The position numbers and the translations under genes were made by a program. Below the pieces are notes generated by a model. That model saw only the letters and a list, made by a program, of their open reading frames with translations, was not told the origin of the DNA and searched no databases. Positions 1-64,000 of a DNA stretch of 64,000 nt are shown one piece after another. The DNA is from Mytilus trossulus (Eukaryota): contig NC_086378.1 of assembly GCF_036588685.1 (NCBI RefSeq), positions 6,758,001 to 6,822,000 on the forward strand. Reading direction: 5' to 3'. How positions within the stretch are numbered: position 1 is the first letter of the stretch; each line of letters opens with the position of its first letter.

Positions 1-1906
1 TTGTATGATGTTAATTTTAATTTTCAAATAATCGCCGAATTCTTAGATTTAAATAAAGGTTCGGAAATTATATGGATAAATATCAATTGACCTAGTGTTA
101 AATTGAATCCATTACGAAAACAAACTGTAGAGCAACTTCTTTCATAAAAACTAATGGACCCTTATCAATCACATAAAACTCATTAAACTGAAAATCGTGA
201 TTTCAGTACATACCCAGGAAATTTTCAATCATTATCCTCAAGGGAATGTTGTTATGTATTTTTACTAGAGTAGTATTTGAACTGACAGCCTACATATGGG
301 AATATCTGATTGTTTAGTTTTAACTCGTTCTGAAGTAAGGACAGTACAAATAAGGATATATGATTACAATTCAAATAATGGAAAATGCCATCATCATTTG
401 AGAAAAAAAGATAAAAAATAAAATCACAGGTAACAAATTGCTACTTTGATATCTTTGCCACGTTTGCAGAAACTAACCATGATTCTAAGGTAGGTTGAAA
501 TTTATAAATCAAATATCAAAAACAAATTAAATAAAAAAGATCTGAATTAGTGATTTTGATTTTGGAAAAAAGGAATTGACCAGTTTATGAATATTTAACT
601 CATGTAAGAAATTTTAAGGTGTTACTCAAACATTCAATAGATGAAATCACTGTTGATTTTCGAATTTGCTATTTTTACTGCCGATGTTCAACCTTTAAAA
701 AGAGGAGTCTTTTTGTTCGTCGGTCCTGTCAGTCTCTTTAAACACTTTTGTTTCCGAAACTGCTCTCGAACCGTTTGAACGCTATATAATTTTGAAGAAC
801 TGACGTTTTATTGCACCGCATTTATTATATTGTCCTCAAAAATTGTATATTAGACTGTCCATCACATAGAGTTTGTCAGAGTACACTATAGAGCAAGCAA
901 ACTGTTTTGAGACTTTCCTCGAATTTTATCATATAATGCATTTTTTGTTGTTGCATCTTTATAGTATTTTTTGCATTTTTTTGGGCGGGGGGTTCAATTG
1001 CTAAATCCAGGAGGTGGATACTCACTTATTTCCATCCGTAACTCCTTATACTGTGTTAAAACTTATTGAAACTTTTTCAGAATCTCAAAGGGGCAAATGG
1101 TACTACATTAATAAACTAATAAAATGCGAAAATACGATTTTTTTTATGTTGCAACAAGCGTAATAAAACAATAACGTTTTGCTTTTAGCAGTCAGGTTGC
1201 TCCAATATCGTCAAACTAGGTTAATACACATCCTTGGTGTACTATTTTAGCATGTGATGGTCAAAATGTTTATTCAGTTGAAAAACAAGTAAAGGCAACA
1301 TTCAAAAGTGAAACATGGGACGAGCAAGGTAATCTCGATGGATTATTGTATGGCGTCAGGTCTAAAATACATTGGGATTATATGTTATTTAGATAGACGT
1401 TCCAGTATGTTATAAATAAACAAGAAGAATAAGGGTCAAATTGTTGAACGTTGATTTGACAGCTAATGCCCCTGATATCCTATCGCGTGCCTCCTATTTC
1501 ATTTTTCGTTCAGAATTTTATTTTTGCAATTTCTAAACTTTGCCATAGGATTTGATTGTTTGATTACATTTCCTTTTATGTTTCGTACTTTTTTTATGTA
1601 TTAATTTACTATAAAGCCTTCGGATCTTGCACTTTCTTCTCTTCTGTTACCATCCCGGCAAGTAAAATACGGTAATAAGTCGCATTCTGCAATGTCGCGA
1701 TTGGGGTAAGCAGGATGGATTGTTTTTAAACAACGTATGTGTTTAACTGTCAATCAACTCATGATGGTACCCATACAACTTTCAAAAGTATGTTTAATCT
1801 TTACCATATGATACCCTTATTTCAAATGCCTCTTTATAAGAGCAATAACCCTCCATCAAGGACACTATGCTAATATAAGAAACTAGTAATAGAATTATAA
1901 TCTAGT

Positions 1907-1952
1907 ACGCCAGACGCGCGTTTCAACTACATAAGAATCATCAGTGACGCTC
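1907..1952 (-). ncRNA. Type I hammerhead ribozyme motif, retrozyme family A (core intact, stem II degenerate)
   Basis: Minus strand: gcgtca CTGATGA ttc ttatgta gtt GAAA cgcgcg TC tggcgt. Confidence 0.6.
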
Positions 1953-1959
1953 ATATTAA

Positions 1960-2554
1960 GGGCATACGATACAGTTACAGGGAAGGTAATGTCGTTGCTA
2001 ACGTAATTTGTTATTTTCGCGACGTCAAACTGTGACATATCGGGAAAAGATGCATTTTTCGACTGATTTTTATCATTCAAACTGATTAAATTTGAAAACG
2101 AGTTCATAGACCCCTATTTTTCAAAACGGCATTTTGTTTCGTTTTGCAGGGAGATTATGTGACCCAAATTTTATAAAACTGTAAATAGAGGATTTTTTTT
2201 ACGTTTTTTCCTCACTTCATGAACATTTGATAAATATGAGTTATTTCTGAATAAAAAAATGCATATCTTTTTAGGATATTTATAAAAAAAGCAGAAATTA
2301 CCGATTATTTAACAAAAAACAATTTGTTTTTATCTGTTATAACAAAAAAGTTATGTCTTTTTTTTGAAAAAGAAATTACGGCCACAAATCTGAATTTTGA
2401 GCAAATATACAAAATTTCGACCTCATTTTACTTAAAAAGTAGCACATGAAGGTATATTTTTTTATTACATATTTGATTTAATCAGGTAAAAAATAGCCTA
2501 TATGCAAATTTTCATAAACTTGTAAATACAGGATTAAAACTGTATCGTATGCCC
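1960..2554. mobile_element. Non-autonomous TIR element (MITE) with TTAA target duplication, Kolobok-like
   Basis: TTAA(1956-1959)|GGGCATACGATACAGTT ... AACTGTATCGTATGCCC|TTAA(2555-2558). Purine-starting TIR plus TTAA fits Kolobok rather than piggyBac. A diverged reverse copy of one end lies at ~6660-6820. Confidence 0.85.
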
Positions 2555-3312
2555 TTAAAATATTTATAAAACCAAACAAGTACAAAGTTGAAGAGCATTG
2601 AGGATCCAAAATTCAAAAAAGTGCAATATCGTATCAAAGTTGAAGTCATAGATGAATAAATCCACTATGAAAATTATATTATAGAAGATACGATCGATTA
2701 AGGATTGCTATCTGTTTTTGATTTACTTTTAACGGAAACGAAAGTTTCAAACACAGTATTAGTGAAAATGATGTTTATGCCTCGAAGTAATGTTTCGCAA
2801 GTAAGAAACTTAACAATTGATAAAAAGATTCCGATACGCAATGCAGTCAAAACGCCATGATAGCCCTTTTTTAAAATATAAGTAGCAACGGTACATGGAC
2901 CATACGTGTTCATTCTGAGAACTTGAATAGTTTGTATTGGATGCATAAACAAACAAAAAAATCCGTAGGCATAAAAGTATATTATCGGCTTATCTACATT
3001 TTCAACATATATAAATGAGTTGGTCTATTAGAGCAACAAAAACTCTGGTCGCAGTGAAAGAGGAGACACAGACCAGAAATTATAATATCTACTTGACATC
3101 ATTAGTCGGTCATAAAACAATGATCAACATAAACAAAACTTTAATCAAATATTCAATACAGGTTTGTTTTTCAAAAGTAATTTGGATAAGTTAAACGGCC
3201 AATATTTCATAAATACAATTTGTAAGTAATGACGTTAAAACATATTTTGGACCTTTTGGATTATAGCCCTTCATCTTTTATATAAGATTTGGATTTCAAA
3301 TATTTTGGCCAC

Positions 3313-3358
3313 GAGCATCACTAATGAGACATTTATTGTCAAAATGAGCATCTGGTTC
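3313..3358 (+). repeat. Degenerate hammerhead repeat, family B
   Basis: gcatca CTAATGA gac atttatt gtc AAAA tgagca TC tggttc. Core mutated; the flanks match the intact copy at 11333. Confidence 0.6.
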
Positions 3359-4134
3359 AAGAAAATTGGTACCGTTAATTTTATTACAGACTCTTCCCAT
3401 AACTGCATTATTATAATCAAAGACAATAGGTGAACAAGTAATGATTTAGTGAAGTGTAATCCTATTTTAAAGGATGCAGCTTCAGCAAATCTAATTGATT
3501 AAATTCTACGGGAAGACGAATTTCTACTTCTGTGGAAATCATTTCTAAAATATATTACAGAAATATGCTGAATAAAGTAAGACGTGTACACATTTTACTG
3601 TTTTGACCACATGACTTATTTGAATTAAAAATGCAATAGTTATCTCTCTTCAGATTTTATATTTTGACTTTTTTCAAACCTCATTTTGATTTAGTAAGTT
3701 AAAACAATCTCTCTTAATAAACCTTTGATATGGATTGAGTGAAATGACTGCGTAGTAATTGGTCCATGTGTTTACCAGTAACTTGATTACCCTAAAATCT
3801 TGCTGTCAATAAAATCACCCAGAATATAATATGATTTGAATTGCAGATTGTGTCAATTTTTCTACAGCATCTATTTCCACAATGTCTGTATATTAAACGA
3901 GCAAAATATGCATTTAGTCTGTGCTTCCCCTTCAGGGTACAAAGTGTGAGGCTGTTATAAGTTTAGATAGGTTGATTATGTCAATTAGTTTCATTTTATT
4001 GGAAATCTTTGATATAATATCCTTGTTGTACGTGTAAGTCTACAGTAAAAAGAGTTTGTTTATGAAGTAATAAATTTTACATGTATAATTATCATAGATA
4101 TAATTAAATAGCACATAACTTATCTTTATTACAG

Positions 4135-6154
4135 AATACACAAGTTGTTTGTCTTAGTATTGTGCTGTTTAAGCAACACTGACTGTTTGCCTGATTTGGA
4201 ATATATCTATAACCAGTATGCTGCGACATGTGGCTTTCAGTTTTGTAATGGAACCAGTTTATCGCTGCCATATTATGATAGAGATTTAACAGACATGTAT
4301 TCGGTATGTCCAACATGTAGTTGCGATAGATGTCGTCTTAACGAAAATTGCTGCCCAGACTTAGCATTACCTAAATATAAGGAAATTTGTAAAAATGATG
4401 TTATATATCACCCGAAAAATCTGCTCTCAAAATATTATTATTCAATGATCGAAACATGTCCCAATGGCACCGATAAGAAACTGATTCAACTGTGCGAAGC
4501 TGACACAAAACTTGCTTCTGATCTTTCATTGGTTCCGGTAATAAGTGTAACAAATACAACCTATAGGAATATTCATTGTGCTTTGTGTCATAATGAAACA
4601 AACACCGAGTCATGGACAGTAGATATCAATTGTATAGAATTTGCAGATTTTAATTTCTTATCAAGTTTCGAGGAAATAACAGATATGGTTATAGAAAAGA
4701 AATGTACCGTTCGTTATGTCCAAAAAAACGTTCATTACAAGGCTCAGGAATGCCAACCAATAAGCGAAGAGCTGATTGGTAGATGTAATATAACTGGTAC
4801 CTGGCAAAACTATGATTATGATATTGATTGGGCTTGCAATTCATTTCAACTTCCGTTCGATATTTATAAAAGCGTGTTTTGCCTTATTTGTAATCCTCCG
4901 CGGAAATCTAATTCCACCGTCATTTCATCTTGCATTGAGAGTGACGAGAGACTATTTAAATCTAAAGCCCTGGACGAAGCATGCATGGTTTATAATACAA
5001 CTGGCGTGACAATCCCATTTAAAAATGCTTTTTGTTACTTGTGTAATAGACAAAATGATTTGTATCAATATGCTGATATCAAAGGAGATGTATCATTTAT
5101 GTTTGATAAAAATAATGAACAAATAATATACAAAATAGTTAATGCAGATTTCAATCCTGATTTCTTAGGAAATTATCTAACACGTTACATCAATAGATCT
5201 GGTATCCATTTGAATGCCGGGGAAAAACTAGCTTCTTCACTTCTGTATTACGACAATGACCGGCAAGTCAATATGTCTAGTTTGATGTCCCTTTATTCCC
5301 AATCATATGGCCCCGAACTTTGCGGAATCTACAATTTCAATCGAGAACACTTAATCGGTAACCGGTCATTGCAGTGCTCGTGTTTTGCCAACTGTTCATT
5401 GAATAGAGATTGTTGTATAGATTATGAACTTGAGCAGCACTTGGAGTGTTCCGGAGGAAATGTTATTTCAAGTATGTGTCGTTATGCTGACCAAGGAATG
5501 AATGCGTACTGCTATGAGCGCGGCGAGTTGATGTATGATCTCCCAGTGAGCAAAAGTGGCTCGAAAAGTCATTTCGGAAATATATTTTGTGCAATGTGTG
5601 CAGACGATTCGCTTAACATGCAACCTTTCAATGTTATGACAGTTGCACGATTTTTTCAACCATGGGATATAGAAATTAATTGTTTAGCCACGAATTCATT
5701 GCCGACTTATTTTCAATTCTTCGTAACTTCAATCTTAGAAGTTGCTCACCAGAGAAACTGTGGTGTTAGATATAACCCAAATCAAAGAAATCGAGTGTTT
5801 TGTGATGACACAGAAAAGACAATAAAATCTTGCAATATTTCAGGTACATGGCCTCGGTTTGATGAAGATGTCGCCTGGGCGTGTGAGAAACTGAATACTA
5901 CGTATCTCAAAAGTTATAGAGGTTATAAGAATATATTCTGTACACTTTGTAATCCTGATTTAGGATTCCAAACATCCACTTCAACTACACCAACTGAAGC
6001 AACAACCCCTTCTCATCGTGAAAATATAGCCTGTACATCATGTTCTTACGCGGGAGGAGTTGCAACTACATTCAGGACTTTGTTTCTTATACCCACAGAT
6101 ACGGAGGTGACAATTACCGAGTGTAAATATGGCCAAGTATTAGATAAACTTAAT
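4135..6154 (+). CDS. Large coding exon of a class B (secretin-like / Methuselah-like) GPCR: signal peptide plus Cys-rich ectodomain with two tandem somatomedin-B-like modules
   Basis: ORF 4145-6166. Acceptor ttattacag|4135 and donor aat|gtaagt at 6154/6155 (phase 0). Hydrophobic N-terminus LFVLVLCC. Repeated motifs CSCxxCxxxxxCCxD, Y/FxNxxCAxC and CNI(T/S)GTW...WAC each occur twice, with a Thr-rich stretch near the end. The start codon is probably in a short upstream exon (candidate ATG 3908, uncertain). Confidence 0.85.
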
Positions 6155-6268
6155 GTAAGTATGTAAATATTGCGGGATCAATTTTATTATCGTGAAATGA
6201 AACGGCTCTATATTACATCCAAAATTGTTTATTTTAGCAAATACAAAATCAATAAAAAATAGACAATT

Positions 6269-6657
6269 CCAAACAAGTACAAAGTTGAAGAGCATTGAGG
6301 ATCCAAAATTCCAAACAAATGTGCCAAATACGGCTAAGGTAATCTATGCCTGGGATTAAACAATCCTTAGTCTTTTTATAAATTCAAAGTTTTGTAAACA
6401 GGAAATTTATAAAAATGACCACATTATTGATAAACTACTGGGCTGGTGATACCCTCGGGGACGAAACGTCCACCAGCAGTGGCATCGACCCAGTGGTGTA
6501 AATAGTTTATTAATTTAGTTCACCAGACGCGCTTTTCGTCTACATGAGACTCATCAATGAAGCTCATATCAAATAATAAGTATAAAGCCAAACAAGTACA
6601 TAGTTGAAGAGCATTGAGGATCCAAAATTCCCCAAAAATGTGCCAAATACGGCTAAG
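6269..6657 (-). mobile_element. Partially tandem retrozyme-like unit (~320 bp period) with a degenerate hammerhead at 6521-6565
   Basis: ccaaacaagtaca...ggctaag occurs at 6269 and again at 6588. Minus-strand hammerhead TTGATGA gtc..gac GAAA agcgcg TC (first core C mutated). Confidence 0.7.
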
Positions 6658-7579
6658 ACACAGGGGTCCATGAACTCGTTTTTAAGTTAAATCGGTTTGA
6701 ACGATAAAATCAGTCGAACACTGCATGTTTTCCCAATAGGTGACTGTTTGACGTCGCGTAAAGAACATTTTTCGTCAGCAACGTCATTATCTCCCCTGGA
6801 ACTGTATCGTATACCCTCAAATCAATAGATGTTTCAGTACTTTTTCAAAATGAAGTGCTTTAATAACCCTTTATTCAAAAACTAATAAAAAGTATGGGTC
6901 ACGGGACATTGTTTAGCGATACAGGTTGTGTAAAAATGTCAGATTGTGTATATATTATGCATAAGAAATCCAATTTCATTTGATAAAAAGAAAAGTACAG
7001 CATACAATTAAATTTATTTTTTAGAAGTTAGCTATTACAGCATGCTTTTAGATGAACAAAATAAAAATAAAGGGTCCCTGAACTGTCTTTTTACTATATA
7101 TTAAAATAGCCCATTATTCAATTAATCAAACACAAATATTGTGGGTTTTTTTAAATAGAAAAAACAGTCGTAAATATGATAAAACACTTAATTTTCTATA
7201 TTTTCATAAGAAGTCTTGCACATGGTTTACAAACTACTCTTTACATTTGGACATTTGATTAAAGATCTATACAAATTATTATATGGCATTTCATTATCCA
7301 AGATGAAGGAATTCAACCGAACCATCTTAAATGGTTAATGTTAATCCGTGGTTTTTCTCTTATAGTAAATGTGTATCCCTCGATTTTAGTGTGTGAAGCA
7401 AATTTGTCTTATTCTCAGTGATTTATGACTTTTGAACAGTGGTACAATACTGTTGGCTGTATGTATAAGTGTAAGCATTCGGTAGGTGTCATAAGATTCC
7501 ATGTCAAAAACTAACGGTCTTGCTATCAATGCAAATTTTCCTCTCTGTAACAGAAATACACATTTTTTTTATTTTTCAG

Positions 7580-9232
7580 AACAAATGTAGAAACGTAACT
7601 TGTTCACCGGGATATGTCCTTGGCAATGCTTCTTGTACCCCATTGCTGCTGATAACTAATCAACTGGGCTATATATTACCTATGAGAATAGAATGCATTA
7701 CAAATCTTGTGGCACATAATAAAATTTTAGAAGACATTGAAAAGGAAATAGAAGAATTCATTAAGAATTACCTAACTGTTGAGAAGGATTTAGATGTGGT
7801 TTCGTCGAACATGGTTACAAACATTTCTTGTGACACCAACGAAACAGCAGGAGTAGAAATATTGGCAAATGTAGAATTCTTCATCGAAGAAAGTGTATTT
7901 AGAAAAGACATTGAAACCAAGCTTATTCATCTAAGTGAAGAAATGGTTAACATCTCTAAGGATGATTTTCATATCAGTCTCAATGTGAGTTTAGATCAGA
8001 GGGCAAGGAATACAAAGGCAATGATAAACAACGCTGCACAGTTTACTGGGATGTGTTATTTATCAAAACCTGATTTAAAACAAAGACGGTCACACAAATT
8101 TTTTACTTTTAGTCACGTGTCTAAGCTCCTTTTATGTCAACAAGTAGACCTGAAAAAAGAAGAAATAATTATAGATTCAACAGCGTCTTCATTCATCATG
8201 TTAAAGTCGACTAATATAAAAATACAGCAAGGGATGTTCAAACTCACAGCAAGTGGGGGAGCAAGAATATGCGTAGATACAATGAAATTGCTTAGAAAAC
8301 CAGAAGTAGGCATTAATTACATAGTCAATACTGTAACGGCCATTGCCTCTGTCATATCCATGATATGTCTCTTTTTGACCTTTGTCACTTATTGTATATT
8401 TCCTAATTTAAGATCCATTCCAGGTAAAAATAACATGTCACTCGTTTTTTCATTTTTCTTTTTACAAGCAGTTTTTACTTTCGGAGCTAGAAAAACTGAC
8501 CATGATGTTTTCTGTAAAGTTTTTGGTATAATTCTTCATTTCTTCCTTTTAAGTTCTTTCGCCTGTTTAAGCGTTTGTACCTTTCATATGTTCAGGGCAT
8601 TCAGTACTATTAACACAACACATGACGCACACCACGAGAAACGAACTATGCTGCTGTATATTTTATATTCCTATTGTACACCAGTTTTTATCATAGTCAT
8701 AAATATAACCGTTACATTATCACAGTATAACGACACAGGATATGGAAAAAGGGAGACAATCTGTTTCCTCAAAAATGCAAATTCAGTAATAGTGTGTCTG
8801 ATAGTTCCTGTGGCAGTAATTTGTGGTTGCAACATAATATTTTTTCTCATGACAATGCGCAAAATAAGCATGACACCAAAAATGGAAAGATCAAGCACCA
8901 ACAAAGCTACCCGTCACAACAGCGTCATTTACATCAAGCTATTTAGTTTGACAGGTATAACCTGGGTTCTGCAGATCATTGATGGTTTCCTGCCAATGAC
9001 GCACCTATCTATAATTATATCTTTATTCAATGCTCTACAAGGTGTGTACATATTTCTATCATATATATGTAACTCCCGTGTAGCGAACATGTACAGGAAT
9101 CTCTTTATGAGGTACACAGAAGATCATGATTCAAATGCTACAAAGAATACTAACATTTCAACTTTTGCAACAGAAAAACATTTGAAATATCTACCTAATT
9201 CTGGTTCTGCCTCAGAAAATACAGTGCTGTGA
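7580..9232 (+). CDS. Terminal exon of the same GPCR: distal ectodomain plus seven transmembrane helices and C-tail
   Basis: Acceptor tttttcag|aac at 7580, phase 0, joins as ...DKLN|NKCRNVTC. Class-B 7TM motifs LRSIPGKN, CKVFGIILHFFLL, YIKLFSLTGITW and FNALQGVYIF. Stop at 9232. The spliced protein is about 1,220 aa. Confidence 0.9.
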   Translation, partial: NKCRNVTCSPGYVLGNASCTPLLLITNQLGYILPMRIECITNLVAHNKILEDIEKEIEEFIKNYLTVEKDLDVVSSNMVTNISCDTNETAGVEILANVEFFIEESVFRKDIETKLIHLSEEMVNISKDDFHISLNVSLDQRARNTKAMINNAAQFTGMCYLSKPDLKQRRSHKFFTFSHVSKLLLCQQVDLKKEEIIIDSTASSFIMLKSTNIKIQQGMFKLTASGGARICVDTMKLLRKPEVGINYIVNTVTAIASVISMICLFLTFVTYCIFPNLRSIPGKNNMSLVFSFFFLQAVFTFGARKTDHDVFCKVFGIILHFFLLSSFACLSVCTFHMFRAFSTINTTHDAHHEKRTMLLYILYSYCTPVFIIVINITVTLSQYNDTGYGKRETICFLKNANSVIVCLIVPVAVICGCNIIFFLMTMRKISMTPKMERSSTNKATRHNSVIYIKLFSLTGITWVLQIIDGFLPMTHLSIIISLFNALQGVYIFLSYICNSRVANMYRNLFMRYTEDHDSNATKNTNISTFATEKHLKYLPNSGSASENTVL

Positions 9233-11332
9233 AGAATATTCATCTGATGAACAGGTCTATTTGTATTACATTTTAAATGCATCTTTAGCTAAAACTTCTG
9301 TACATTGATTTTGTGAAAAAGGAAAGAGATCTTAAGTGTATAAAAGAAGCCTTGATTTGATCTTCAACTTATGAAATACATGTAGTATGTTACTTGTTAT
9401 CGACTATCTATTCCATACGGAACAAAGAAACGGTAGAGCAATAATTCCGGCATTAGTCCCATAGGAATTTGATTTAGTTGAATGCATCTTTAATTAATTT
9501 ATTTAGTGTGTTAAAGTGTTGATGGAAGCACATTTTGTATAAAGAGTCATTCTAAAATTGTGTGCTTTTACAGCCATATAAAATTTCGAAAAGAAAAATT
9601 TATTTTGAACATGTGTTATGTTATATCATTGGAACTACAAGTAATATAAGATTTTTTAATTTTAATATCTATGCTATGTCTAAAAAATTACTTAATTCTT
9701 GGTCTGTCTTGGAAAATGCTAGGCTCTAAGGAATACTTGATTGGCAAAGAACATCTCATTTCGAATTATTAGAATAACAACGTTTCAGTATCTTGATCAT
9801 ATAAACAAAAGAATGAAGTTCTTGCTTTACATGGAAACTATTGTTGATCTACATGCATATTTAAAAGTAAGGGACAATGCGGAACAAATCATTATTTACA
9901 GGTATATTAGAAATTAACATAATAATAGTTCGCTCTTTTAACTCTTGTTGAAGGAGCGCTGCATAATTATACGGACCTTTGTTGTAGAATATTAACATGA
10001 AGCCTAAAGATATTTAGTTTGGTGTCGATAGAAAAATTACCAAAAAAAAACAATTAACGAAAAAATGTTATATCTGTAGTGTTTGTAAGTTACAAGTGAC
10101 CAGTTTTGGATAATAACTATCCAAATTGAGTGTTCGCATAAAAGTAAAAAGAGGGGCGAAAGATGCCAGAGGGTCATTTGCTCAAAAAGAAAAAGACAAA
10201 CATACAAACATTTATAAACAAAACATAACATATAATACCAAAGAATGAGCAACACAGATTAATAGAAGCAACGGTTGCTTGTTTCTGAATCCTATTTGTG
10301 AAATTGTCAAATACTTCATAACACAATATTGTAAAATTTTTGTTTACACCAACACAGCTTTCAAAGGGGACATTTGTATATTACTACGGAAACACGTAAA
10401 ATACTTTGCAGAAAAATCCGTCATTTATTTAGCCCAACGTGGTAACGAGGCAACAGTCCCTATCTAACTATTTTATGGAAAAGCTATCCTTAATAAAAAA
10501 AGCTGTACCAAGTCTGAAATATGACAGTTGTTATCCATTCGTTTGATGTGTTTGAGCCTTTGCTTTTGCCAGTTGATTGGGTTTTCCGTTTTTCAATTTT
10601 CTTCCGAGTTCAGTATTTTTGTGGTTTTACTTTTTCATTGAATAACGCTTTTTTCTAAATTTCAGAGTCTTGCCATTACTTTTTTGGTTGTATAACAGCA
10701 AAGAGTCCTAAAGATACGTAGCTTGTAATTGTGTATACTAAACGTCTTTGTACTTGTTTGGCTTTATAACTTTTATGATCTGAGCGTAACTGATGAGTCT
10801 TCTGTAGACTAAACACGCGTGAGGCATATTAAATTATAATCCTGGAACTTTTGATAATTATAATGACTTATCAAAGGTGACCAAATCATTTGGAAGCCTA
10901 AATCAAATACTAAGTAGCAAAGACGATTGCTATAATTTTTCGGAAAACTTTTGGTTGATGCATAGAAACTTTGTGAGCAAAGTAGTATTTTGTTCTTTTT
11001 TTTTAAATGATGCTGATGTCATATATCCTTAATGTTAATATCAATATTCTCATTGAATTTATACATGGATCTTTCAATTCTGTTGTAAATGTTTGTTACA
11101 TTCAAATTAAACGATTTAAAATTATATTTGTTGGGGATTTCATAGTATCAAAGTATGGATCAAATCTAGTAGAATGCAATTTCAGACATTTTCATCCTGA
11201 TATTTACTCAACCAAAAATAATTTGTGTAAGTAAATATTCCTTTCACGGATTTGTCTATACTTTTTGAACCTTTTGGATTATAGCTCTTCATCTTTTATA
11301 TAAGCTTTGGATTTGAAATATTTTGGCCACGA

Positions 11333-11376
11333 GCATCACTGAAGAGACATGTTTTGTCGAAATGCGCATCTGGTGC
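11333..11376 (+). ncRNA. Intact minimal type I hammerhead ribozyme, family B
   Basis: GCATCA-CTGAAGA-GACA tgttt TGTC-GAAA-TGCGCA-TC-TGGTGC. Full CUGANGA/GAAA/UH core, stems I and II paired, palindromic stem III ATGCGCAT. Predicted cleavage after 11370. Confidence 0.85.
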
Positions 11377-11765
11377 AAGAAAATTGGTACCGTTAATTTT
11401 ATTACATGTGTAAAAAACACAAAGTCTTGACTGTGCGCATATATACGATAGTATGAAAAAAAGCATCACAAAACATAAAACGTAAATGAGGGACATAAGA
11501 TACTAACCAAAAAAAGGATACTTACACTTAGAAGTAAAAAAAAACAACTGATAATGCCATGGTAGAAAAGTGACGACAGTAAAAAACCAAAAGTACACAC
11601 AACACAATATAGAAAACTAAAGATTGAGCAACACGAATCATATCTAAAGCTGGGGGACTGGAAATGCCACTGAAGGGTATGTAGATCAAGCTAATAATGT
11701 GGTCAGTCCTGATAATTATGTAACAAATAAACTCATCAAAGATACAAGGACTAAATTATGTATAT

Positions 11766-11809
11766 ACGCCAGACGCGCGTTTCGTCTACAAAAGACTCAT
11801 CAGTGGCGC
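11766..11809 (-). ncRNA. Intact minimal type I hammerhead ribozyme, family A
   Basis: Minus strand: GCGCCA-CTGATGA-GTC ttttgta GAC-GAAA-CGCGCG-TC-TGGCGT. Full core and palindromic stem III ACGCGCGT. Confidence 0.85.
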
Positions 11810-12153
11810 TCGAATCTAAAAAAGTTAAAAAGGCCAAATAAAGTACGAAGTTGAAAAGCATTGAGGACCAAATTTCCTAAAAGTATTGCCAAATCCATGT
11901 AGTTTTCATTATCGTCCTCCCCTAAGCATATATCATCCTGCTATGGCGCTCAGTTATTTTCGTATCAAGACTTCAAAACGACCAGACAATATCAGCGACG
12001 TCACTATGTGCGAGGAGAAGTTATCAGCGACGTCCAATGCGAGAGGAGACGTTATCAAGCTTGCTTTCGTCAAGCGTAAAACTGTCGTAGAGAGAGGGAA
12101 ACAGACCAGTAATAGAACGACAAACAGATAATCGGGTTTTCTTCGCATATATA

Positions 12154-12258
12154 TCGTAAAATATCAGCCGCTCGACACAATGTGAAACTTTTTAGCTCGT
12201 TCGCTACGCTCATTCGCCAAAAAGGTTCACATTGTTGCTCGCGGCATATATTTTACGA
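12154..12258. repeat. Long imperfect hairpin with GAGCGTAGCGAACGAG-type loop (possible Crypton-like non-autonomous element)
   Basis: Arms tcgtaaaatat..gccgc..acaatgtgaa / ttcacattgt..gcggc..atattttacga. The loop matches the reverse complement of the loop at ~48385-48405. Confidence 0.5.
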
Positions 12259-14757
12259 CACTTAAGTAGCTGCCATGTTTTCACTTCATAACAAAGAGAA
12301 ACAAAAATGACGATTATCAATATATTTTCGTAAAATAAAATGATAAAATCGTCCACAGAAAACTAAGTTTATGATTAATACATGCATTGGTTCAAGAATT
12401 GGATAGATATTATTTTTCACCGGTCAGTTGTTTCGTATGACTCAAACGAGTTATGTGGTCTTTTTTTTAAGTTACAAGGCCACACCAATTTAATTTCTTG
12501 TTCTACGGATTTTTGGACTCCAAAAATTGGGGCGAGCGAGCGATTTGAAAATTTTAATAAAAAAATATTTAATTTGAAAATTTTTGAGGCGAAGCTTAAA
12601 AAGTAAAGGCGAGCGATTATAATTTTTTTTTGTAAACATAAAATAGTAGGTTTTGACTATATTAAAACTTGATTTATCACTTGTACCTTGACATTTCTTT
12701 AATTTATGAAGTATTTTTTCCCTGTTCAACAAGAATTAATTGAATAATTAAATCTGGACTATGTATGTGTGATTGACAATGAGACAATTCTCCATCCAAG
12801 TCATAATCAGGTTCAGAACAACCCCTTAATGTTATGAATATCCCTTTTATGAGGGGTCAAAATATTAAAGTTATAATATATTTTTTTTGTAAAAACACTT
12901 TAAGTACAAAAGGGCTTATATTTTCCCCAAAGAACTGTAATATTTGGTATTAAATGGTCAAAACATGTCTAAGAATTTTGTAATATTCCTGGACTTTAAC
13001 CATGCTAACACATTTACTTTAACAGTTTAATATTATTCAAAATAAGTGGACCCATCCCTCTAGAAAAGTTGTTCAAAATATAATGTATTTCTCCTCTTTT
13101 TGAGTAAAAAATTATAAGTTGTCAAAGGTTTTGTATAGTAGCACTGTACAAATCCTTAGTATTTCTATTTTCTTTTCTACAACAGACTGAACAGTAAACA
13201 TGGTAAAATGACCCCTTCATGGCTTCAAGGCCCTTGTCTGAGGGAGGGTTGGTCCCAACCTGATAATAACAAACATAGGTCAAATTACGGCCTTTTACAC
13301 AGTGCTTTGATCAAGACCAACCAGTAAGCTATAAGGGACCACAACTTAGTATTGTACACAATTCGAACAGGAAAACCAACGATCTAAATTATATTTCCAA
13401 ACGGGAAAATACCAATGAACCACATCAACAAACGACAACTGCTGAACGACAGGTCTCTGAATCAACCAGGACAGGTGCACAAACCTGCAGCGGGTATGAC
13501 CGTCACCATACATTATAATTGCAGTTGAAGGCAAATCCTTCAGAAGTTCTTTGTACTTTATTTTAACAACGAACATTTTTTTCAAGGGAATATAAGTTAG
13601 GGGAAAGAAACCAACGTTTTGTTCTGTACTGGTATTTCTATTTATATCGGAGCACTCCCGCTTGGAATAAATTGGTTTCATGCTGAAACAAATATTCTCT
13701 CAGATATTTACAGTGTTGAGGGGTGCTGATATGTTTAAAATCGTTATATAAAGGCTATACTGTGATTTAAAAAAAACAAATGTTGAGATCTAAACCTCGA
13801 TCTTTATATAATATTTACAAAAAAACGCTGCGGGAAATGGACATGATTTCATTTCCGGATGCGGGAAGCGGGAATATAATAAAAATAAAAAAAATCTGTT
13901 TTGAAAAAAATATGTGCGGGCGGGTCCGTCGAACAATGAATCAAATTGGTGTGGCCCAAGGACTTTTATATTTGACATTAAAATCAGAACCACGTTTGAT
14001 GAAAACCAGTATCATATCAAAATGAAAAGGTAGTAACTTAATTCAAACGCTTTAATTTTTTTGTTGTTGTTGTCCATGACGTTATTTCTTTTTATTTCCG
14101 AGTAAGTTGAACATCTACCCTGTGTCATTCTTTAATAAATATACCTGACACATTTGTCGGCAAGTCTTTTAAATACATGTAAATAAAGTGCAAAAAATTC
14201 CAAGTTTTCTATGTTTCCAGGCGTTGTCAGTTTATTTTCGATTTATGAGTTTGACTGTCCCTCTGGTATCTTACGTCTCTCTTTTACTTACTTCTAGTTT
14301 TAATTATTAAAAGTTCGATAACCCGTAGTTTCTGGTGGATCATATGACATGTAATTTTGTTTCTGATGTAGAGTTGTCTCATTGGCAATCATACCATATC
14401 GTCTTATTTTCGTATTGTCAGTACCCTAAGACTTTCAACACCGTATTCACAATGTGTAATTCTTAAATACAAAGATTACTTTCGGCTCAATCTTTTGTCA
14501 TTTCAATTCGTATTCGTAAAATAGTTTGAATATACATTTTAATTCAAAGCGTCAAAATTGCTACAAATTCAGAGTTTGCATGTTCAACTTGTAAGTGATA
14601 CACTGTGTTATGGTGTTAGATGATTTCCTTGGTCAAACTTTACATGAAAACAGCTGTCACCATCAGTATCTATTTCATTTTAAACTGGGAATTAATATTA
14701 ATATTTTGAAATATTCTCTACCATTGTGATAACACAAATTGTGTGTGCAAGTCAAAA

Positions 14758-14950
14758 ATGCAGCAAGTAGTTTTCATAATTGCGGTCTGTGTGTGCTTTA
14801 TGTCAGCTTGTCAAATAACAATATCAGGAGGAAAGTTAAATTCAAATGTCTGTAAAGGGTACGGAAGGCTAGAATCTAAGGTTGATACCCTCGCAGAGAA
14901 GCTTGATCGTAGTCTTGATTTACTCAAGAAAATTGATGATAAAATTAAAG
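14758..14950 (+). CDS. F-type lectin paralogue 1, exon 1 (signal peptide + coiled coil)
   Basis: ATG 14758, MQQVVFIIAVCVCFMSAC, then Leu/Ile/Val-periodic LESKVDTLAEKLDRSLDLLKKI. Donor aaag|gtaatt. 193 nt, phase 1, same length as the paralogue exon at 45278. Confidence 0.85.
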
Positions 14951-16185
14951 GTAATTAATACAAAAAAATATAAATATATTCATTTTTCAGTGCGATCATT
15001 TTTTTTATTATGAAAATTTACTATTGACAGATGTATTTTATAACCATGTGAATATTGCATACTTTGTATGGTTGAGGGTGCATCTAAGTATGAACACATT
15101 TATATCCTACTTATGTAAAAATATCTTGTCTATCATGTTTTGGGATAAGATTTTTGTTTCTCAGTTCTTACCAGGACCAAAAAAAATGATTCCAAAATCA
15201 TCTTGCTATATCAAATTGCCGTCCCTTTTATATTTCAAGCAACACACGTATTATTTAGTTTTCGGTTTAGTGTCTTGCAATACTTGATGGACAACTTTTA
15301 TATTTAAATAAAGGCAACAGTAGTATACCGCTGTTCAAAACTCGTAAATCTATGGACAAAAAACAAAAATGGGGTAACAAACTAAAACTGAGAGAAACGC
15401 ATCAAATATAAGAGGAGAACAACGACACAACATTAAAATGTAACACACACAGAAACGGACTAAGCATTCGACAAAATCCGATGAGAATAACAAATATAAC
15501 ATCAAAACCAAATACATGAATTTGGGAGGGAAAAGTAGCGTGACCCATCTTATAGTAATGTGAGTTCACACTCAAATATAAGAGAAAGAAAACAAACGAC
15601 ACAACATAAACACAACGTTAAATTGTTACACACACAGAAACGAACTATGATATAACAATAGCCATTTTCCTGACTTGGTACAGGACATTTTTCAAGATAA
15701 AAATGATGGATTGAACAGTGACCTATAGTTTAAAATGGTAGAACAAGACAAACATTTTATTTGCATTTGGAATATTGTATTATTTTATCGAGATTTCCTT
15801 TTTAAAACCCTTTCATTTAATATCAACAACGAATATTCATATGGAATTCTGTCCGTTTTGTAACTCGTTTTTCGTGACAAACATGAACAGTCGTTTCATT
15901 GTTTTATATTAAAAAAGAAGATGTGGTATGATTGCCAATGATATAACTCCCCACAATAGACCAAAATGACACAACTATAGGTCACTGTACGGCCTTCAAC
16001 AATAAGCAAAGCCCATACCGCATAGTCTACTCGGGACAGACACACACACACATAATGCGACTGTGTTAAACAAGTCAGCGGGATCCAAACCCTCCCCTAA
16101 CCTGGGGCAGTGGTATAACAGTACAACATAAGAACGAACTTTATTGTCTATTTTTATTGTTCTTTCCCAGCTAGTTAAAGTTTAT

Positions 16186-16332
16186 AAATATATTAGGATT
16201 CCAAGATTTGTTTTCGTGAACTAAATACCATCGACAAGATAATATTCAACATCTGTGTTTTCCATTGGCTGATACATAATTCTAAAAATAACTTTCACAT
16301 AAATTTATATGTATATCGCTTTTGTTTTTATT
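16186..16332 (+). repeat. 147-bp direct repeat, left copy, flanking the palindrome
   Basis: aaatatattaggattcc...gcttttgtttttatt is identical to 25108-25254 (offset 8922). Confidence 0.95.
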
Positions 16333-19300
16333 ATAAACCTCAGATCTATGTACGACCTCAAATCTGTGTCCGTTTCTCAAATCTATGCCCAATCGTGACG
16401 TCAATCGCTAATCTATGTCCATACAAAATTGTTCGACCTCAAATCTGTGGCCGATTTTTAATCATGACGTCATTCGCAAATCTATGTCCTTAAAAAAATA
16501 ATTCGGCCTCAAATCTGTGGCCGATTTTTACTTGTGACGTTTTTCTCAAATCTATGTCCGTTATAAAAGAAAAGGCTTTAAAACTGTAATGTTTGATTCT
16601 TTTTTAGCCATGCGCAAATTTATGCCCGTCTTAAAATTTCGGCCTTCTAGGTTTTTGTCATTCCCATAGTTCAATATTAATTTGGTGGTAGATCTATGTG
16701 TTTTCCATGTGTGTACAAGAGCTTAAGTATCAGTAAATCTTTCGTTTTATGTTGTACTGCTATACCACTGTCCCAGGTTAGGGGAGGGCTGGGATCCCGC
16801 TAACATGTTTAACACCGCCACATTATTTATGTATGTGCATGTCCCAAGTTAGGAGCCTGTAATTCAGTGGTTGTTGTTTGTTCATGTGTTACAGTTTTGT
16901 TAATTTATTTTACATAAATGAGGCCGTTAGTTATCTCGTTTGAGTTTTTTTACATTGTCTTATCGGGCCTTTTATATCTGACTATGAGGTATGGGCTTTG
17001 CTTATTGTTGAAGGCTGTACGGTTACCTGTAGTTGTTAATGTTTGTGTCATTTTGGTCTTTTGTGGACAGTTGTCTCATTGGCAATAATACCACATCTTC
17101 TTTTTTTATACTAGATAGATTATTTTGCTTGTATTTAAAGAGGGACTAAAAAGTCCCTGATTCAAAATATTGTTTTTTAATATAAAAAAGAAGATGTGGT
17201 GTGATTTTTTTTATTTAAGTACGGTTTTGTATGATTTTTGTTTTGATAAAGTAATATCTCCATGTGTGTGGTTAAAATTATGTGTGTGGATTTTATGCCG
17301 CCTTGAAGAATTCAACTACACGTTTTTTCTAACTAAAAAAAATAAAAGAATTACTATTTGTATGCAACTTAAGCGTACTTTAATTGTCTCTAAATTGTTT
17401 CATATTGCTGTTAAATTGACATTCATACCACATTATCTATTGTATGTTACATTAAATATCAATAAAATCATTCTGAATAGTTAAAAATAAAAGTTACGTG
17501 CTCTATATTTTTAATTAAAATATTTGTGAATCACAATAGAGCATATATCAATTGTTTGGTCTTAGCTGATATCTATTTAGTTCAAATGTGAAACTTGTAA
17601 TTATGTCTTTAATCACAAAAATCTTTCCCCGAGAAGGATCATTCTTTATGTTTTGGCATATTCCTTCTCTCCAGAAACCGGATGTAAACACTGCCGTCCC
17701 TTTGTTCATAGCTGGATTTGTTTTGAATTGCAAATACTCCCCAATAGTAGGAGTGAAGATATCCTGATAATTGTCAGAAAACAGTTCAAGAGGATTTATC
17801 TCTAGTTGACGTTTTTGAAAATAGTCCATCAACCCACTATTCATTACAGATTTTCCTCCAGTCTAAAAAAACAAATCATAAAGCAATTTTAAACCATTTG
17901 TATTAATAAATAAAATATCGACATTAACTTTTTTCGTATAAACCACATTGACACTGATAATGAATAGATACATAAAAAGTAAAAGGATAAGAAAATAAAA
18001 TATTAAATTAACATTTGATATTACTATTTACATATCTACATGTATGACTTACGGGAATAGCATTTTCTTTATCGTTGCTATCATTTACAAAGCGCCTTTT
18101 GTAAAGTTCCTTGTAATACGGACTAGCACCTTCCATGGGATCGAGATTATTTTGCATCTGAAAGTACATTAAGTAAAATATGTGGAGAAAAAAATAATTT
18201 AAAAAGAACATCATTAATTTTACATGATTTTTTTCATTTCGATTAGTTTTAATTCATTCAAAGGTGAAAACATGTAAGACGGGTCAACCTAATTTTTTTT
18301 TAAATTAGCGTATAACTTTTTTTCAAAACACACATAGACTATGTACACATGTGCAAAGTAGCAGAAATATTCTATCATACTAAAACATTACTTACAACTT
18401 CTAAAGGTGCAATATCATTTGTTTCCGTAGTAAAGTATGTATCTCCGGTTTCTGTAACTATATGATCATTTTCCAACTGCCTCCCTTTGTTTGTCTCCTG
18501 AACTTCTTGGTGTTCTTCATTAGGTTCCGACACAATATCCATGGCTTCTTTAATAGAAATAAGTTTAAACAAACAAATTAAATAGTACAGTCGATGGTTG
18601 TGTAACGTCCAGTGGCAAATTTAACGCAAACATATAGAATATTAACACAGTAAATTTAAAATATGCTTTTTTTATATAGAGAAGACCGTTGGTTTTCCCG
18701 TTTGAATGGTTTTTACACTAGTTATTTAGGGGCCCTTTATAGCTTGTTGTTCAGTGTGAGGCAATGCTCCGTGTTGAAGGCCGTACATTGACCTATAATG
18801 GTTTACTTTTTTTTTAATTGTTATTTGGAGGGAGAGTTGCCTCATTGGCACTCACACTACATCTTCCTATATCTATTTACATTTATTTTGCTCATAAAAT
18901 TCAATTTCAAAATTAACTTTGTTTAACTAATATCAGAGCCTTAAAAAGTAAAACCTTTCAGATTACTATTGAAGTAAATAAAGACTTATATTATTACCTT
19001 CAAACGTTACATCTCTGTCATTTATGTTTCTTAACATCTCCAAATTTCCATTTTCATCTTCATTTATGTTACTTTCAGGTAATATTTCACCAATCTCTTC
19101 TTCTTCATTCTCTACATCTAAGTGTGCCTGTGCTAGGAACTTTCTTTCATCTTCAGTTAGGAGCACAAATGGAAGCTATAAAATAGAAACGGTTTTATTG
19201 CACGTAATATTTTCACCTTTACTACAATAGATAAATACGTTATATTTTAATACAGTACATGTATTACTTTGGCATTTTATAATATTTTATGATAATTTAT

Positions 19301-20716
19301 GAATAGAATAGGATGAATTTAGTGTTAAACTTTCATATAGTTTCACAAGATGTGTGTGTGTGTGTTACTTTGTTTGTGTTGTGTTGTGTTGTGTTATGTT
19401 TTTTTTTTTTTTTTTTTTTATATATTTCAGCTGTTTAATTCGCCATATATCTTTAAATAAAGCTGTAAGCTAAGTTTATAGTTACCTGTTCATCAATAGG
19501 TGGTGCAAAGTTAGGTCTTTTAAAGTAAAGTTGATATGGTGTAGAAGGCTTTGTACTTTTGTGTACCCTGTTGTTGTAGTTATAATAAAATTCTGGCAAT
19601 TTTGAAGGCCAGTCTTTTTCTAACGACATCTCTTTTCTAAAATATTCAGTAAGTGTTCTATTAAAGCGTTCTACGCGTCCTTGGCTTTGTGGATGATAGG
19701 GACGTCCATGTATCTGTCTGGTCTTAAAAATTGAAACAACTTCAGCCAAGTTTACATTTGTAAATTCTTTGCCGTTGTCACTTTGTAATATTCTTGGCGG
19801 ACCATACAGATATACATATTTTAAAGTTAGTTCCGCTACATCTTTTGCAAATTTTCCTTTTAATGGACCACCAAATGCCAAGCGAGAAAAGCAATCTACT
19901 ATGTTGCAAATGTAGTTTTAACCTCTGACTGGTGGCATTTTCTTCAAGTCTATTTGCCAACGACTGTTAGCATAAGTTGCAGGAATTGGGCGCCTTAAAA
20001 CTGTTGTTTTGGGAATTTCTACTGCATTGTTACAGCCCTGGCAGTTTACGTTTAATTTAAATAGTACCTTGATGCTTTCTCTAACAACAGGAAATACTGT
20101 ACTTCTTAAACAGTCATAAATTGCCTCATATTTTCTATGGTCTTTCGAGTGGTTTTTGTTAATCAGGTGAATTAATTGCTCTTTGTCTAAACATTTTCTA
20201 TGATTGCTATTTAAGTCTTGAGATTTTTTGTAGATACATTTAGATTCTTGATCATAGAAGTAAAGCGATAAAAACTTTTTTACCATTCTGTCCGAAAACG
20301 GCACTCTCAATTCGTCAACAATTTTTTTTGCTCCCCAATTTTGATGTTCTTCTTTGGCCTTTGCAATCTGTACAATGTACGGCATATCAGCCCAAAACGA
20401 TTCTGGATTTGGATCCTTTGAAATACCTTTTTTGCGCTTGTTTGATATAGTGTATCCTTCATTTGGAATAGTGTCCTGCTCCGCCATCATTCTTTTTTTG
20501 CTATGACGTCATATACTTGATGACGTTTTGTTATGTTTAACGTCGATGAAAGGACATAGATTGGAGCCAAAAATGGCCATAGATTTGAGTAAATAAAGGA
20601 CATAGATTTGAGACAATACAGGACATAGATTTGGAAAATCTATGACGCAATATAAAAAGGACATAGATTTGGGGAAAGGACATAGATTTGAGGCCGGACA
20701 TAGATTTGAGGCTTAC
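16332..20716 (-). mobile_element. Ginger-type DNA transposon, left (inverted) arm of the palindrome
   Basis: Reverse complement of 20722-25108, with all ORF pairs identical. Termini are imperfect (outer TAT instead of TGT; inner terminal base missing). Confidence 0.9.
17548..20490 (-). pseudogene. Mirror copy of the five-exon transposase
   Basis: Identical translated ORFs on the minus strand, with the same stop at 19918-19920. Confidence 0.88.
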
Positions 20717-20720
20717 TATT

Positions 20721-23700
20721 TGTAAGCCTCAAATCTATGTCCGGCCTCAAATCTATGTCCTTTCCCCAAATCTATGTCCTTTTTATATTGCGTCATAGAT
20801 TTTCCAAATCTATGTCCTGTATTGTCTCAAATCTATGTCCTTTATTTACTCAAATCTATGGCCATTTTTGGCTCCAATCTATGTCCTTTCATCGACGTTA
20901 AACATAACAAAACGTCATCAAGTATATGACGTCATAGCAAAAAAAGAATGATGGCGGAGCAGGACACTATTCCAAATGAAGGATACACTATATCAAACAA
21001 GCGCAAAAAAGGTATTTCAAAGGATCCAAATCCAGAATCGTTTTGGGCTGATATGCCGTACATTGTACAGATTGCAAAGGCCAAAGAAGAACATCAAAAT
21101 TGGGGAGCAAAAAAAATTGTTGACGAATTGAGAGTGCCGTTTTCGGACAGAATGGTAAAAAAGTTTTTATCGCTTTACTTCTATGATCAAGAATCTAAAT
21201 GTATCTACAAAAAATCTCAAGACTTAAATAGCAATCATAGAAAATGTTTAGACAAAGAGCAATTAATTCACCTGATTAACAAAAACCACTCGAAAGACCA
21301 TAGAAAATATGAGGCAATTTATGACTGTTTAAGAAGTACAGTATTTCCTGTTGTTAGAGAAAGCATCAAGGTACTATTTAAATTAAACGTAAACTGCCAG
21401 GGCTGTAACAATGCAGTAGAAATTCCCAAAACAACAGTTTTAAGGCGCCCAATTCCTGCAACTTATGCTAACAGTCGTTGGCAAATAGACTTGAAGAAAA
21501 TGCCACCAGTCAGAGGTTAAAACTACATTTGCAACATAGTAGATTGCTTTTCTCGCTTGGCATTTGGTGGTCCATTAAAAGGAAAATTTGCAAAAGATGT
21601 AGCGGAACTAACTTTAAAATATGTATATCTGTATGGTCCGCCAAGAATATTACAAAGTGACAACGGCAAAGAATTTACAAATGTAAACTTGGCTGAAGTT
21701 GTTTCAATTTTTAAGACCAGACAGATACATGGACGTCCCTATCATCCACAAAGCCAAGGACGCGTAGAACGCTTTAATAGAACACTTACTGAATATTTTA
21801 GAAAAGAGATGTCGTTAGAAAAAGACTGGCCTTCAAAATTGCCAGAATTTTATTATAACTACAACAACAGGGTACACAAAAGTACAAAGCCTTCTACACC
21901 ATATCAACTTTACTTTAAAAGACCTAACTTTGCACCACCTATTGATGAACAGGTAACTATAAACTTAGCTTACAGCTTTATTTAAAGATATATGGCGAAT
22001 TAAACAGCTGAAATATATAAAAAAAAAAAAAAAAAAAAACATAACACAACACAACACAACACAAACAAAGTAACACACACACACACACATCTTGTGAAAC
22101 TATATGAAAGTTTAACACTAAATTCATCCTATTCTATTCATAAATTATCATAAAATATTATAAAATGCCAAAGTAATACATGTACTGTATTAAAATATAA
22201 CGTATTTATCTATTGTAGTAAAGGTGAAAATATTACGTGCAATAAAACCGTTTCTATTTTATAGCTTCCATTTGTGCTCCTAACTGAAGATGAAAGAAAG
22301 TTCCTAGCACAGGCACACTTAGATGTAGAGAATGAAGAAGAAGAGATTGGTGAAATATTACCTGAAAGTAACATAAATGAAGATGAAAATGGAAATTTGG
22401 AGATGTTAAGAAACATAAATGACAGAGATGTAACGTTTGAAGGTAATAATATAAGTCTTTATTTACTTCAATAGTAATCTGAAAGGTTTTACTTTTTAAG
22501 GCTCTGATATTAGTTAAACAAAGTTAATTTTGAAATTGAATTTTATGAGCAAAATAAATGTAAATAGATATAGGAAGATGTAGTGTGAGTGCCAATGAGG
22601 CAACTCTCCCTCCAAATAACAATTAAAAAAAAAGTAAACCATTATAGGTCAATGTACGGCCTTCAACACGGAGCATTGCCTCACACTGAACAACAAGCTA
22701 TAAAGGGCCCCTAAATAACTAGTGTAAAAACCATTCAAACGGGAAAACCAACGGTCTTCTCTATATAAAAAAAGCATATTTTAAATTTACTGTGTTAATA
22801 TTCTATATGTTTGCGTTAAATTTGCCACTGGACGTTACACAACCATCGACTGTACTATTTAATTTGTTTGTTTAAACTTATTTCTATTAAAGAAGCCATG
22901 GATATTGTGTCGGAACCTAATGAAGAACACCAAGAAGTTCAGGAGACAAACAAAGGGAGGCAGTTGGAAAATGATCATATAGTTACAGAAACCGGAGATA
23001 CATACTTTACTACGGAAACAAATGATATTGCACCTTTAGAAGTTGTAAGTAATGTTTTAGTATGATAGAATATTTCTGCTACTTTGCACATGTGTACATA
23101 GTCTATGTGTGTTTTGAAAAAAAGTTATACGCTAATTTAAAAAAAAATTAGGTTGACCCGTCTTACATGTTTTCACCTTTGAATGAATTAAAACTAATCG
23201 AAATGAAAAAAATCATGTAAAATTAATGATGTTCTTTTTAAATTATTTTTTTCTCCACATATTTTACTTAATGTACTTTCAGATGCAAAATAATCTCGAT
23301 CCCATGGAAGGTGCTAGTCCGTATTACAAGGAACTTTACAAAAGGCGCTTTGTAAATGATAGCAACGATAAAGAAAATGCTATTCCCGTAAGTCATACAT
23401 GTAGATATGTAAATAGTAATATCAAATGTTAATTTAATATTTTATTTTCTTATCCTTTTACTTTTTATGTATCTATTCATTATCAGTGTCAATGTGGTTT
23501 ATACGAAAAAAGTTAATGTCGATATTTTATTTATTAATACAAATGGTTTAAAATTGCTTTATGATTTGTTTTTTTAGACTGGAGGAAAATCTGTAATGAA
23601 TAGTGGGTTGATGGACTATTTTCAAAAACGTCAACTAGAGATAAATCCTCTTGAACTGTTTTCTGACAATTATCAGGATATCTTCACTCCTACTATTGGG

Positions 23701-25108
23701 GAGTATTTGCAATTCAAAACAAATCCAGCTATGAACAAAGGGACGGCAGTGTTTACATCCGGTTTCTGGAGAGAAGGAATATGCCAAAACATAAAGAATG
23801 ATCCTTCTCGGGGAAAGATTTTTGTGATTAAAGACATAATTACAAGTTTCACATTTGAACTAAATAGATATCAGCTAAGACCAAACAATTGATATATGCT
23901 CTATTGTGATTCACAAATATTTTAATTAAAAATATAGAGCACGTAACTTTTATTTTTAACTATTCAGAATGATTTTATTGATATTTAATGTAACATACAA
24001 TAGATAATGTGGTATGAATGTCAATTTAACAGCAATATGAAACAATTTAGAGACAATTAAAGTACGCTTAAGTTGCATACAAATAGTAATTCTTTTATTT
24101 TTTTTAGTTAGAAAAAACGTGTAGTTGAATTCTTCAAGGCGGCATAAAATCCACACACATAATTTTAACCACACACATGGAGATATTACTTTATCAAAAC
24201 AAAAATCATACAAAACCGTACTTAAATAAAAAAAATCACACCACATCTTCTTTTTTATATTAAAAAACAATATTTTGAATCAGGGACTTTTTAGTCCCTC
24301 TTTAAATACAAGCAAAATAATCTATCTAGTATAAAAAAAGAAGATGTGGTATTATTGCCAATGAGACAACTGTCCACAAAAGACCAAAATGACACAAACA
24401 TTAACAACTACAGGTAACCGTACAGCCTTCAACAATAAGCAAAGCCCATACCTCATAGTCAGATATAAAAGGCCCGATAAGACAATGTAAAAAAACTCAA
24501 ACGAGATAACTAACGGCCTCATTTATGTAAAATAAATTAACAAAACTGTAACACATGAACAAACAACAACCACTGAATTACAGGCTCCTAACTTGGGACA
24601 TGCACATACATAAATAATGTGGCGGTGTTAAACATGTTAGCGGGATCCCAGCCCTCCCCTAACCTGGGACAGTGGTATAGCAGTACAACATAAAACGAAA
24701 GATTTACTGATACTTAAGCTCTTGTACACACATGGAAAACACATAGATCTACCACCAAATTAATATTGAACTATGGGAATGACAAAAACCTAGAAGGCCG
24801 AAATTTTAAGACGGGCATAAATTTGCGCATGGCTAAAAAAGAATCAAACATTACAGTTTTAAAGCCTTTTCTTTTATAACGGACATAGATTTGAGAAAAA
24901 CGTCACAAGTAAAAATCGGCCACAGATTTGAGGCCGAATTATTTTTTTAAGGACATAGATTTGCGAATGACGTCATGATTAAAAATCGGCCACAGATTTG
25001 AGGTCGAACAATTTTGTATGGACATAGATTAGCGATTGACGTCACGATTGGGCATAGATTTGAGAAACGGACACAGATTTGAGGTCGTACATAGATCTGA
25101 GGTTTACA
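20721..25108 (+). mobile_element. Ginger-type (Ginger2/TDD-like) DNA transposon, right arm, with complete TGT...ACA termini
   Basis: 5' TGTAAGCCTCAAATCTATGTCCGGCCTCAAATCT and 3' reverse complement TGTAAACCTCAGATCTATGTACGACCTCAAATCT form an imperfect TIR. Subterminal CAAATCTATGTCC arrays at both ends. Integrase gene present, with no gag, RT or LTR. Confidence 0.9.
20948..23892 (+). pseudogene. Five-exon integrase-like transposase (~584 codons) with one in-frame TAA
   Basis: Exons 20948-21952, 22265-22442, 22893-23044, 23283-23387 and 23578-23892, all GT-AG and phase-compatible. HHCC finger (HSKDH...CQGC), WQID, SDNG-x-HGRPYHPQSQGRVER with exact D-35-E spacing. TAA at 21518-21520 is followed in frame by NYICNIVDCFSR. 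Confidence 0.88.
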
Positions 25109-25254
25109 AATATATTAGGATTCCAAGATTTGTTTTCGTGAACTAAATACCATCGACAAGATAATATTCAACATCTGTGTTTTCCATTGGCTGATACATA
25201 ATTCTAAAAATAACTTTCACATAAATTTATATGTATATCGCTTTTGTTTTTATT
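25108..25254 (+). repeat. 147-bp direct repeat, right copy
   Basis: Identical to 16186-16332. Confidence 0.95.
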
Positions 25255-28200
25255 GTAAACCACAGATATTCACTTTATTGAATATCGAAAAAAATATTCC
25301 GACACGGAAAACCTCTGACCTTTAAATAGCATAATAGTATTGTTTTTAAATCATTCAGAGATGGAAGATGTTATGATTTTTTTAAGTGCACAATCTATGA
25401 TAATGTTTGATTGGAATTTTCTGCAATAATAATTTTGAAATTTTAAGTAAAGGAATATATCTCTCTCATGCTAAGCTCTTATCTATTGTCGAGAATTGAC
25501 TATACTTTAGGCATTTTTATGGTTTTAGTAATTCCTCAACGTTTGTTACAGATGTTTTATTCGCAAAAGTGGGCCTCGAGCTTTACTGAATAGATAAACT
25601 CATCACAGATACCATATCATAGATAAATAACTTTAGACGATAATTATCGGGTCCGTGTAACACTTATCAATTCAAAGTTTTAAAAAGTTTTGAAATTTTA
25701 GATTTTTGGAATTTTGATCAAAGTTTTAAAATATTCAAATTTCAAATTGTGTAAAAGTTTGAAATTTTAAAATTTTAGCCAAATTATTAAAATATTAAAA
25801 TTCAAAATATCGTTAATAAATTTGATAGTTTAGGAATTTGATCAAACTTTTAAGATACTAAACCTAACGTGCAATTTTGATTATTTCACTTTTTGAAAGT
25901 TTGATTTTTTAAAATTTTTGATTAAAATATCAAAAATAGAAAAGGGGCGAAAAGAGGGGTACCTGTAAACACTGATGTAAACACGCCTCTGATAACAATT
26001 ATTCTTAGTTAAAAATAAATAGCACGAAATATATAAATCATTTTTAATTACAAAACAAATAATGAAAAGAAGAAGTTTTTTTTTTTTATAAAACATATTA
26101 GACATCACATAGGATAACAGTATCCTGATATTTTAAGGTTGTACACTCTCAAAAAAAATTAGTTAAACCTATTTACACTGGAATCAAATAGGTTGATTTA
26201 AATCTCTTATATAAGGTTAGCGTTTTAGATAAATAATTCAGAGCTATTTGGTGTTCCCAGTGCCCAACATTTAGAAAAAAACAGTTAAAACTGGCCAACT
26301 CGCAGTAAACCAAATAGTATTTTTCGCCTTTTTGACGTTCCTGATGAAGGTAGACCCAGATATAAAAGCGCTACAACTTTAAACATTTTGTTTTCTTTTT
26401 TTATCGATTGCATAACGATAATATACTGCCGTTTATGATTTATTTCAGTTCCAAGAAATGATACAAAAGGAATACTTAATGTATAGCGTAAAAAGTAAAA
26501 TCACAAAAATACTGAACTCAGAGAAAAATCAATACGGAAAGTCCATAATCACATGGCAAAATCAAATAACAAAACGCATCAAAAACGAATAGACAAGAAC
26601 TGTCACATTCCTGACTTGGTACAGGCATTTTCAAATGTAGAAAATGGTGGATTAAACCTGGTTCTATAGCGCTAACCCTCTCTCTTTAATAACAGTCTCT
26701 TCAAATTCCGTTATATTTACATGATGTGTTAAATAAACAGTCACAATTAATAAAATAGTCAAAATATGGGTATATCAGTCATCATCGCATAACAATTTTA
26801 AAAGGGACAATTTAACAGAATACAAAAACATTTATCTACGAACACATGGATTGACTTGAGTGTCTGACGTCATAAAATTTGTATACGTCACATAAATTTG
26901 TCGTTCAATGTGCATACAAACAGTTGCGTCGCAATGAACGTTGCGCTAGGCATGCTTCAGCTGGCCCCTCGACACTAAAGGTTACTGGTTCAGTGATTAT
27001 AGACGTCATACTAAACTCCGAAATATAACAATAAACTAAAATTAAAATCACACAAGACTTAAAAGGACAGAGGCTCCTGAATTTGGACAGGCGCACAAAT
27101 GCGGCGGAGTTAAATACGTTTCGTGAGATCAAACCCCCCCCCCCGTTATACCTCTAGCCAATAAAGAATGTAAAACATACAGTAATACGAACAGTAAAAC
27201 GCACTTGAAAAGGAAATACAAGTCCTATGTCAGAATAGGAAACAAAAGAAACTTATCAAAATGACAATGATTATAAATTACAAAAAGGACAGCTATAATA
27301 AAGCTAGCAGTTACTGCCATACGCCAGCTCCAGACCTCAATTAAACTAATTGAAAGGTTATGCCTTCATTATGCACACTCTCTCCCTGTTGTATTTATTG
27401 CTAATTTGTTCCGGAACATTCATGAAATATTTGTCACTGGCAACAAAAAGTCGATAATTCAGAATAGGTTGCAGGTTGTTTACGTACAAATTACGAAGAA
27501 ACTTAGAATTCAACTCCCTCGGACAAAGTAGCCCTTATCGCTGGATTGTGATATGTTTTAACTTCACTTTGGTCAAACATCTCTTCAATTGTTTCGGTTC
27601 TGATTTTTCTTGACTTTCAAATTTCAGTTTTCAGCGTTCCGTGCTCAAATAAGAAGATACAAATACGGAACATTTATATCCCTTAATAATTTTTTTTTAT
27701 TTCTGGTCTCTTGTGGAGATTTGCCATATTGGCAATAATGCCACATCTTCTTTTTTATATTTAGGACGACACTGGGACCTGTACTTTTGCATCGTTTAAA
27801 TCGCTGAAATTCTTGCTTTTTCGTCTGCTCATTTTCAAACATATATTATTTGCAGTAATAAAATAAAATAGTTGAAGTATTCAGTACTAAGAATATCTTA
27901 TAGGTCTAATCTTAGGACAGTGTCGATAAACATGCCACAGTTATCATAATGTTATTATGTAACACATGTATTTTAATTTAAATGAATAAAAGTCTTTTAT
28001 TTACTCGCGTTTACATTTTAGGCATTAAGCTTAATGCCTGCATACAATTTTCAGGATTTAAGCTTAATGTCTAACATCATTTAGGCAACCGACTTCCTGC
28101 CTAGGCGTTAGCTTATTGCCTAGGATTTAAGTTTAATGCCTAATTTCTCTTATTGCCGCTAACATATATATATATATATATATAAAGATCACTATAATAA

Positions 28201-28257
28201 ATGTTCTTGTGTATAGAAATATATATAGATTACTAATAAATCCAACATTTCCGGTAT

Positions 28258-28320
28258 GAATAGTTTTAATTCACTAGTACTTTCATGTTTAAATAACAAT
28301 CTTCAGGTGAAACTATACAT
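28258..28320 (-). ncRNA. Minimal type I hammerhead ribozyme in the Penelope 3' region
   Basis: Minus strand: TTCAC-CTGAAGA-ttgttatttaaacat-GAAA-GTAC-TA-GTGAA. Stem I TTCAC/GTGAA (extendable), palindromic stem III AGTACT, weak AU-rich stem II. Confidence 0.75.
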
Positions 28321-28434
28321 GATTAACGTAACTATGTAACGGTAGGTATGTAACGTCATAGTTGTCGTTGAGTATATAAAGGGAGATAAATCGTATTACA
28401 CTTAGTCTATATATAGAAGTATGGAGCGTCATTA

Positions 28435-30558
28435 TTACACAATAGAAAATGCATAGTTTGCATTCAATCGTGATTTAAATTTTAAAATAAAATGTTTTTC
28501 CTTGACTTCTCGTGTAATGTCACAACCCATATTCATTTTATAAAATGGGAATATTTTAAAAAATCCCCCTCCACATTCGTCTAAATGTTTGCTTAGGGGG
28601 ATTTTTCTGTATTGTGGCTGCCGTATATGTTGTCTATGAATGCGCACTCTTTCTGTTACACTGTTCCCTGTTTGGCCGATATAAATTTCCTGGCAACCAT
28701 TACATTTAATGCAATAAATTAAATTCTCGGATTTACAGGTAATGTCTTCGTTGGTAAAAAGTGATAGACCATTAGGTATGTCCATTCCCTTGCCAACATG
28801 GATATACGGACATGCCCCACAACGACTATCTCGACATTTTGACACACTGAATGTTCTTTTTTGGTCGAATCGTGCTCGGGTCAATAGTCGTTTAAGGTTT
28901 TGTGGTTGCCGTTTACTTTGTAGAAGTGTTTCTGTATTTATTAAACGGCGCATCTTTTCATCCTGACCAAGAATAGGTAAATTTGCCTTTGCAACGGGAA
29001 TAATTTTAAAGTTCCGTGGATTATGTGTAATAACGAACGGTATTTTATCGTTGTTATTACTCTGCTCCTCGCAGGTGGAGCGTAGTTGGTTGGTTGGAAT
29101 CTGTTTTGCCATTTGAATTCCCCTTTCTATTAAAGTCTCTGGATAGTTTTGCTTGATCAAAAATGATTGTAGTTCCTCTAGACGGTCTTCTCTCAAATGT
29201 TCATCCTCGACTACTGTACATATTTTTCTTGCTAAACAATAGGGGATATTCCTTTTGGTATGAGATGGGTGGCACGAATTAAAATCTAAATACTGATGAG
29301 TATCAGTACCTTTGTAAAAAATATCTGTTTTAATTTCAGTGCCATCTTTAATAACAAGAATGTCTAGAAACGGTAATTGGTTGAAATTTTCATCCTTCGT
29401 AAATTTTATGGAGGTATGAAGGTTATTTAGTATGTCCGAAAATAGTTGGAGTTCTTCGTCGGATTTGTTCCAGATAATGAAGCAATCATCAAGGTATCTT
29501 TTCCATGATAATTCAAATTCACTTGCAAATTCAACTCCAAAATTATTTTCAACTTCTTGATACAGTCTTTGTTCAAGGAAGCCCATGACTAATGTTGCAT
29601 ATGTTGGTGCAAATTTTGTTCCCATTGCTGTCCCCCGATGTTGCAAATAGTTCTTGCCATTGAAATAGAAAGAATTGTTTTCAAGAATAAGTTTAGTTGA
29701 ATCGAGTATAAAGTCAACAGTGAATCGATTTGGTATTGCATCTCGATGTTTTGCAACCCAATATTGTATTGCCTCTATTCCTAAATCGTGTGGAATGTTC
29801 GTATATAGGCTTGTGACATCGAAGCTTACTAAACGAGCGTGAACCGGTGCTATTTTTGGCAGGTGTGAGAGAAAATCTATATCGTCTCTTATATAGCTCG
29901 GTACATATTTACATAATGGTTTCAAAATTGTGTCTAAAAAGTTGCTTAGTCTGTGAGTGGGACTTGCTGGACCTGCAATGATGGGTCTAAGTTTAAGATC
30001 CGTCGGTTTTTGCACTTTTATGTATTCGTTTTGCTGAGAATTAATAGCCGATTGGATCTCCTTTGATTTATGGATTTTTGGAAGGCCATAAAAGTTACTC
30101 GTTTTCCTTTCGAAATTTTTCAAGTAATCATACTCTTTTTCCGTAGTGGCCGTTGTGTATTTGTTCAGTACGGTATTCATTCTTCTCTTGACTAGATGAT
30201 CTATATTATCAGGAATTTCTGAGTAAAATGTCGAATCATTGAGTTGTTCTTCAACTTTAATTCTATAGTAGTCTGAATCCATTATTACTATTGCCCCACC
30301 TTTATCGGCCTGCTTAATTATTATGCTTTTATCGTTTCTTAGATTTTGGAGTGCTGACTTTTCGCCCTTAGTTAAGTTGTGGTTGACTTTAATTGGTGTA
30401 AGTGGGTAATTGGACAAATTTTCGATATAGTCATCTAAACACTTGTTTCTTCCGGTATTTGGAATAAAGGTAGATTTGTTTCTTACTAATGAGTTGTCCT
30501 CCTCACTTTCTTTATCCGCGAAATATTCAGTGAGTCTCAATCTTCGACAAAATTTCAT
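28435..30558 (-). CDS. Penelope-like reverse transcriptase + GIY-YIG endonuclease
   Basis: FYGLPKIHK, LRPII, SFDVTSLYTNIP, GTAMG, RYLDD, LPFLD. Cys-rich linker CRDSRCGAC, then NLIYCIKC..C..IYIGQTG..R...H. About 700 uninterrupted codons. Confidence 0.95.
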   Translation of the reverse strand: MKFCRRLRLTEYFADKESEEDNSLVRNKSTFIPNTGRNKCLDDYIENLSNYPLTPIKVNHNLTKGEKSALQNLRNDKSIIIKQADKGGAIVIMDSDYYRIKVEEQLNDSTFYSEIPDNIDHLVKRRMNTVLNKYTTATTEKEYDYLKNFERKTSNFYGLPKIHKSKEIQSAINSQQNEYIKVQKPTDLKLRPIIAGPASPTHRLSNFLDTILKPLCKYVPSYIRDDIDFLSHLPKIAPVHARLVSFDVTSLYTNIPHDLGIEAIQYWVAKHRDAIPNRFTVDFILDSTKLILENNSFYFNGKNYLQHRGTAMGTKFAPTYATLVMGFLEQRLYQEVENNFGVEFASEFELSWKRYLDDCFIIWNKSDEELQLFSDILNNLHTSIKFTKDENFNQLPFLDILVIKDGTEIKTDIFYKGTDTHQYLDFNSCHPSHTKRNIPYCLARKICTVVEDEHLREDRLEELQSFLIKQNYPETLIERGIQMAKQIPTNQLRSTCEEQSNNNDKIPFVITHNPRNFKIIPVAKANLPILGQDEKMRRLINTETLLQSKRQPQNLKRLLTRARFDQKRTFSVSKCRDSRCGACPYIHVGKGMDIPNGLSLFTNEDITCKSENLIYCIKCNGCQEIYIGQTGNSVTERVRIHRQHIRQPQYRKIPLSKHLDECGGGFFKIFPFYKMNMGCDITREVKEKHFILKFKSRLNANYAFSIV

Positions 30559-30573
30559 TAGATTTATTAGTAA

Positions 30574-30608
<35 letters not shown>

Positions 30609-32657
30609 AAAACCTCCCTCATTGAAGACTAGAACAACCTTAATTGGGACACCATGCATTCAGTATTCATACCGTACCAAAAAAATATTAACTAAACTAT
30701 TTGATACAAGGCAATATAATTATGATCGTCATACAACCGATAAAAATGAAACGATGACGTTAAAAATTACGACCAACGCGCTTTTCTGGATCAACCTTCT
30801 TAGGGAACGCTGAAAGATGAATATTTAGGGCCAACAACTTACAAAGAATAGATTAAAACTTGAAAGATGATCGTTCATAATGTACATGGAATGATATATT
30901 CTTTGGCCAACATGATTGCAGAAAGTAAAAAGTCGTAGAGCAAAACAGAAAAATTTTAAATCAAAAGAGATAATACACTGTGTATTGAGCCTTTTTATTG
31001 CTTAGAGTTCAATAGGAAATATATATACATGTTCAACCTAATCATACTATTTGAACAACTGCGAGTTGTTCAGTTTTTATTGTTACTCCTGTTTCTCCCA
31101 AAATATGGATGCTAGAAAACCAGCAAGTAAAATGGCCAATATCAGAGCCGTACGTCTTGTTTTAAAATGGATTCTCTTCTTTTGAGAAATATTTATTTTG
31201 TAATCCAATTTTTCAACGCTTACAACTGTCTGTCTGTGGTTTTATTTTATACATTAACTTTTAAGTATCAGTAAGTTTTCAATTCATATTGTTTTGTTTC
31301 GTTCTGCTTTTAATTGTATTCGCTTTTTACGGGTACCCCTCTTTTTGCCCCTTTTCTATTTTTGATATTTTAATCAAAAATTTAAAAAATCAAACTTTCA
31401 AAAAGTGAAATGATCAAAATTGCACGTCAGGTTTAGTATTTTAAAAGTTTGATCAAATTCCCAAAATATCAAATTTATAAACGATATTTAGAATTTTAAT
31501 ATTTTGATAATTTGGCTAAAATTTCAAAATTTCAAAACTTTTACACAATTTAAAATTTTGATATTTTAAAACTTTATTCAAAATTCCAAAAATCTAAAAT
31601 TTCAAAACTTTTTAAAACTTTGAATTGATAAGTGTTACACGGACCTTATCGAAATGCACATCTAGTTTATTAAAACTTTTACCGGTTTTTTTTATATTTC
31701 AATTAGTATGATCAATGTTAGTCGCAAAAGTGATAGCACTAAACTTTCTTTCAATATATCACTCTTTGATAATTATAAATATAGGATAGCCTCATTATCT
31801 AGGAGGACCCATTAATAATAAAGGTCATCAAGAAGAAATAACTCCCAAGACTATAGATATGTTCTTACACTTGCGTTCACTGCATTGTAGATCAATAGGC
31901 GATTAGATTTGAGTTGAATGATTCAATCAATTGCTTTCACGCGCTAAGTAGTAGCACAGTAGAATTTTGTTGAGATGTTGCTATATTAATTATTTAGCTT
32001 TAATCTAAACTCTCTCATCTTTATTAGTTAAATTCCACTTCAGGAAAAACAAAATACATTTAACAACAGCTAATAAGTCCATGATTCATTTCCAAATACT
32101 GGGAAAAAGCACAATCCTTTATATATGTATGGTTAGATAATAATATACATTCAACAGGCATTCATTTCACGTACCAAGAAAAGCCCTTCGAATTGTTCTG
32201 ACTCAAGCAAGTACGTAAAAGGAAAGTGAAATCCTCTTTCAGATAGAAATACTGAAATGGTAATGTTCTCAAAGTCACCAGTCAGACACACAGTGTGTTA
32301 AGCTCATCCATCTTAGGTAGTTGTAAAAGTTTTAGAAATAATACAAACCTTGTATGATGGAGTCCTAATCGAGTACTTTCATGATTATTATTGATCTCTG
32401 TCTTTAACACACTACATTTTGGTAACAACTTCATGGTAAAAAAATAGAATATCAAAAAATAAAGAACAGTATAAAACACAACATAGAAAACTAAAGACTA
32501 TGCAACACTAATATAACCAAAAACGTAGTAACATGTCTGATAAATTACACTCTATTGTGTAAATCTTAATTCATCATGTATTCTCCACTGTTATTGAACA
32601 GAGGTCGCTTGGATATAAACATTCACGTTAATTTGTATTACCCTAACTATCTTTCAG

Positions 32658-32902
32658 ACGGTAAACAAAACAAATGTATAATTAAGAACGTTGCTCTGAA
32701 GAAAAAAAGCAACAAAGCTCATGGCATCTGAAAACACATTCCTGGGGAAATTATGTGTGCTGTGCATCTGAATATGCGAATGATGGAAATCCAGCAACCT
32801 ACTCACATACCAACCATGACAATTTACCATACTGGTGGGTAGATCTAGGAAAAGTGTATGATATAAAGTGGATTGAAATTATAAACAGACCAGATCTTGC
32901 TG
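32658..32902 (+). pseudogene. F-type lectin paralogue 1, exon 2, with a 1-bp frameshift in an A7 run
   Basis: Acceptor ctttcag|, donor g|gtaagt. 245 nt versus 246 nt in paralogue 2. Corrected reading: NVALK..QQSSW..YANDGN..YSHTN..PYWWVDLG..IINRPD. The deletion is at 32702-32708. Confidence 0.8.
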
Positions 32903-33858
32903 GTAAGTTCCGTTGTGCTTAATTTTTTGAGGCCGGATGCAAATTTGCTAGCTATTGATGATACTTAAATATTTTTTCATTTTGAAAAGAGATCATGGTG
33001 TCTAAAAGTATTAAATTGCGATTATATGAAAACAAATTTAAGGACATTATTTTTCCCCTCTTTCGATCCACAGTTTTTAACTATTTCAGACTCTATTAAG
33101 GTTTTAGTTATGGCATGCATGATAAACAGTAAAATAAGTGTCATCTTTACAGAAACTGTAAGATATAAACAGTACAATAAAGAATTTATGAATGCTTTTC
33201 GTGAATATGTTATGTCGTGGTTATGCCAAAACCTTCATTCATCCTGATTGAAATTTGTATTTTGTTAGACATTTAAATTCGCATTTCAATTGGTATCCAA
33301 CGAATAATTATGTATGACTTGAATATGTGTCCAAGGGATCAAACAAATTAAAATAAGAATCATATCTATCAGTAAACCCAATTATTGGAATAAAAGAAAA
33401 CAGTACATAAAAGAAAAGGTACATAAACGAAAAAGTACATTAAAGAAAGTGTAATAAAAATCAGTACACGAAAAATATAAACGATGATACAACAGAGACA
33501 CAGACGAAGAACACATTAAAACAGTATATGTTTCATGTCTTATGTTTTATCAGACTACGATCATTTCATCTCCATCATTTGCAAAATGTAATTTTCTGCT
33601 ATGAAAACTTCGGACATTAAATGCGGTTTTTTTTTAAATCAGACATTTCTTCCCTCAATCATGATGGCAAAACAATCTCAATGAACTTATTCGTAACAAA
33701 TATCATTTAAAAAAACTTATGTATCATGTTTGACACGGATATGTACTGTCTTGATAAAAAAAAATATTGGTTTAGGGACTAAAGAAACTTTAAATGCTCT
33801 AAACTGTTATTATACATTTGTTTTATATTTTTTCATGTTTAATGAATACATATTTTGT

Positions 33859-36800
33859 GGTCCGTGTAACACTTATCAATTCAAAGTTTTAAAAAGTTTT
33901 GAAATTTTAGATTTTTGGAATTTTGATCAAAGTTTTAAAATATCAAAATTTCAAATTGTGTTAAAGTTTTGAAATTTTGAAATATAACCAAATTATCAAA
34001 ATATCAAAATTCTAAATATCGTTTATAAATTTGATATTTTAGAAACTTGATCAAACTTTTAAAATACTAAACCTAATGTGCAATTTTGATTATTTCACTT
34101 TTTGAAAGTTTAATTTTTTAAATGTTTGCTTAAAATATCAAAAGTATAAAGGGGCGACAAGAGGGGTACCTGTAATCACTGATGTAAACACGGCTCTGAT
34201 AAGAACTATTCTTAGTTATAAATAAATAGCATGAAATATATCAAATTATTCTTAATAACAAAATAAATAATGAAAAGAAGAAGTCGGGTTTTTTTATGAA
34301 ACAAAATATACATCACATGGGATAACAGTATCCTGAAATTTTAAGGTTGTGCATCTATCAAAAAAAAAAATCATTAAACCTATTTAAACCGGAATCAACT
34401 ACGTTAATTTAAATCTCTTATATAAGGTTAGAGTTTGAGATAAATAATTCAAAGCTATTTTGTGTTCCCAGTGCCCAACATTTAGAAGTATCAGTGAAAA
34501 ATGACCAACTCGCAGTAAACCATATAGTATTAACCGCCTTTTTGACGTTCCTGATGAAGGTAGATCATGAAAAAACGCTTCGGTGGGCTGGCATACAACT
34601 TAAAACGTTTTCCTTTCTTGTTTATCGATTGCATGATGATAATATATTGCCTTTTATGATGTATTTCAGTTCCAAGAAATGATACGGAAGGAATACTTAA
34701 ATATAGCGTCGCAATAAAAGTTGTGCTAGGCGTATTTCAGCTGGCCCCTAGACAAAAAAAGTGTACTGGTTCAGCGATTATAGACGTAATACTAAACTCC
34801 GAAATATAACAATGAACTAAAATCAAAATCATAAAAGACTTAGAAGGACAGAGGCTACTGGATTGGGACAGGCGCACAAATGCGGCGGGGTTTAACATGT
34901 TTCGTGAGATAACAACCCTCCCCTAAACCTCTAGCCAATAAAGAATGAAAAACACACAGTAATACGAACAGTAAAACGCTCTTCAATAGGAAATACAAGT
35001 CCTATGTCAGAATAGGAAACAAACTAAGAAACTAATTAACATGCATGACAATGATAATAAAATAACAAAGGACTACTATACATAAGGCTAGCAGTTACTG
35101 TCATACGCCAGCTCCAGACCACAATTAAACTAACTGAAAGGTTTTATATGTCCTCATTATGCACACTCTCTCCCTGTTGCATTTATTGCTATTTTGTTCC
35201 GGAACATTCATGAAATATTTGTCACTGGCAACAACAAAAAATCGATAATTTAAAATAGGTTGTTTACATACAAATTACGAAGAAACGTAAGATTCAACTT
35301 CCTAGGACAAAGTAGACCTTATAGATGGATTTAAATATGTTTTAACTTCACTTTGGTCAAACACCTCTTTAATTGTTTCGTTCTTATTTTGCTTGAATTT
35401 CAAATTTCAGTTTCAGCGTTCCGTATGTGAATTCTTTACTTCAAATTCAGCGTTTAACATTGTACTGGTTTTTCGAGAGCGACATTGGTGTACGGCCAAA
35501 AATGGAAAAAATCCATCATGCAGCTGACAGTGTGGCTTCTCTTTGCACGCCCCATTCTGTCTGGGTCTACATGTGGACTTTTAGTTTGCTAAAAGTCGAT
35601 TGTCGTACGATAACTTCAAAATACCCAAATAACAAAATGCAAATACGGGACAGTAATATCCTTCAATACAAAAAAATCTATTCCTTTTGTTTACTATAAT
35701 AAAACAGTAGTTGATTTATAACCTATAATGGAGCTACGTGTATGATAACCAGTCCAAACGTTGTCTTTAGGGTAGCAACCATGTAACTTTAAAAGTGGGG
35801 TGAGGTTGTTTTGTCGAAGCGCTAACGATTTTATTAAGTTTTTCATCGCCATCAATCAACTTGTCTGGTTCAAAATTTAACACTAAAAGGCATGGATAAT
35901 TTTTCTTTTGTCCTCTTCTGGCACAGAATATTATATCATCAAATTAGGGATCAGAATATTTTAATGTACCATTATCGAAGCCCCTAGTGGTAGTATCAAG
36001 TAAAAAACAGGTACTATCTAAATATTGGTTCCCCAGAAGATTACCATTTATCGCTGATAGAAACTTTTGAACACAATTTTCAACTTTCAAAATGCCGGCA
36101 CCTACAACTGGATAGATGGGTGCTTAATGTAGTACAGCGGCAACTATTACATAAACATGAATGCAAGTTGGGTGCTTAATGTAGTACAGCGGTAATTATT
36201 ACATAAATATGAATGCTCGTGAAAATAATGTTTATGGTATACGTTTATATATGATATGAAAGGTTTCAACTTTTACAAAACCAGAGCTACACGTTGGATT
36301 TAAAAGTTTACTTTATTTGGCCTTTTCAATTTTATTTGACTTTATTTGCCTTTTTAACTTAATTTGGTTCGAGTGTCAATGATAAGTCTTCTGTAAACGA
36401 AACGCGCGTCTGGCGCAAAAACCGGCAAAATTTATATTCCGGTATCCATCTATGATGAGTTTTTGTAGATACCTTGTAACAGTATCTTGGCTCCAATTTG
36501 CTGATATTGGATCCTATTACCGTCTTAATTTCAGCGTAAAACAGATTATATTAAAAACCTCCCACACTGTGGACTAGCACAACCTTAAACCATGCATTCA
36601 GTATCATGAAGCGCTTTTCTTGATCGACCTCCTAACGGAACGCTTAAAGCTGAATATTTAGGGCAAACAACTTACAAAGAACAGATAAAAACGTTGAAGA
36701 TGATCTTTCATTCTGTACATGAAATGATATATTCTTTAGCCAACATAATTGCAGAAAGTAAGAAGTCGTAAAGCAAAACAGAAAAACAATGAAATCAAAA

Positions 36801-37475
36801 GAGATAATACATCGTGTATTGGGCCTTTTTATGGCTTAGAGTTTAGTAGAAAATGTATATATACATGCTCAACATAACCATACTATTTGACCTACTGCAA
36901 GTTGTTCAGTTTTTACTGTTACTCCTGTTTCTCCTAAACTGATATGGGTGCTAGAAAAACCAGCAGGTAAAATGGTCAATATCAGAGCCGTACGTCTGGT
37001 TTTGAAATGAATTATCTTCTTTTAAGAAATATTAATTTTGTCATCCAATTTTTCACCGCTTTCAACTGTCCGTTTTATTTCATACATAAACTTTTAAGTA
37101 TCAGTATGTTTTAATTCATATTGTTTCGTTTCGTTCCGCTTTTATTTCGTTTCGCTTTTTACAGGTATACCTCTTATTGCCCCTTTTCTATTTTGATATT
37201 TTAAGCAAACATTTAAAAAATCAAACTTTCAAAAAGTGAAATAATCAAAATTGCGCGATAGGTTTAGTATTTTAAAAGTTTGGTCAAATTTCTAAACTAT
37301 CAAATTTATAAACGATATTTAGAATTTTGATATTCTAATAATTTGGTAAAAATTTCAAAATTTCAAAACTTTAACACAATTTGAAATTTGATATTTTAAA
37401 ACTTTGATCAAATTTCCAAAAATCTAAAATTTCAAAACTTTTTAAAACTTTGAATTGATAAGTGTTACACGGACC
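33859..37475. mobile_element. Same long-TIR family, copy 2 (6-bp TSD TTTTGT)
   Basis: TTTTGT|GGTCCGTGTAAC ... GTTACACGGACC|TTTTGT. The interior is collinear with copy 1 at both ends. Confidence 0.9.
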
Positions 37476-37986
37476 TTTTGTAAGTGTTCTCAAGTTCGAT
37501 AATTAAACAGATATATACACTTTTGATGATAGCTCTCAATGATTGTACATTACGAACGCAGATTTGCAAAAAGAAATACTAGTAAAAAGTAAAAACACAA
37601 AAATACCGAACTCCGAGGAAAATTCAAAAAGGAAAATCAAAAATCAAAAGGCAAAATCAAAAGTCCAAACACATCAAACGAATGGATAACAACTGTCATA
37701 TTCCTGACTTGGTACAGGCATTTTCTAATGTAGAAAATGGTGGATTGAACCTGGTTTTATAGCTAGCTAAACCTCTCACTTATATGACAGTCGCATCAAA
37801 TTCCATTAAATTGTCAACGATGCATGAACAAAACAAACATACTCAAAGAGTAAAAATGTCAAAAATAGGGGTACAACAGTCAATATTGTGTTATCATCTT
37901 AATATCTCTACATAAACAACAAATGTAACAAAGAAGCACAAAAAGGCATACATTAATTTAACATTCTCATTTTGCTTTTCTTATAC

Positions 37987-38485
37987 GGCTGAATTTATCT
38001 ATGTAAAGTCTACCCATAATGATAGAAGGTTTCATTACTGGTTTAAAAGTGCGCGTATGAAATTCGCACAGGTAGACATAAAAATAATTTTGTCGTATGA
38101 CGGCATACATAAATGAAGACTTACGTAAAGTTTATATAACAAAAACAGACTTAACAGTAAAAGTAATAATAATAAATAAAATAATGGTGTGCTTTAAAGT
38201 ATGACGGGATACATAAGTACAGTTTCACGTCAAATACGCTGAATTTATCCATGTAAAGTCTACCCATAAATGATAGAAGGTTTTCATTACTGGTGTAAAA
38301 TAGCGCGTTTGAAATTCGCACAGGTAGACATAAAAATAATTTTGTCGTATGTCGGCATACATAAATACAGACTCACGTAAAGTAGATATACCAAAAACCC
38401 GACTAAACACTAAAAGTAGTAATAATAAATAAAATAATGGTGTGGTTCAAAGTATGACGGGATACATAAGTACAGTTACACGTCA
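37987..38485 (+). repeat. Two tandem ~250-bp units inside a dispersed repeat
   Basis: gctgaatttatc.atgtaaagtctaccc at ~37988 and ~38238. Both units end agtatgacgggatacataagtacagtt. Confidence 0.8.
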
Positions 38486-38956
38486 AATGTATATCATGAA
38501 AAACAGACTAAACAGAAAAAGTAGTATTATTGAATAAAATAGTTTTGTCATTCATAGTATTCAAGAACCTTAAGTAAAAGTAATATCAATCAATGAAATA
38601 ATTACAGTAATCACAGTAATATGTTTGCGAATATCCTCGTATGATTCTGTCAGGATGTGAAATGATGTTAACCGGGGCCTTCCTTTTAAGGAAATTTACA
38701 ATTTTTCGGTCATGGATAACGATTATGTAACATGTGAGAAACTCAGAATATATACCAGAATAATATTTGTGTAGGAAAACAAGGGTTGTACTTTCACTAC
38801 TTGGTACAACAGACTCATTAGTAAAGCTAAAAAAAGAGTATTAACGGCAAAATCAACTTCGAAGTTGAAAAAAGGAGAAAAAATCAAATGATACACATGC
38901 AAGTTGGACACGATTATATATCATATTTGTATTTATGTTTTTATTTTTGTCAATAG

Positions 38957-39162
38957 GGCAACGTCTACGTAACGCGGATATCACAGTTGGGTCAACTTTG
39001 AAAGAAATGTCCTTATGTGCATACTATAAAGGGCCAGCAAAGCTCGGGGAGCATCTTTTTTCCCAATGTAACCAGCAAATGAGTGGCCGCTATGTCAAAG
39101 TGACCATCAGAGCCAAGGACTTCCTTCATTTGTCAGAAGTAATGGTGTTTGCAACAGAGTAA
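38957..39162 (+). CDS. F-type lectin paralogue 1, exon 3
   Basis: Acceptor caatag|gg, phase 1. GQRLRN...C...C..GRYVKV...LHLSEVMVF is the typical F-type lectin C-terminal half. Stop TAA at 39160-39162. Confidence 0.85.
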
Positions 39163-40868
39163 TTTTTCAATAAATTAAACTCTAAATTAGTGACTGTTTC
39201 TTTGATAACTTCACCACTAAAAAGGAATAAATAAAAATTGATTAAACAAATCTTATGCAAATAAAGGGAACGTGAGTTCAGGAAACAACAAAAGAAAACT
39301 TAAAGAGTCATTTAACCAACTCGAAGACATTTGGATACATTTTAACTTTTTTAGATTCGAGTCTTTTGTAGACGAAACGCGCGTCTGGCGTATATACTAA
39401 ATTGAGTCCTGGTATCTATGATGGGTTTATTCAGAAGGAAAAAATAGAAGGACTCAAAGACCCCAAAGAAATGTGGTTATACACATACGAGACAGTAAGC
39501 ATACGAAACAAAACCAAAGACATCTAGAGGGACAAAACATTCAAAGAAACAAAGAAGAAGACAAAATACACACTAAGGAAGAAACAAATGCGACCATATA
39601 AAAAAAGTAAAATCACAAAAAATACTGAACTCAGAGGAAAATCAATTTGGAAAGTCCATAATCACATGGCAAAATAAAAAAACAACACACATCAAGAACG
39701 AATGGACAAGAACTGTCATATTCCTGACTTGGTACAGGCATTTTCAAATGTAGAAAATGGTGGATTACACCTGGTTCTATAGCGCTAAACCTCTCACTTT
39801 AATAACAGTCTCATCAAATTCCGCTACATTTACATGATGCGTTAAATAAACAGTCACAATTAATAAAATAGTCAAAATGGGTACAACAGTCATCATCGTA
39901 TAACAATTTTAAAAGGAACAATTTAACAGGACACAAAAACTTACTTGTTATACATAAATGATGCTGTCAAACACGACACAAAATTACCAAGGATTTCTGG
40001 AGAAATAAATAAAAACCAAGACTGCAAGATAAAAGCTTACTGATTAAACGTCTTTGAGATGGTAAACACACGACACATAAAACCACGTACATCTTGAGTT
40101 GGAAAGAATAACTGAGAAAGAAAAGAAGAGAGCAAAAGAACCTTATTGATAAAACGCCTACCACACAGTTAACCAACGACACATACAATGAAAGACTTCA
40201 AGAAAGGAAAAAAAGCACTAATAAGAACACAAGACGACAAAATAAAAAACCAAACTAGTTAAACGCACACAAGACAGCTCACGACACATAAAACCAAATA
40301 CATCTAAATGGAAAAACTAAAATAAGAAACAACGACGCGAAAGAAACCTGATTTGTTACGCCTTCGAGACAATAATTCTTACATGATTTGCATAATTTTG
40401 CATTAACTGGATGGGTCAGTTATAATTTTTCTCTTGGTTTACACGTCGGTAAACCATGTTTCCGAAACAATTTTTTTAATCTAATCATGCGCGATACATA
40501 TGGTCCGAGAAAACAATTGTCGTCCCTTGATTTTCGTTGTTCGTGTAGTCCATATTGTTGACAGTGGGTTACTTTTTATACCCCTTCCAAATTTATTTCT
40601 CCTTGTTTAATGCCTTAAATTGCAAGTAGGGAGTGAAATTGCACTGTACAACAATTTGGGTCCAGAATTTTAAAGGAAAGTAGTGATTTGGTCCAACTGA
40701 AAAAGGTTAAAAATTAGCACGTCTGAAGATGTGAAAGATTTCAAGACGCTCTAAACATAAAAAAAATTATATTTTGAGTTAGAGCCGAGTTTTCTATAAT
40801 TTTGATATCATTTGTCCAAAAAGTAATACAACACACGGTAAAAAAACGGGTCTCTTACTCACAAATTT

Positions 40869-41262
40869 AAAAAGTAAAATCACAAAAATACTGAACTCAG
40901 AGGAAAATCAATTTGGAAAGTCCATAATCACATGGCAAAATCAAAAAACAAAACGCATCAAAAACGAATGGACAAGAACTGTCATATTCCTGACTTGGTA
41001 CAGGCATTTTCAAATGTAGAAAATGGTGGATTAAACCTGGTTCTATAGCGCTAACCCTCTCAAATTCCGTTACATTTACATGATGCGTTAAATAAACAGT
41101 CACAATCAATAAAATAGTCAAAATATGGGAACATCAGTCATCATCGTATAACAATTTAACAGGACACAACAACATCTACTATCTACGAACACATGGATTG
41201 ATTTGAGTGTCTGACGTCAGAAAAATTATATACGTCACATAAATTTGTCGTTCAATGTGCAT
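40869..41262 (+). repeat. Dispersed repeat family starting aaaaagtaaaatcacaaaaatactgaactc (representative copy)
   Basis: Further copies at ~26489, ~37582, ~39601, ~44010-44442 (-), ~48850-49036 (-) and ~56087. Possibly Helentron/MITE-like (not established). Confidence 0.8.
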
Positions 41263-44200
41263 AAAGTCCTTCGAACTTTTATTCAGTTTGTGAGTTAATC
41301 GCCAATATACACATCAATTACCTCTATAAAAATATATTTAATCCTTTAGTAAATCCACGACAACCAAAGAAATCTAGAGAGAAGGATATTTAAATAAAGA
41401 ACAGAGATAAAAAAAATAAAAAAAATCACGTTATTCGTCTACTAGACAGAAAACTCATGATACACAGACCCAAAGACATGTTATGTTATGATGGTATGAT
41501 ACTAAACCCCTAACGGGAAGGATTGTGCCCGATGTTAATATGATGAAATCATAATCTTTCAGTTAGTTTAATTAAAGTCTGGAGCTGGCATATCAGTTAA
41601 CTGCTAGTAGTCTGTTGTTGTTTATGTATTATTGTCACTTTGTTTATTTTCTTTGGTTACATCTTCTGACATCAGACTCAGATTGCTCTTGAACTGAATG
41701 TTAATGTGCGTATTGTTATGGGTTTACTTTTCTACATTGGCTAGAGGTATAGGGGGAGGATTGAGATCTCATAAACATGTTTAACCCCGCCGCATTTTTG
41801 CGCCTGTCCCAAGTCAGGAGCCTCTGGCCTTTGTTAGTCTTGTAGTATTTTAATTTTAGTTTCTTGTGTTCAATTTGGAAATTAGTATGGCGTTCATTAT
41901 CACTAAACTAATATATGTTCGATTAGGGGCCAGTTGAAGGACGCCTCCGGGTGCGGGAATTTCTCGCTACATTGAAGACCTGTTGGTGACCTTCTGCTGT
42001 TGTTTTTTTCTACGGTCGGGTTGTTGTCTCTTTGACACATTCCCCATTCCTTCTCAATTTTTTGTTAATATATTTTAAGTAACAATTAAGGTGTAGATAT
42101 TGAATGTTTGTTCCTTAATACCAACAACAGATGTCGGATAAAAGCTTTACAGAGCTTATGTTGTATTGTTATATGTATATCCGACTTTAGATAAATCTTT
42201 TATGCTTTTATGCTTATACAACAATCAAATGAATGTGTTTATGAAACAAACCTGCGAAAAGATATGGAATAAAGTCATCGAAGATACCAGGATTAATCTT
42301 TGCATTTAATTATAAAGAGTCTGTAAAACATTTCGTTTCTATCATTTCTACGTTTCCATAAATTGTTTAAAGGCAAAGTGTGTGTTCAAAAGCATTGTGA
42401 TTATATAGATAATAAGGAGTTTCATCATTGGCAATATCTCACTCAAACAAAACGTCTAACACAAAAATGTATATGCATTAAAAAATATGACGTCTTGCTA
42501 GCGAAGCATTTTCAGGATTTACCTTCATCTGAAATGCTTACAGCCGAATATTTGGAATCCACAACTGTTTAAGAACATGAACAGGAAAGAGCAATATGAA
42601 TAAAAAAAGGGAAAAATGATTTAACATAATAGCTGAAACCTTAATTTTTAATCTTTATCACAAATTATCAAACAAGTAATCTTAATTTCTTTTATATCTT
42701 AATTATATGTATGTTCTTGCATTTAATATATATCTACGTGAACGGTTTATCATAGTAAACAGAACACATGGTCAATTGGAACAAAAAAATACAACTTACA
42801 AAACGTCAATTATTTTGTCAGTTCATTTATATTATGCTTATTATCATTTAAAAAGAAATTCTGATAATATAACGAAATAAATTTAGTTTTAAAGTAATCA
42901 GGCAATGGTCAAAGCGTCATTTCCAACATCACAAAACAGGGATATTTATCCTTCATTTGCAAACTTCCAATTCAGTTTCAAAGACGTTGTGTTGTGTGAA
43001 TCTGGACAATAACAATGAGCAAAGTTCTCGTCATGGTTTTGGGGCCCCCAATATGTTGTGAAGATGATTTAAAATACAGATTTACACGAAAGTCAGTCAA
43101 TTGTAAAATTTCGTGGGAAAAAAAGAAATATTTCCGTCGTCCGCTGGAAATCATGATAGGATATACAAGCCCGCGGATTTTGTCTTAATCGGGATGTATA
43201 TACATGTACTACGTATGCAGGCGCTGCTGGAATGTTGCTACATAGAAATATAAATATATGTCCTTTAGAAAGATGTTGATGAGCGTAAAATAACGTATTT
43301 GGTAAGGCTGTTGTTCACATTTACGTTTGCAAAAATATGTTGAACGTAGCCAATTTATAGCAAATGCGTCAATTTTGACACAGTGATGTCATACCTGGCA
43401 TTGTTTTTAAACATTCACTCCTATCAAGAGCTTTAGATTTAGTTTTCTATATCTGTTATTAAACAATAGAGACACAATGGTGCAGAATATATCAATTTTG
43501 TTTTTATAATAGTCAAAGTCAGGAGCAATCTACTTCAGACTTCGAACAGTCTTTTTTCTGAAAAAGCCTGTTTATAAATTGTTATTTTAATTTATCCCGA
43601 TAGAGTTTATTTTAGAATAAATGTAGGTTTAACAAATTGACGATACAATGATATTGTTCTATGGTGTTGTTAACTGTTTGTAATTTCCTCCAATTTGTTT
43701 TGTATATGCGACTCTTTGTATTTCTTTTGTTCTTATTACGTGACTCTGTACTTTAAAAGATCCCGTCAGTATTATTTTGGTCTATAATATGTCCTTATGA
43801 TATATTTCTATTATGAATTACTATATACGTCGAACCACAAACGTCAAAATCATTCAATCGCGTAGTGGAATTAACTATTTTTGGTTTCTCATAAAATCTA
43901 CCTATAACTTTTGGACTAGTTTAAAACTCGGTCTATTTCTGTAAGTTGTTCTTACATACTTTTGATTTTTTAACTCTGTATGCTTACATTGCCTATGTAC
44001 ATTTTAAAACTGTTTGTATGCACATTGAACGACAAATTTATGTGACGTATACAAATTTTATGACGTAAGTCAATCCATGTGTTCGTAGATAGATTTTTTG
44101 TGTTTTGTTAAATTGTCCCTTTTAAAATTTTAAAATTGTTATGCGATGATGACTGATGTACCCATATTTTGACTATTTTATTAATTGTGACTGTTTATTT

Positions 44201-45277
44201 AACGCATCATGTAAATATAACGGAATTTGATGAGACTGTTATTAAAGAGAGAGGGTTAGCGCTATAGAACCAGGTTTAATCCACCATTTTCTACATTTGA
44301 AAATGCCTGTACCAAGTCAGGAATATGACAGTTTTTGTCTATTCGTTTTTGATGCGTTTTGTTATTTGATTTTGCCATGTGATTATGAACTTTCCGTATT
44401 GATTTTCCTCTGAGTTCAGTATTTTTGTGATTTTACTTTTTTTTGTACAGCAAATGGTAAATTTGATTATAAGGCGAAGGACAAAATTGCAATTTATTGT
44501 GGAGTCACTGAGAAAACAGATTTTTTTCTATACAATTATAATTTCTAAATGATGCTTTTAATAACAGTAATACATTCTTGTATCAACCTCATGAAAAAGC
44601 TATAATTGTACAATATTACGAACCTTAATTAATGTGTGTTCTAAATTCTGAATCCAAATCATCGTTGAAATTGCATTAAATCAATAAATAAAGGCAACAG
44701 TAGTATATCACTTTTCAAAACTCGTAAATCGATTGGAAATCGATGGGAAAAAATCGGGGTAACTAACTAAAACTGAAGGAAACGTATTAAATGTAAGAGG
44801 AGAACAACGACACAACATTAAAATGTAACACACAGACAAAAAGGCACGAAAGACGTCTGCGGGGATGGAGCCGCTAGATATTTGTGTGTAAGCAGCCATG
44901 ATTTTTATATCACGGAACATTTTGTACTTTTAGGTATTTTTGGTACAGTGTTTTATCTTTAGTTTGTTATCTGTTAATATGTCTTATTTTTTAATACAAA
45001 TATTGAACTTGCTTTCATTTTCCTGTTGTTTTTTTAATGCGTCTTAATAATTTGCATAGTCACCAAATTTCAAAACATCAACTTTGCTTCAAATGCAGAG
45101 CTTGCGTGTTGAACTGGTAAATGATCCATTGTGTCATAGTGTTGAATGAAATGGCCAAACTTTGCATGAAAACAGCTGTTTCCATTCATATTTATTTCAT
45201 TTGAAACAGAGATTTAATACCAGTGTTTGAAATATTCTTTACCACTCTGATACTCAATTGTATGTGTGCACATTAAA

Positions 45278-45470
45278 ATGCAGCAAGTAGTTTTTATCAT
45301 AACATACTGTGTTTGCTTTTTGTCAGCATGTCAAATAACAATATCCGGTGGAAAGTTAAATTCAAATGTCTGTAAAGGGTACCGAAGGCTGGAATCCAAG
45401 GTTGATATCCTCACAACGAAGCTTGATCGTAGTCTTCATCTGCTGAAGAAAATTAACGAACAAACTATAG
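45278..45470 (+). CDS. F-type lectin paralogue 2, exon 1 (signal peptide + coiled coil)
   Basis: ATG 45278, MQQVVFIITYCVCFLSAC.... Donor atag|gtaaat. 193 nt. Confidence 0.85.
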
Positions 45471-48313
45471 GTAAATTATACCTTTAATTTTAATTTTTTA
45501 ATGTCATTATTTGTTTGAAATTGAAAATGTAGTTTGACAGATATTTATTCAATTTGAAAAACAAAAGATTATTTCTATAAGATGTGCTTTTGAACATCCT
45601 TGCATATACTGTCAACATGCACATGAAAGTATTTCCTTTTTCTTACTCGTCCTCCGCTGATTATCGAGAACAGTTTATGCATTGCTTTTGTCCATTTCGG
45701 CTATTTAATTCCATTTGGCAACAAAGGCAAAATTTGCTCACCTGAATTTTACAAGATTTTCAAATAAAATTGACGTGAAAAAGTTTATGTGAGATTCACC
45801 TCATATGAGCTTACACATGAATATAAAGTGAAATTTTGTGCATGAAATTACCAAAAAAATATTATTCATGATTTTTATTATATTTGAAAATATATTTGTT
45901 ATTTCAATAACTTTATTTTATAATTTTACGTGAATTTCATATAAAAACTATTCACACGAGTTTCACATGAGATTCGTGAAATGGATGCGAATGAAATTTG
46001 CCTATGTAAAGTTTGTATAAATTACACTGAATTCAAAGATATTTCTTTATGAACTATATAGATTCGACCAAATAAAACTTTAAAATGATTTTCTGATAAA
46101 AACTTGAAATCTGTCATACACCCAAATTGATATATGTTTGGACTTGTTTTTCATTTTAACAACAGATCAATTTTTTAAACATTAAGTTCATATTTCTAGT
46201 TATTATTTTTTCGTTTTCATTTATTCTTCGTGTCAAATGTATGCCTCGGTTTTGAAAATTCCTTTTGTTATTTGACAAACCTATTCAATGTTGTGATATC
46301 CTATATGGTACCCGACAGCTGTTAAACGAAATCATATTGTGAGGTTTTGCCTTTAATTTGCAGTGTTCATTTTTTCCCGTCTTTCATTGGACACATAATA
46401 TCTTTCAGTAAGTATATACAAAATTATTTTTACTGAAAAAAATATCATATTGTTGTTCGTCATTACTTCACTAGAAGTTACTATCGAAAGCGAACCAAGT
46501 TGTAAACCTCTATGTCGTTTAGTCTCCGGTGGAGAGCTTTCTTAATTGTAATTAAACTACATCATCTTATTTTCATATCTTACTGTACAAAAAGTACAAC
46601 AGTAAAATAACAAAAACAAAGTCTTAACAAATGGCAATATTAAAAGCTCAAACAAAACAGCTTATTAAATTGAGACATAATCTGTACGAAGAAAAAAAAG
46701 GTTATGGGATTATTTAATATCTGCGGCCTTTCTCTTCTACTTGGTTGGGTTGTCTCTTTGATATTCTACCCTTTTCAATTGAAATTGTATCAAATGAAAT
46801 GATTAAAAAAATATAGCCGAAGTTCTTTGGTGTACTAGTAACCCCTCTACAAACTATTTAGAGCTTTTGATTTTTACATTTGATAAGGGAATTTCCTTTT
46901 TGAATTTTTCTCGGAGTTCTGTATTTTTGTGATTTAACTTTTTGTTTACATCATAATCTTTAAAATGTCTATATAGTTTATGGTGAATTTCTATAAGACA
47001 TTACATTAGTAAATTTTCAATAGACTTTTAAAAAAATATACTTTTGAAGTTTGTATTAGTCCTGATTATTCTAAGATCTTTGCAAACTGGATTTGTAGAA
47101 GATATGACAAATAGTGACGAATATGTTCTGAAGACTTTGATTCAAAAGTATGTTCAAATAAGTTTTTATCCATTTTTAAGTTGTTGTGGGTTTTTTAAAA
47201 TTTGAAGCAAGCTTCTGATTTTTTTCAAATGAACATTCATTTCTCAAATTAAAATAGCGAAACATATGGTTTTAATTTAATATTATTTTGAAATTTGAAA
47301 GAGTAGTTTTTCAGTGTGGTGTAGGAGTAGACCTAAGGGCAAATTTTAGACCCAATTTAGTTAAAAATATATATTATTGAATAAAAAAACTATTGAGTAG
47401 ATATAGGAAGATGTGGTGTGAGTGCCAATGAGACAACTCTCCATCCAAATAACAATTTAAAAAGTAAACCATTATAGGTTAAAGTACGGCCTTCAACACG
47501 GAGCCTTGGCTCACACCGAACAACAAGCTATAAAGGGCCCCAAAATTACTAGTGTAAAACCATTCAAACGGGAAAACCAACGGTCTAATCTATATAAACA
47601 AAACGAGAAACGAGAAACACGTATATATTATATAAAAAAACGACAACTACTGTACATCAGATTCCTGACTTAGGACATAATCTGATCAAGTCAATGTATA
47701 AACTCTGTTTTATTTGCCCATGGTGTTGTTTTGTCGTCTCCTGCTAAGGAGCTGCAGAATTGTATTTTAAATTAGCAGTTTTTCCTATAAATGTAAAAAA
47801 AATATAAATTTAAGTAAGACAATATACTTAGTTATAATAATGCTGGACACTAGAAATTCAAGTTTCTAAAAGATATTTCTTTTAACTGATTTTAATTGAA
47901 AATGTACAAGAAAATAAATATGCCGGAATTCTCTGTCCCGCTTTTTTTCGCAGTAAGTAAAGAAAATCTTTCAATGCTGTGACTCTAAATGCAAACATTG
48001 TAAACTACATTTTAAAACTATAATTAAACCAAAGAAAATGGTATTGTTTATTTAATTCTCATATAATGGATGTAAGTAAACATTACGTATTTTACCAAGT
48101 TTACTTTTATATTATTTTTGAAAAAGTCAAATATTAGGCCACCACTTTGCTTTTTGCAGCTCGAACTCGATGGAATGCTTTTTTGTAAAGAGTGAGATAA
48201 ATATCTGAAAAAGATAAGAATAAAAATTCAAAGAGTTCAATTATTCGTTTATGTCATAGTGCAATGAACTTACAATCATAATTTTAATTGTATATACAGT
48301 GTTATATAACTAC

Positions 48314-48476
48314 CGGTTATCAGGTTATCTGCATGTTGGTATCGTAAAAAATCAGCTGCGAGACATAATAGGAAGCTTTTTGTCGAGTGAGCGTAACGAA
48401 CGAGATCAAAAAGCCTTCATATAATGTCAAGCAGCTGATATTTTACAATATCAATATGCAGATAATCTGATAATCG
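48314..48476. repeat. ~160-bp imperfect hairpin (possible Crypton-like element)
   Basis: cggttatcaggttatctgcatgttggtatcgtaaaaaatcagctgc / gcagctgatattttacaatatcaatatgcagataatctgataatcg. Loop GAGTGAGCGTAACGAACGAG. Confidence 0.6.
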
Positions 48477-49315
48477 ATTTATCGGGCTATATTTGAGTGT
48501 TTCAGAAGAGGTTTCTTTGTTTTACCAGCACACAAAAGATGACTTGATAAGTTCGGGTCAAAGTTATTAAGGCCTGTTCAATGTATTTGACGTCACAAAG
48601 ACACGATACGGAATAATATTAAGAGCTAAAGAGAGTGATATAGACAGTGGGACGACCGATAATATTGATTAATTTTTCTCATTATAAAATGCTGTGGAAT
48701 TTTATCCTTGGAATCGTCACACACTTTCATAATAATAATTAAACAGGTATCTGGTTGACGTTCAATTAACAAATGTTTTCTTAATTCAAAATTTTTGCAT
48801 CAATTTTATGTATTCAGTTTGTGTAATTTACATACAAAAGAGAAGTTTAGCTAGCTATAAAACCAGGTTCAATCCACCATTTTCTACATAAGAAAATGCC
48901 TGTACCAAGTCAGGAATATGACAGTTGTTATTTATTCGTTTCATGTGTTTGGACTTTTGATTTTTCCTTTTTGATTTTGGACTTTCCTTTTTGAATTTTC
49001 CTCGGAGTTCAGTATTTTTTGTGTTTTTACTTTTTACTCAAAACGTTACAAGACAGAGAAAATAAAGATTGGAGGTTTGATATCACTTTTGAACATCCAC
49101 ATTTGGTGTACTAAATTGTATTATTAGTCTTGTCTTCTGTAATATTTTCATATCTGTAAATCTGCAAATGCACTGTTTTTTTCTTATTACATTTTTTGTT
49201 TCAGAAATTATATTTTTAAAAATGTTGCTTTTGTTTCTCTTTCTAATATTGCATATAATAAGTTATCCAGTACTGTTTTTGACCAAGTGATTCACGAAAC
49301 ACTTAAATACACATA

Positions 49316-49682
49316 TAAAAAAGAAGATGTGGTATTATTGCCAATGAGACAACTATCCACAAAAGACAAAATGACAAAAACATTAACAACTATAGGTAAC
49401 CGTACGGCCTTCAACAATGAGCAAAATCCATACCGCATAGTCAGCTATAAGAGGCCCCGATAAGACAATGTAAAACAAATTAAAGGAGAAAACTAACGGC
49501 CTTATTTATGTAAATAAAATTAACGAAAAAAATAAAGATGTAACACATAAACAAACGACAACCACTGAATTAAAGGCTGCTGACTTGGGACAGGCACATA
49601 CATAAATAATGTGGCGGGGTTAAACATGTAAACGGGATCCCAACCCTCCCCCTAACCTGGGACAGTGGTATAACAGAACAAC
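49316..49682 (+). repeat. Dispersed repeat starting aagaagatgtggtattattgccaatgagacaac (representative copy)
   Basis: Near-identical copy nested in the Ginger element (24331-24697 and mirror 16743-17109). Related copies at ~15910, ~22565, ~47398, ~55657 and ~56667. Confidence 0.8.
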
Positions 49683-50807
49683 AGTTGAAAAAGGCTTCAC
49701 TCCTTAAACAGACAAAAATACAAATGACGTGGCCGGTTACTTATACATCCCGACACAAAAAGACATTAGGAGCAGATCTGAGAATACTCACAGTTATCTG
49801 ATCTGTGTGTACTCGATCATTTTCAAAATTTTCTTTTCTTTTACTAAATGCGTTTTTTTTTCTTTATTTTTCTATGTTGTTGATGGTTTTCTTTGTTTTT
49901 TAGTTTTACCTTGCCTCGCTTTTGTTTGTTTTTGTTGAATTAAAGTTTTAGATTTGACTACAAAGAGGACTTTTAGTTAATCTTTTAGTATGTTAAAACA
50001 TTTATGTTTCAAATATATATGGCAAAACATTGAAATGTCAGGTTTTTAGAAATGTTATGCAAATGTTACATTGCCAAATCAAGTGGATATTGATATAGAA
50101 AAATATGCTATTAGAAGGGGCTAATTAAAGGGAAGTATTCCAAGTCATTAGGGAGTCACCCTCTAAGTAATGGTTTTGCATCTAAAGTTGATGTAAATGC
50201 GATCCAGAAGTTAAATTAGGTGCATCACGTTCGTAAGTGATTAAGTTTCAAAATAAATACATTTCCACAACACAAGTATATATTGATAGGGGTTTGATTG
50301 AGAAATCAAAAAAGGAAAATCAAATATTGGGGTCCATGTGCTTGTTTTCGAGATATTAGCCATTGAAATTTTGGCGGGAAAATGTTCTCTCTCTATCAAG
50401 AAATGAATAAGATTTTATAAGAGTTTTACAAATGGCTTAAATTATACATGAAAAAGATTAATAAAAAAAACAGGGGTTCATGGGGCAAAATTTGATAAGG
50501 CATTCAAATCGATCAAACCAGAGGATTTCGAAAATCTAACAAATATTCAAACTATGACAAGCAAACATTCTTAAATATATCACGGTAGGAAACTCGGAGG
50601 TCTCCTTGTCTATATGTATATGTAAATCAGACAAAGATAAGTTGATATTTCAGGAACGCAATATGTCAAGCAATATTGATATTCAAGATGTGATTTTTAC
50701 CCAACCCATGAGTCTTTTGTAGACAAAACCTCTGGACACACAATTTCAAACCAGATATCTATGATCAATTTATTTATATATGAAATATCAACAATTTCTT
50801 TCTTCAG

Positions 50808-51053
50808 ACAGAAGGCCTAACAATGGTGTTATTAGGAACGTTGCTCTGAATAAAAGAATCCAACAAAGTTCATGGCTTGCTAATACAAGTTCCTGGGGAA
50901 ACTATATTTGCTGTGCAGTTGAATATGCGAACGATGGAAATGCAACCACATTCTCACATACAAACATGGATAACTCTCCGTACTTGTGGGTAGATCTTGG
51001 TCGTGTGTATGATATAAAGCGGATTGAAATTATAAACAGATCAGAAAGTTATG
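50808..51053 (+). CDS. F-type lectin paralogue 2, exon 2
   Basis: Acceptor tcttcag|, donor g|gtaggt. NVALNK..QSS..ANDGN..FSHT..PYLWVDLG..IINRSE. Confidence 0.88.
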
Positions 51054-52679
51054 GTAGGTTCCGTTATGTTAAAATTTAAAAGGCAGGATGCAAACTAACT
51101 AGGTATTGATGATCATGGAATATTTTCCCATATCACTTATTCTACAAATCACTTACTTTGTTTTTCTAAAAAAAAGAAACCAAAGGTTCTGACGTTATTG
51201 AGTGAAAAAAGTCCTAGGACCGTATCTTTCCACTGTTTATTTGTATTTGAGTCCTGTCATGTTTTGTGTCATTTTAATGTTATAATTAACGTTGCCATTA
51301 AAGCGGGAGGTTTGCCATGCCACAAAACCAGGTTCGACCGACCATGTTTTCTTAAAATGTCCTGAACCAAGTCAGGAAAATTGCCATTTTTACATTATAG
51401 ATTGTTTCCTTGTGAGTTACATTTTAATGTTGTGTTTGTTTGTTGTGTCGATGTTCTTCAGTTATATCTGATTGCTTTTATTTCAGTTTTAGTTGTTAAT
51501 TCTCAATCGATTTATGATTTTCGAACTGCGGTATACTACTATTGCCTCTATTTTTCGATCCGAAATTGATATACATCTGCATAATTGATTCGGATTCTAT
51601 TCTATATTTGACTATGACATGCATAAAAACAAAAAATAGTAAACTCGAGGGTATATATGCCAAATTTAACACAATATAATACAAAAATGCAAAAGTAGAT
51701 ATCAAAAGATGTGGGATGAGTGAAAATGAGACAACTCTCCATTCAAGTCACAATTTGTAAAAGTAAACCATTAAAGGTCAAAGTACGGTTTTCAACACTG
51801 AGCCTTGCCTGTCGCCGATCAGCAAGCCATGAAGGGCGCCAAAAAAATTCAAGTGTAAAACTATTCAAACCGTAAACCAAAAAGACACAAATAGATGTAT
51901 GCATGGGGTATTTCAAATTTGTAATTGTAATGCATGGTAATGCATTACAATTTTCCAAGTAATTGCATGCAGTGTGTAATGAAGAAATGTTTGCATTAAA
52001 TGTTATTGTAATATAAAGCATTACTTTAGAAAAAAAGTTTCGTAATTATATTGCATTACATGGCAATACTATTTTCACTTCTATATATCTTCAACATTAT
52101 TGTTGGAGATTTTACTAAAGCAAAATTTTAGATGTCTTGGTTAACTCAGGAGATAATAATTTGCATATTTTTTTTCTAATCTATTTCATTGTTCATCCTT
52201 CTCATGATTCAGAAATGTAATTACCAAATAACAACTATGTAAATAAATGACACAACACAGCATCCGATTGATTCTTTTTTCCTGTAGTTACTTCATTACA
52301 TTTCATACAATTTCCTGCATAAAAAAGATTGAAATTTGAAAAGCTTTATTGTATTCCATTATTGTCAAAACACCAAAGAATACCTTGTCATGATTAAATA
52401 AAAAATAAAATTGAACATTATTATAAAACACTTATAAGTTTGTATAACCTTCAATATTTTTCACAATTCTGACACTTGATCATCATTTTAACTCTATGTT
52501 TATTATGTATACATTAGGAAAGAAATTTTCAGTAAATATTTTGATTGAAATCTAGAAAAACAAAAAAACGTATTTATAAAAGTAAAAGTTACCATCAAGT
52601 TAAAATGATTAAAAATGAAAAAGTCATATTTGATAATCTTTTAACATGTATAACTTATATTCAATACATGAAACAGTTA

Positions 52680-53197
52680 CATCATAATCTTTCAGTCAGT
52701 TTAATTGAAGTCTGGAGCTGGCATGTCAGTTAACTGCTGGTAGTCTGTTGTTATTTATGTATTATTGTTATTTTGTTTATTTTCTTTGGTTACATCTTCT
52801 GACATCAGACTCGGACTTCTCTTGAACTGAAATTTAATGTGCGTATTGCTATGCGTTTACTTTTCTACATTGGTTAGAGGTATCGGGGGAGGGTTGAGAT
52901 CTCACAAACATGTTTAACCCCGCCGCATTTTTTCGCCTGTCCCAAGTCAGGAGCCGCTGGCCTTTGTTAGTCTTGTATTATTTTAATTTTAGTTTCTTGT
53001 GTACATTTTGGAAATTAGTATGGCGTACATTATTACTGAACTAGTATATATTTGTTTAGGGGCCAGCTGAAGGACGCCTCCGGGTGCGGGAATTTCTCGC
53101 TGTATTGAAGACCTGTTGGTGACCTTCTGCTGTTGTTTTTTTATTTGGTCGGGTTGTTGTCTCTTTGACACATTCCCCATTTTCATTCTCAATTTTA
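52680..53197 (+). repeat. Dispersed ~520-bp repeat (gtctggagctggcatgtcagttaactgc...), representative copy
   Basis: Further copies at ~41550-42062, ~54150-54640, ~57085-57545 (-), ~26950-27370 (-) and ~34730-35160 (-). Confidence 0.8.
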
Positions 53198-54789
53198 CTG
53201 TATTCTCGAATCTTTTGTGATTTCTTCTTGTTTTTTAAAACGTTTGATTTTTCTATTCACATAAAAATATTTTTTTTTACAAATGTGATGTGTAATTCAA
53301 CGCTTTAATTTGCAAAAGTAACTGTAACATAATGCGTTACTTTGATAAATGCATGTAATTGTATTGCCAATGTTATTTCAATTGATCGGGCGGAGCCTAT
53401 GTTAATTTACATAAGGACACTATATTTGAAGATGTGTGAGGATGATGGCCGTTATGATTATAATTGGTTTATAATTACATGTCAATGTCCCCAAACGCAT
53501 ATATAAATGAACTGAGTGTATGATATGGACCAATAACAGCTCACTTTATTAATGAATTTATCCCGATACACCTGTCTATAGATGGCCTGGTCTTAAATAA
53601 GCGAATTTGCCAAACCCCGCCCAGTTAAGTGAAATAAATCAAGTAAAAATTGTAATTTAATGTATGGTTTTGTCAAAGTAAGTGTAATATAATTTATTAC
53701 ACTGCAATGTAATTAGCCCTCATGGATGGATGTATGTATAAGATCATCAAGTATCTGTTATAAATATCAAGCTCTCAGCTACAAAAGTTAGGTATATTTA
53801 AAATATAAACTATTAACTATTTCTTTTCATTTCGATATTCCGGGAAAAAAAACATTGAGTGTTAACAAGGATAATCACCGGAGAGATTTTAGTATTTAAT
53901 CAACCACTTGTGCATGTGTCCATCGAGGGCAAACTAATTCAAACTAAAATCCCTTAATCACTTTTATTCCAATTATTCAAATAAAAAATATACACATAAG
54001 GACGTGTTATGAAAATCAATACATGAAAAGCATTAACGAATGTTGTAACAATAGACTGAAAAGAACACACAACCCAGGCAAAATGTATGTTGTGCCTGAT
54101 TTTAATACGATGAAGAGGGATTGTGCCTGATATTCATATGATAAAGACATAATGTATCAATCAGTTTAATTTAGGTCTGGAGCTGGCATGTCAGTTAACT
54201 ACTAGTAGTCTGTTGTTATTTATGTATTATTGTAATTTCATTTAATTTCTTTTGTCACATCTTCTGACATCGGACTCGGACTTCTCTTGGACTGAATTTT
54301 AATTTGCGTATTGTTATGCGTTTACTTTTCTACATTGGCTAGAGGTATATGGGTGTTGAAATATCATAAACAAGTTAAACCCCGCTGCAATTTTGCGCCA
54401 GTCCAGAGTCAGGAGCCTCTGGTCTTTGTTAGTCTTGTATGATTTTTTATTTTAGTTTCTTGTGTATAATTTGGAGTTTAGTATGACGTCCATTATCACT
54501 GTACTAGAATACATATTTTTAAGGGGCCAGCTGAAGGACACCGATATTCAAGACCCATTGGTGGACTTCGGCTGGTGTCTGTCCTATGGTCGAGTTGTTG
54601 TCTTTTTGACACATTCCCCATTTCCTTGCTGAATTTTATAATTTTTCAATCAGTTTAAATGATATTTGATCTTGAAAATATGAGTATTTAACTAATATAA
54701 AAATCTATGTTGACCGAACTCAAAGATTTATAAGCATGCATTTTATCTTCTTTATCTCATCTGTAGTTACTCTTTTACTACTTAAACAG

Positions 54790-54998
54790 GTCATCGTCTT
54801 CATGACGTGGATATCACAGTTGGACGAACCTTGAACGAATTGTCCTTATGTGCACACTATAAAGGTCCAGGAAGAACCGGGCAGCATCTTGTTTTTCAGT
54901 GAAACCAGCAAATGAGAGGTCGTTATGTCAAAGTGACCATCAAAGCCAAGGAATTCCTCCAGTTGTCAGAAGTTATGGTGTTTGCACCTGAAATATGA
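54790..54998 (+). pseudogene. F-type lectin paralogue 2, exon 3, with in-frame TGA at a Cys position
   Basis: Acceptor aaacag|gt. GHRLHDVDITVG...HLVFQ*NQQMRGRYVKV...EVMVFAPEI*. TGA 54900-54902 aligns with TGT (Cys) in paralogue 1. Confidence 0.85.
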
Positions 54999-57900
54999 AA
55001 CTCATTCACATGAATTAAAACTATAAACTATTGATTATTCTTTTATTGATATTTTGGTCATCTTAAAAGACAAGAAATGAAAATTAACTAAACATATCAA
55101 TTATTAACAATACAGTAGCAAACAAAACACATAAAACAAGAAAGAAACAAAAAAACTAAAATAGAAACAAAGACGTTTAACAAAATTCTAATGGTTATTT
55201 GACAGTTACCAAACGACACACACAATCAAAGACATGTGTGGTTCAAAGTACACAAGTCCGCAATAACTAAGTCTATGACCCCTTGTTTTTGAATAAATAG
55301 TTTAAAGGACGCTGTTACTCAAACGGTAAGATAGTTTTCCCTTGTGTTTTCCTTTCCTGAATCTTAAGACGCTTATACAGATAACGGAAGGTGAAGGTGC
55401 CTTTTCATTTTGTGATCAATAGGTCAAAAGATTTTTTTATATGATGTTTGGGGAAACAATTGTTGCTAGATGGTATGCTGAGTTCCTTTGCTTTATCAAA
55501 ATGAACTTAAACTTATACAGATATATTTCATTATAAAATGAGAGAAGCTCCAATACACTGGGATCAATACGTCAAAGATCAAGGTTATTGCTATTTAAAG
55601 TAAACTAAGTATAAACTAATGAAAAATGGTTTCTGGTTGGTTGGTTAGTATATATAAAAAAAAGAAGATGTGGTATGTTTGGCAATGAGACAATTATCCA
55701 CAAGAGACCAAAATAACATAGCATAAACAAAACTATATGTCACCGTACGGACTTCAACAATGAGCAAAGCCCATACCGCATAGTCAGCTATAAAAGCCCC
55801 CAATATAACAATGTAAAACAGTTCAAAGGAGAAAACTAACGGACTTATTTATATAAAAAAAATGGTTAATTTTTCTGATTAGAATGAAGGTTGTATAGGT
55901 GGTAGCTATACGGAAGGGAAGGAGAAGAAGCGTTTTACACCCCAAAAGTCAAAATTATAATTTGTATAAAAACATTCAAAATTCAAATTTGAAAACGAAT
56001 ATTCTTCTACAAATGCACATATCTACAGACAGATTATGAACATTTATAGTACAATTTTACTTGCTTCTTTAATTTCTAAACCCTTAAAAAGTAAAATCAC
56101 AAAACTACTGAACTCCACGGAATACTCAATCGGAAAGTCCCTAATCACATGACAAAATAAATGACAAAAATATCAATCGAATGGACAACAACTGTCATAT
56201 TCCTGACTTGGTACAGACATTTTCAAATGTAGAAAATCGAGTATTGAACCCGTTTTTAAACGCGCTAAACATCTGAAATTCTATTACTTTACAACGATAC
56301 GTGAACAAAAACCAATCTTCAATAAATGTGCAGTTCTGAGTGCACCAATTTTCCGTTTCAGTTGTGTACCTCTACGGCGTCTGTAACATTGACAGCATTT
56401 AAGAGATTCGTATCTCTGAAAGGATTTTCATTCTATTTTTCTCTTTGTATTTTATAACTCCACTGATGGAGATAAAGAAAAGGAATCCCTGACACCTCTA
56501 TCTATAGAAAAAATGCCTTCATGGTTTTCTTAGTTGTTGAATAAGTGTTTTGTCCAATAGGAATGTGGCAAACCTAAAACAACATTTGATTAATAATACA
56601 CAGCTTGTGTATGTGTGATTTATGGTTTGCCTCTGTTTTATTATTGTGTCGTTACTAGTTTACAATAGATATAGGAAGATGTGATGCGAATGCCAATGAG
56701 ACAACTCTCCATACAAATAACAATTTGTAAAAGCAAACCATTATAGGTCAATGTACGGCGTACAACACGGACCCTTGGGTCACATCAAACAAAACACTAT
56801 AAAGGGCCCGTAAATTACTTGTGTAAAAACCTTCAAACAAGAAAACTAACGGTTTAATCTATATTAAAACCGAGAAACGAGAAACACGTATACTATACAT
56901 TAAACAAACAAACGACAACTACTGTACATCAGATTCCTGACTTAGGACAGATGCAAACATATGCATCGGGATTAAACGTTTTAATATAATATCACGACAT
57001 AGAAAAATACACGATAAAATATCAATTGGAAGGCTTAACTCAATAACAAAAAACGTAAATTAACACACTATGAACGAATAAATTTGAGAACCCGACCATA
57101 GAGCAGACAACAGTCGAAGGCCATCAATGGGTCTTCAATGTAGCGAGAAACTCGCACATCCAAAGGCGTCCTTCAGCTGGCCCCTTAAAAAATATGTATA
57201 CTAGTACGGTGGTTATGGACGTCATACTAAACTCCGAATTATACATAAGAAACTAAAAATAAAAATCATACAAGACTAACAAAGGCTAGAGGCTCCTGAA
57301 AGGCGCAAAATTGCAGCGGGGAAAAACATGTTTATGAGATCTCGACACTCCCCCTATACCTATAGCCAATGTAAAAAAGTAAACGCATAACAATACGCAA
57401 ATTCAGTTCAAGAGAAGTTCGAGTCTTATGTCAGAAGATGTAACAAAAGAAAATAAATAAAATGACAATAACACAAAAATAACAACAGACTACTAGGAGT
57501 TAACTGACACGCCAGCTGCAGACCTCAATTAAACTGATTGAAAGATGAATAAATTTGACGGATACTTTTCATACTTGAATGTTGTGTAGTTGGATATAAC
57601 TACTTACATTCAAATTTATAATTGGTGGATAAACTCAGCATACATACCAGGATTGAAATTTCATATTTACGCCAGACGGGGGGTTTGTCTCCAAAGGACT
57701 CATCAGTGACGCTCGAATAAAAATATGTTAAAAGGTCAGATGAAGTACGAAGTTGAGGAGCATTGAGAACCAAAATTCCTTAAAGTTTTGCCAAATACAG
57801 CTATGGTAATCTATAGTTGTTTCACTGGCAATCATACCACATCCCGCTATTATTCTAAAAATACACAATCATAAACGAAAATATAACTGTAATGAAATGC

Positions 57901-58873
57901 ATAAGTTGAACAATCGGAACAATAGCAACGGCTTTGAAAAAATAATATTGCACTTCTTGTCAATTAATGAGTCAGCTACTCACAAAAGTTTATTGGGTCA
58001 GAATGATTTAAATCTGTGTGTTTTTTAGGGAAGTAATCATTATATTACATTCGGATCATCATAAAAAGATTTACTTTTCGAAATGTCACCCATGGATCAA
58101 CCTTGTGCATATCACGAACCATAGAAATAATTAAATATAAAACAACTGTTTTTATTATCGCTTAAAAATTTAAAAAACAACACTGTATTATATGGTTATG
58201 TTGATTAAAAAACTGACATAAAAGAGAAAACAAAAAAAATAAAAAAATAAAAAAATAAAAAAATAAAAAAGACAACAATAAATTAATAAATCAGAAATAA
58301 ATAATTTTAAAATACATAAAAATGCACAAGCAAACCTAAACAAGTACATTTAATACTTTCAAACACGTGTTTGCCTAACGTCCAGTGCAAACATATGTGT
58401 ATGCATACAATGAGATACACAGAGCTGATCACAATTTAAAAAAATGCAGAAATTTTCACATTCTAATTTTAAAACTATGTTTTACCGTTATACACGTATC
58501 ATTTTCCTGGACAAAATCAATCTCAATTTAGTCTCCATAGATAATAAGATACTTAATCATCTCTTGAAAAGAAATGCCAAAAAGGAATGTATTTTTTTTT
58601 TGTAGATCAACGTCAAAAAGACAGCAACCAAACATCACAATGAAATTATCCACAGCTAAAGGTTTTTACTTCAATTTACTTAACATGACGACCATATACG
58701 ACGATCCATCCAATGAGCTCTTCTTAGGGGAATTTAGCAAGCAATAATTTTCATATGTATTTATAAGACCAAACAATAGAAGCTATCAAGAGACATTAGA
58801 TCGATACAGTGCATATAATAATGATATTATAAGTACAACTGTATTGACAAATATGTTATCATACGCTCAAAAG

Positions 58874-61854
58874 CACGGTGGGTATGGTCGTCCTGCGAGA
58901 GAACGTACTGTGCTGGTGATTCGGTCCTGACGGGTGCTGGTGATCAATGAAAAAATGTAAACAAAGACGAAAATGATGATTTTTGACGTTTTCACTCATA
59001 AAAAATGGAAGAAAACAGTTGAGATTTTTCAATTTCGTTCCTTATGGGTTCATATATAAACCATTAAAAAATTGACCCTCTAAATTGTTTCAGTAAGCGT
59101 AACACAAAAATGCTAATTTTCAGATAATCTCGAACTGAAAAAATAAAACAAAAATGCTCATTGAGTCCGCTTTTTATACTGCAATCCACACGACAAAACA
59201 ATTTTGTGAAAAAACATTGCAAGTTATTAAAATTTAGCATTTTCGCAATTTATGCATGTCCTGATACTGTGCTGGTGGGTCCTGTCATTGTGCTGGTGGG
59301 TCCTGATACGGTGCTGGTGATTTTGGATAAGAAGTTGGTCATATTTGAAACAAATGTTACAAAATCAATAAAGTTAGCCAGATAATTGTTGCCAACAGGA
59401 TCTATAACTCCTATGTTAGCTCTTGTGCATCCATTTGGCTGTTTAATATGTGTTTTCAAATGATCTGAACTTGTATTACATAATAACATAAAAGGGCAAC
59501 ATCTTTCGTTCAATATATAGTATCTAAAATAAGTTAAAAATTCCACAATACTGTATAATTCATTTTATGTGTCGATTTGTTCGAAAAAAGTCGAAAAGAA
59601 GAGACTTTTTTTAATGTCATGATTATCTGTTGCTTTCTAGATCTATGCTTAACTTTTATTTCAGGTGACATGGACTCCTCACCCTGATAACCCTACTGCC
59701 TTTCATAACTTTATCCGTATACATATATTAATAGATAAACAAAAGGCTGCAACACGTATTTTTGTATTTAAAATGATTCGTTGTAACGAGAATATTTGTG
59801 GTGAATGGAAACTGTGAGGGTCACAATCTTAAATTACTTATAAATGTTGCTGGACCCAGTTTCGTTATCTGATCTGAATTTTCTAAAATGTGCAAGGTAG
59901 ATAGACATTTTGATTTTTTTTTACTCGGTAATGAACCATTGTGTTGATCCCATGCTAAACATAACAAAAATCTCTGTACAAAGGTTTTTTTCTCACTAAA
60001 TTCTCTTTTTCTACTCAATACAATAATGAACTATAAATAATAATGCTTTGCAAGAAGTTTCCCTTGATATATGTACAAATTCATATCTCTATTATTCATT
60101 GTCTGTGCTGTTTTGATACTATTGCAGTTTGCACATTTCGGAATGAATTTGAATCTTTGAACCCCCACCCCGGCTTGTTTTTTAGGAGCCTGTGGTGTCT
60201 AAAAATGGTCGATTACAGACAGCCGAGTACGCATTTTCCAGGCGTGTTATTCTTGATTGTTAAAGTCCTGAAAACGGATAGATGGAAACAAAAATGTTTG
60301 ATATATCTGGCTTTAGATTCAGTTTTTTTTTAAATATAAATTAAGGCTACATTATAATATAATAATTCTATGAATTCACAATATAAATTAATGCAGAAAA
60401 AAAATGAATGAAGTGAAATATCTTAGTAAGGAGTCATCACTACAGAGATGGTGTATTTGACACACAAAACTTAAAAGCTTAGTGATATTTCCAATATTAA
60501 AATAAAAGTGTATTTTAGTTGGGTATTTTTTCCATTTACTCATTTTCAATTATAAGGCACGTTTTATTTTTATTCATGCAAAATATTTAAATATAGAAAA
60601 GAAGGACACATTGTTCACTTCCTCCCCCGTAATTCTTTATCAAAAATATTTATTTTGAAATGAAAAAGCTAAGAAATCTTAATTTTGTTAGTGTTCTCTA
60701 GGTTATCTCGTCTTCATTCTCTGACATATTCTAGCCTGTCCTCTCATAAAAAACTGATTTTTTTTAGTGTTCTATCGAACTTTCGAAAACAAAAATACCT
60801 GATAACAGTTTAGACAAAACAAATATGTTGGAAAAATCTAACAGCAAGTGATTCTTAACAACTAGAAGATACATTTTTCTTTTACAATACAACTTTTAAA
60901 TCTTACGGGAAACTGTTCCAAGCTTTCACTGTAACCTCGCTCTAACTTATCCCCATCCCTCCCCACCCCCACCCCCACCCCCCACCCAAAAAAAACACCA
61001 AACAAACAAACCCGCAATACTATTGTCATTCTTATAGTCAGCACTCAATTGTTCACTAACAAATGTGTTTTAAGCTGCTAAAGACATGATTCAAACGCTC
61101 AGAAAGTCCTTTGTTCTATATGTTTGCTCTCCATTTTTATTTAAAACCTTTTACATTTTTATTTTATGGGTTATTGTTGAAGGTCGTACGATGGTGTATG
61201 GTTGTTATCACATACTTCCTTTGGTTTCATATGGAAATTTGTCCATTGACAACAAACATACCACATCATCTACTTTATATAAGTATTGTATAAACAATGT
61301 ATTTTGGTGATCTTGCAAAATGATCGTAATTCCGAAAATCGTAAACATATTTTGTTATCTTAAAAAGGGGCAAGAAGGGTTCCATTAACAGGCCAATAAA
61401 TAAGATTACAGTTAATTTAAAAAAAAAAAAAAAAATAGGGGTATTTTTTCTCTCACAATAACAGTAAACAGATTCACAACAATGTCAATTTCAAGAAAGC
61501 AGACAACAGCTAATTAGTCAATAACAGTACAGCATCAATGATCTTGAATATATGCCACTTTTAACTAAAATATAAAAGCACAGAACTAGGACATAGGAGC
61601 ACAGAACCAGGACCGTTTTTCTTATCACCAGCACAGCGTCAGGACAATTCCGTTTAACGAACTTGCACGACTTTTGCAATATAATATTGTTGTAATATAC
61701 TTTGCATGGTACTTATGACACATCAGAGAAAAATTAAGCAACAAAACAGTCGTTTTATTGCCGTTCTGACACAATGTAAACAAACCCACCAGCACCGTCA
61801 GGACCAAATCACCAGCACAGTACGTTCTCTCGCAGGACAACCATACCCACCGTG
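58874..61854. mobile_element. Non-autonomous CAC-ended DNA transposon with 5-bp TSD (Transib/RAG-like signature)
   Basis: AAAAG|CACGGTGGGTATGGTCGTCCTGCGAGAGAACGTACTGTGCTGGTGAT ... ATCACCAGCACAGTACGTTCTCTCGCAGGACAACCATACCCACCGTG|AAAAG. TIR ~68 bp. Subterminal 21-bp repeats TCCTGAnnnnGTGCTGGTG at 59259-59320 and 61625-61645. Confidence 0.85.
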
Positions 61855-64000
61855 AAAAGGGATAGCGTCAATATGTTACACTGTTACTTGGTGTCATATT
61901 ATAAATCAAATGTAATCGCAATAGAACGAATAAAATCTTTAAAAAGTCTACTTACGCCGAAGTATCTTGGGGTTAAATAATTGAATTCATGTGAACTGTC
62001 TTCAAGATTTTAATGAATGCCTTGCAAGGAGCATTCTATTTGACTATATCTGATGTATTTTTTGATGATTTGTTTTTCAAATTCAATTGACGTCATTTTA
62101 TGTAATTTTTTACAGTTTCAAATATGAATTAACTTTGCGTTAAGGTTTAAACTTATTCGGATGTGCCTACTTTTTGTGTTGCAATTGTCTGGTTATGTAA
62201 TGTATTTCAGTTGTTTCCTGTAATTGATTAATACTTCATTTTTATCAGTACATCTTTTGTATAGTCATTTAATTAAATTTAAGGTTTGCAAAAGTATAAA
62301 TCATTCTAAATAATGGGGATGTTCTAACAGAAAACCCTTGCCGTTTTTGGCACAACTTTTTTGATCTTTTGGTCCTCGATGCTCTTCAACATTGTACTTG
62401 TTTCGGCTTACAAACTTTTGAATCTGGGCGTCACTAGTAGGTCTTGTGTGAAAAAAATGTACTTCTGGCGTATTAAAATTTTGAAGTTGTTGCCTTTTGT
62501 TGGCTGTTGTTCGTGTGATTCTTTGTCAATTGTGTTTTCCAATTTATTTATATTGTAGTTCTGTGGTGTTGTGTTGTCATTTTGATGTTATATTTCATAT
62601 GGCCATAAAAGTGCGAGGTTTGGCACAAAACCAGGTTCAACCCACCATTTCTTTCCTTTAAAAATGTCCTGTACCAAGTCAGGAATATGATAGCTCGTTT
62701 GAGTGTGTAACATTTTAACGTTGCGTCGTTTGTTTTCTCTTATTTTTTAGTGTAAATTCACATTGCGATATGACATGTCACGGTACTTGTCTATCCCAAA
62801 TACATGTATTAAATTGTTATTTGGATGGAGAGTTGTCTCATTGGCACTCACACCACATCTTCCTATATCTATTTGGTTTTGATGTTATATTTGTTATTCT
62901 CGTTGGATTTTGTCTGATGCTCGGTCCGTTTCTGTGTGTGTTACATTTTGTTGTTCTCTTTTATTTAATGCGTTTTTCTCGGTTTTAGTTTGTTACCCCG
63001 ATTTTGTTTATCGTCCAAGGATTTATGAGTTTTTAACAGCGGTATACTACTGTTGCCTTTATGTATGATAGCTCAATTCGTACTCAAACTTCCAGGTAAT
63101 CTTGCAAATAAAATATATCATTACAGTGCAACATGACAGTTGTTGTCCATTTGTTTGTTGTGTTTGAGCTTTTGATTTTGACAGTGGATTAAGAAATTTC
63201 CGTTTTGAATTTTCATTGAAGTTCAGAATTTTTGTGATTTTACTATATACCACCACGTTCAATAAAAATTGTATTAACTTCTTGCTTTTTTTTTCTTCGC
63301 TGCTCCAACGGTTAGCTCTACGTAGCACCAGCCTAGGGTAGTATGAATATTCATCAGTTTTATAAAGCAACGCGAGATACGAGATCACGTCATTGGCGCG
63401 ATAACTATCTCAGCAAGTAGTAAACAAAACAAAAAAATGTTCAGAAGCTCCTAAGATGACGGGCATATATCACTGGAACAAAGACGATATGAAAATTAGA
63501 TAATAAGCGATTTGAATACTGAATTAGCTTAGATATTGTACAGGGACAGCAATTATTATTGGCATTCAAAAGACGATTTAAAAAGGGGGGAGTTTCACAC
63601 AACGAAATAAGACTATGCATTCGAGGGCTACTCTTTTGTTAATATGAAAATATACAGAAGAGCTATATTACACAAGCGACAGTAACTATACGAAAAGGGG
63701 GGGGTGGGGATGTCGCTCCAGTCCTGGTCAATCGTCCACATCCATTTGAAAAAAAAACTGTTCCCCTTATGCAGAAGATTTATTGGTCTGATGTCTGATC
63801 TGTAGTCCAGTCCCTATGCTACAGTCATGTCTGGATGATTCCCTTTATAGACCTCCAAAGTTTCCTCACTAGAGGGGAGGGGGGGCAAACCAACCTGTTC
63901 CTGTAACTGATTAGACCAATAAATATGATGTCTAGAAAGGCTTTTTTGTCATAATTATCTAGACTACTACCACTTATGATCCCACCATAAACATATGACC

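Follow-up and report, generated by a model that had tools for sequence, protein, structure and literature searches.

A head-to-head inverted pair of a Ginger2-type transposon in Mytilus trossulus and its possible origin from a single insertion by template switching

Results and Discussion

Layout of the locus

The window analyzed, a stretch of 64,000 nucleotides of Mytilus trossulus contig NC_086378.1 in which position 1 is the first letter, contains a head-to-head inverted pair of one 4.4-kb transposon, here called E, arranged in the order L - X - rc(E) - TATT - E - X - Y, where L and Y are the left and right flanks. The pair is the sole long inverted repeat of the window (99.9% identity over 8,778 bp) and comes with one near-exact direct repeat, X, of which the window holds two copies, both at this locus; the window contains no N. 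The features are as follows.

16180 to 16186, forward strand: end of the left flank L (GTTTATA), matching the 3' end of the element at 6 of 7 bases
16187 to 16332, forward strand: left copy of X, 146 bp, starting with AATA and ending with TATT (16329-16332)
16332 to 20716, reverse strand: left arm rc(E), with G>A at 16333, which changes the terminal CA to TA, and a 5' TIR without its terminal A
20717 to 20720, no strand: centre spacer TATT, the reverse complement of the first four bases of X and also equal to its last four
20721 to 25108, forward strand: right arm E, 4,388 bp, TGTAAGCC..GGTTTACA, with intact TGT..ACA ends
25109 to 25254, forward strand: right copy of X, 146 bp, identical to the left copy; its AATA at 25109-25112 is the inferred TSD
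25173 to 25186, reverse strand: weaker TIR-like 14-mer inside X, 11/14 to the 3' TIR and 12/14 to the mimic in Y, present again at 16251-16264
25254 to 25270, forward strand: TIR mimic at the start of the right flank Y, 13/14 match, followed by TATT at 25267-25270

To the left of the locus, two long forward-strand frames at 4112-9232, one cysteine-rich with 684 aa and no Pfam match and one of 585 aa with a secretin-family 7TM domain, probably belong to a single adhesion-type GPCR gene, whose end lies some 7 kb to the left of the palindrome. To the right lies an open 727-aa frame on the reverse strand (28435-30618) with a reverse transcriptase and a weak GIY-YIG match, which we take to be a Penelope-like retroelement. 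An AT-rich repeat of 270-320 bp with 8-bp internal periodicity occurs in four copies and in both orientations (25643-25918, 31349-31645, 33852-34175 and 37159-37475), and repeated exon-like frames at 38869-39162, 50765-51079, 32702-32980 and 54785-54991, which presumably resemble F-type lectin domains, suggest a tandem-domain gene.

The element and its transposase

Judged by its features and by the names of its homologues, E is a Ginger2-type integrase DNA transposon of Mytilus. It is a defective, broken element, and the predicted transposase has an in-frame stop in both arms. The available part of PMC2836005 gives TGTNR termini, an HHCC finger with a DDE core and a 4-bp TSD as Ginger2 traits. 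The termini of E read TGTAA at each end of the right arm, in agreement with the TGTNR rule of Ginger2/Tdd, and its imperfect TIR (50/59 ungapped, about 170 bp with gaps) lies within the Ginger2 range of about 50-180 bp. Subterminal repeats of the form AAATCT(A/G)TG(T/G)CC are also present. The predicted gene is given below.

20948 to 23892, forward strand: five-exon transposase gene of E, exon limits approximate, from tblastn
about 20948-21952, 22265-22442, 22892-23044, 23283-23389 and 23578-23892, forward strand: transposase exons, from tblastn

The predicted transposase carries an HHCC zinc finger (H114, H118, C150 and C153) and a DDE core (D181-D238-E274; Pfam rve, E 9e-16), while the in-frame TAA stands at 21518-21520 (codon 191) in the right arm and is mirrored at 19918-19920 in the left arm. 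Neither GPY/F nor YPYY was present in the three sense frames of E or in any of the four homologues checked, which separates E from Ginger1. The closest proteins are from Mytilus (130 matches among 801 candidates; best named 96%), and one 90% protein cluster has 17 members, the 15 listed of which come from four Mytilus species. The homologues bear the names SCAND3-like and KRAB-A domain 2-like, and genes so named derive from Ginger2 according to the portion of PMC3575427 available. The inferred insertion site, AAATAT (16186-16191), fits an RTATAY target at 5 of 6 positions, a consensus which, together with the 4-bp TSD, is described from Nematostella elements in the sections at hand of PMC2836005; PMC10045372 and PMC10294476, each available in part, serve as background for TSD lengths and for how scarce Ginger is in molluscs. 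Each arm has a small 8-bp hairpin immediately upstream of where the transposase starts (20505-20527 and 20911-20933). Inside the element, an intron and the 3' region hold very high-copy short repeats (16653-17189 and 18622-18979, with mirror counterparts in the right arm), and similar units occur in the flanks.

In searches beyond the window, the element patterns found no match in viral contigs and none in prokaryote genomes, the four matches of the TIR pattern in metagenomes were rejected as chance (none of the four had further blastn/tblastn similarity to E), and a protein scan of prokaryote genomes for the transposase left none of 39 candidates confirmed. A second dimer was considered on the basis of two adjacent identical 297-aa Mytilus trossulus gene models (P0125); these match the exons of the present element apart from boundary overruns, so that they probably represent this same locus and were not counted. 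A bacterial promoter scan was set aside as irrelevant to a mussel.

Identity and age of the arms

The two arms show no internal substitution in about 4,384 bp. Just three differences separate them: G>A at 16333, an AC microsatellite (19351) that varies by a 2-bp indel, and the lack of the terminal A ahead of 20717. The preliminary description was right that damaged termini are confined to the left arm, the right arm keeping TGT..ACA intact. To place this identity in context, assembled contigs of 4 runs among 24 listed (two studies) were aligned to 15400-20750, the left half of the locus. For the count of divergence 23 of 32 listed pieces were used, three flank pieces and six from diverged relatives being left out, and over 7,556 bases the related copies in the four runs showed 61 differences from E, or 0.8% with gaps disregarded. 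Between independent copies of such age about 35 differences would be expected, and the arms show none internally. The third base of the stop codon differs in the main (best-matching) contig of all four runs, while both arms keep the stop; a 73-bp subterminal unit (16428-16500) is skipped in the contigs of all four, the window copy having an extra repeat unit; and eight extra bases at 18642 are present in three of the four, both arms sharing the state of the window. Since the arms are identical and share these private lesions, one arm was copied recently from an already aged copy. The four runs may stem from other Mytilus species, their flank pieces being 3-5% different, and "private" may then mean lineage-specific. 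Read depth at the element ends was several times that of the interior in the four runs, which hints at shorter relatives and is not a copy number.

In run X1, a contig of 217 nt (with 10 other letters and 4 gap letters) joins L straight to X. It looks like an empty allele, and it ends at 16313, 19 bases before the X|Y junction, so that it is uninformative there. Among the joints and loose ends listed for the four runs, in which high-copy repeats are dominant, none fell at 16333, 16340 or 20717. The rows listed, next to which stand a further 470 variant rows, 1,327 joints and 5,821 loose ends, contained no single-copy allele, no X|Y junction and no TSD of the family. This lack of read support for the centre and the left junction among the rows listed, together with the 99.9% identity of the arms, is what speaks for an assembly or library artefact, in which empty and filled haplotypes were fused via a fold-back chimera. 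We regard such an artefact as unlikely, because a fold-back chimera would turn at a random place and would not exit by a second junction, whereas here both junctions lie within 1 bp of the element ends, no N is present and the flank resumes forward.

The junctions and the TIR mimic

The preliminary description had read the right arm as ending in ACA (25106-25108) followed by AATA (25109-25112), and the spacer at 20717-20720 as its reverse complement, TATT; the sequence agrees on both points, and all of its coordinates proved correct. By itself the spacer match is weak, with p about 0.012 for a given A/T 4-mer. A stronger signal comes from the host-side sequence at 25254-25268, which had been reported to match the 3' TIR and does so at 13 of 15 positions (13 within the first 14), with a probability of 1.2e-6 for at least 13/15 at one site. 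It is the sole non-element site with three or fewer mismatches to the 3' TIR on either strand of the 64-kb window. As had also been noted, the mimic and the left-arm start share one register (16332 = 25254), and this equality of register points to base pairing. Sites as good as the TIR-like 14-mer inside X (11/14) numbered 7 in 109,790 positions elsewhere. The 6/7 match of the L end to the element end has p 0.0025. Together with the following A, the GTTTATA of L and the damaged left-arm start make up a perfect 8-bp inverted repeat; it is the base change at 16333 (G>A) that lets the left X pair with the L end as a perfect 8-bp stem.

Since X ends in TATT (16329-16332), direct TATT copies flank the left arm (16333-20716), and the mimic is bracketed by TATT (25251-25254 and 25267-25270, with 12-13 bp of TIR between). 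The chance of each TATT coincidence, ahead of the left arm and behind the mimic, is about 0.04. Because TATT brackets it, the mimic may be an old footprint instead of host DNA. These repeats speak for two transpositions with no template switch, in which a reverse copy would have entered the final TATT of X and an end-targeted or hybrid-end insertion would have set the 5' end of E beside it and duplicated X, the mimic being an excision footprint. A footprint origin would also abolish the prior of near 3e-4 for a 13/15 mimic to occur by chance within 250 bp of an insertion, a prior that counts against a template switch, although such an origin fits the template-switch explanation too. Two transpositions need three junction edits, with a terminal base lost at each end of the left arm, and integrase-type enzymes require a terminal CA. 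The TATT site matches RTATAY at only 3-4 of 6 positions, and the mimic has a 12/14 mirror inside X with the same odd base, a post hoc observation. IS30 is known to insert beside its own ends, which would favour this course, but in the available part of the same paper its end-targeting yields left-right junctions only and not 5'-5' (PMC9333248). On balance we consider two transpositions unlikely.

Several other readings of the flanks were tried and rejected. Y was considered as the end of another element, but it shows no similarity past 15 bp and the window has no partner end for it. The reading of X as a dispersed repeat is met by just two copies in the window. For a longer X-Y palindrome, 589 of 2,559 random pieces reached an equally good local score, which is thus no better than chance. 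TATA as the TSD is missing at the right junction and at the centre.

Origin of the pair

We give a probability of about 0.5 to the reading that one repair event turned a single insertion (L-AATA-E-AATA-X-Y) into the pair, scoring jointly a version initiated by a transposase cut and the version of the preliminary description, in which an empty homologue served as template; the two predict the same alleles. Within this reading, a transposase cut at the 5' end probably began the repair and microhomology template switches completed it. E would first have inserted at AATA, aged as a single copy and acquired its stop codon. Transposase from another copy would then have cut the 5' end of E only, one-ended cutting by a Ginger transposase being an assumption. 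The L-AATA end would re-prime at the E|X junction through a 10/11 match and copy X, or L-X would be supplied by the empty homologue. At the mimic, the new strand would cross to the 3' TIR, about 145 nt off on the other strand, and E would be copied backwards through the 5' TSD, writing TATT, after which the new strand would be joined to the cut 5' end, one base being lost. The GTTTATAA of L may have served as template for the G>A at 16333.

The proposal of a template switch with a reversed spacer holds up in that it needs the fewest junction edits, two (1+1+0 from an AATA-flanked single copy) in comparison to three for a full second insertion with a TATT TSD (2+1+0) and three with a TTAT TSD (1+2+0). 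In the rebuilt single-copy allele the TIR pairs with the mimic at 14/15, the loop between them being 143 nt. Such clusters number 13 in 18 kb, this one included, and the pairing supplies the outer stem of the minimum-energy DNA fold (-12.1 kcal/mol, calculated without a shuffle control); pairs of 13/15 occur 69 times. As pure slippage the proposal does not explain the turn at the 5' terminus, where the L-AATA-5' TIR junction forms no DNA hairpin (0.0 kcal/mol) and pairs at 9/14, and where inverted repeats as strong and with short loops number 544 in 18,171 bp. Slippage alone would not pick both element ends, and for this reason we infer that the 5' end was cut. Given that cut, the repair can do without an empty homologue, since L plus AATA matches the end of E plus AATA at 10/11 and so restores the L-X junction; the empty allele as template becomes optional.

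Other observations bear on the single-event reading in both directions. The direct joining of L to X in the contig from another sample counts for it, and template switches at interrupted inverted repeats of 2-14 bp are documented in the available part of PMC10766183. According to the same sections, yeast junctions favour loops of 40-80 bp (PMC10766183), which the 143-nt loop exceeds. Also counted against it are the missing A at the centre, which the template-switch model does not predict, and both TATT coincidences, which it leaves unexplained.

The outer ends of the pair can be read in another way, in which a ready-made inverted dimer was integrated by one end, the intact right end being joined by transposase and the mutant left end by host repair at a 13/14 microhomology, with X as a 146-bp "target duplication". 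One outer end is indeed intact and the other CA-mutant (TA for CA), microhomology is present only at the mutant end, and the duplication of X is long and exact. The arrangement resembles aberrant one-ended retroviral integrations; no paper on one-ended retroviral integration of this kind was found in the literature searched. The dimer reading turns the spacer, as the reverse complement of the start of X, into a coincidence of 0.012 and leaves the origin of the dimer unexplained, and we hold it to be rather improbable. We give similarly little credence to a strand-transfer reading, in which a Ginger2 transposase would join one end to a point four bases outside another end, like the enzymes of IS3/IS30 in copy-out/paste-in, so that the centre would be a fossil strand-transfer product; the enzyme would be drawn to end-like host motifs, three of which lie in and around X.

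The layout would also follow from an ODIRA-type inverted amplification without transposase, either through a dimeric circle (E, X, rc(E), TATT) recombining with an empty homologue within X or as an inverted triplication minus its first copy. A single crossover in X would yield exactly the observed arrangement, and circles recombining with a homologue have been proposed, as the available text of PMC10766186 indicates. Against this, the proximal junction has no usable inverted repeat (9/14, no hairpin and 544 equals in 18 kb), its landing on the terminus is unexplained, a replication origin within 4.5 kb is required, and the crossover must fall in 146 bp instead of 4.4 kb. We find this origin most improbable.

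Significance

The locus is an unusually legible case of a known class of transposon accident. The four flank bases between the 5' ends, the intact strand-transfer end and the microhomology end give concrete predictions of the cut sites of the enzyme, and no mechanistic study of Ginger transposition was found in the literature searched. A near-perfect 4.4-kb palindrome is unstable and, if read through, would be a source of hairpin RNA. If the strand-transfer reading were true, Ginger2 would transpose by way of end-to-end junctions and generate full-length palindromes of itself, which would be natural "killer" loci in an animal. As a single locus without read or population support, the case is an anecdote that leaves general understanding unchanged.

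Comparison with known systems

With Ginger2/Tdd, as described in the available part of PMC2836005, E shares the termini, the TIR range, the HHCC finger and DDE core, the absence of GPY/F and YPYY and an AT-rich target. The difference is that the locus holds two copies joined head to head, with a 146-bp duplication at their borders in place of a 4-bp TSD. A fused Ginger product like this one was not found in the literature searched, whose cover left out most subscription papers.

Comparable inverted transposon duplications are known from maize, among them the Mu killer. The Ac killers are inverted duplications of a DNA transposon that arose by aberrant transposition with replication and repair; such duplications can give hairpin RNA and in maize make silencing RNA. 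According to the sections available, the Ac killers are composed of two fractured 5' halves whose TIRs lie on the outside, with a TSD of the normal 8 bp (bioRxiv 10.1101/2020.01.07.897926). The inverted transposon duplication is common to both, although the locus here is known from DNA sequence alone and comprises two copies of full length whose 5' TIRs lie at the centre, with no TSD on the flanks. Where Ac killers have outer ends joined by transposase with a TSD of family length, here the 146-bp repeat flanks the pair and the left outer end is a microhomology junction.

In ODIRA and DUP-TRP/INV-DUP, as at this locus, a junction arises at a short interrupted inverted repeat already in place and retains its spacer, as far as the available parts of PMC10766183 and PMC10766186 go. 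The locus equals an inverted triplication of the single-copy allele minus the first copy; it differs in having two copies and not three, with both junctions on transposon ends and a centre without a real inverted repeat. The distal junction pairs at 14/15 in the rebuilt allele, and the proximal one at 9/14 without a hairpin, short of the inverted repeat that defines ODIRA.

IS30 dimers have a 2-bp spacer in a left-right IR-IR junction, according to the part of PMC9333248 available. With IS30/IS3 dimers the locus shares two ends abutted over a few flank bases, here the 4-bp spacer as the inferred flank, whereas its junction is 5'-5', 4 bp long and lacks one terminal base. The locus works like the maize inverted duplications and the IS30 dimers, yet departs from each in a defining feature.

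What the first reader, a model, noticed from the sequence alone, without database searches (positions are those of the whole stretch)
16186..25254. 8.8-kb palindrome: head-to-head dimer of a whole Ginger-type transposon, bracketed by a 147-bp direct repeat
Seen: 16334-20716 is the reverse complement of 20722-25106 with a 5-nt centre. The only internal difference I found by eye is (TG)7 versus (CA)8 (~19351 / ~22074). Each arm is one full TIR-to-TIR element, so both the fold point and the outer limits coincide with transposon ends. The layout is L-X-TE(-)-TE(+)-X-Y with X = 147 bp. Established: Ginger elements insert singly with ~4-bp TSDs, and spacerless multi-kb palindromes are unstable. Inference: this is a very recent TIR-mediated inverted duplication, or a compound transposition product I cannot match to a described type. 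An assembly or fold-back artefact cannot be excluded.
Basis: partly seen in the sequence, partly recalled or inferred. Interest (0 to 1): 0.92.

Follow-up and report, generated by a model that had tools for sequence, protein, structure and literature searches.

The report
Head-to-head transposon dimer in mussel
Two identical copies of a Ginger2-type jumping gene sit head to head as an 8.8-kb perfect palindrome inside a probable mussel intron, and the junctions show it arose by a fold-back and repair accident rather than by normal transposition; no sequencing reads could be checked.

Summary
Window 16334-20716 is the exact reverse complement of 20722-25106, apart from one AC repeat unit. Each arm is a complete element. 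A 145-bp stretch of otherwise single-copy DNA is directly repeated on both sides.

The element is Ginger2-type. It has TGTAA...TTACA ends, a 59-bp TIR and an integrase-core (rve) transposase. In 12 of 15 other copies it has a 4-bp TSD, mostly TATA. Both arms share one in-frame stop codon.

The dimer is not a normal insertion:
- It has no 4-bp TSD.
- The 4-nt centre (TATT) is the reverse complement of the AATA that follows the right arm.
- The chromosome carries imitations of the transposon end in register at both outer edges of the repeat: 14 of 16 nt at X|Y and 6 of 7 nt at L|X.
- It is the only abutted-end junction of this family in the 1.3-Gb assembly.

Best reading (0.55): one element was copied back on itself at a break at its A end, and the free B end was joined through microhomology. 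This is very recent, since the arms show no substitutions.

Rivals are integration of a dimer with uncoupled ends, an assembly error, and others. Both tools that could have given independent sequence evidence were unavailable, so the structure rests on one assembly. It resembles the maize "Mu killer" and "Ac killer" loci.

The parts
16180..16186 (+). GTTTATA. A 7-nt imitation of the transposon B end (GTTTACA, 6/7), sitting directly at the L|X boundary of the left repeat.
   Evidence: With the following AATA it matches the B end plus its flank at 10 of 11 nt. P of at most 1 mismatch in 7 is about 0.0024.
16187..16331 (+). X-left: a 145-bp copy of host DNA that is single-copy apart from this duplication.
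   Evidence: Identical to 25109-25253. These are the only two copies in the genome.
16332..20716 (-). TE(-): a complete Ginger2-type element, B end outside and A end at the centre. The outer end reads TATAAACC (canonical TGTAAACC). The inner end GGCTTAC lacks the terminal A.
19453..20490 (-). Transposase reading frame of TE(-), with an in-frame stop at 19918-19920.
   Evidence: Its translation is identical to that of the right arm.
19351..19364 (+). (TG)7 microsatellite. This is the only internal difference from the other arm, which has (AC)8 at 22073-22088.
20717..20720 (+). Centre spacer TATT, the reverse complement of the AATA at 25109-25112.
   Evidence: This is the only abutted-end junction of the family in the assembly.
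20721..25108 (+). TE(+): a complete 4388-bp Ginger2-type element, TGTAAGCC...GGTTTACA, with a 59-bp TIR (85% identity) and six or more 13-nt subterminal repeats (CAAATCTATGTCC) at each end.
20948..21985 (+). Transposase frame of 346 codons. It shows an HHCC-like motif (H-x3-H-x31-C-x2-C), then D (WQIDL), D (SDNGKEF) and E (GRVERFN). It is interrupted by TAA at 21518-21520.
   Evidence: rve scores 45.5 bits against a cut-off of 32.6. Frame read. Most other copies carry TAC at this codon; one carries TAA.
24313..24700 (+). High-copy SINE-like repeat nested in this subfamily of the element. It is mirrored at about 16740-17125 in the other arm.
   Evidence: families D4-D7. One search returned thousands of first-look candidates for this part.
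25109..25253 (+). X-right: the second 145-bp copy. Its first 4 nt, AATA, fit the family's target consensus at 5 of 6 positions.
25254..25269 (+). TGTAAACCaCAGATaT. A 14/16 imitation of the transposon B end, in register at the X|Y boundary. It is host DNA that is unique in the genome.
   Evidence: 2 mismatches; unique; P about 4e-7 per position.

Best explanation
This is a real, very recent rearrangement of a Ginger2-type cut-and-paste transposon, made by the host's break-repair or replication machinery rather than by a normal insertion.

Steps I infer:
1. One element was broken or nicked at its A end, most likely by transposase supplied in trans, since both arms carry a stop codon.
2. DNA synthesis ran to that end, through the 4-nt target-site duplication, and turned back on the complementary strand. 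This could be a hairpin or fold-back template switch. It produced a second, inverted copy with the 4 nt as the loop.
3. The free B end was joined to the chromosome where the host sequence happens to imitate that end. The joining points on the two strands lie 145 bp apart, so the stretch between them was copied twice, like a giant target-site duplication.

Two variants fit. In variant (a), the right arm is a resident element at its original site with TSD AATA, and the rest was built by serial template switching (MMBIR/FoSTeS-like), possibly copying X-left from the empty homologue. In variant (b), a free fold-back dimer was captured at two end-like sites.

If the surrounding intron is transcribed, the locus would yield a 4.4-kb perfect hairpin RNA and could act as a trans-silencer of the family.

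Shown here: the anatomy, the family, the uniqueness and the recency. Inferred: every step of the mechanism and any silencing role.
For: - Arms are identical over 4383 nt and the X copies over 145 nt, while the nearest other copy is 98.6-99.5% identical and carries a 206-bp deletion. The arms are therefore copies of each other, not two draws from the family.
- Both arms share the same TAA at a codon that is TAC in most other copies.
- Normal insertions of the family have a 4-bp TSD (12 of 15 copies; TATA in 10) and no long flank repeats. The dimer's flanks are TTAT and AATA, so it has no TSD.
- The centre TATT is the reverse complement of the AATA that follows the right arm's B end. That is what copying through one TSD and folding back predicts. 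The chance value is about 0.013 per orientation.
- A 14/16 imitation of the B end sits exactly in register at X|Y. P is about 4e-7 per position, it is unique in the genome, and it is the only hit with at most 2 mismatches outside the element ends in 64 kb. A 6/7 imitation, 10/11 with AATA, sits at L|X.
- The fold point and both outer limits fall on the element ends to within 1-2 nt.
- The flanks are direct repeats and the window has no Ns, which argues against a read or assembly fold-back.
- No other A-A, B-B or B-A abutted junction exists in 1.3 Gb, so this is a singular accident, not a family habit.
- The centre folds as a perfect hairpin: -266 kcal/mol for 301 nt, z = -42.
Against: - There is no read-level support. 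The structure rests on one assembly.
- Variant (a) needs a 14/16 end imitation to lie by chance 145 bp from a resident element, roughly 1e-4.
- Variant (b) needs a free dimer to be made and replicated outside the chromosome. It explains TATT/AATA only if TSD nucleotides stayed on the excised ends.
- Three details are unexplained. The inner end of the left arm lacks one A. The outer end of the left arm reads TA instead of TG. The L|X 7-mer carries the same C-to-T change, so each X copy is bracketed by a perfect inverted 7-mer pair.
- The cleavage chemistry of Ginger2 transposases is unknown.
Confidence: 0.55

Rival explanations
1. Transposase-made integration of a pre-formed dimer. The palindromic dimer, with two perfect B ends, was excised elsewhere and integrated here by the transposase. 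Its two strand transfers were uncoupled and guided to sequences that look like its own ends, as in the end-targeted insertion of bacterial IS30/IS911. They landed 145 bp apart instead of 4 bp, and fill-in gave a 145-bp TSD.
For: - Both joining points lie exactly at the phosphodiester where a real end would be cleaved, next to the imitations at 16186|16187 and 25253|25254.
- The geometry is that of a TSD, with a direct repeat on both sides.
- The outer ends are complete, apart from one changed base at the second position of the left outer end (TATAAACC for TGTAAACC).
- From my own knowledge, 145 bp is close to one nucleosome core, and retroviral-type integrases favour nucleosomal DNA.
Against: - None of the 15 other copies examined shows an end-like motif next to its TSD or a long TSD.
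- This reading leaves TATT = reverse complement of AATA as a coincidence (about 0.03).
- It does not say how the dimer arose.
- The left outer end has TA instead of TG.
- No functional transposase of this subfamily was found among the copies examined.
Confidence: 0.2
2. Assembly or library artefact. The palindrome, or the duplication of X, does not exist in the animal's DNA.
For: - No reads could be examined.
- Other first-stage notes list several large perfect palindromes in this assembly, which might hint at a systematic problem.
- Near-spacerless kilobase palindromes are expected to be unstable (established knowledge).
Against: - A fold-back chimeric read would give inverted flanks, but these are direct.
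- A merge of two haplotypes cannot create the A-TATT-A junction.
- All three breakpoints fall on transposon ends to within 1-2 nt and carry TSD-related and microhomology signatures. Random shearing or assembler joins would not produce that.
- The arms differ by a microsatellite unit.
- There are no Ns, and the locus lies deep inside a chromosome-scale contig.
Confidence: 0.1
3. Two independent insertions at or near the same site in opposite orientation (double insertion), combined with an unrelated tandem duplication or unequal exchange of X.
For: - The family prefers TATA-like targets and was recently active, with copies at 99%.
- Double insertions are documented for other transposons (PMC5932611, listed, not read in detail).
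Against: - Double insertion predicts the same 4-mer, in direct orientation, at the centre and on both outer flanks. The observed 4-mers are TTAT, TATT and AATA.
- The arms are identical to each other but not to any other copy, and they share a private stop codon.
- It needs an extra event for X and leaves the end imitations unexplained.
Confidence: 0.05
4. A composite unit [TE(+)-X-TE(-)] was circularised at its A ends, with TATT as the circle junction. It re-entered by homologous recombination to give a tandem array, and the outermost elements were later lost, leaving 7-nt and 16-nt end stubs.
For: - Each X copy is flanked on both sides by B-end sequence pointing inward.
- From my own knowledge, abutted ends separated by a TSD-length spacer are the hallmark of IS3-family circle junctions.
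Against: - It needs at least four events.
- The stubs carry mismatches while everything else is identical.
- No B-A or A-A junction and no TE-X-TE unit exists elsewhere.
Confidence: 0.05

Closest known systems
Ginger2/TDD DNA transposons (Bao, Kapitonov and Jurka 2010, PMC2836005)
   Same: TGTNR termini, 4-bp TSD inside an AT-rich RTATAY target, TIRs of 50-180 bp, and a transposase with an HHCC-like motif and a DDE integrase core. The group is described in molluscs (Aplysia, Littorina).
   Different: Described elements are single insertions. No head-to-head dimer, long flank duplication or end-like target has been reported for them. Phylogenetic placement of this transposase was not tested.
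Maize 'Ac killer' composite insertions and 'Mu killer' (bioRxiv 10.1101/2020.01.07.897926; PMC3440606)
   Same: These are natural inverted duplications of a DNA transposon created by aberrant transposition and repair. They lie where a host promoter can read through and are predicted to give kilobase hairpin RNA.
   Different: The maize loci contain partial elements fused at arbitrary points, with spacers and normal 8-bp TSDs. This locus has two complete elements fused exactly at their ends with a 4-nt centre. No RNA or small-RNA evidence is available here.
Fold-back inversions and microhomology-mediated template switching (MMBIR/FoSTeS); palindrome formation at hairpin-capped breaks
   Same: An inverted duplication with a very short spacer, microhomology at the other junction, and duplication of adjacent sequence.
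   Different: The breakpoints here are fixed by transposon ends. The microhomology is unusually long (8 perfect, 14 of 16 overall).
Hybrid-element insertion of P elements and reversed-ends or sister-chromatid transposition of Ac/Ds (PMC3744419, PMC4270019)
   Same: Transposon ends from different chromatids act together and leave a transposon flanked by a direct duplication of neighbouring host DNA.
   Different: Those products keep one element, or elements in their original order, and show a normal TSD at the new junction. The 4-bp TSD was tested here and is absent.

Membership tests
Ginger2/TDD superfamily | Termini 5'-TGTNR...YNACA-3' | tested here: met
   The ends are TGTAAGCC...GGTTTACA, shared by more than 15 copies. 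The feature definition comes from PMC2836005.
Ginger2/TDD superfamily | 4-bp TSD within an AT-rich RTATAY target | tested here: met
   12 of 15 copies have a perfect 4-bp TSD, TATA in 10. Non-TATA cases (TGTA, TATG) favour a 4-bp TSD over a 6-bp one. The dimer itself lacks a TSD.
Ginger2/TDD superfamily | TIRs of about 50-180 bp | tested here: met
   The TIR is 59 bp at 85% identity, with subterminal 13-mers.
Ginger2/TDD superfamily | Transposase with a DDE integrase core | tested here: met
   Pfam rve scores 45.5 bits against a cut-off of 32.6. D, D and E residues are seen in frame. Homologues are annotated as integrase catalytic domain proteins.
Ginger2/TDD superfamily | H2C2 zinc finger present; GPY/F and YPYY motifs absent | tested here: inconclusive
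   H-x3-H-x31-C-x2-C was read by eye in 20948-21517, but no Pfam zinc-finger hit was found. [quoted passage not shown]
Ginger2/TDD superfamily | Clusters with Ginger2 transposases in a tree | not tested
   No named Ginger2 reference sequences were available in the tools.
Ginger1 | CCGG/CCGT-specific 4-bp TSD | tested here: not met
   The TSDs are TATA-like.
GingerRoot | 6-bp GC-rich TSD and 100-150 bp TIR (PMC6839031) | tested here: not met
   The TSD is 4 bp and AT-rich, and the TIR is 59 bp.
Transposon 'killer' hairpin loci (Mu killer / Ac killer) | Inverted duplication of transposon sequence | tested here: met
Transposon 'killer' hairpin loci (Mu killer / Ac killer) | Transcribed into dsRNA, yielding small RNAs that silence the family in trans | not testable with these tools
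The intronic position is only inferred.
Canonical composite or alternative transposition product | Family-typical TSD flanking the inserted unit | tested here: not met
   The flanks are TTAT and AATA. A 145-bp repeat is present instead.
Microhomology-mediated fold-back rearrangement | Short-spacer inverted junction plus microhomology at the other junction or junctions | tested here: met
   The spacer is 4-5 nt. Matches are 8 perfect or 14/16, and 6/7 (10/11 with AATA), in register.

The most novel reading that the evidence does not exclude
The centre is a fossil of an unresolved transposon-end hairpin whose loop is the 4-nt TSD. The outer junctions would then be strand transfers aimed at sequences that imitate the element's own ends, about one nucleosome (145 bp) apart. 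If so, this locus would be the first in vivo trace of how Ginger2 integrase-like transposases cut (piggyBac-like hairpins on the element) and choose targets (IS30/IS911-like end targeting). It would also be the birth of an animal 'killer' hairpin locus against a DNA transposon.
Probability: 0.12. Interest if true: 0.8.

Novelty: new variant of a known kind. Interest (0 to 1): 0.5.

Why it matters
How a genome first recognises an active DNA transposon is an open question. In maize the trigger can be an accidental inverted duplication of the element read through from a host promoter. This locus would be a clean animal counterpart: two complete elements, a 4-nt loop, probably in an intron, and apparently very young.

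Its junctions also hold rare mechanistic information for a superfamily whose transposition chemistry has never been studied. They show the TSD at the fold point and end-like microhomology at the outer joins.

A near-spacerless 8.8-kb palindrome is also expected to be fragile. If it is real and heritable, it is a natural test case for palindrome stability in a bivalve genome.

All of this depends on read-level confirmation, which is still missing.

Tried and rejected

**Searches that found nothing**
- Other abutted junctions of this family: A-A, B-B and B-A patterns with up to 20-nt spacers and 2-3 mismatches returned only this locus.
- X or the start of Y as a repeat: both are unique.
- Other copies with long flank repeats or end-like flanks: none.
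- A Pfam zinc-finger hit for the N-terminal piece: none.
- An intact transposase in the close copies: none. More distant relatives have open frames of 340-368 codons.

**Models rejected**
- Simple fold-back read chimera: it predicts inverted flanks.
- Haplotype-merge artefact: it cannot make the centre.
- Double insertion: the flank 4-mers do not match.
- ODIRA-type inverted triplication (PMC4689423): it predicts an inverted X.
- Gene conversion as the source of the X|Y imitation: the interior mismatches argue against a conversion tract.
- Circle integration or a tandem array of TE-X-TE: too many steps.

**Left unresolved**
- The intron model 14951-32657 given in another note does not keep the reading frame into the F5/8 type C exon by my count. 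The gene model is therefore unverified.
Full report
**1. Observation**

The repeat finder reports inverted arms 16331-19425/22015-25109 and 19351-20716/20722-22087, with 5 nt between the inner arms. It also reports a direct repeat, 16180-16345 against 25102-25267. A global alignment of the reverse complement of the left arm to the right arm shows no substitution over 4383/4385 nt. The one difference is an AC unit: (TG)7 at 19351-19364 against (AC)8 at 22073-22088. The window has no N and no other large palindrome.

**2. The genome and the element**

The window is C6:6758001-6822000 of a 1.3-Gb assembly in 541 contigs, with GC about 32%. The closest protein homologues are overwhelmingly from Mytilus species, so this is a mussel genome.

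The arm sequence has dozens of relatives in the genome. Aligning the ends of more than 15 copies with their flanks fixes the termini as 5'-TGTAAGCC...GGTTTACA-3'. I call these the A end and the B end. The TSD is 4 bp: 12 of 15 copies have a perfect one, TATA in 10. Copies with TGTA or TATG decide for 4 bp rather than 6 bp.

The TIR is 59 bp at 85% identity, followed by six or more copies of a 13-nt subterminal repeat at each end. One reading frame (20948-21985) carries an HHCC-like motif and the D, D and E residues of an integrase core. Pfam rve scores 45.5 bits against a cut-off of 32.6.

These are the defining features of Ginger2/TDD elements as given by Bao et al. 2010: TGTNR ends, 4-bp TSD, RTATAY target, 50-180 bp TIRs, and presence in molluscs (PMC2836005). 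The Ginger1 target (CCGG) and the GingerRoot TSD (6 bp, GC-rich; PMC6839031) are not met.

Both arms carry the same in-frame TAA (21518-21520 and 19918-19920), where most other copies have TAC and one has TAA. The close copies I examined are also broken or deleted. More distant relatives keep open frames of 340-368 codons.

**3. Anatomy of the locus**

The layout is:

L...AGTTAAA [GTTTATA, 16180-16186] | X, 145 bp, 16187-16331 | [TATAAACC...TE(-)...GGCTTAC, 16332-20716] | TATT, 20717-20720 | [TGTAAGCC...TE(+)...GGTTTACA, 20721-25108] | X, 145 bp, 25109-25253 | [TGTAAACCaCAGATaT, 25254-25269] | TCAC...Y

The two X copies are identical, and X occurs nowhere else in the genome. The start of Y is unique too.

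Five points depart from a normal insertion:
- (a) The dimer has no 4-bp TSD. Its flanks are TTAT and AATA.
- (b) The centre TATT is the reverse complement of the AATA that follows the B end of TE(+). Read in the orientation of TE(-), its A end is preceded by AATA. The A flank of one arm and the B flank of the other therefore make the TSD pair of a single element.
- (c) The host sequence at X|Y matches the B end at 14 of 16 positions, exactly in register. The per-position probability is about 4e-7. Outside the element ends it is the only match with at most 2 mismatches in the window.
- (d) The host sequence at L|X matches the last 7 nt of the B end at 6 of 7 positions, again in register, or 10 of 11 with AATA.
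- (e) Two single-base oddities remain. The inner end of TE(-) lacks its terminal A. Its outer end reads TA for TG, and this is the same C-to-T change (on the ...GGTTTACA-3' strand) that distinguishes the L|X 7-mer. As a result each X copy is bracketed by a perfect inverted 7-mer pair.

**4. Uniqueness and age**

Pattern searches for A-A, B-B and B-A abutted ends find only this centre in 1.3 Gb. The nearest other copy (C5:39562896-39567090) is 98.6-99.5% identical and has a 206-bp deletion. With no substitution in 4383 + 145 compared positions, the two halves separated at least an order of magnitude more recently than they did from any other copy. This is an inference, and gene conversion between the arms could also keep them identical.

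**5. Real or artefact**

The argument is therefore indirect.

- A fold-back chimeric read gives inverted flanks, but these flanks are direct.
- Merging two haplotypes cannot create the A-TATT-A junction.
- All three breakpoints fall on transposon ends to within 1-2 nt and carry TSD-related or microhomology signatures. Shearing or assembler joins would not produce this.
- The arms differ by a microsatellite unit.

Other first-stage notes list further large palindromes in this assembly. This slightly raises the prior for a systematic problem. I put an artefact at about 0.1.

**6. Mechanism**

Normal transposition of a composite is not supported, because the TSD test fails. The centre is what one expects if synthesis, or a transposase-made hairpin, ran through the A end and the 4-nt TSD and then turned onto the complementary strand. 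The outer joins are what one expects if ...GGTTTACA-3' ends paired with end-like host sequence on opposite strands 145 bp apart, so that X was copied twice.

Two variants fit:
- Variant (a): TE(+) is a resident insertion with TSD AATA, whose right junction fits the RTATAY target at 5 of 6 positions. The rest arose by serial template switching. If X-left was copied from the empty homologue, the TA at 16332-16333 could be an allelic SNP. The cost of this variant is that a 14/16 imitation must lie by chance 145 bp away, roughly 1e-4.
- Variant (b): a free fold-back dimer was captured at end-like sites chosen genome-wide. About 1100 such 16-mers are expected in the genome. The cost is that a dimer must be made and replicated off the chromosome, and TATT/AATA becomes a coincidence unless TSD bases stayed on the ends.

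I cannot separate the two variants from sequence alone, and I give the class 0.55. A transposase-made integration with uncoupled, end-targeted strand transfers gets 0.2. The joining points are exactly where a real end would be cleaved, and 145 bp is close to one nucleosome core, but no other copy shows such targeting. Double insertion and a circle or tandem-array origin get 0.05 each, for the reasons given under the rival explanations.

**7. Context and possible effect**

The locus lies on the plus strand between an ORF with a signal-peptide-like start and a coiled-coil-like tail (14743-14958, with a GT donor near 14951) and an exon with an F5/8 type C domain (32686-32919; PF22633, 37.4 bits). 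It is therefore probably intronic. By my count, however, the donor-acceptor pair proposed in another note does not keep the frame, so the gene model is unverified.

If the region is transcribed, the RNA would fold into a 4.4-kb perfect hairpin. The central 301 nt alone give -266 kcal/mol, z = -42. That is the architecture of the maize Mu killer and Ac killer loci, which arose by aberrant transposition and silence their families through small RNAs (PMC3440606; bioRxiv 10.1101/2020.01.07.897926). No expression data could be examined here.

**8. Verdict**

This is a new variant of a known kind: a transposon inverted duplication made by aberrant transposition and repair. It is notable for its completeness, its TSD-derived centre and its end-like microhomologies. 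Interest is 0.5, held down by the lack of read-level confirmation and by resting on a single locus.

Noticed in passing
window 28435-30609 (-): An uninterrupted 724-codon ORF with reverse transcriptase (RVT_1, 34.9 bits) and a C-terminal GIY-YIG-like domain. This is a Penelope-like element, apparently intact, about 3 kb downstream of the palindrome.
   Followed up: partly
window 7520-9232 (+): A single 570-codon ORF with a secretin-family 7TM domain (7tm_2, 71.6 bits). It is probably an intronless adhesion or secretin-like GPCR gene.
   Followed up: partly
window 14743-14958 and 32686-32919 (+): A signal-peptide/coiled-coil-like ORF and an F5/8 type C (NedA-like galactose-binding) exon flank the region. 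If they belong to one gene, the palindrome is intronic. The frame across the proposed 14951-32657 intron did not close by my count.
   Followed up: partly
window 15890-16131, 16740-17125 and 24313-24700: A very abundant SINE-like repeat (thousands of first-look candidates genome-wide) is nested in this subfamily of the Ginger2 element. A separate copy lies in L just upstream of X, forming an extra 85-91% inverted repeat with the copy in the left arm.
   Followed up: no
G000:C6:2117359-2117916, C3:24761375-24761929, C12:2575072-2575626: More distant Ginger2-like relatives (50-62% protein identity) have open frames of 340-368 codons without stops. They are possible sources of transposase in trans.
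   Followed up: no
L015 (G000:C17:4476927 region): An older copy whose A end is preceded by a partial A-end-like sequence (TTGTAAGCCTAAAATATAT). It may be a nested or tandem end fragment.
   Followed up: no
window 16180-16186 / 16332-16338 and 25102-25108 / 25254-25260: Each X copy is bracketed by a perfect 7-nt inverted pair: GTTTATA...TATAAAC on the left and GTTTACA...TGTAAAC on the right. The two pairs differ by a compensating T/A versus C/G change. No model I tried explains this covariation.
   Followed up: partly
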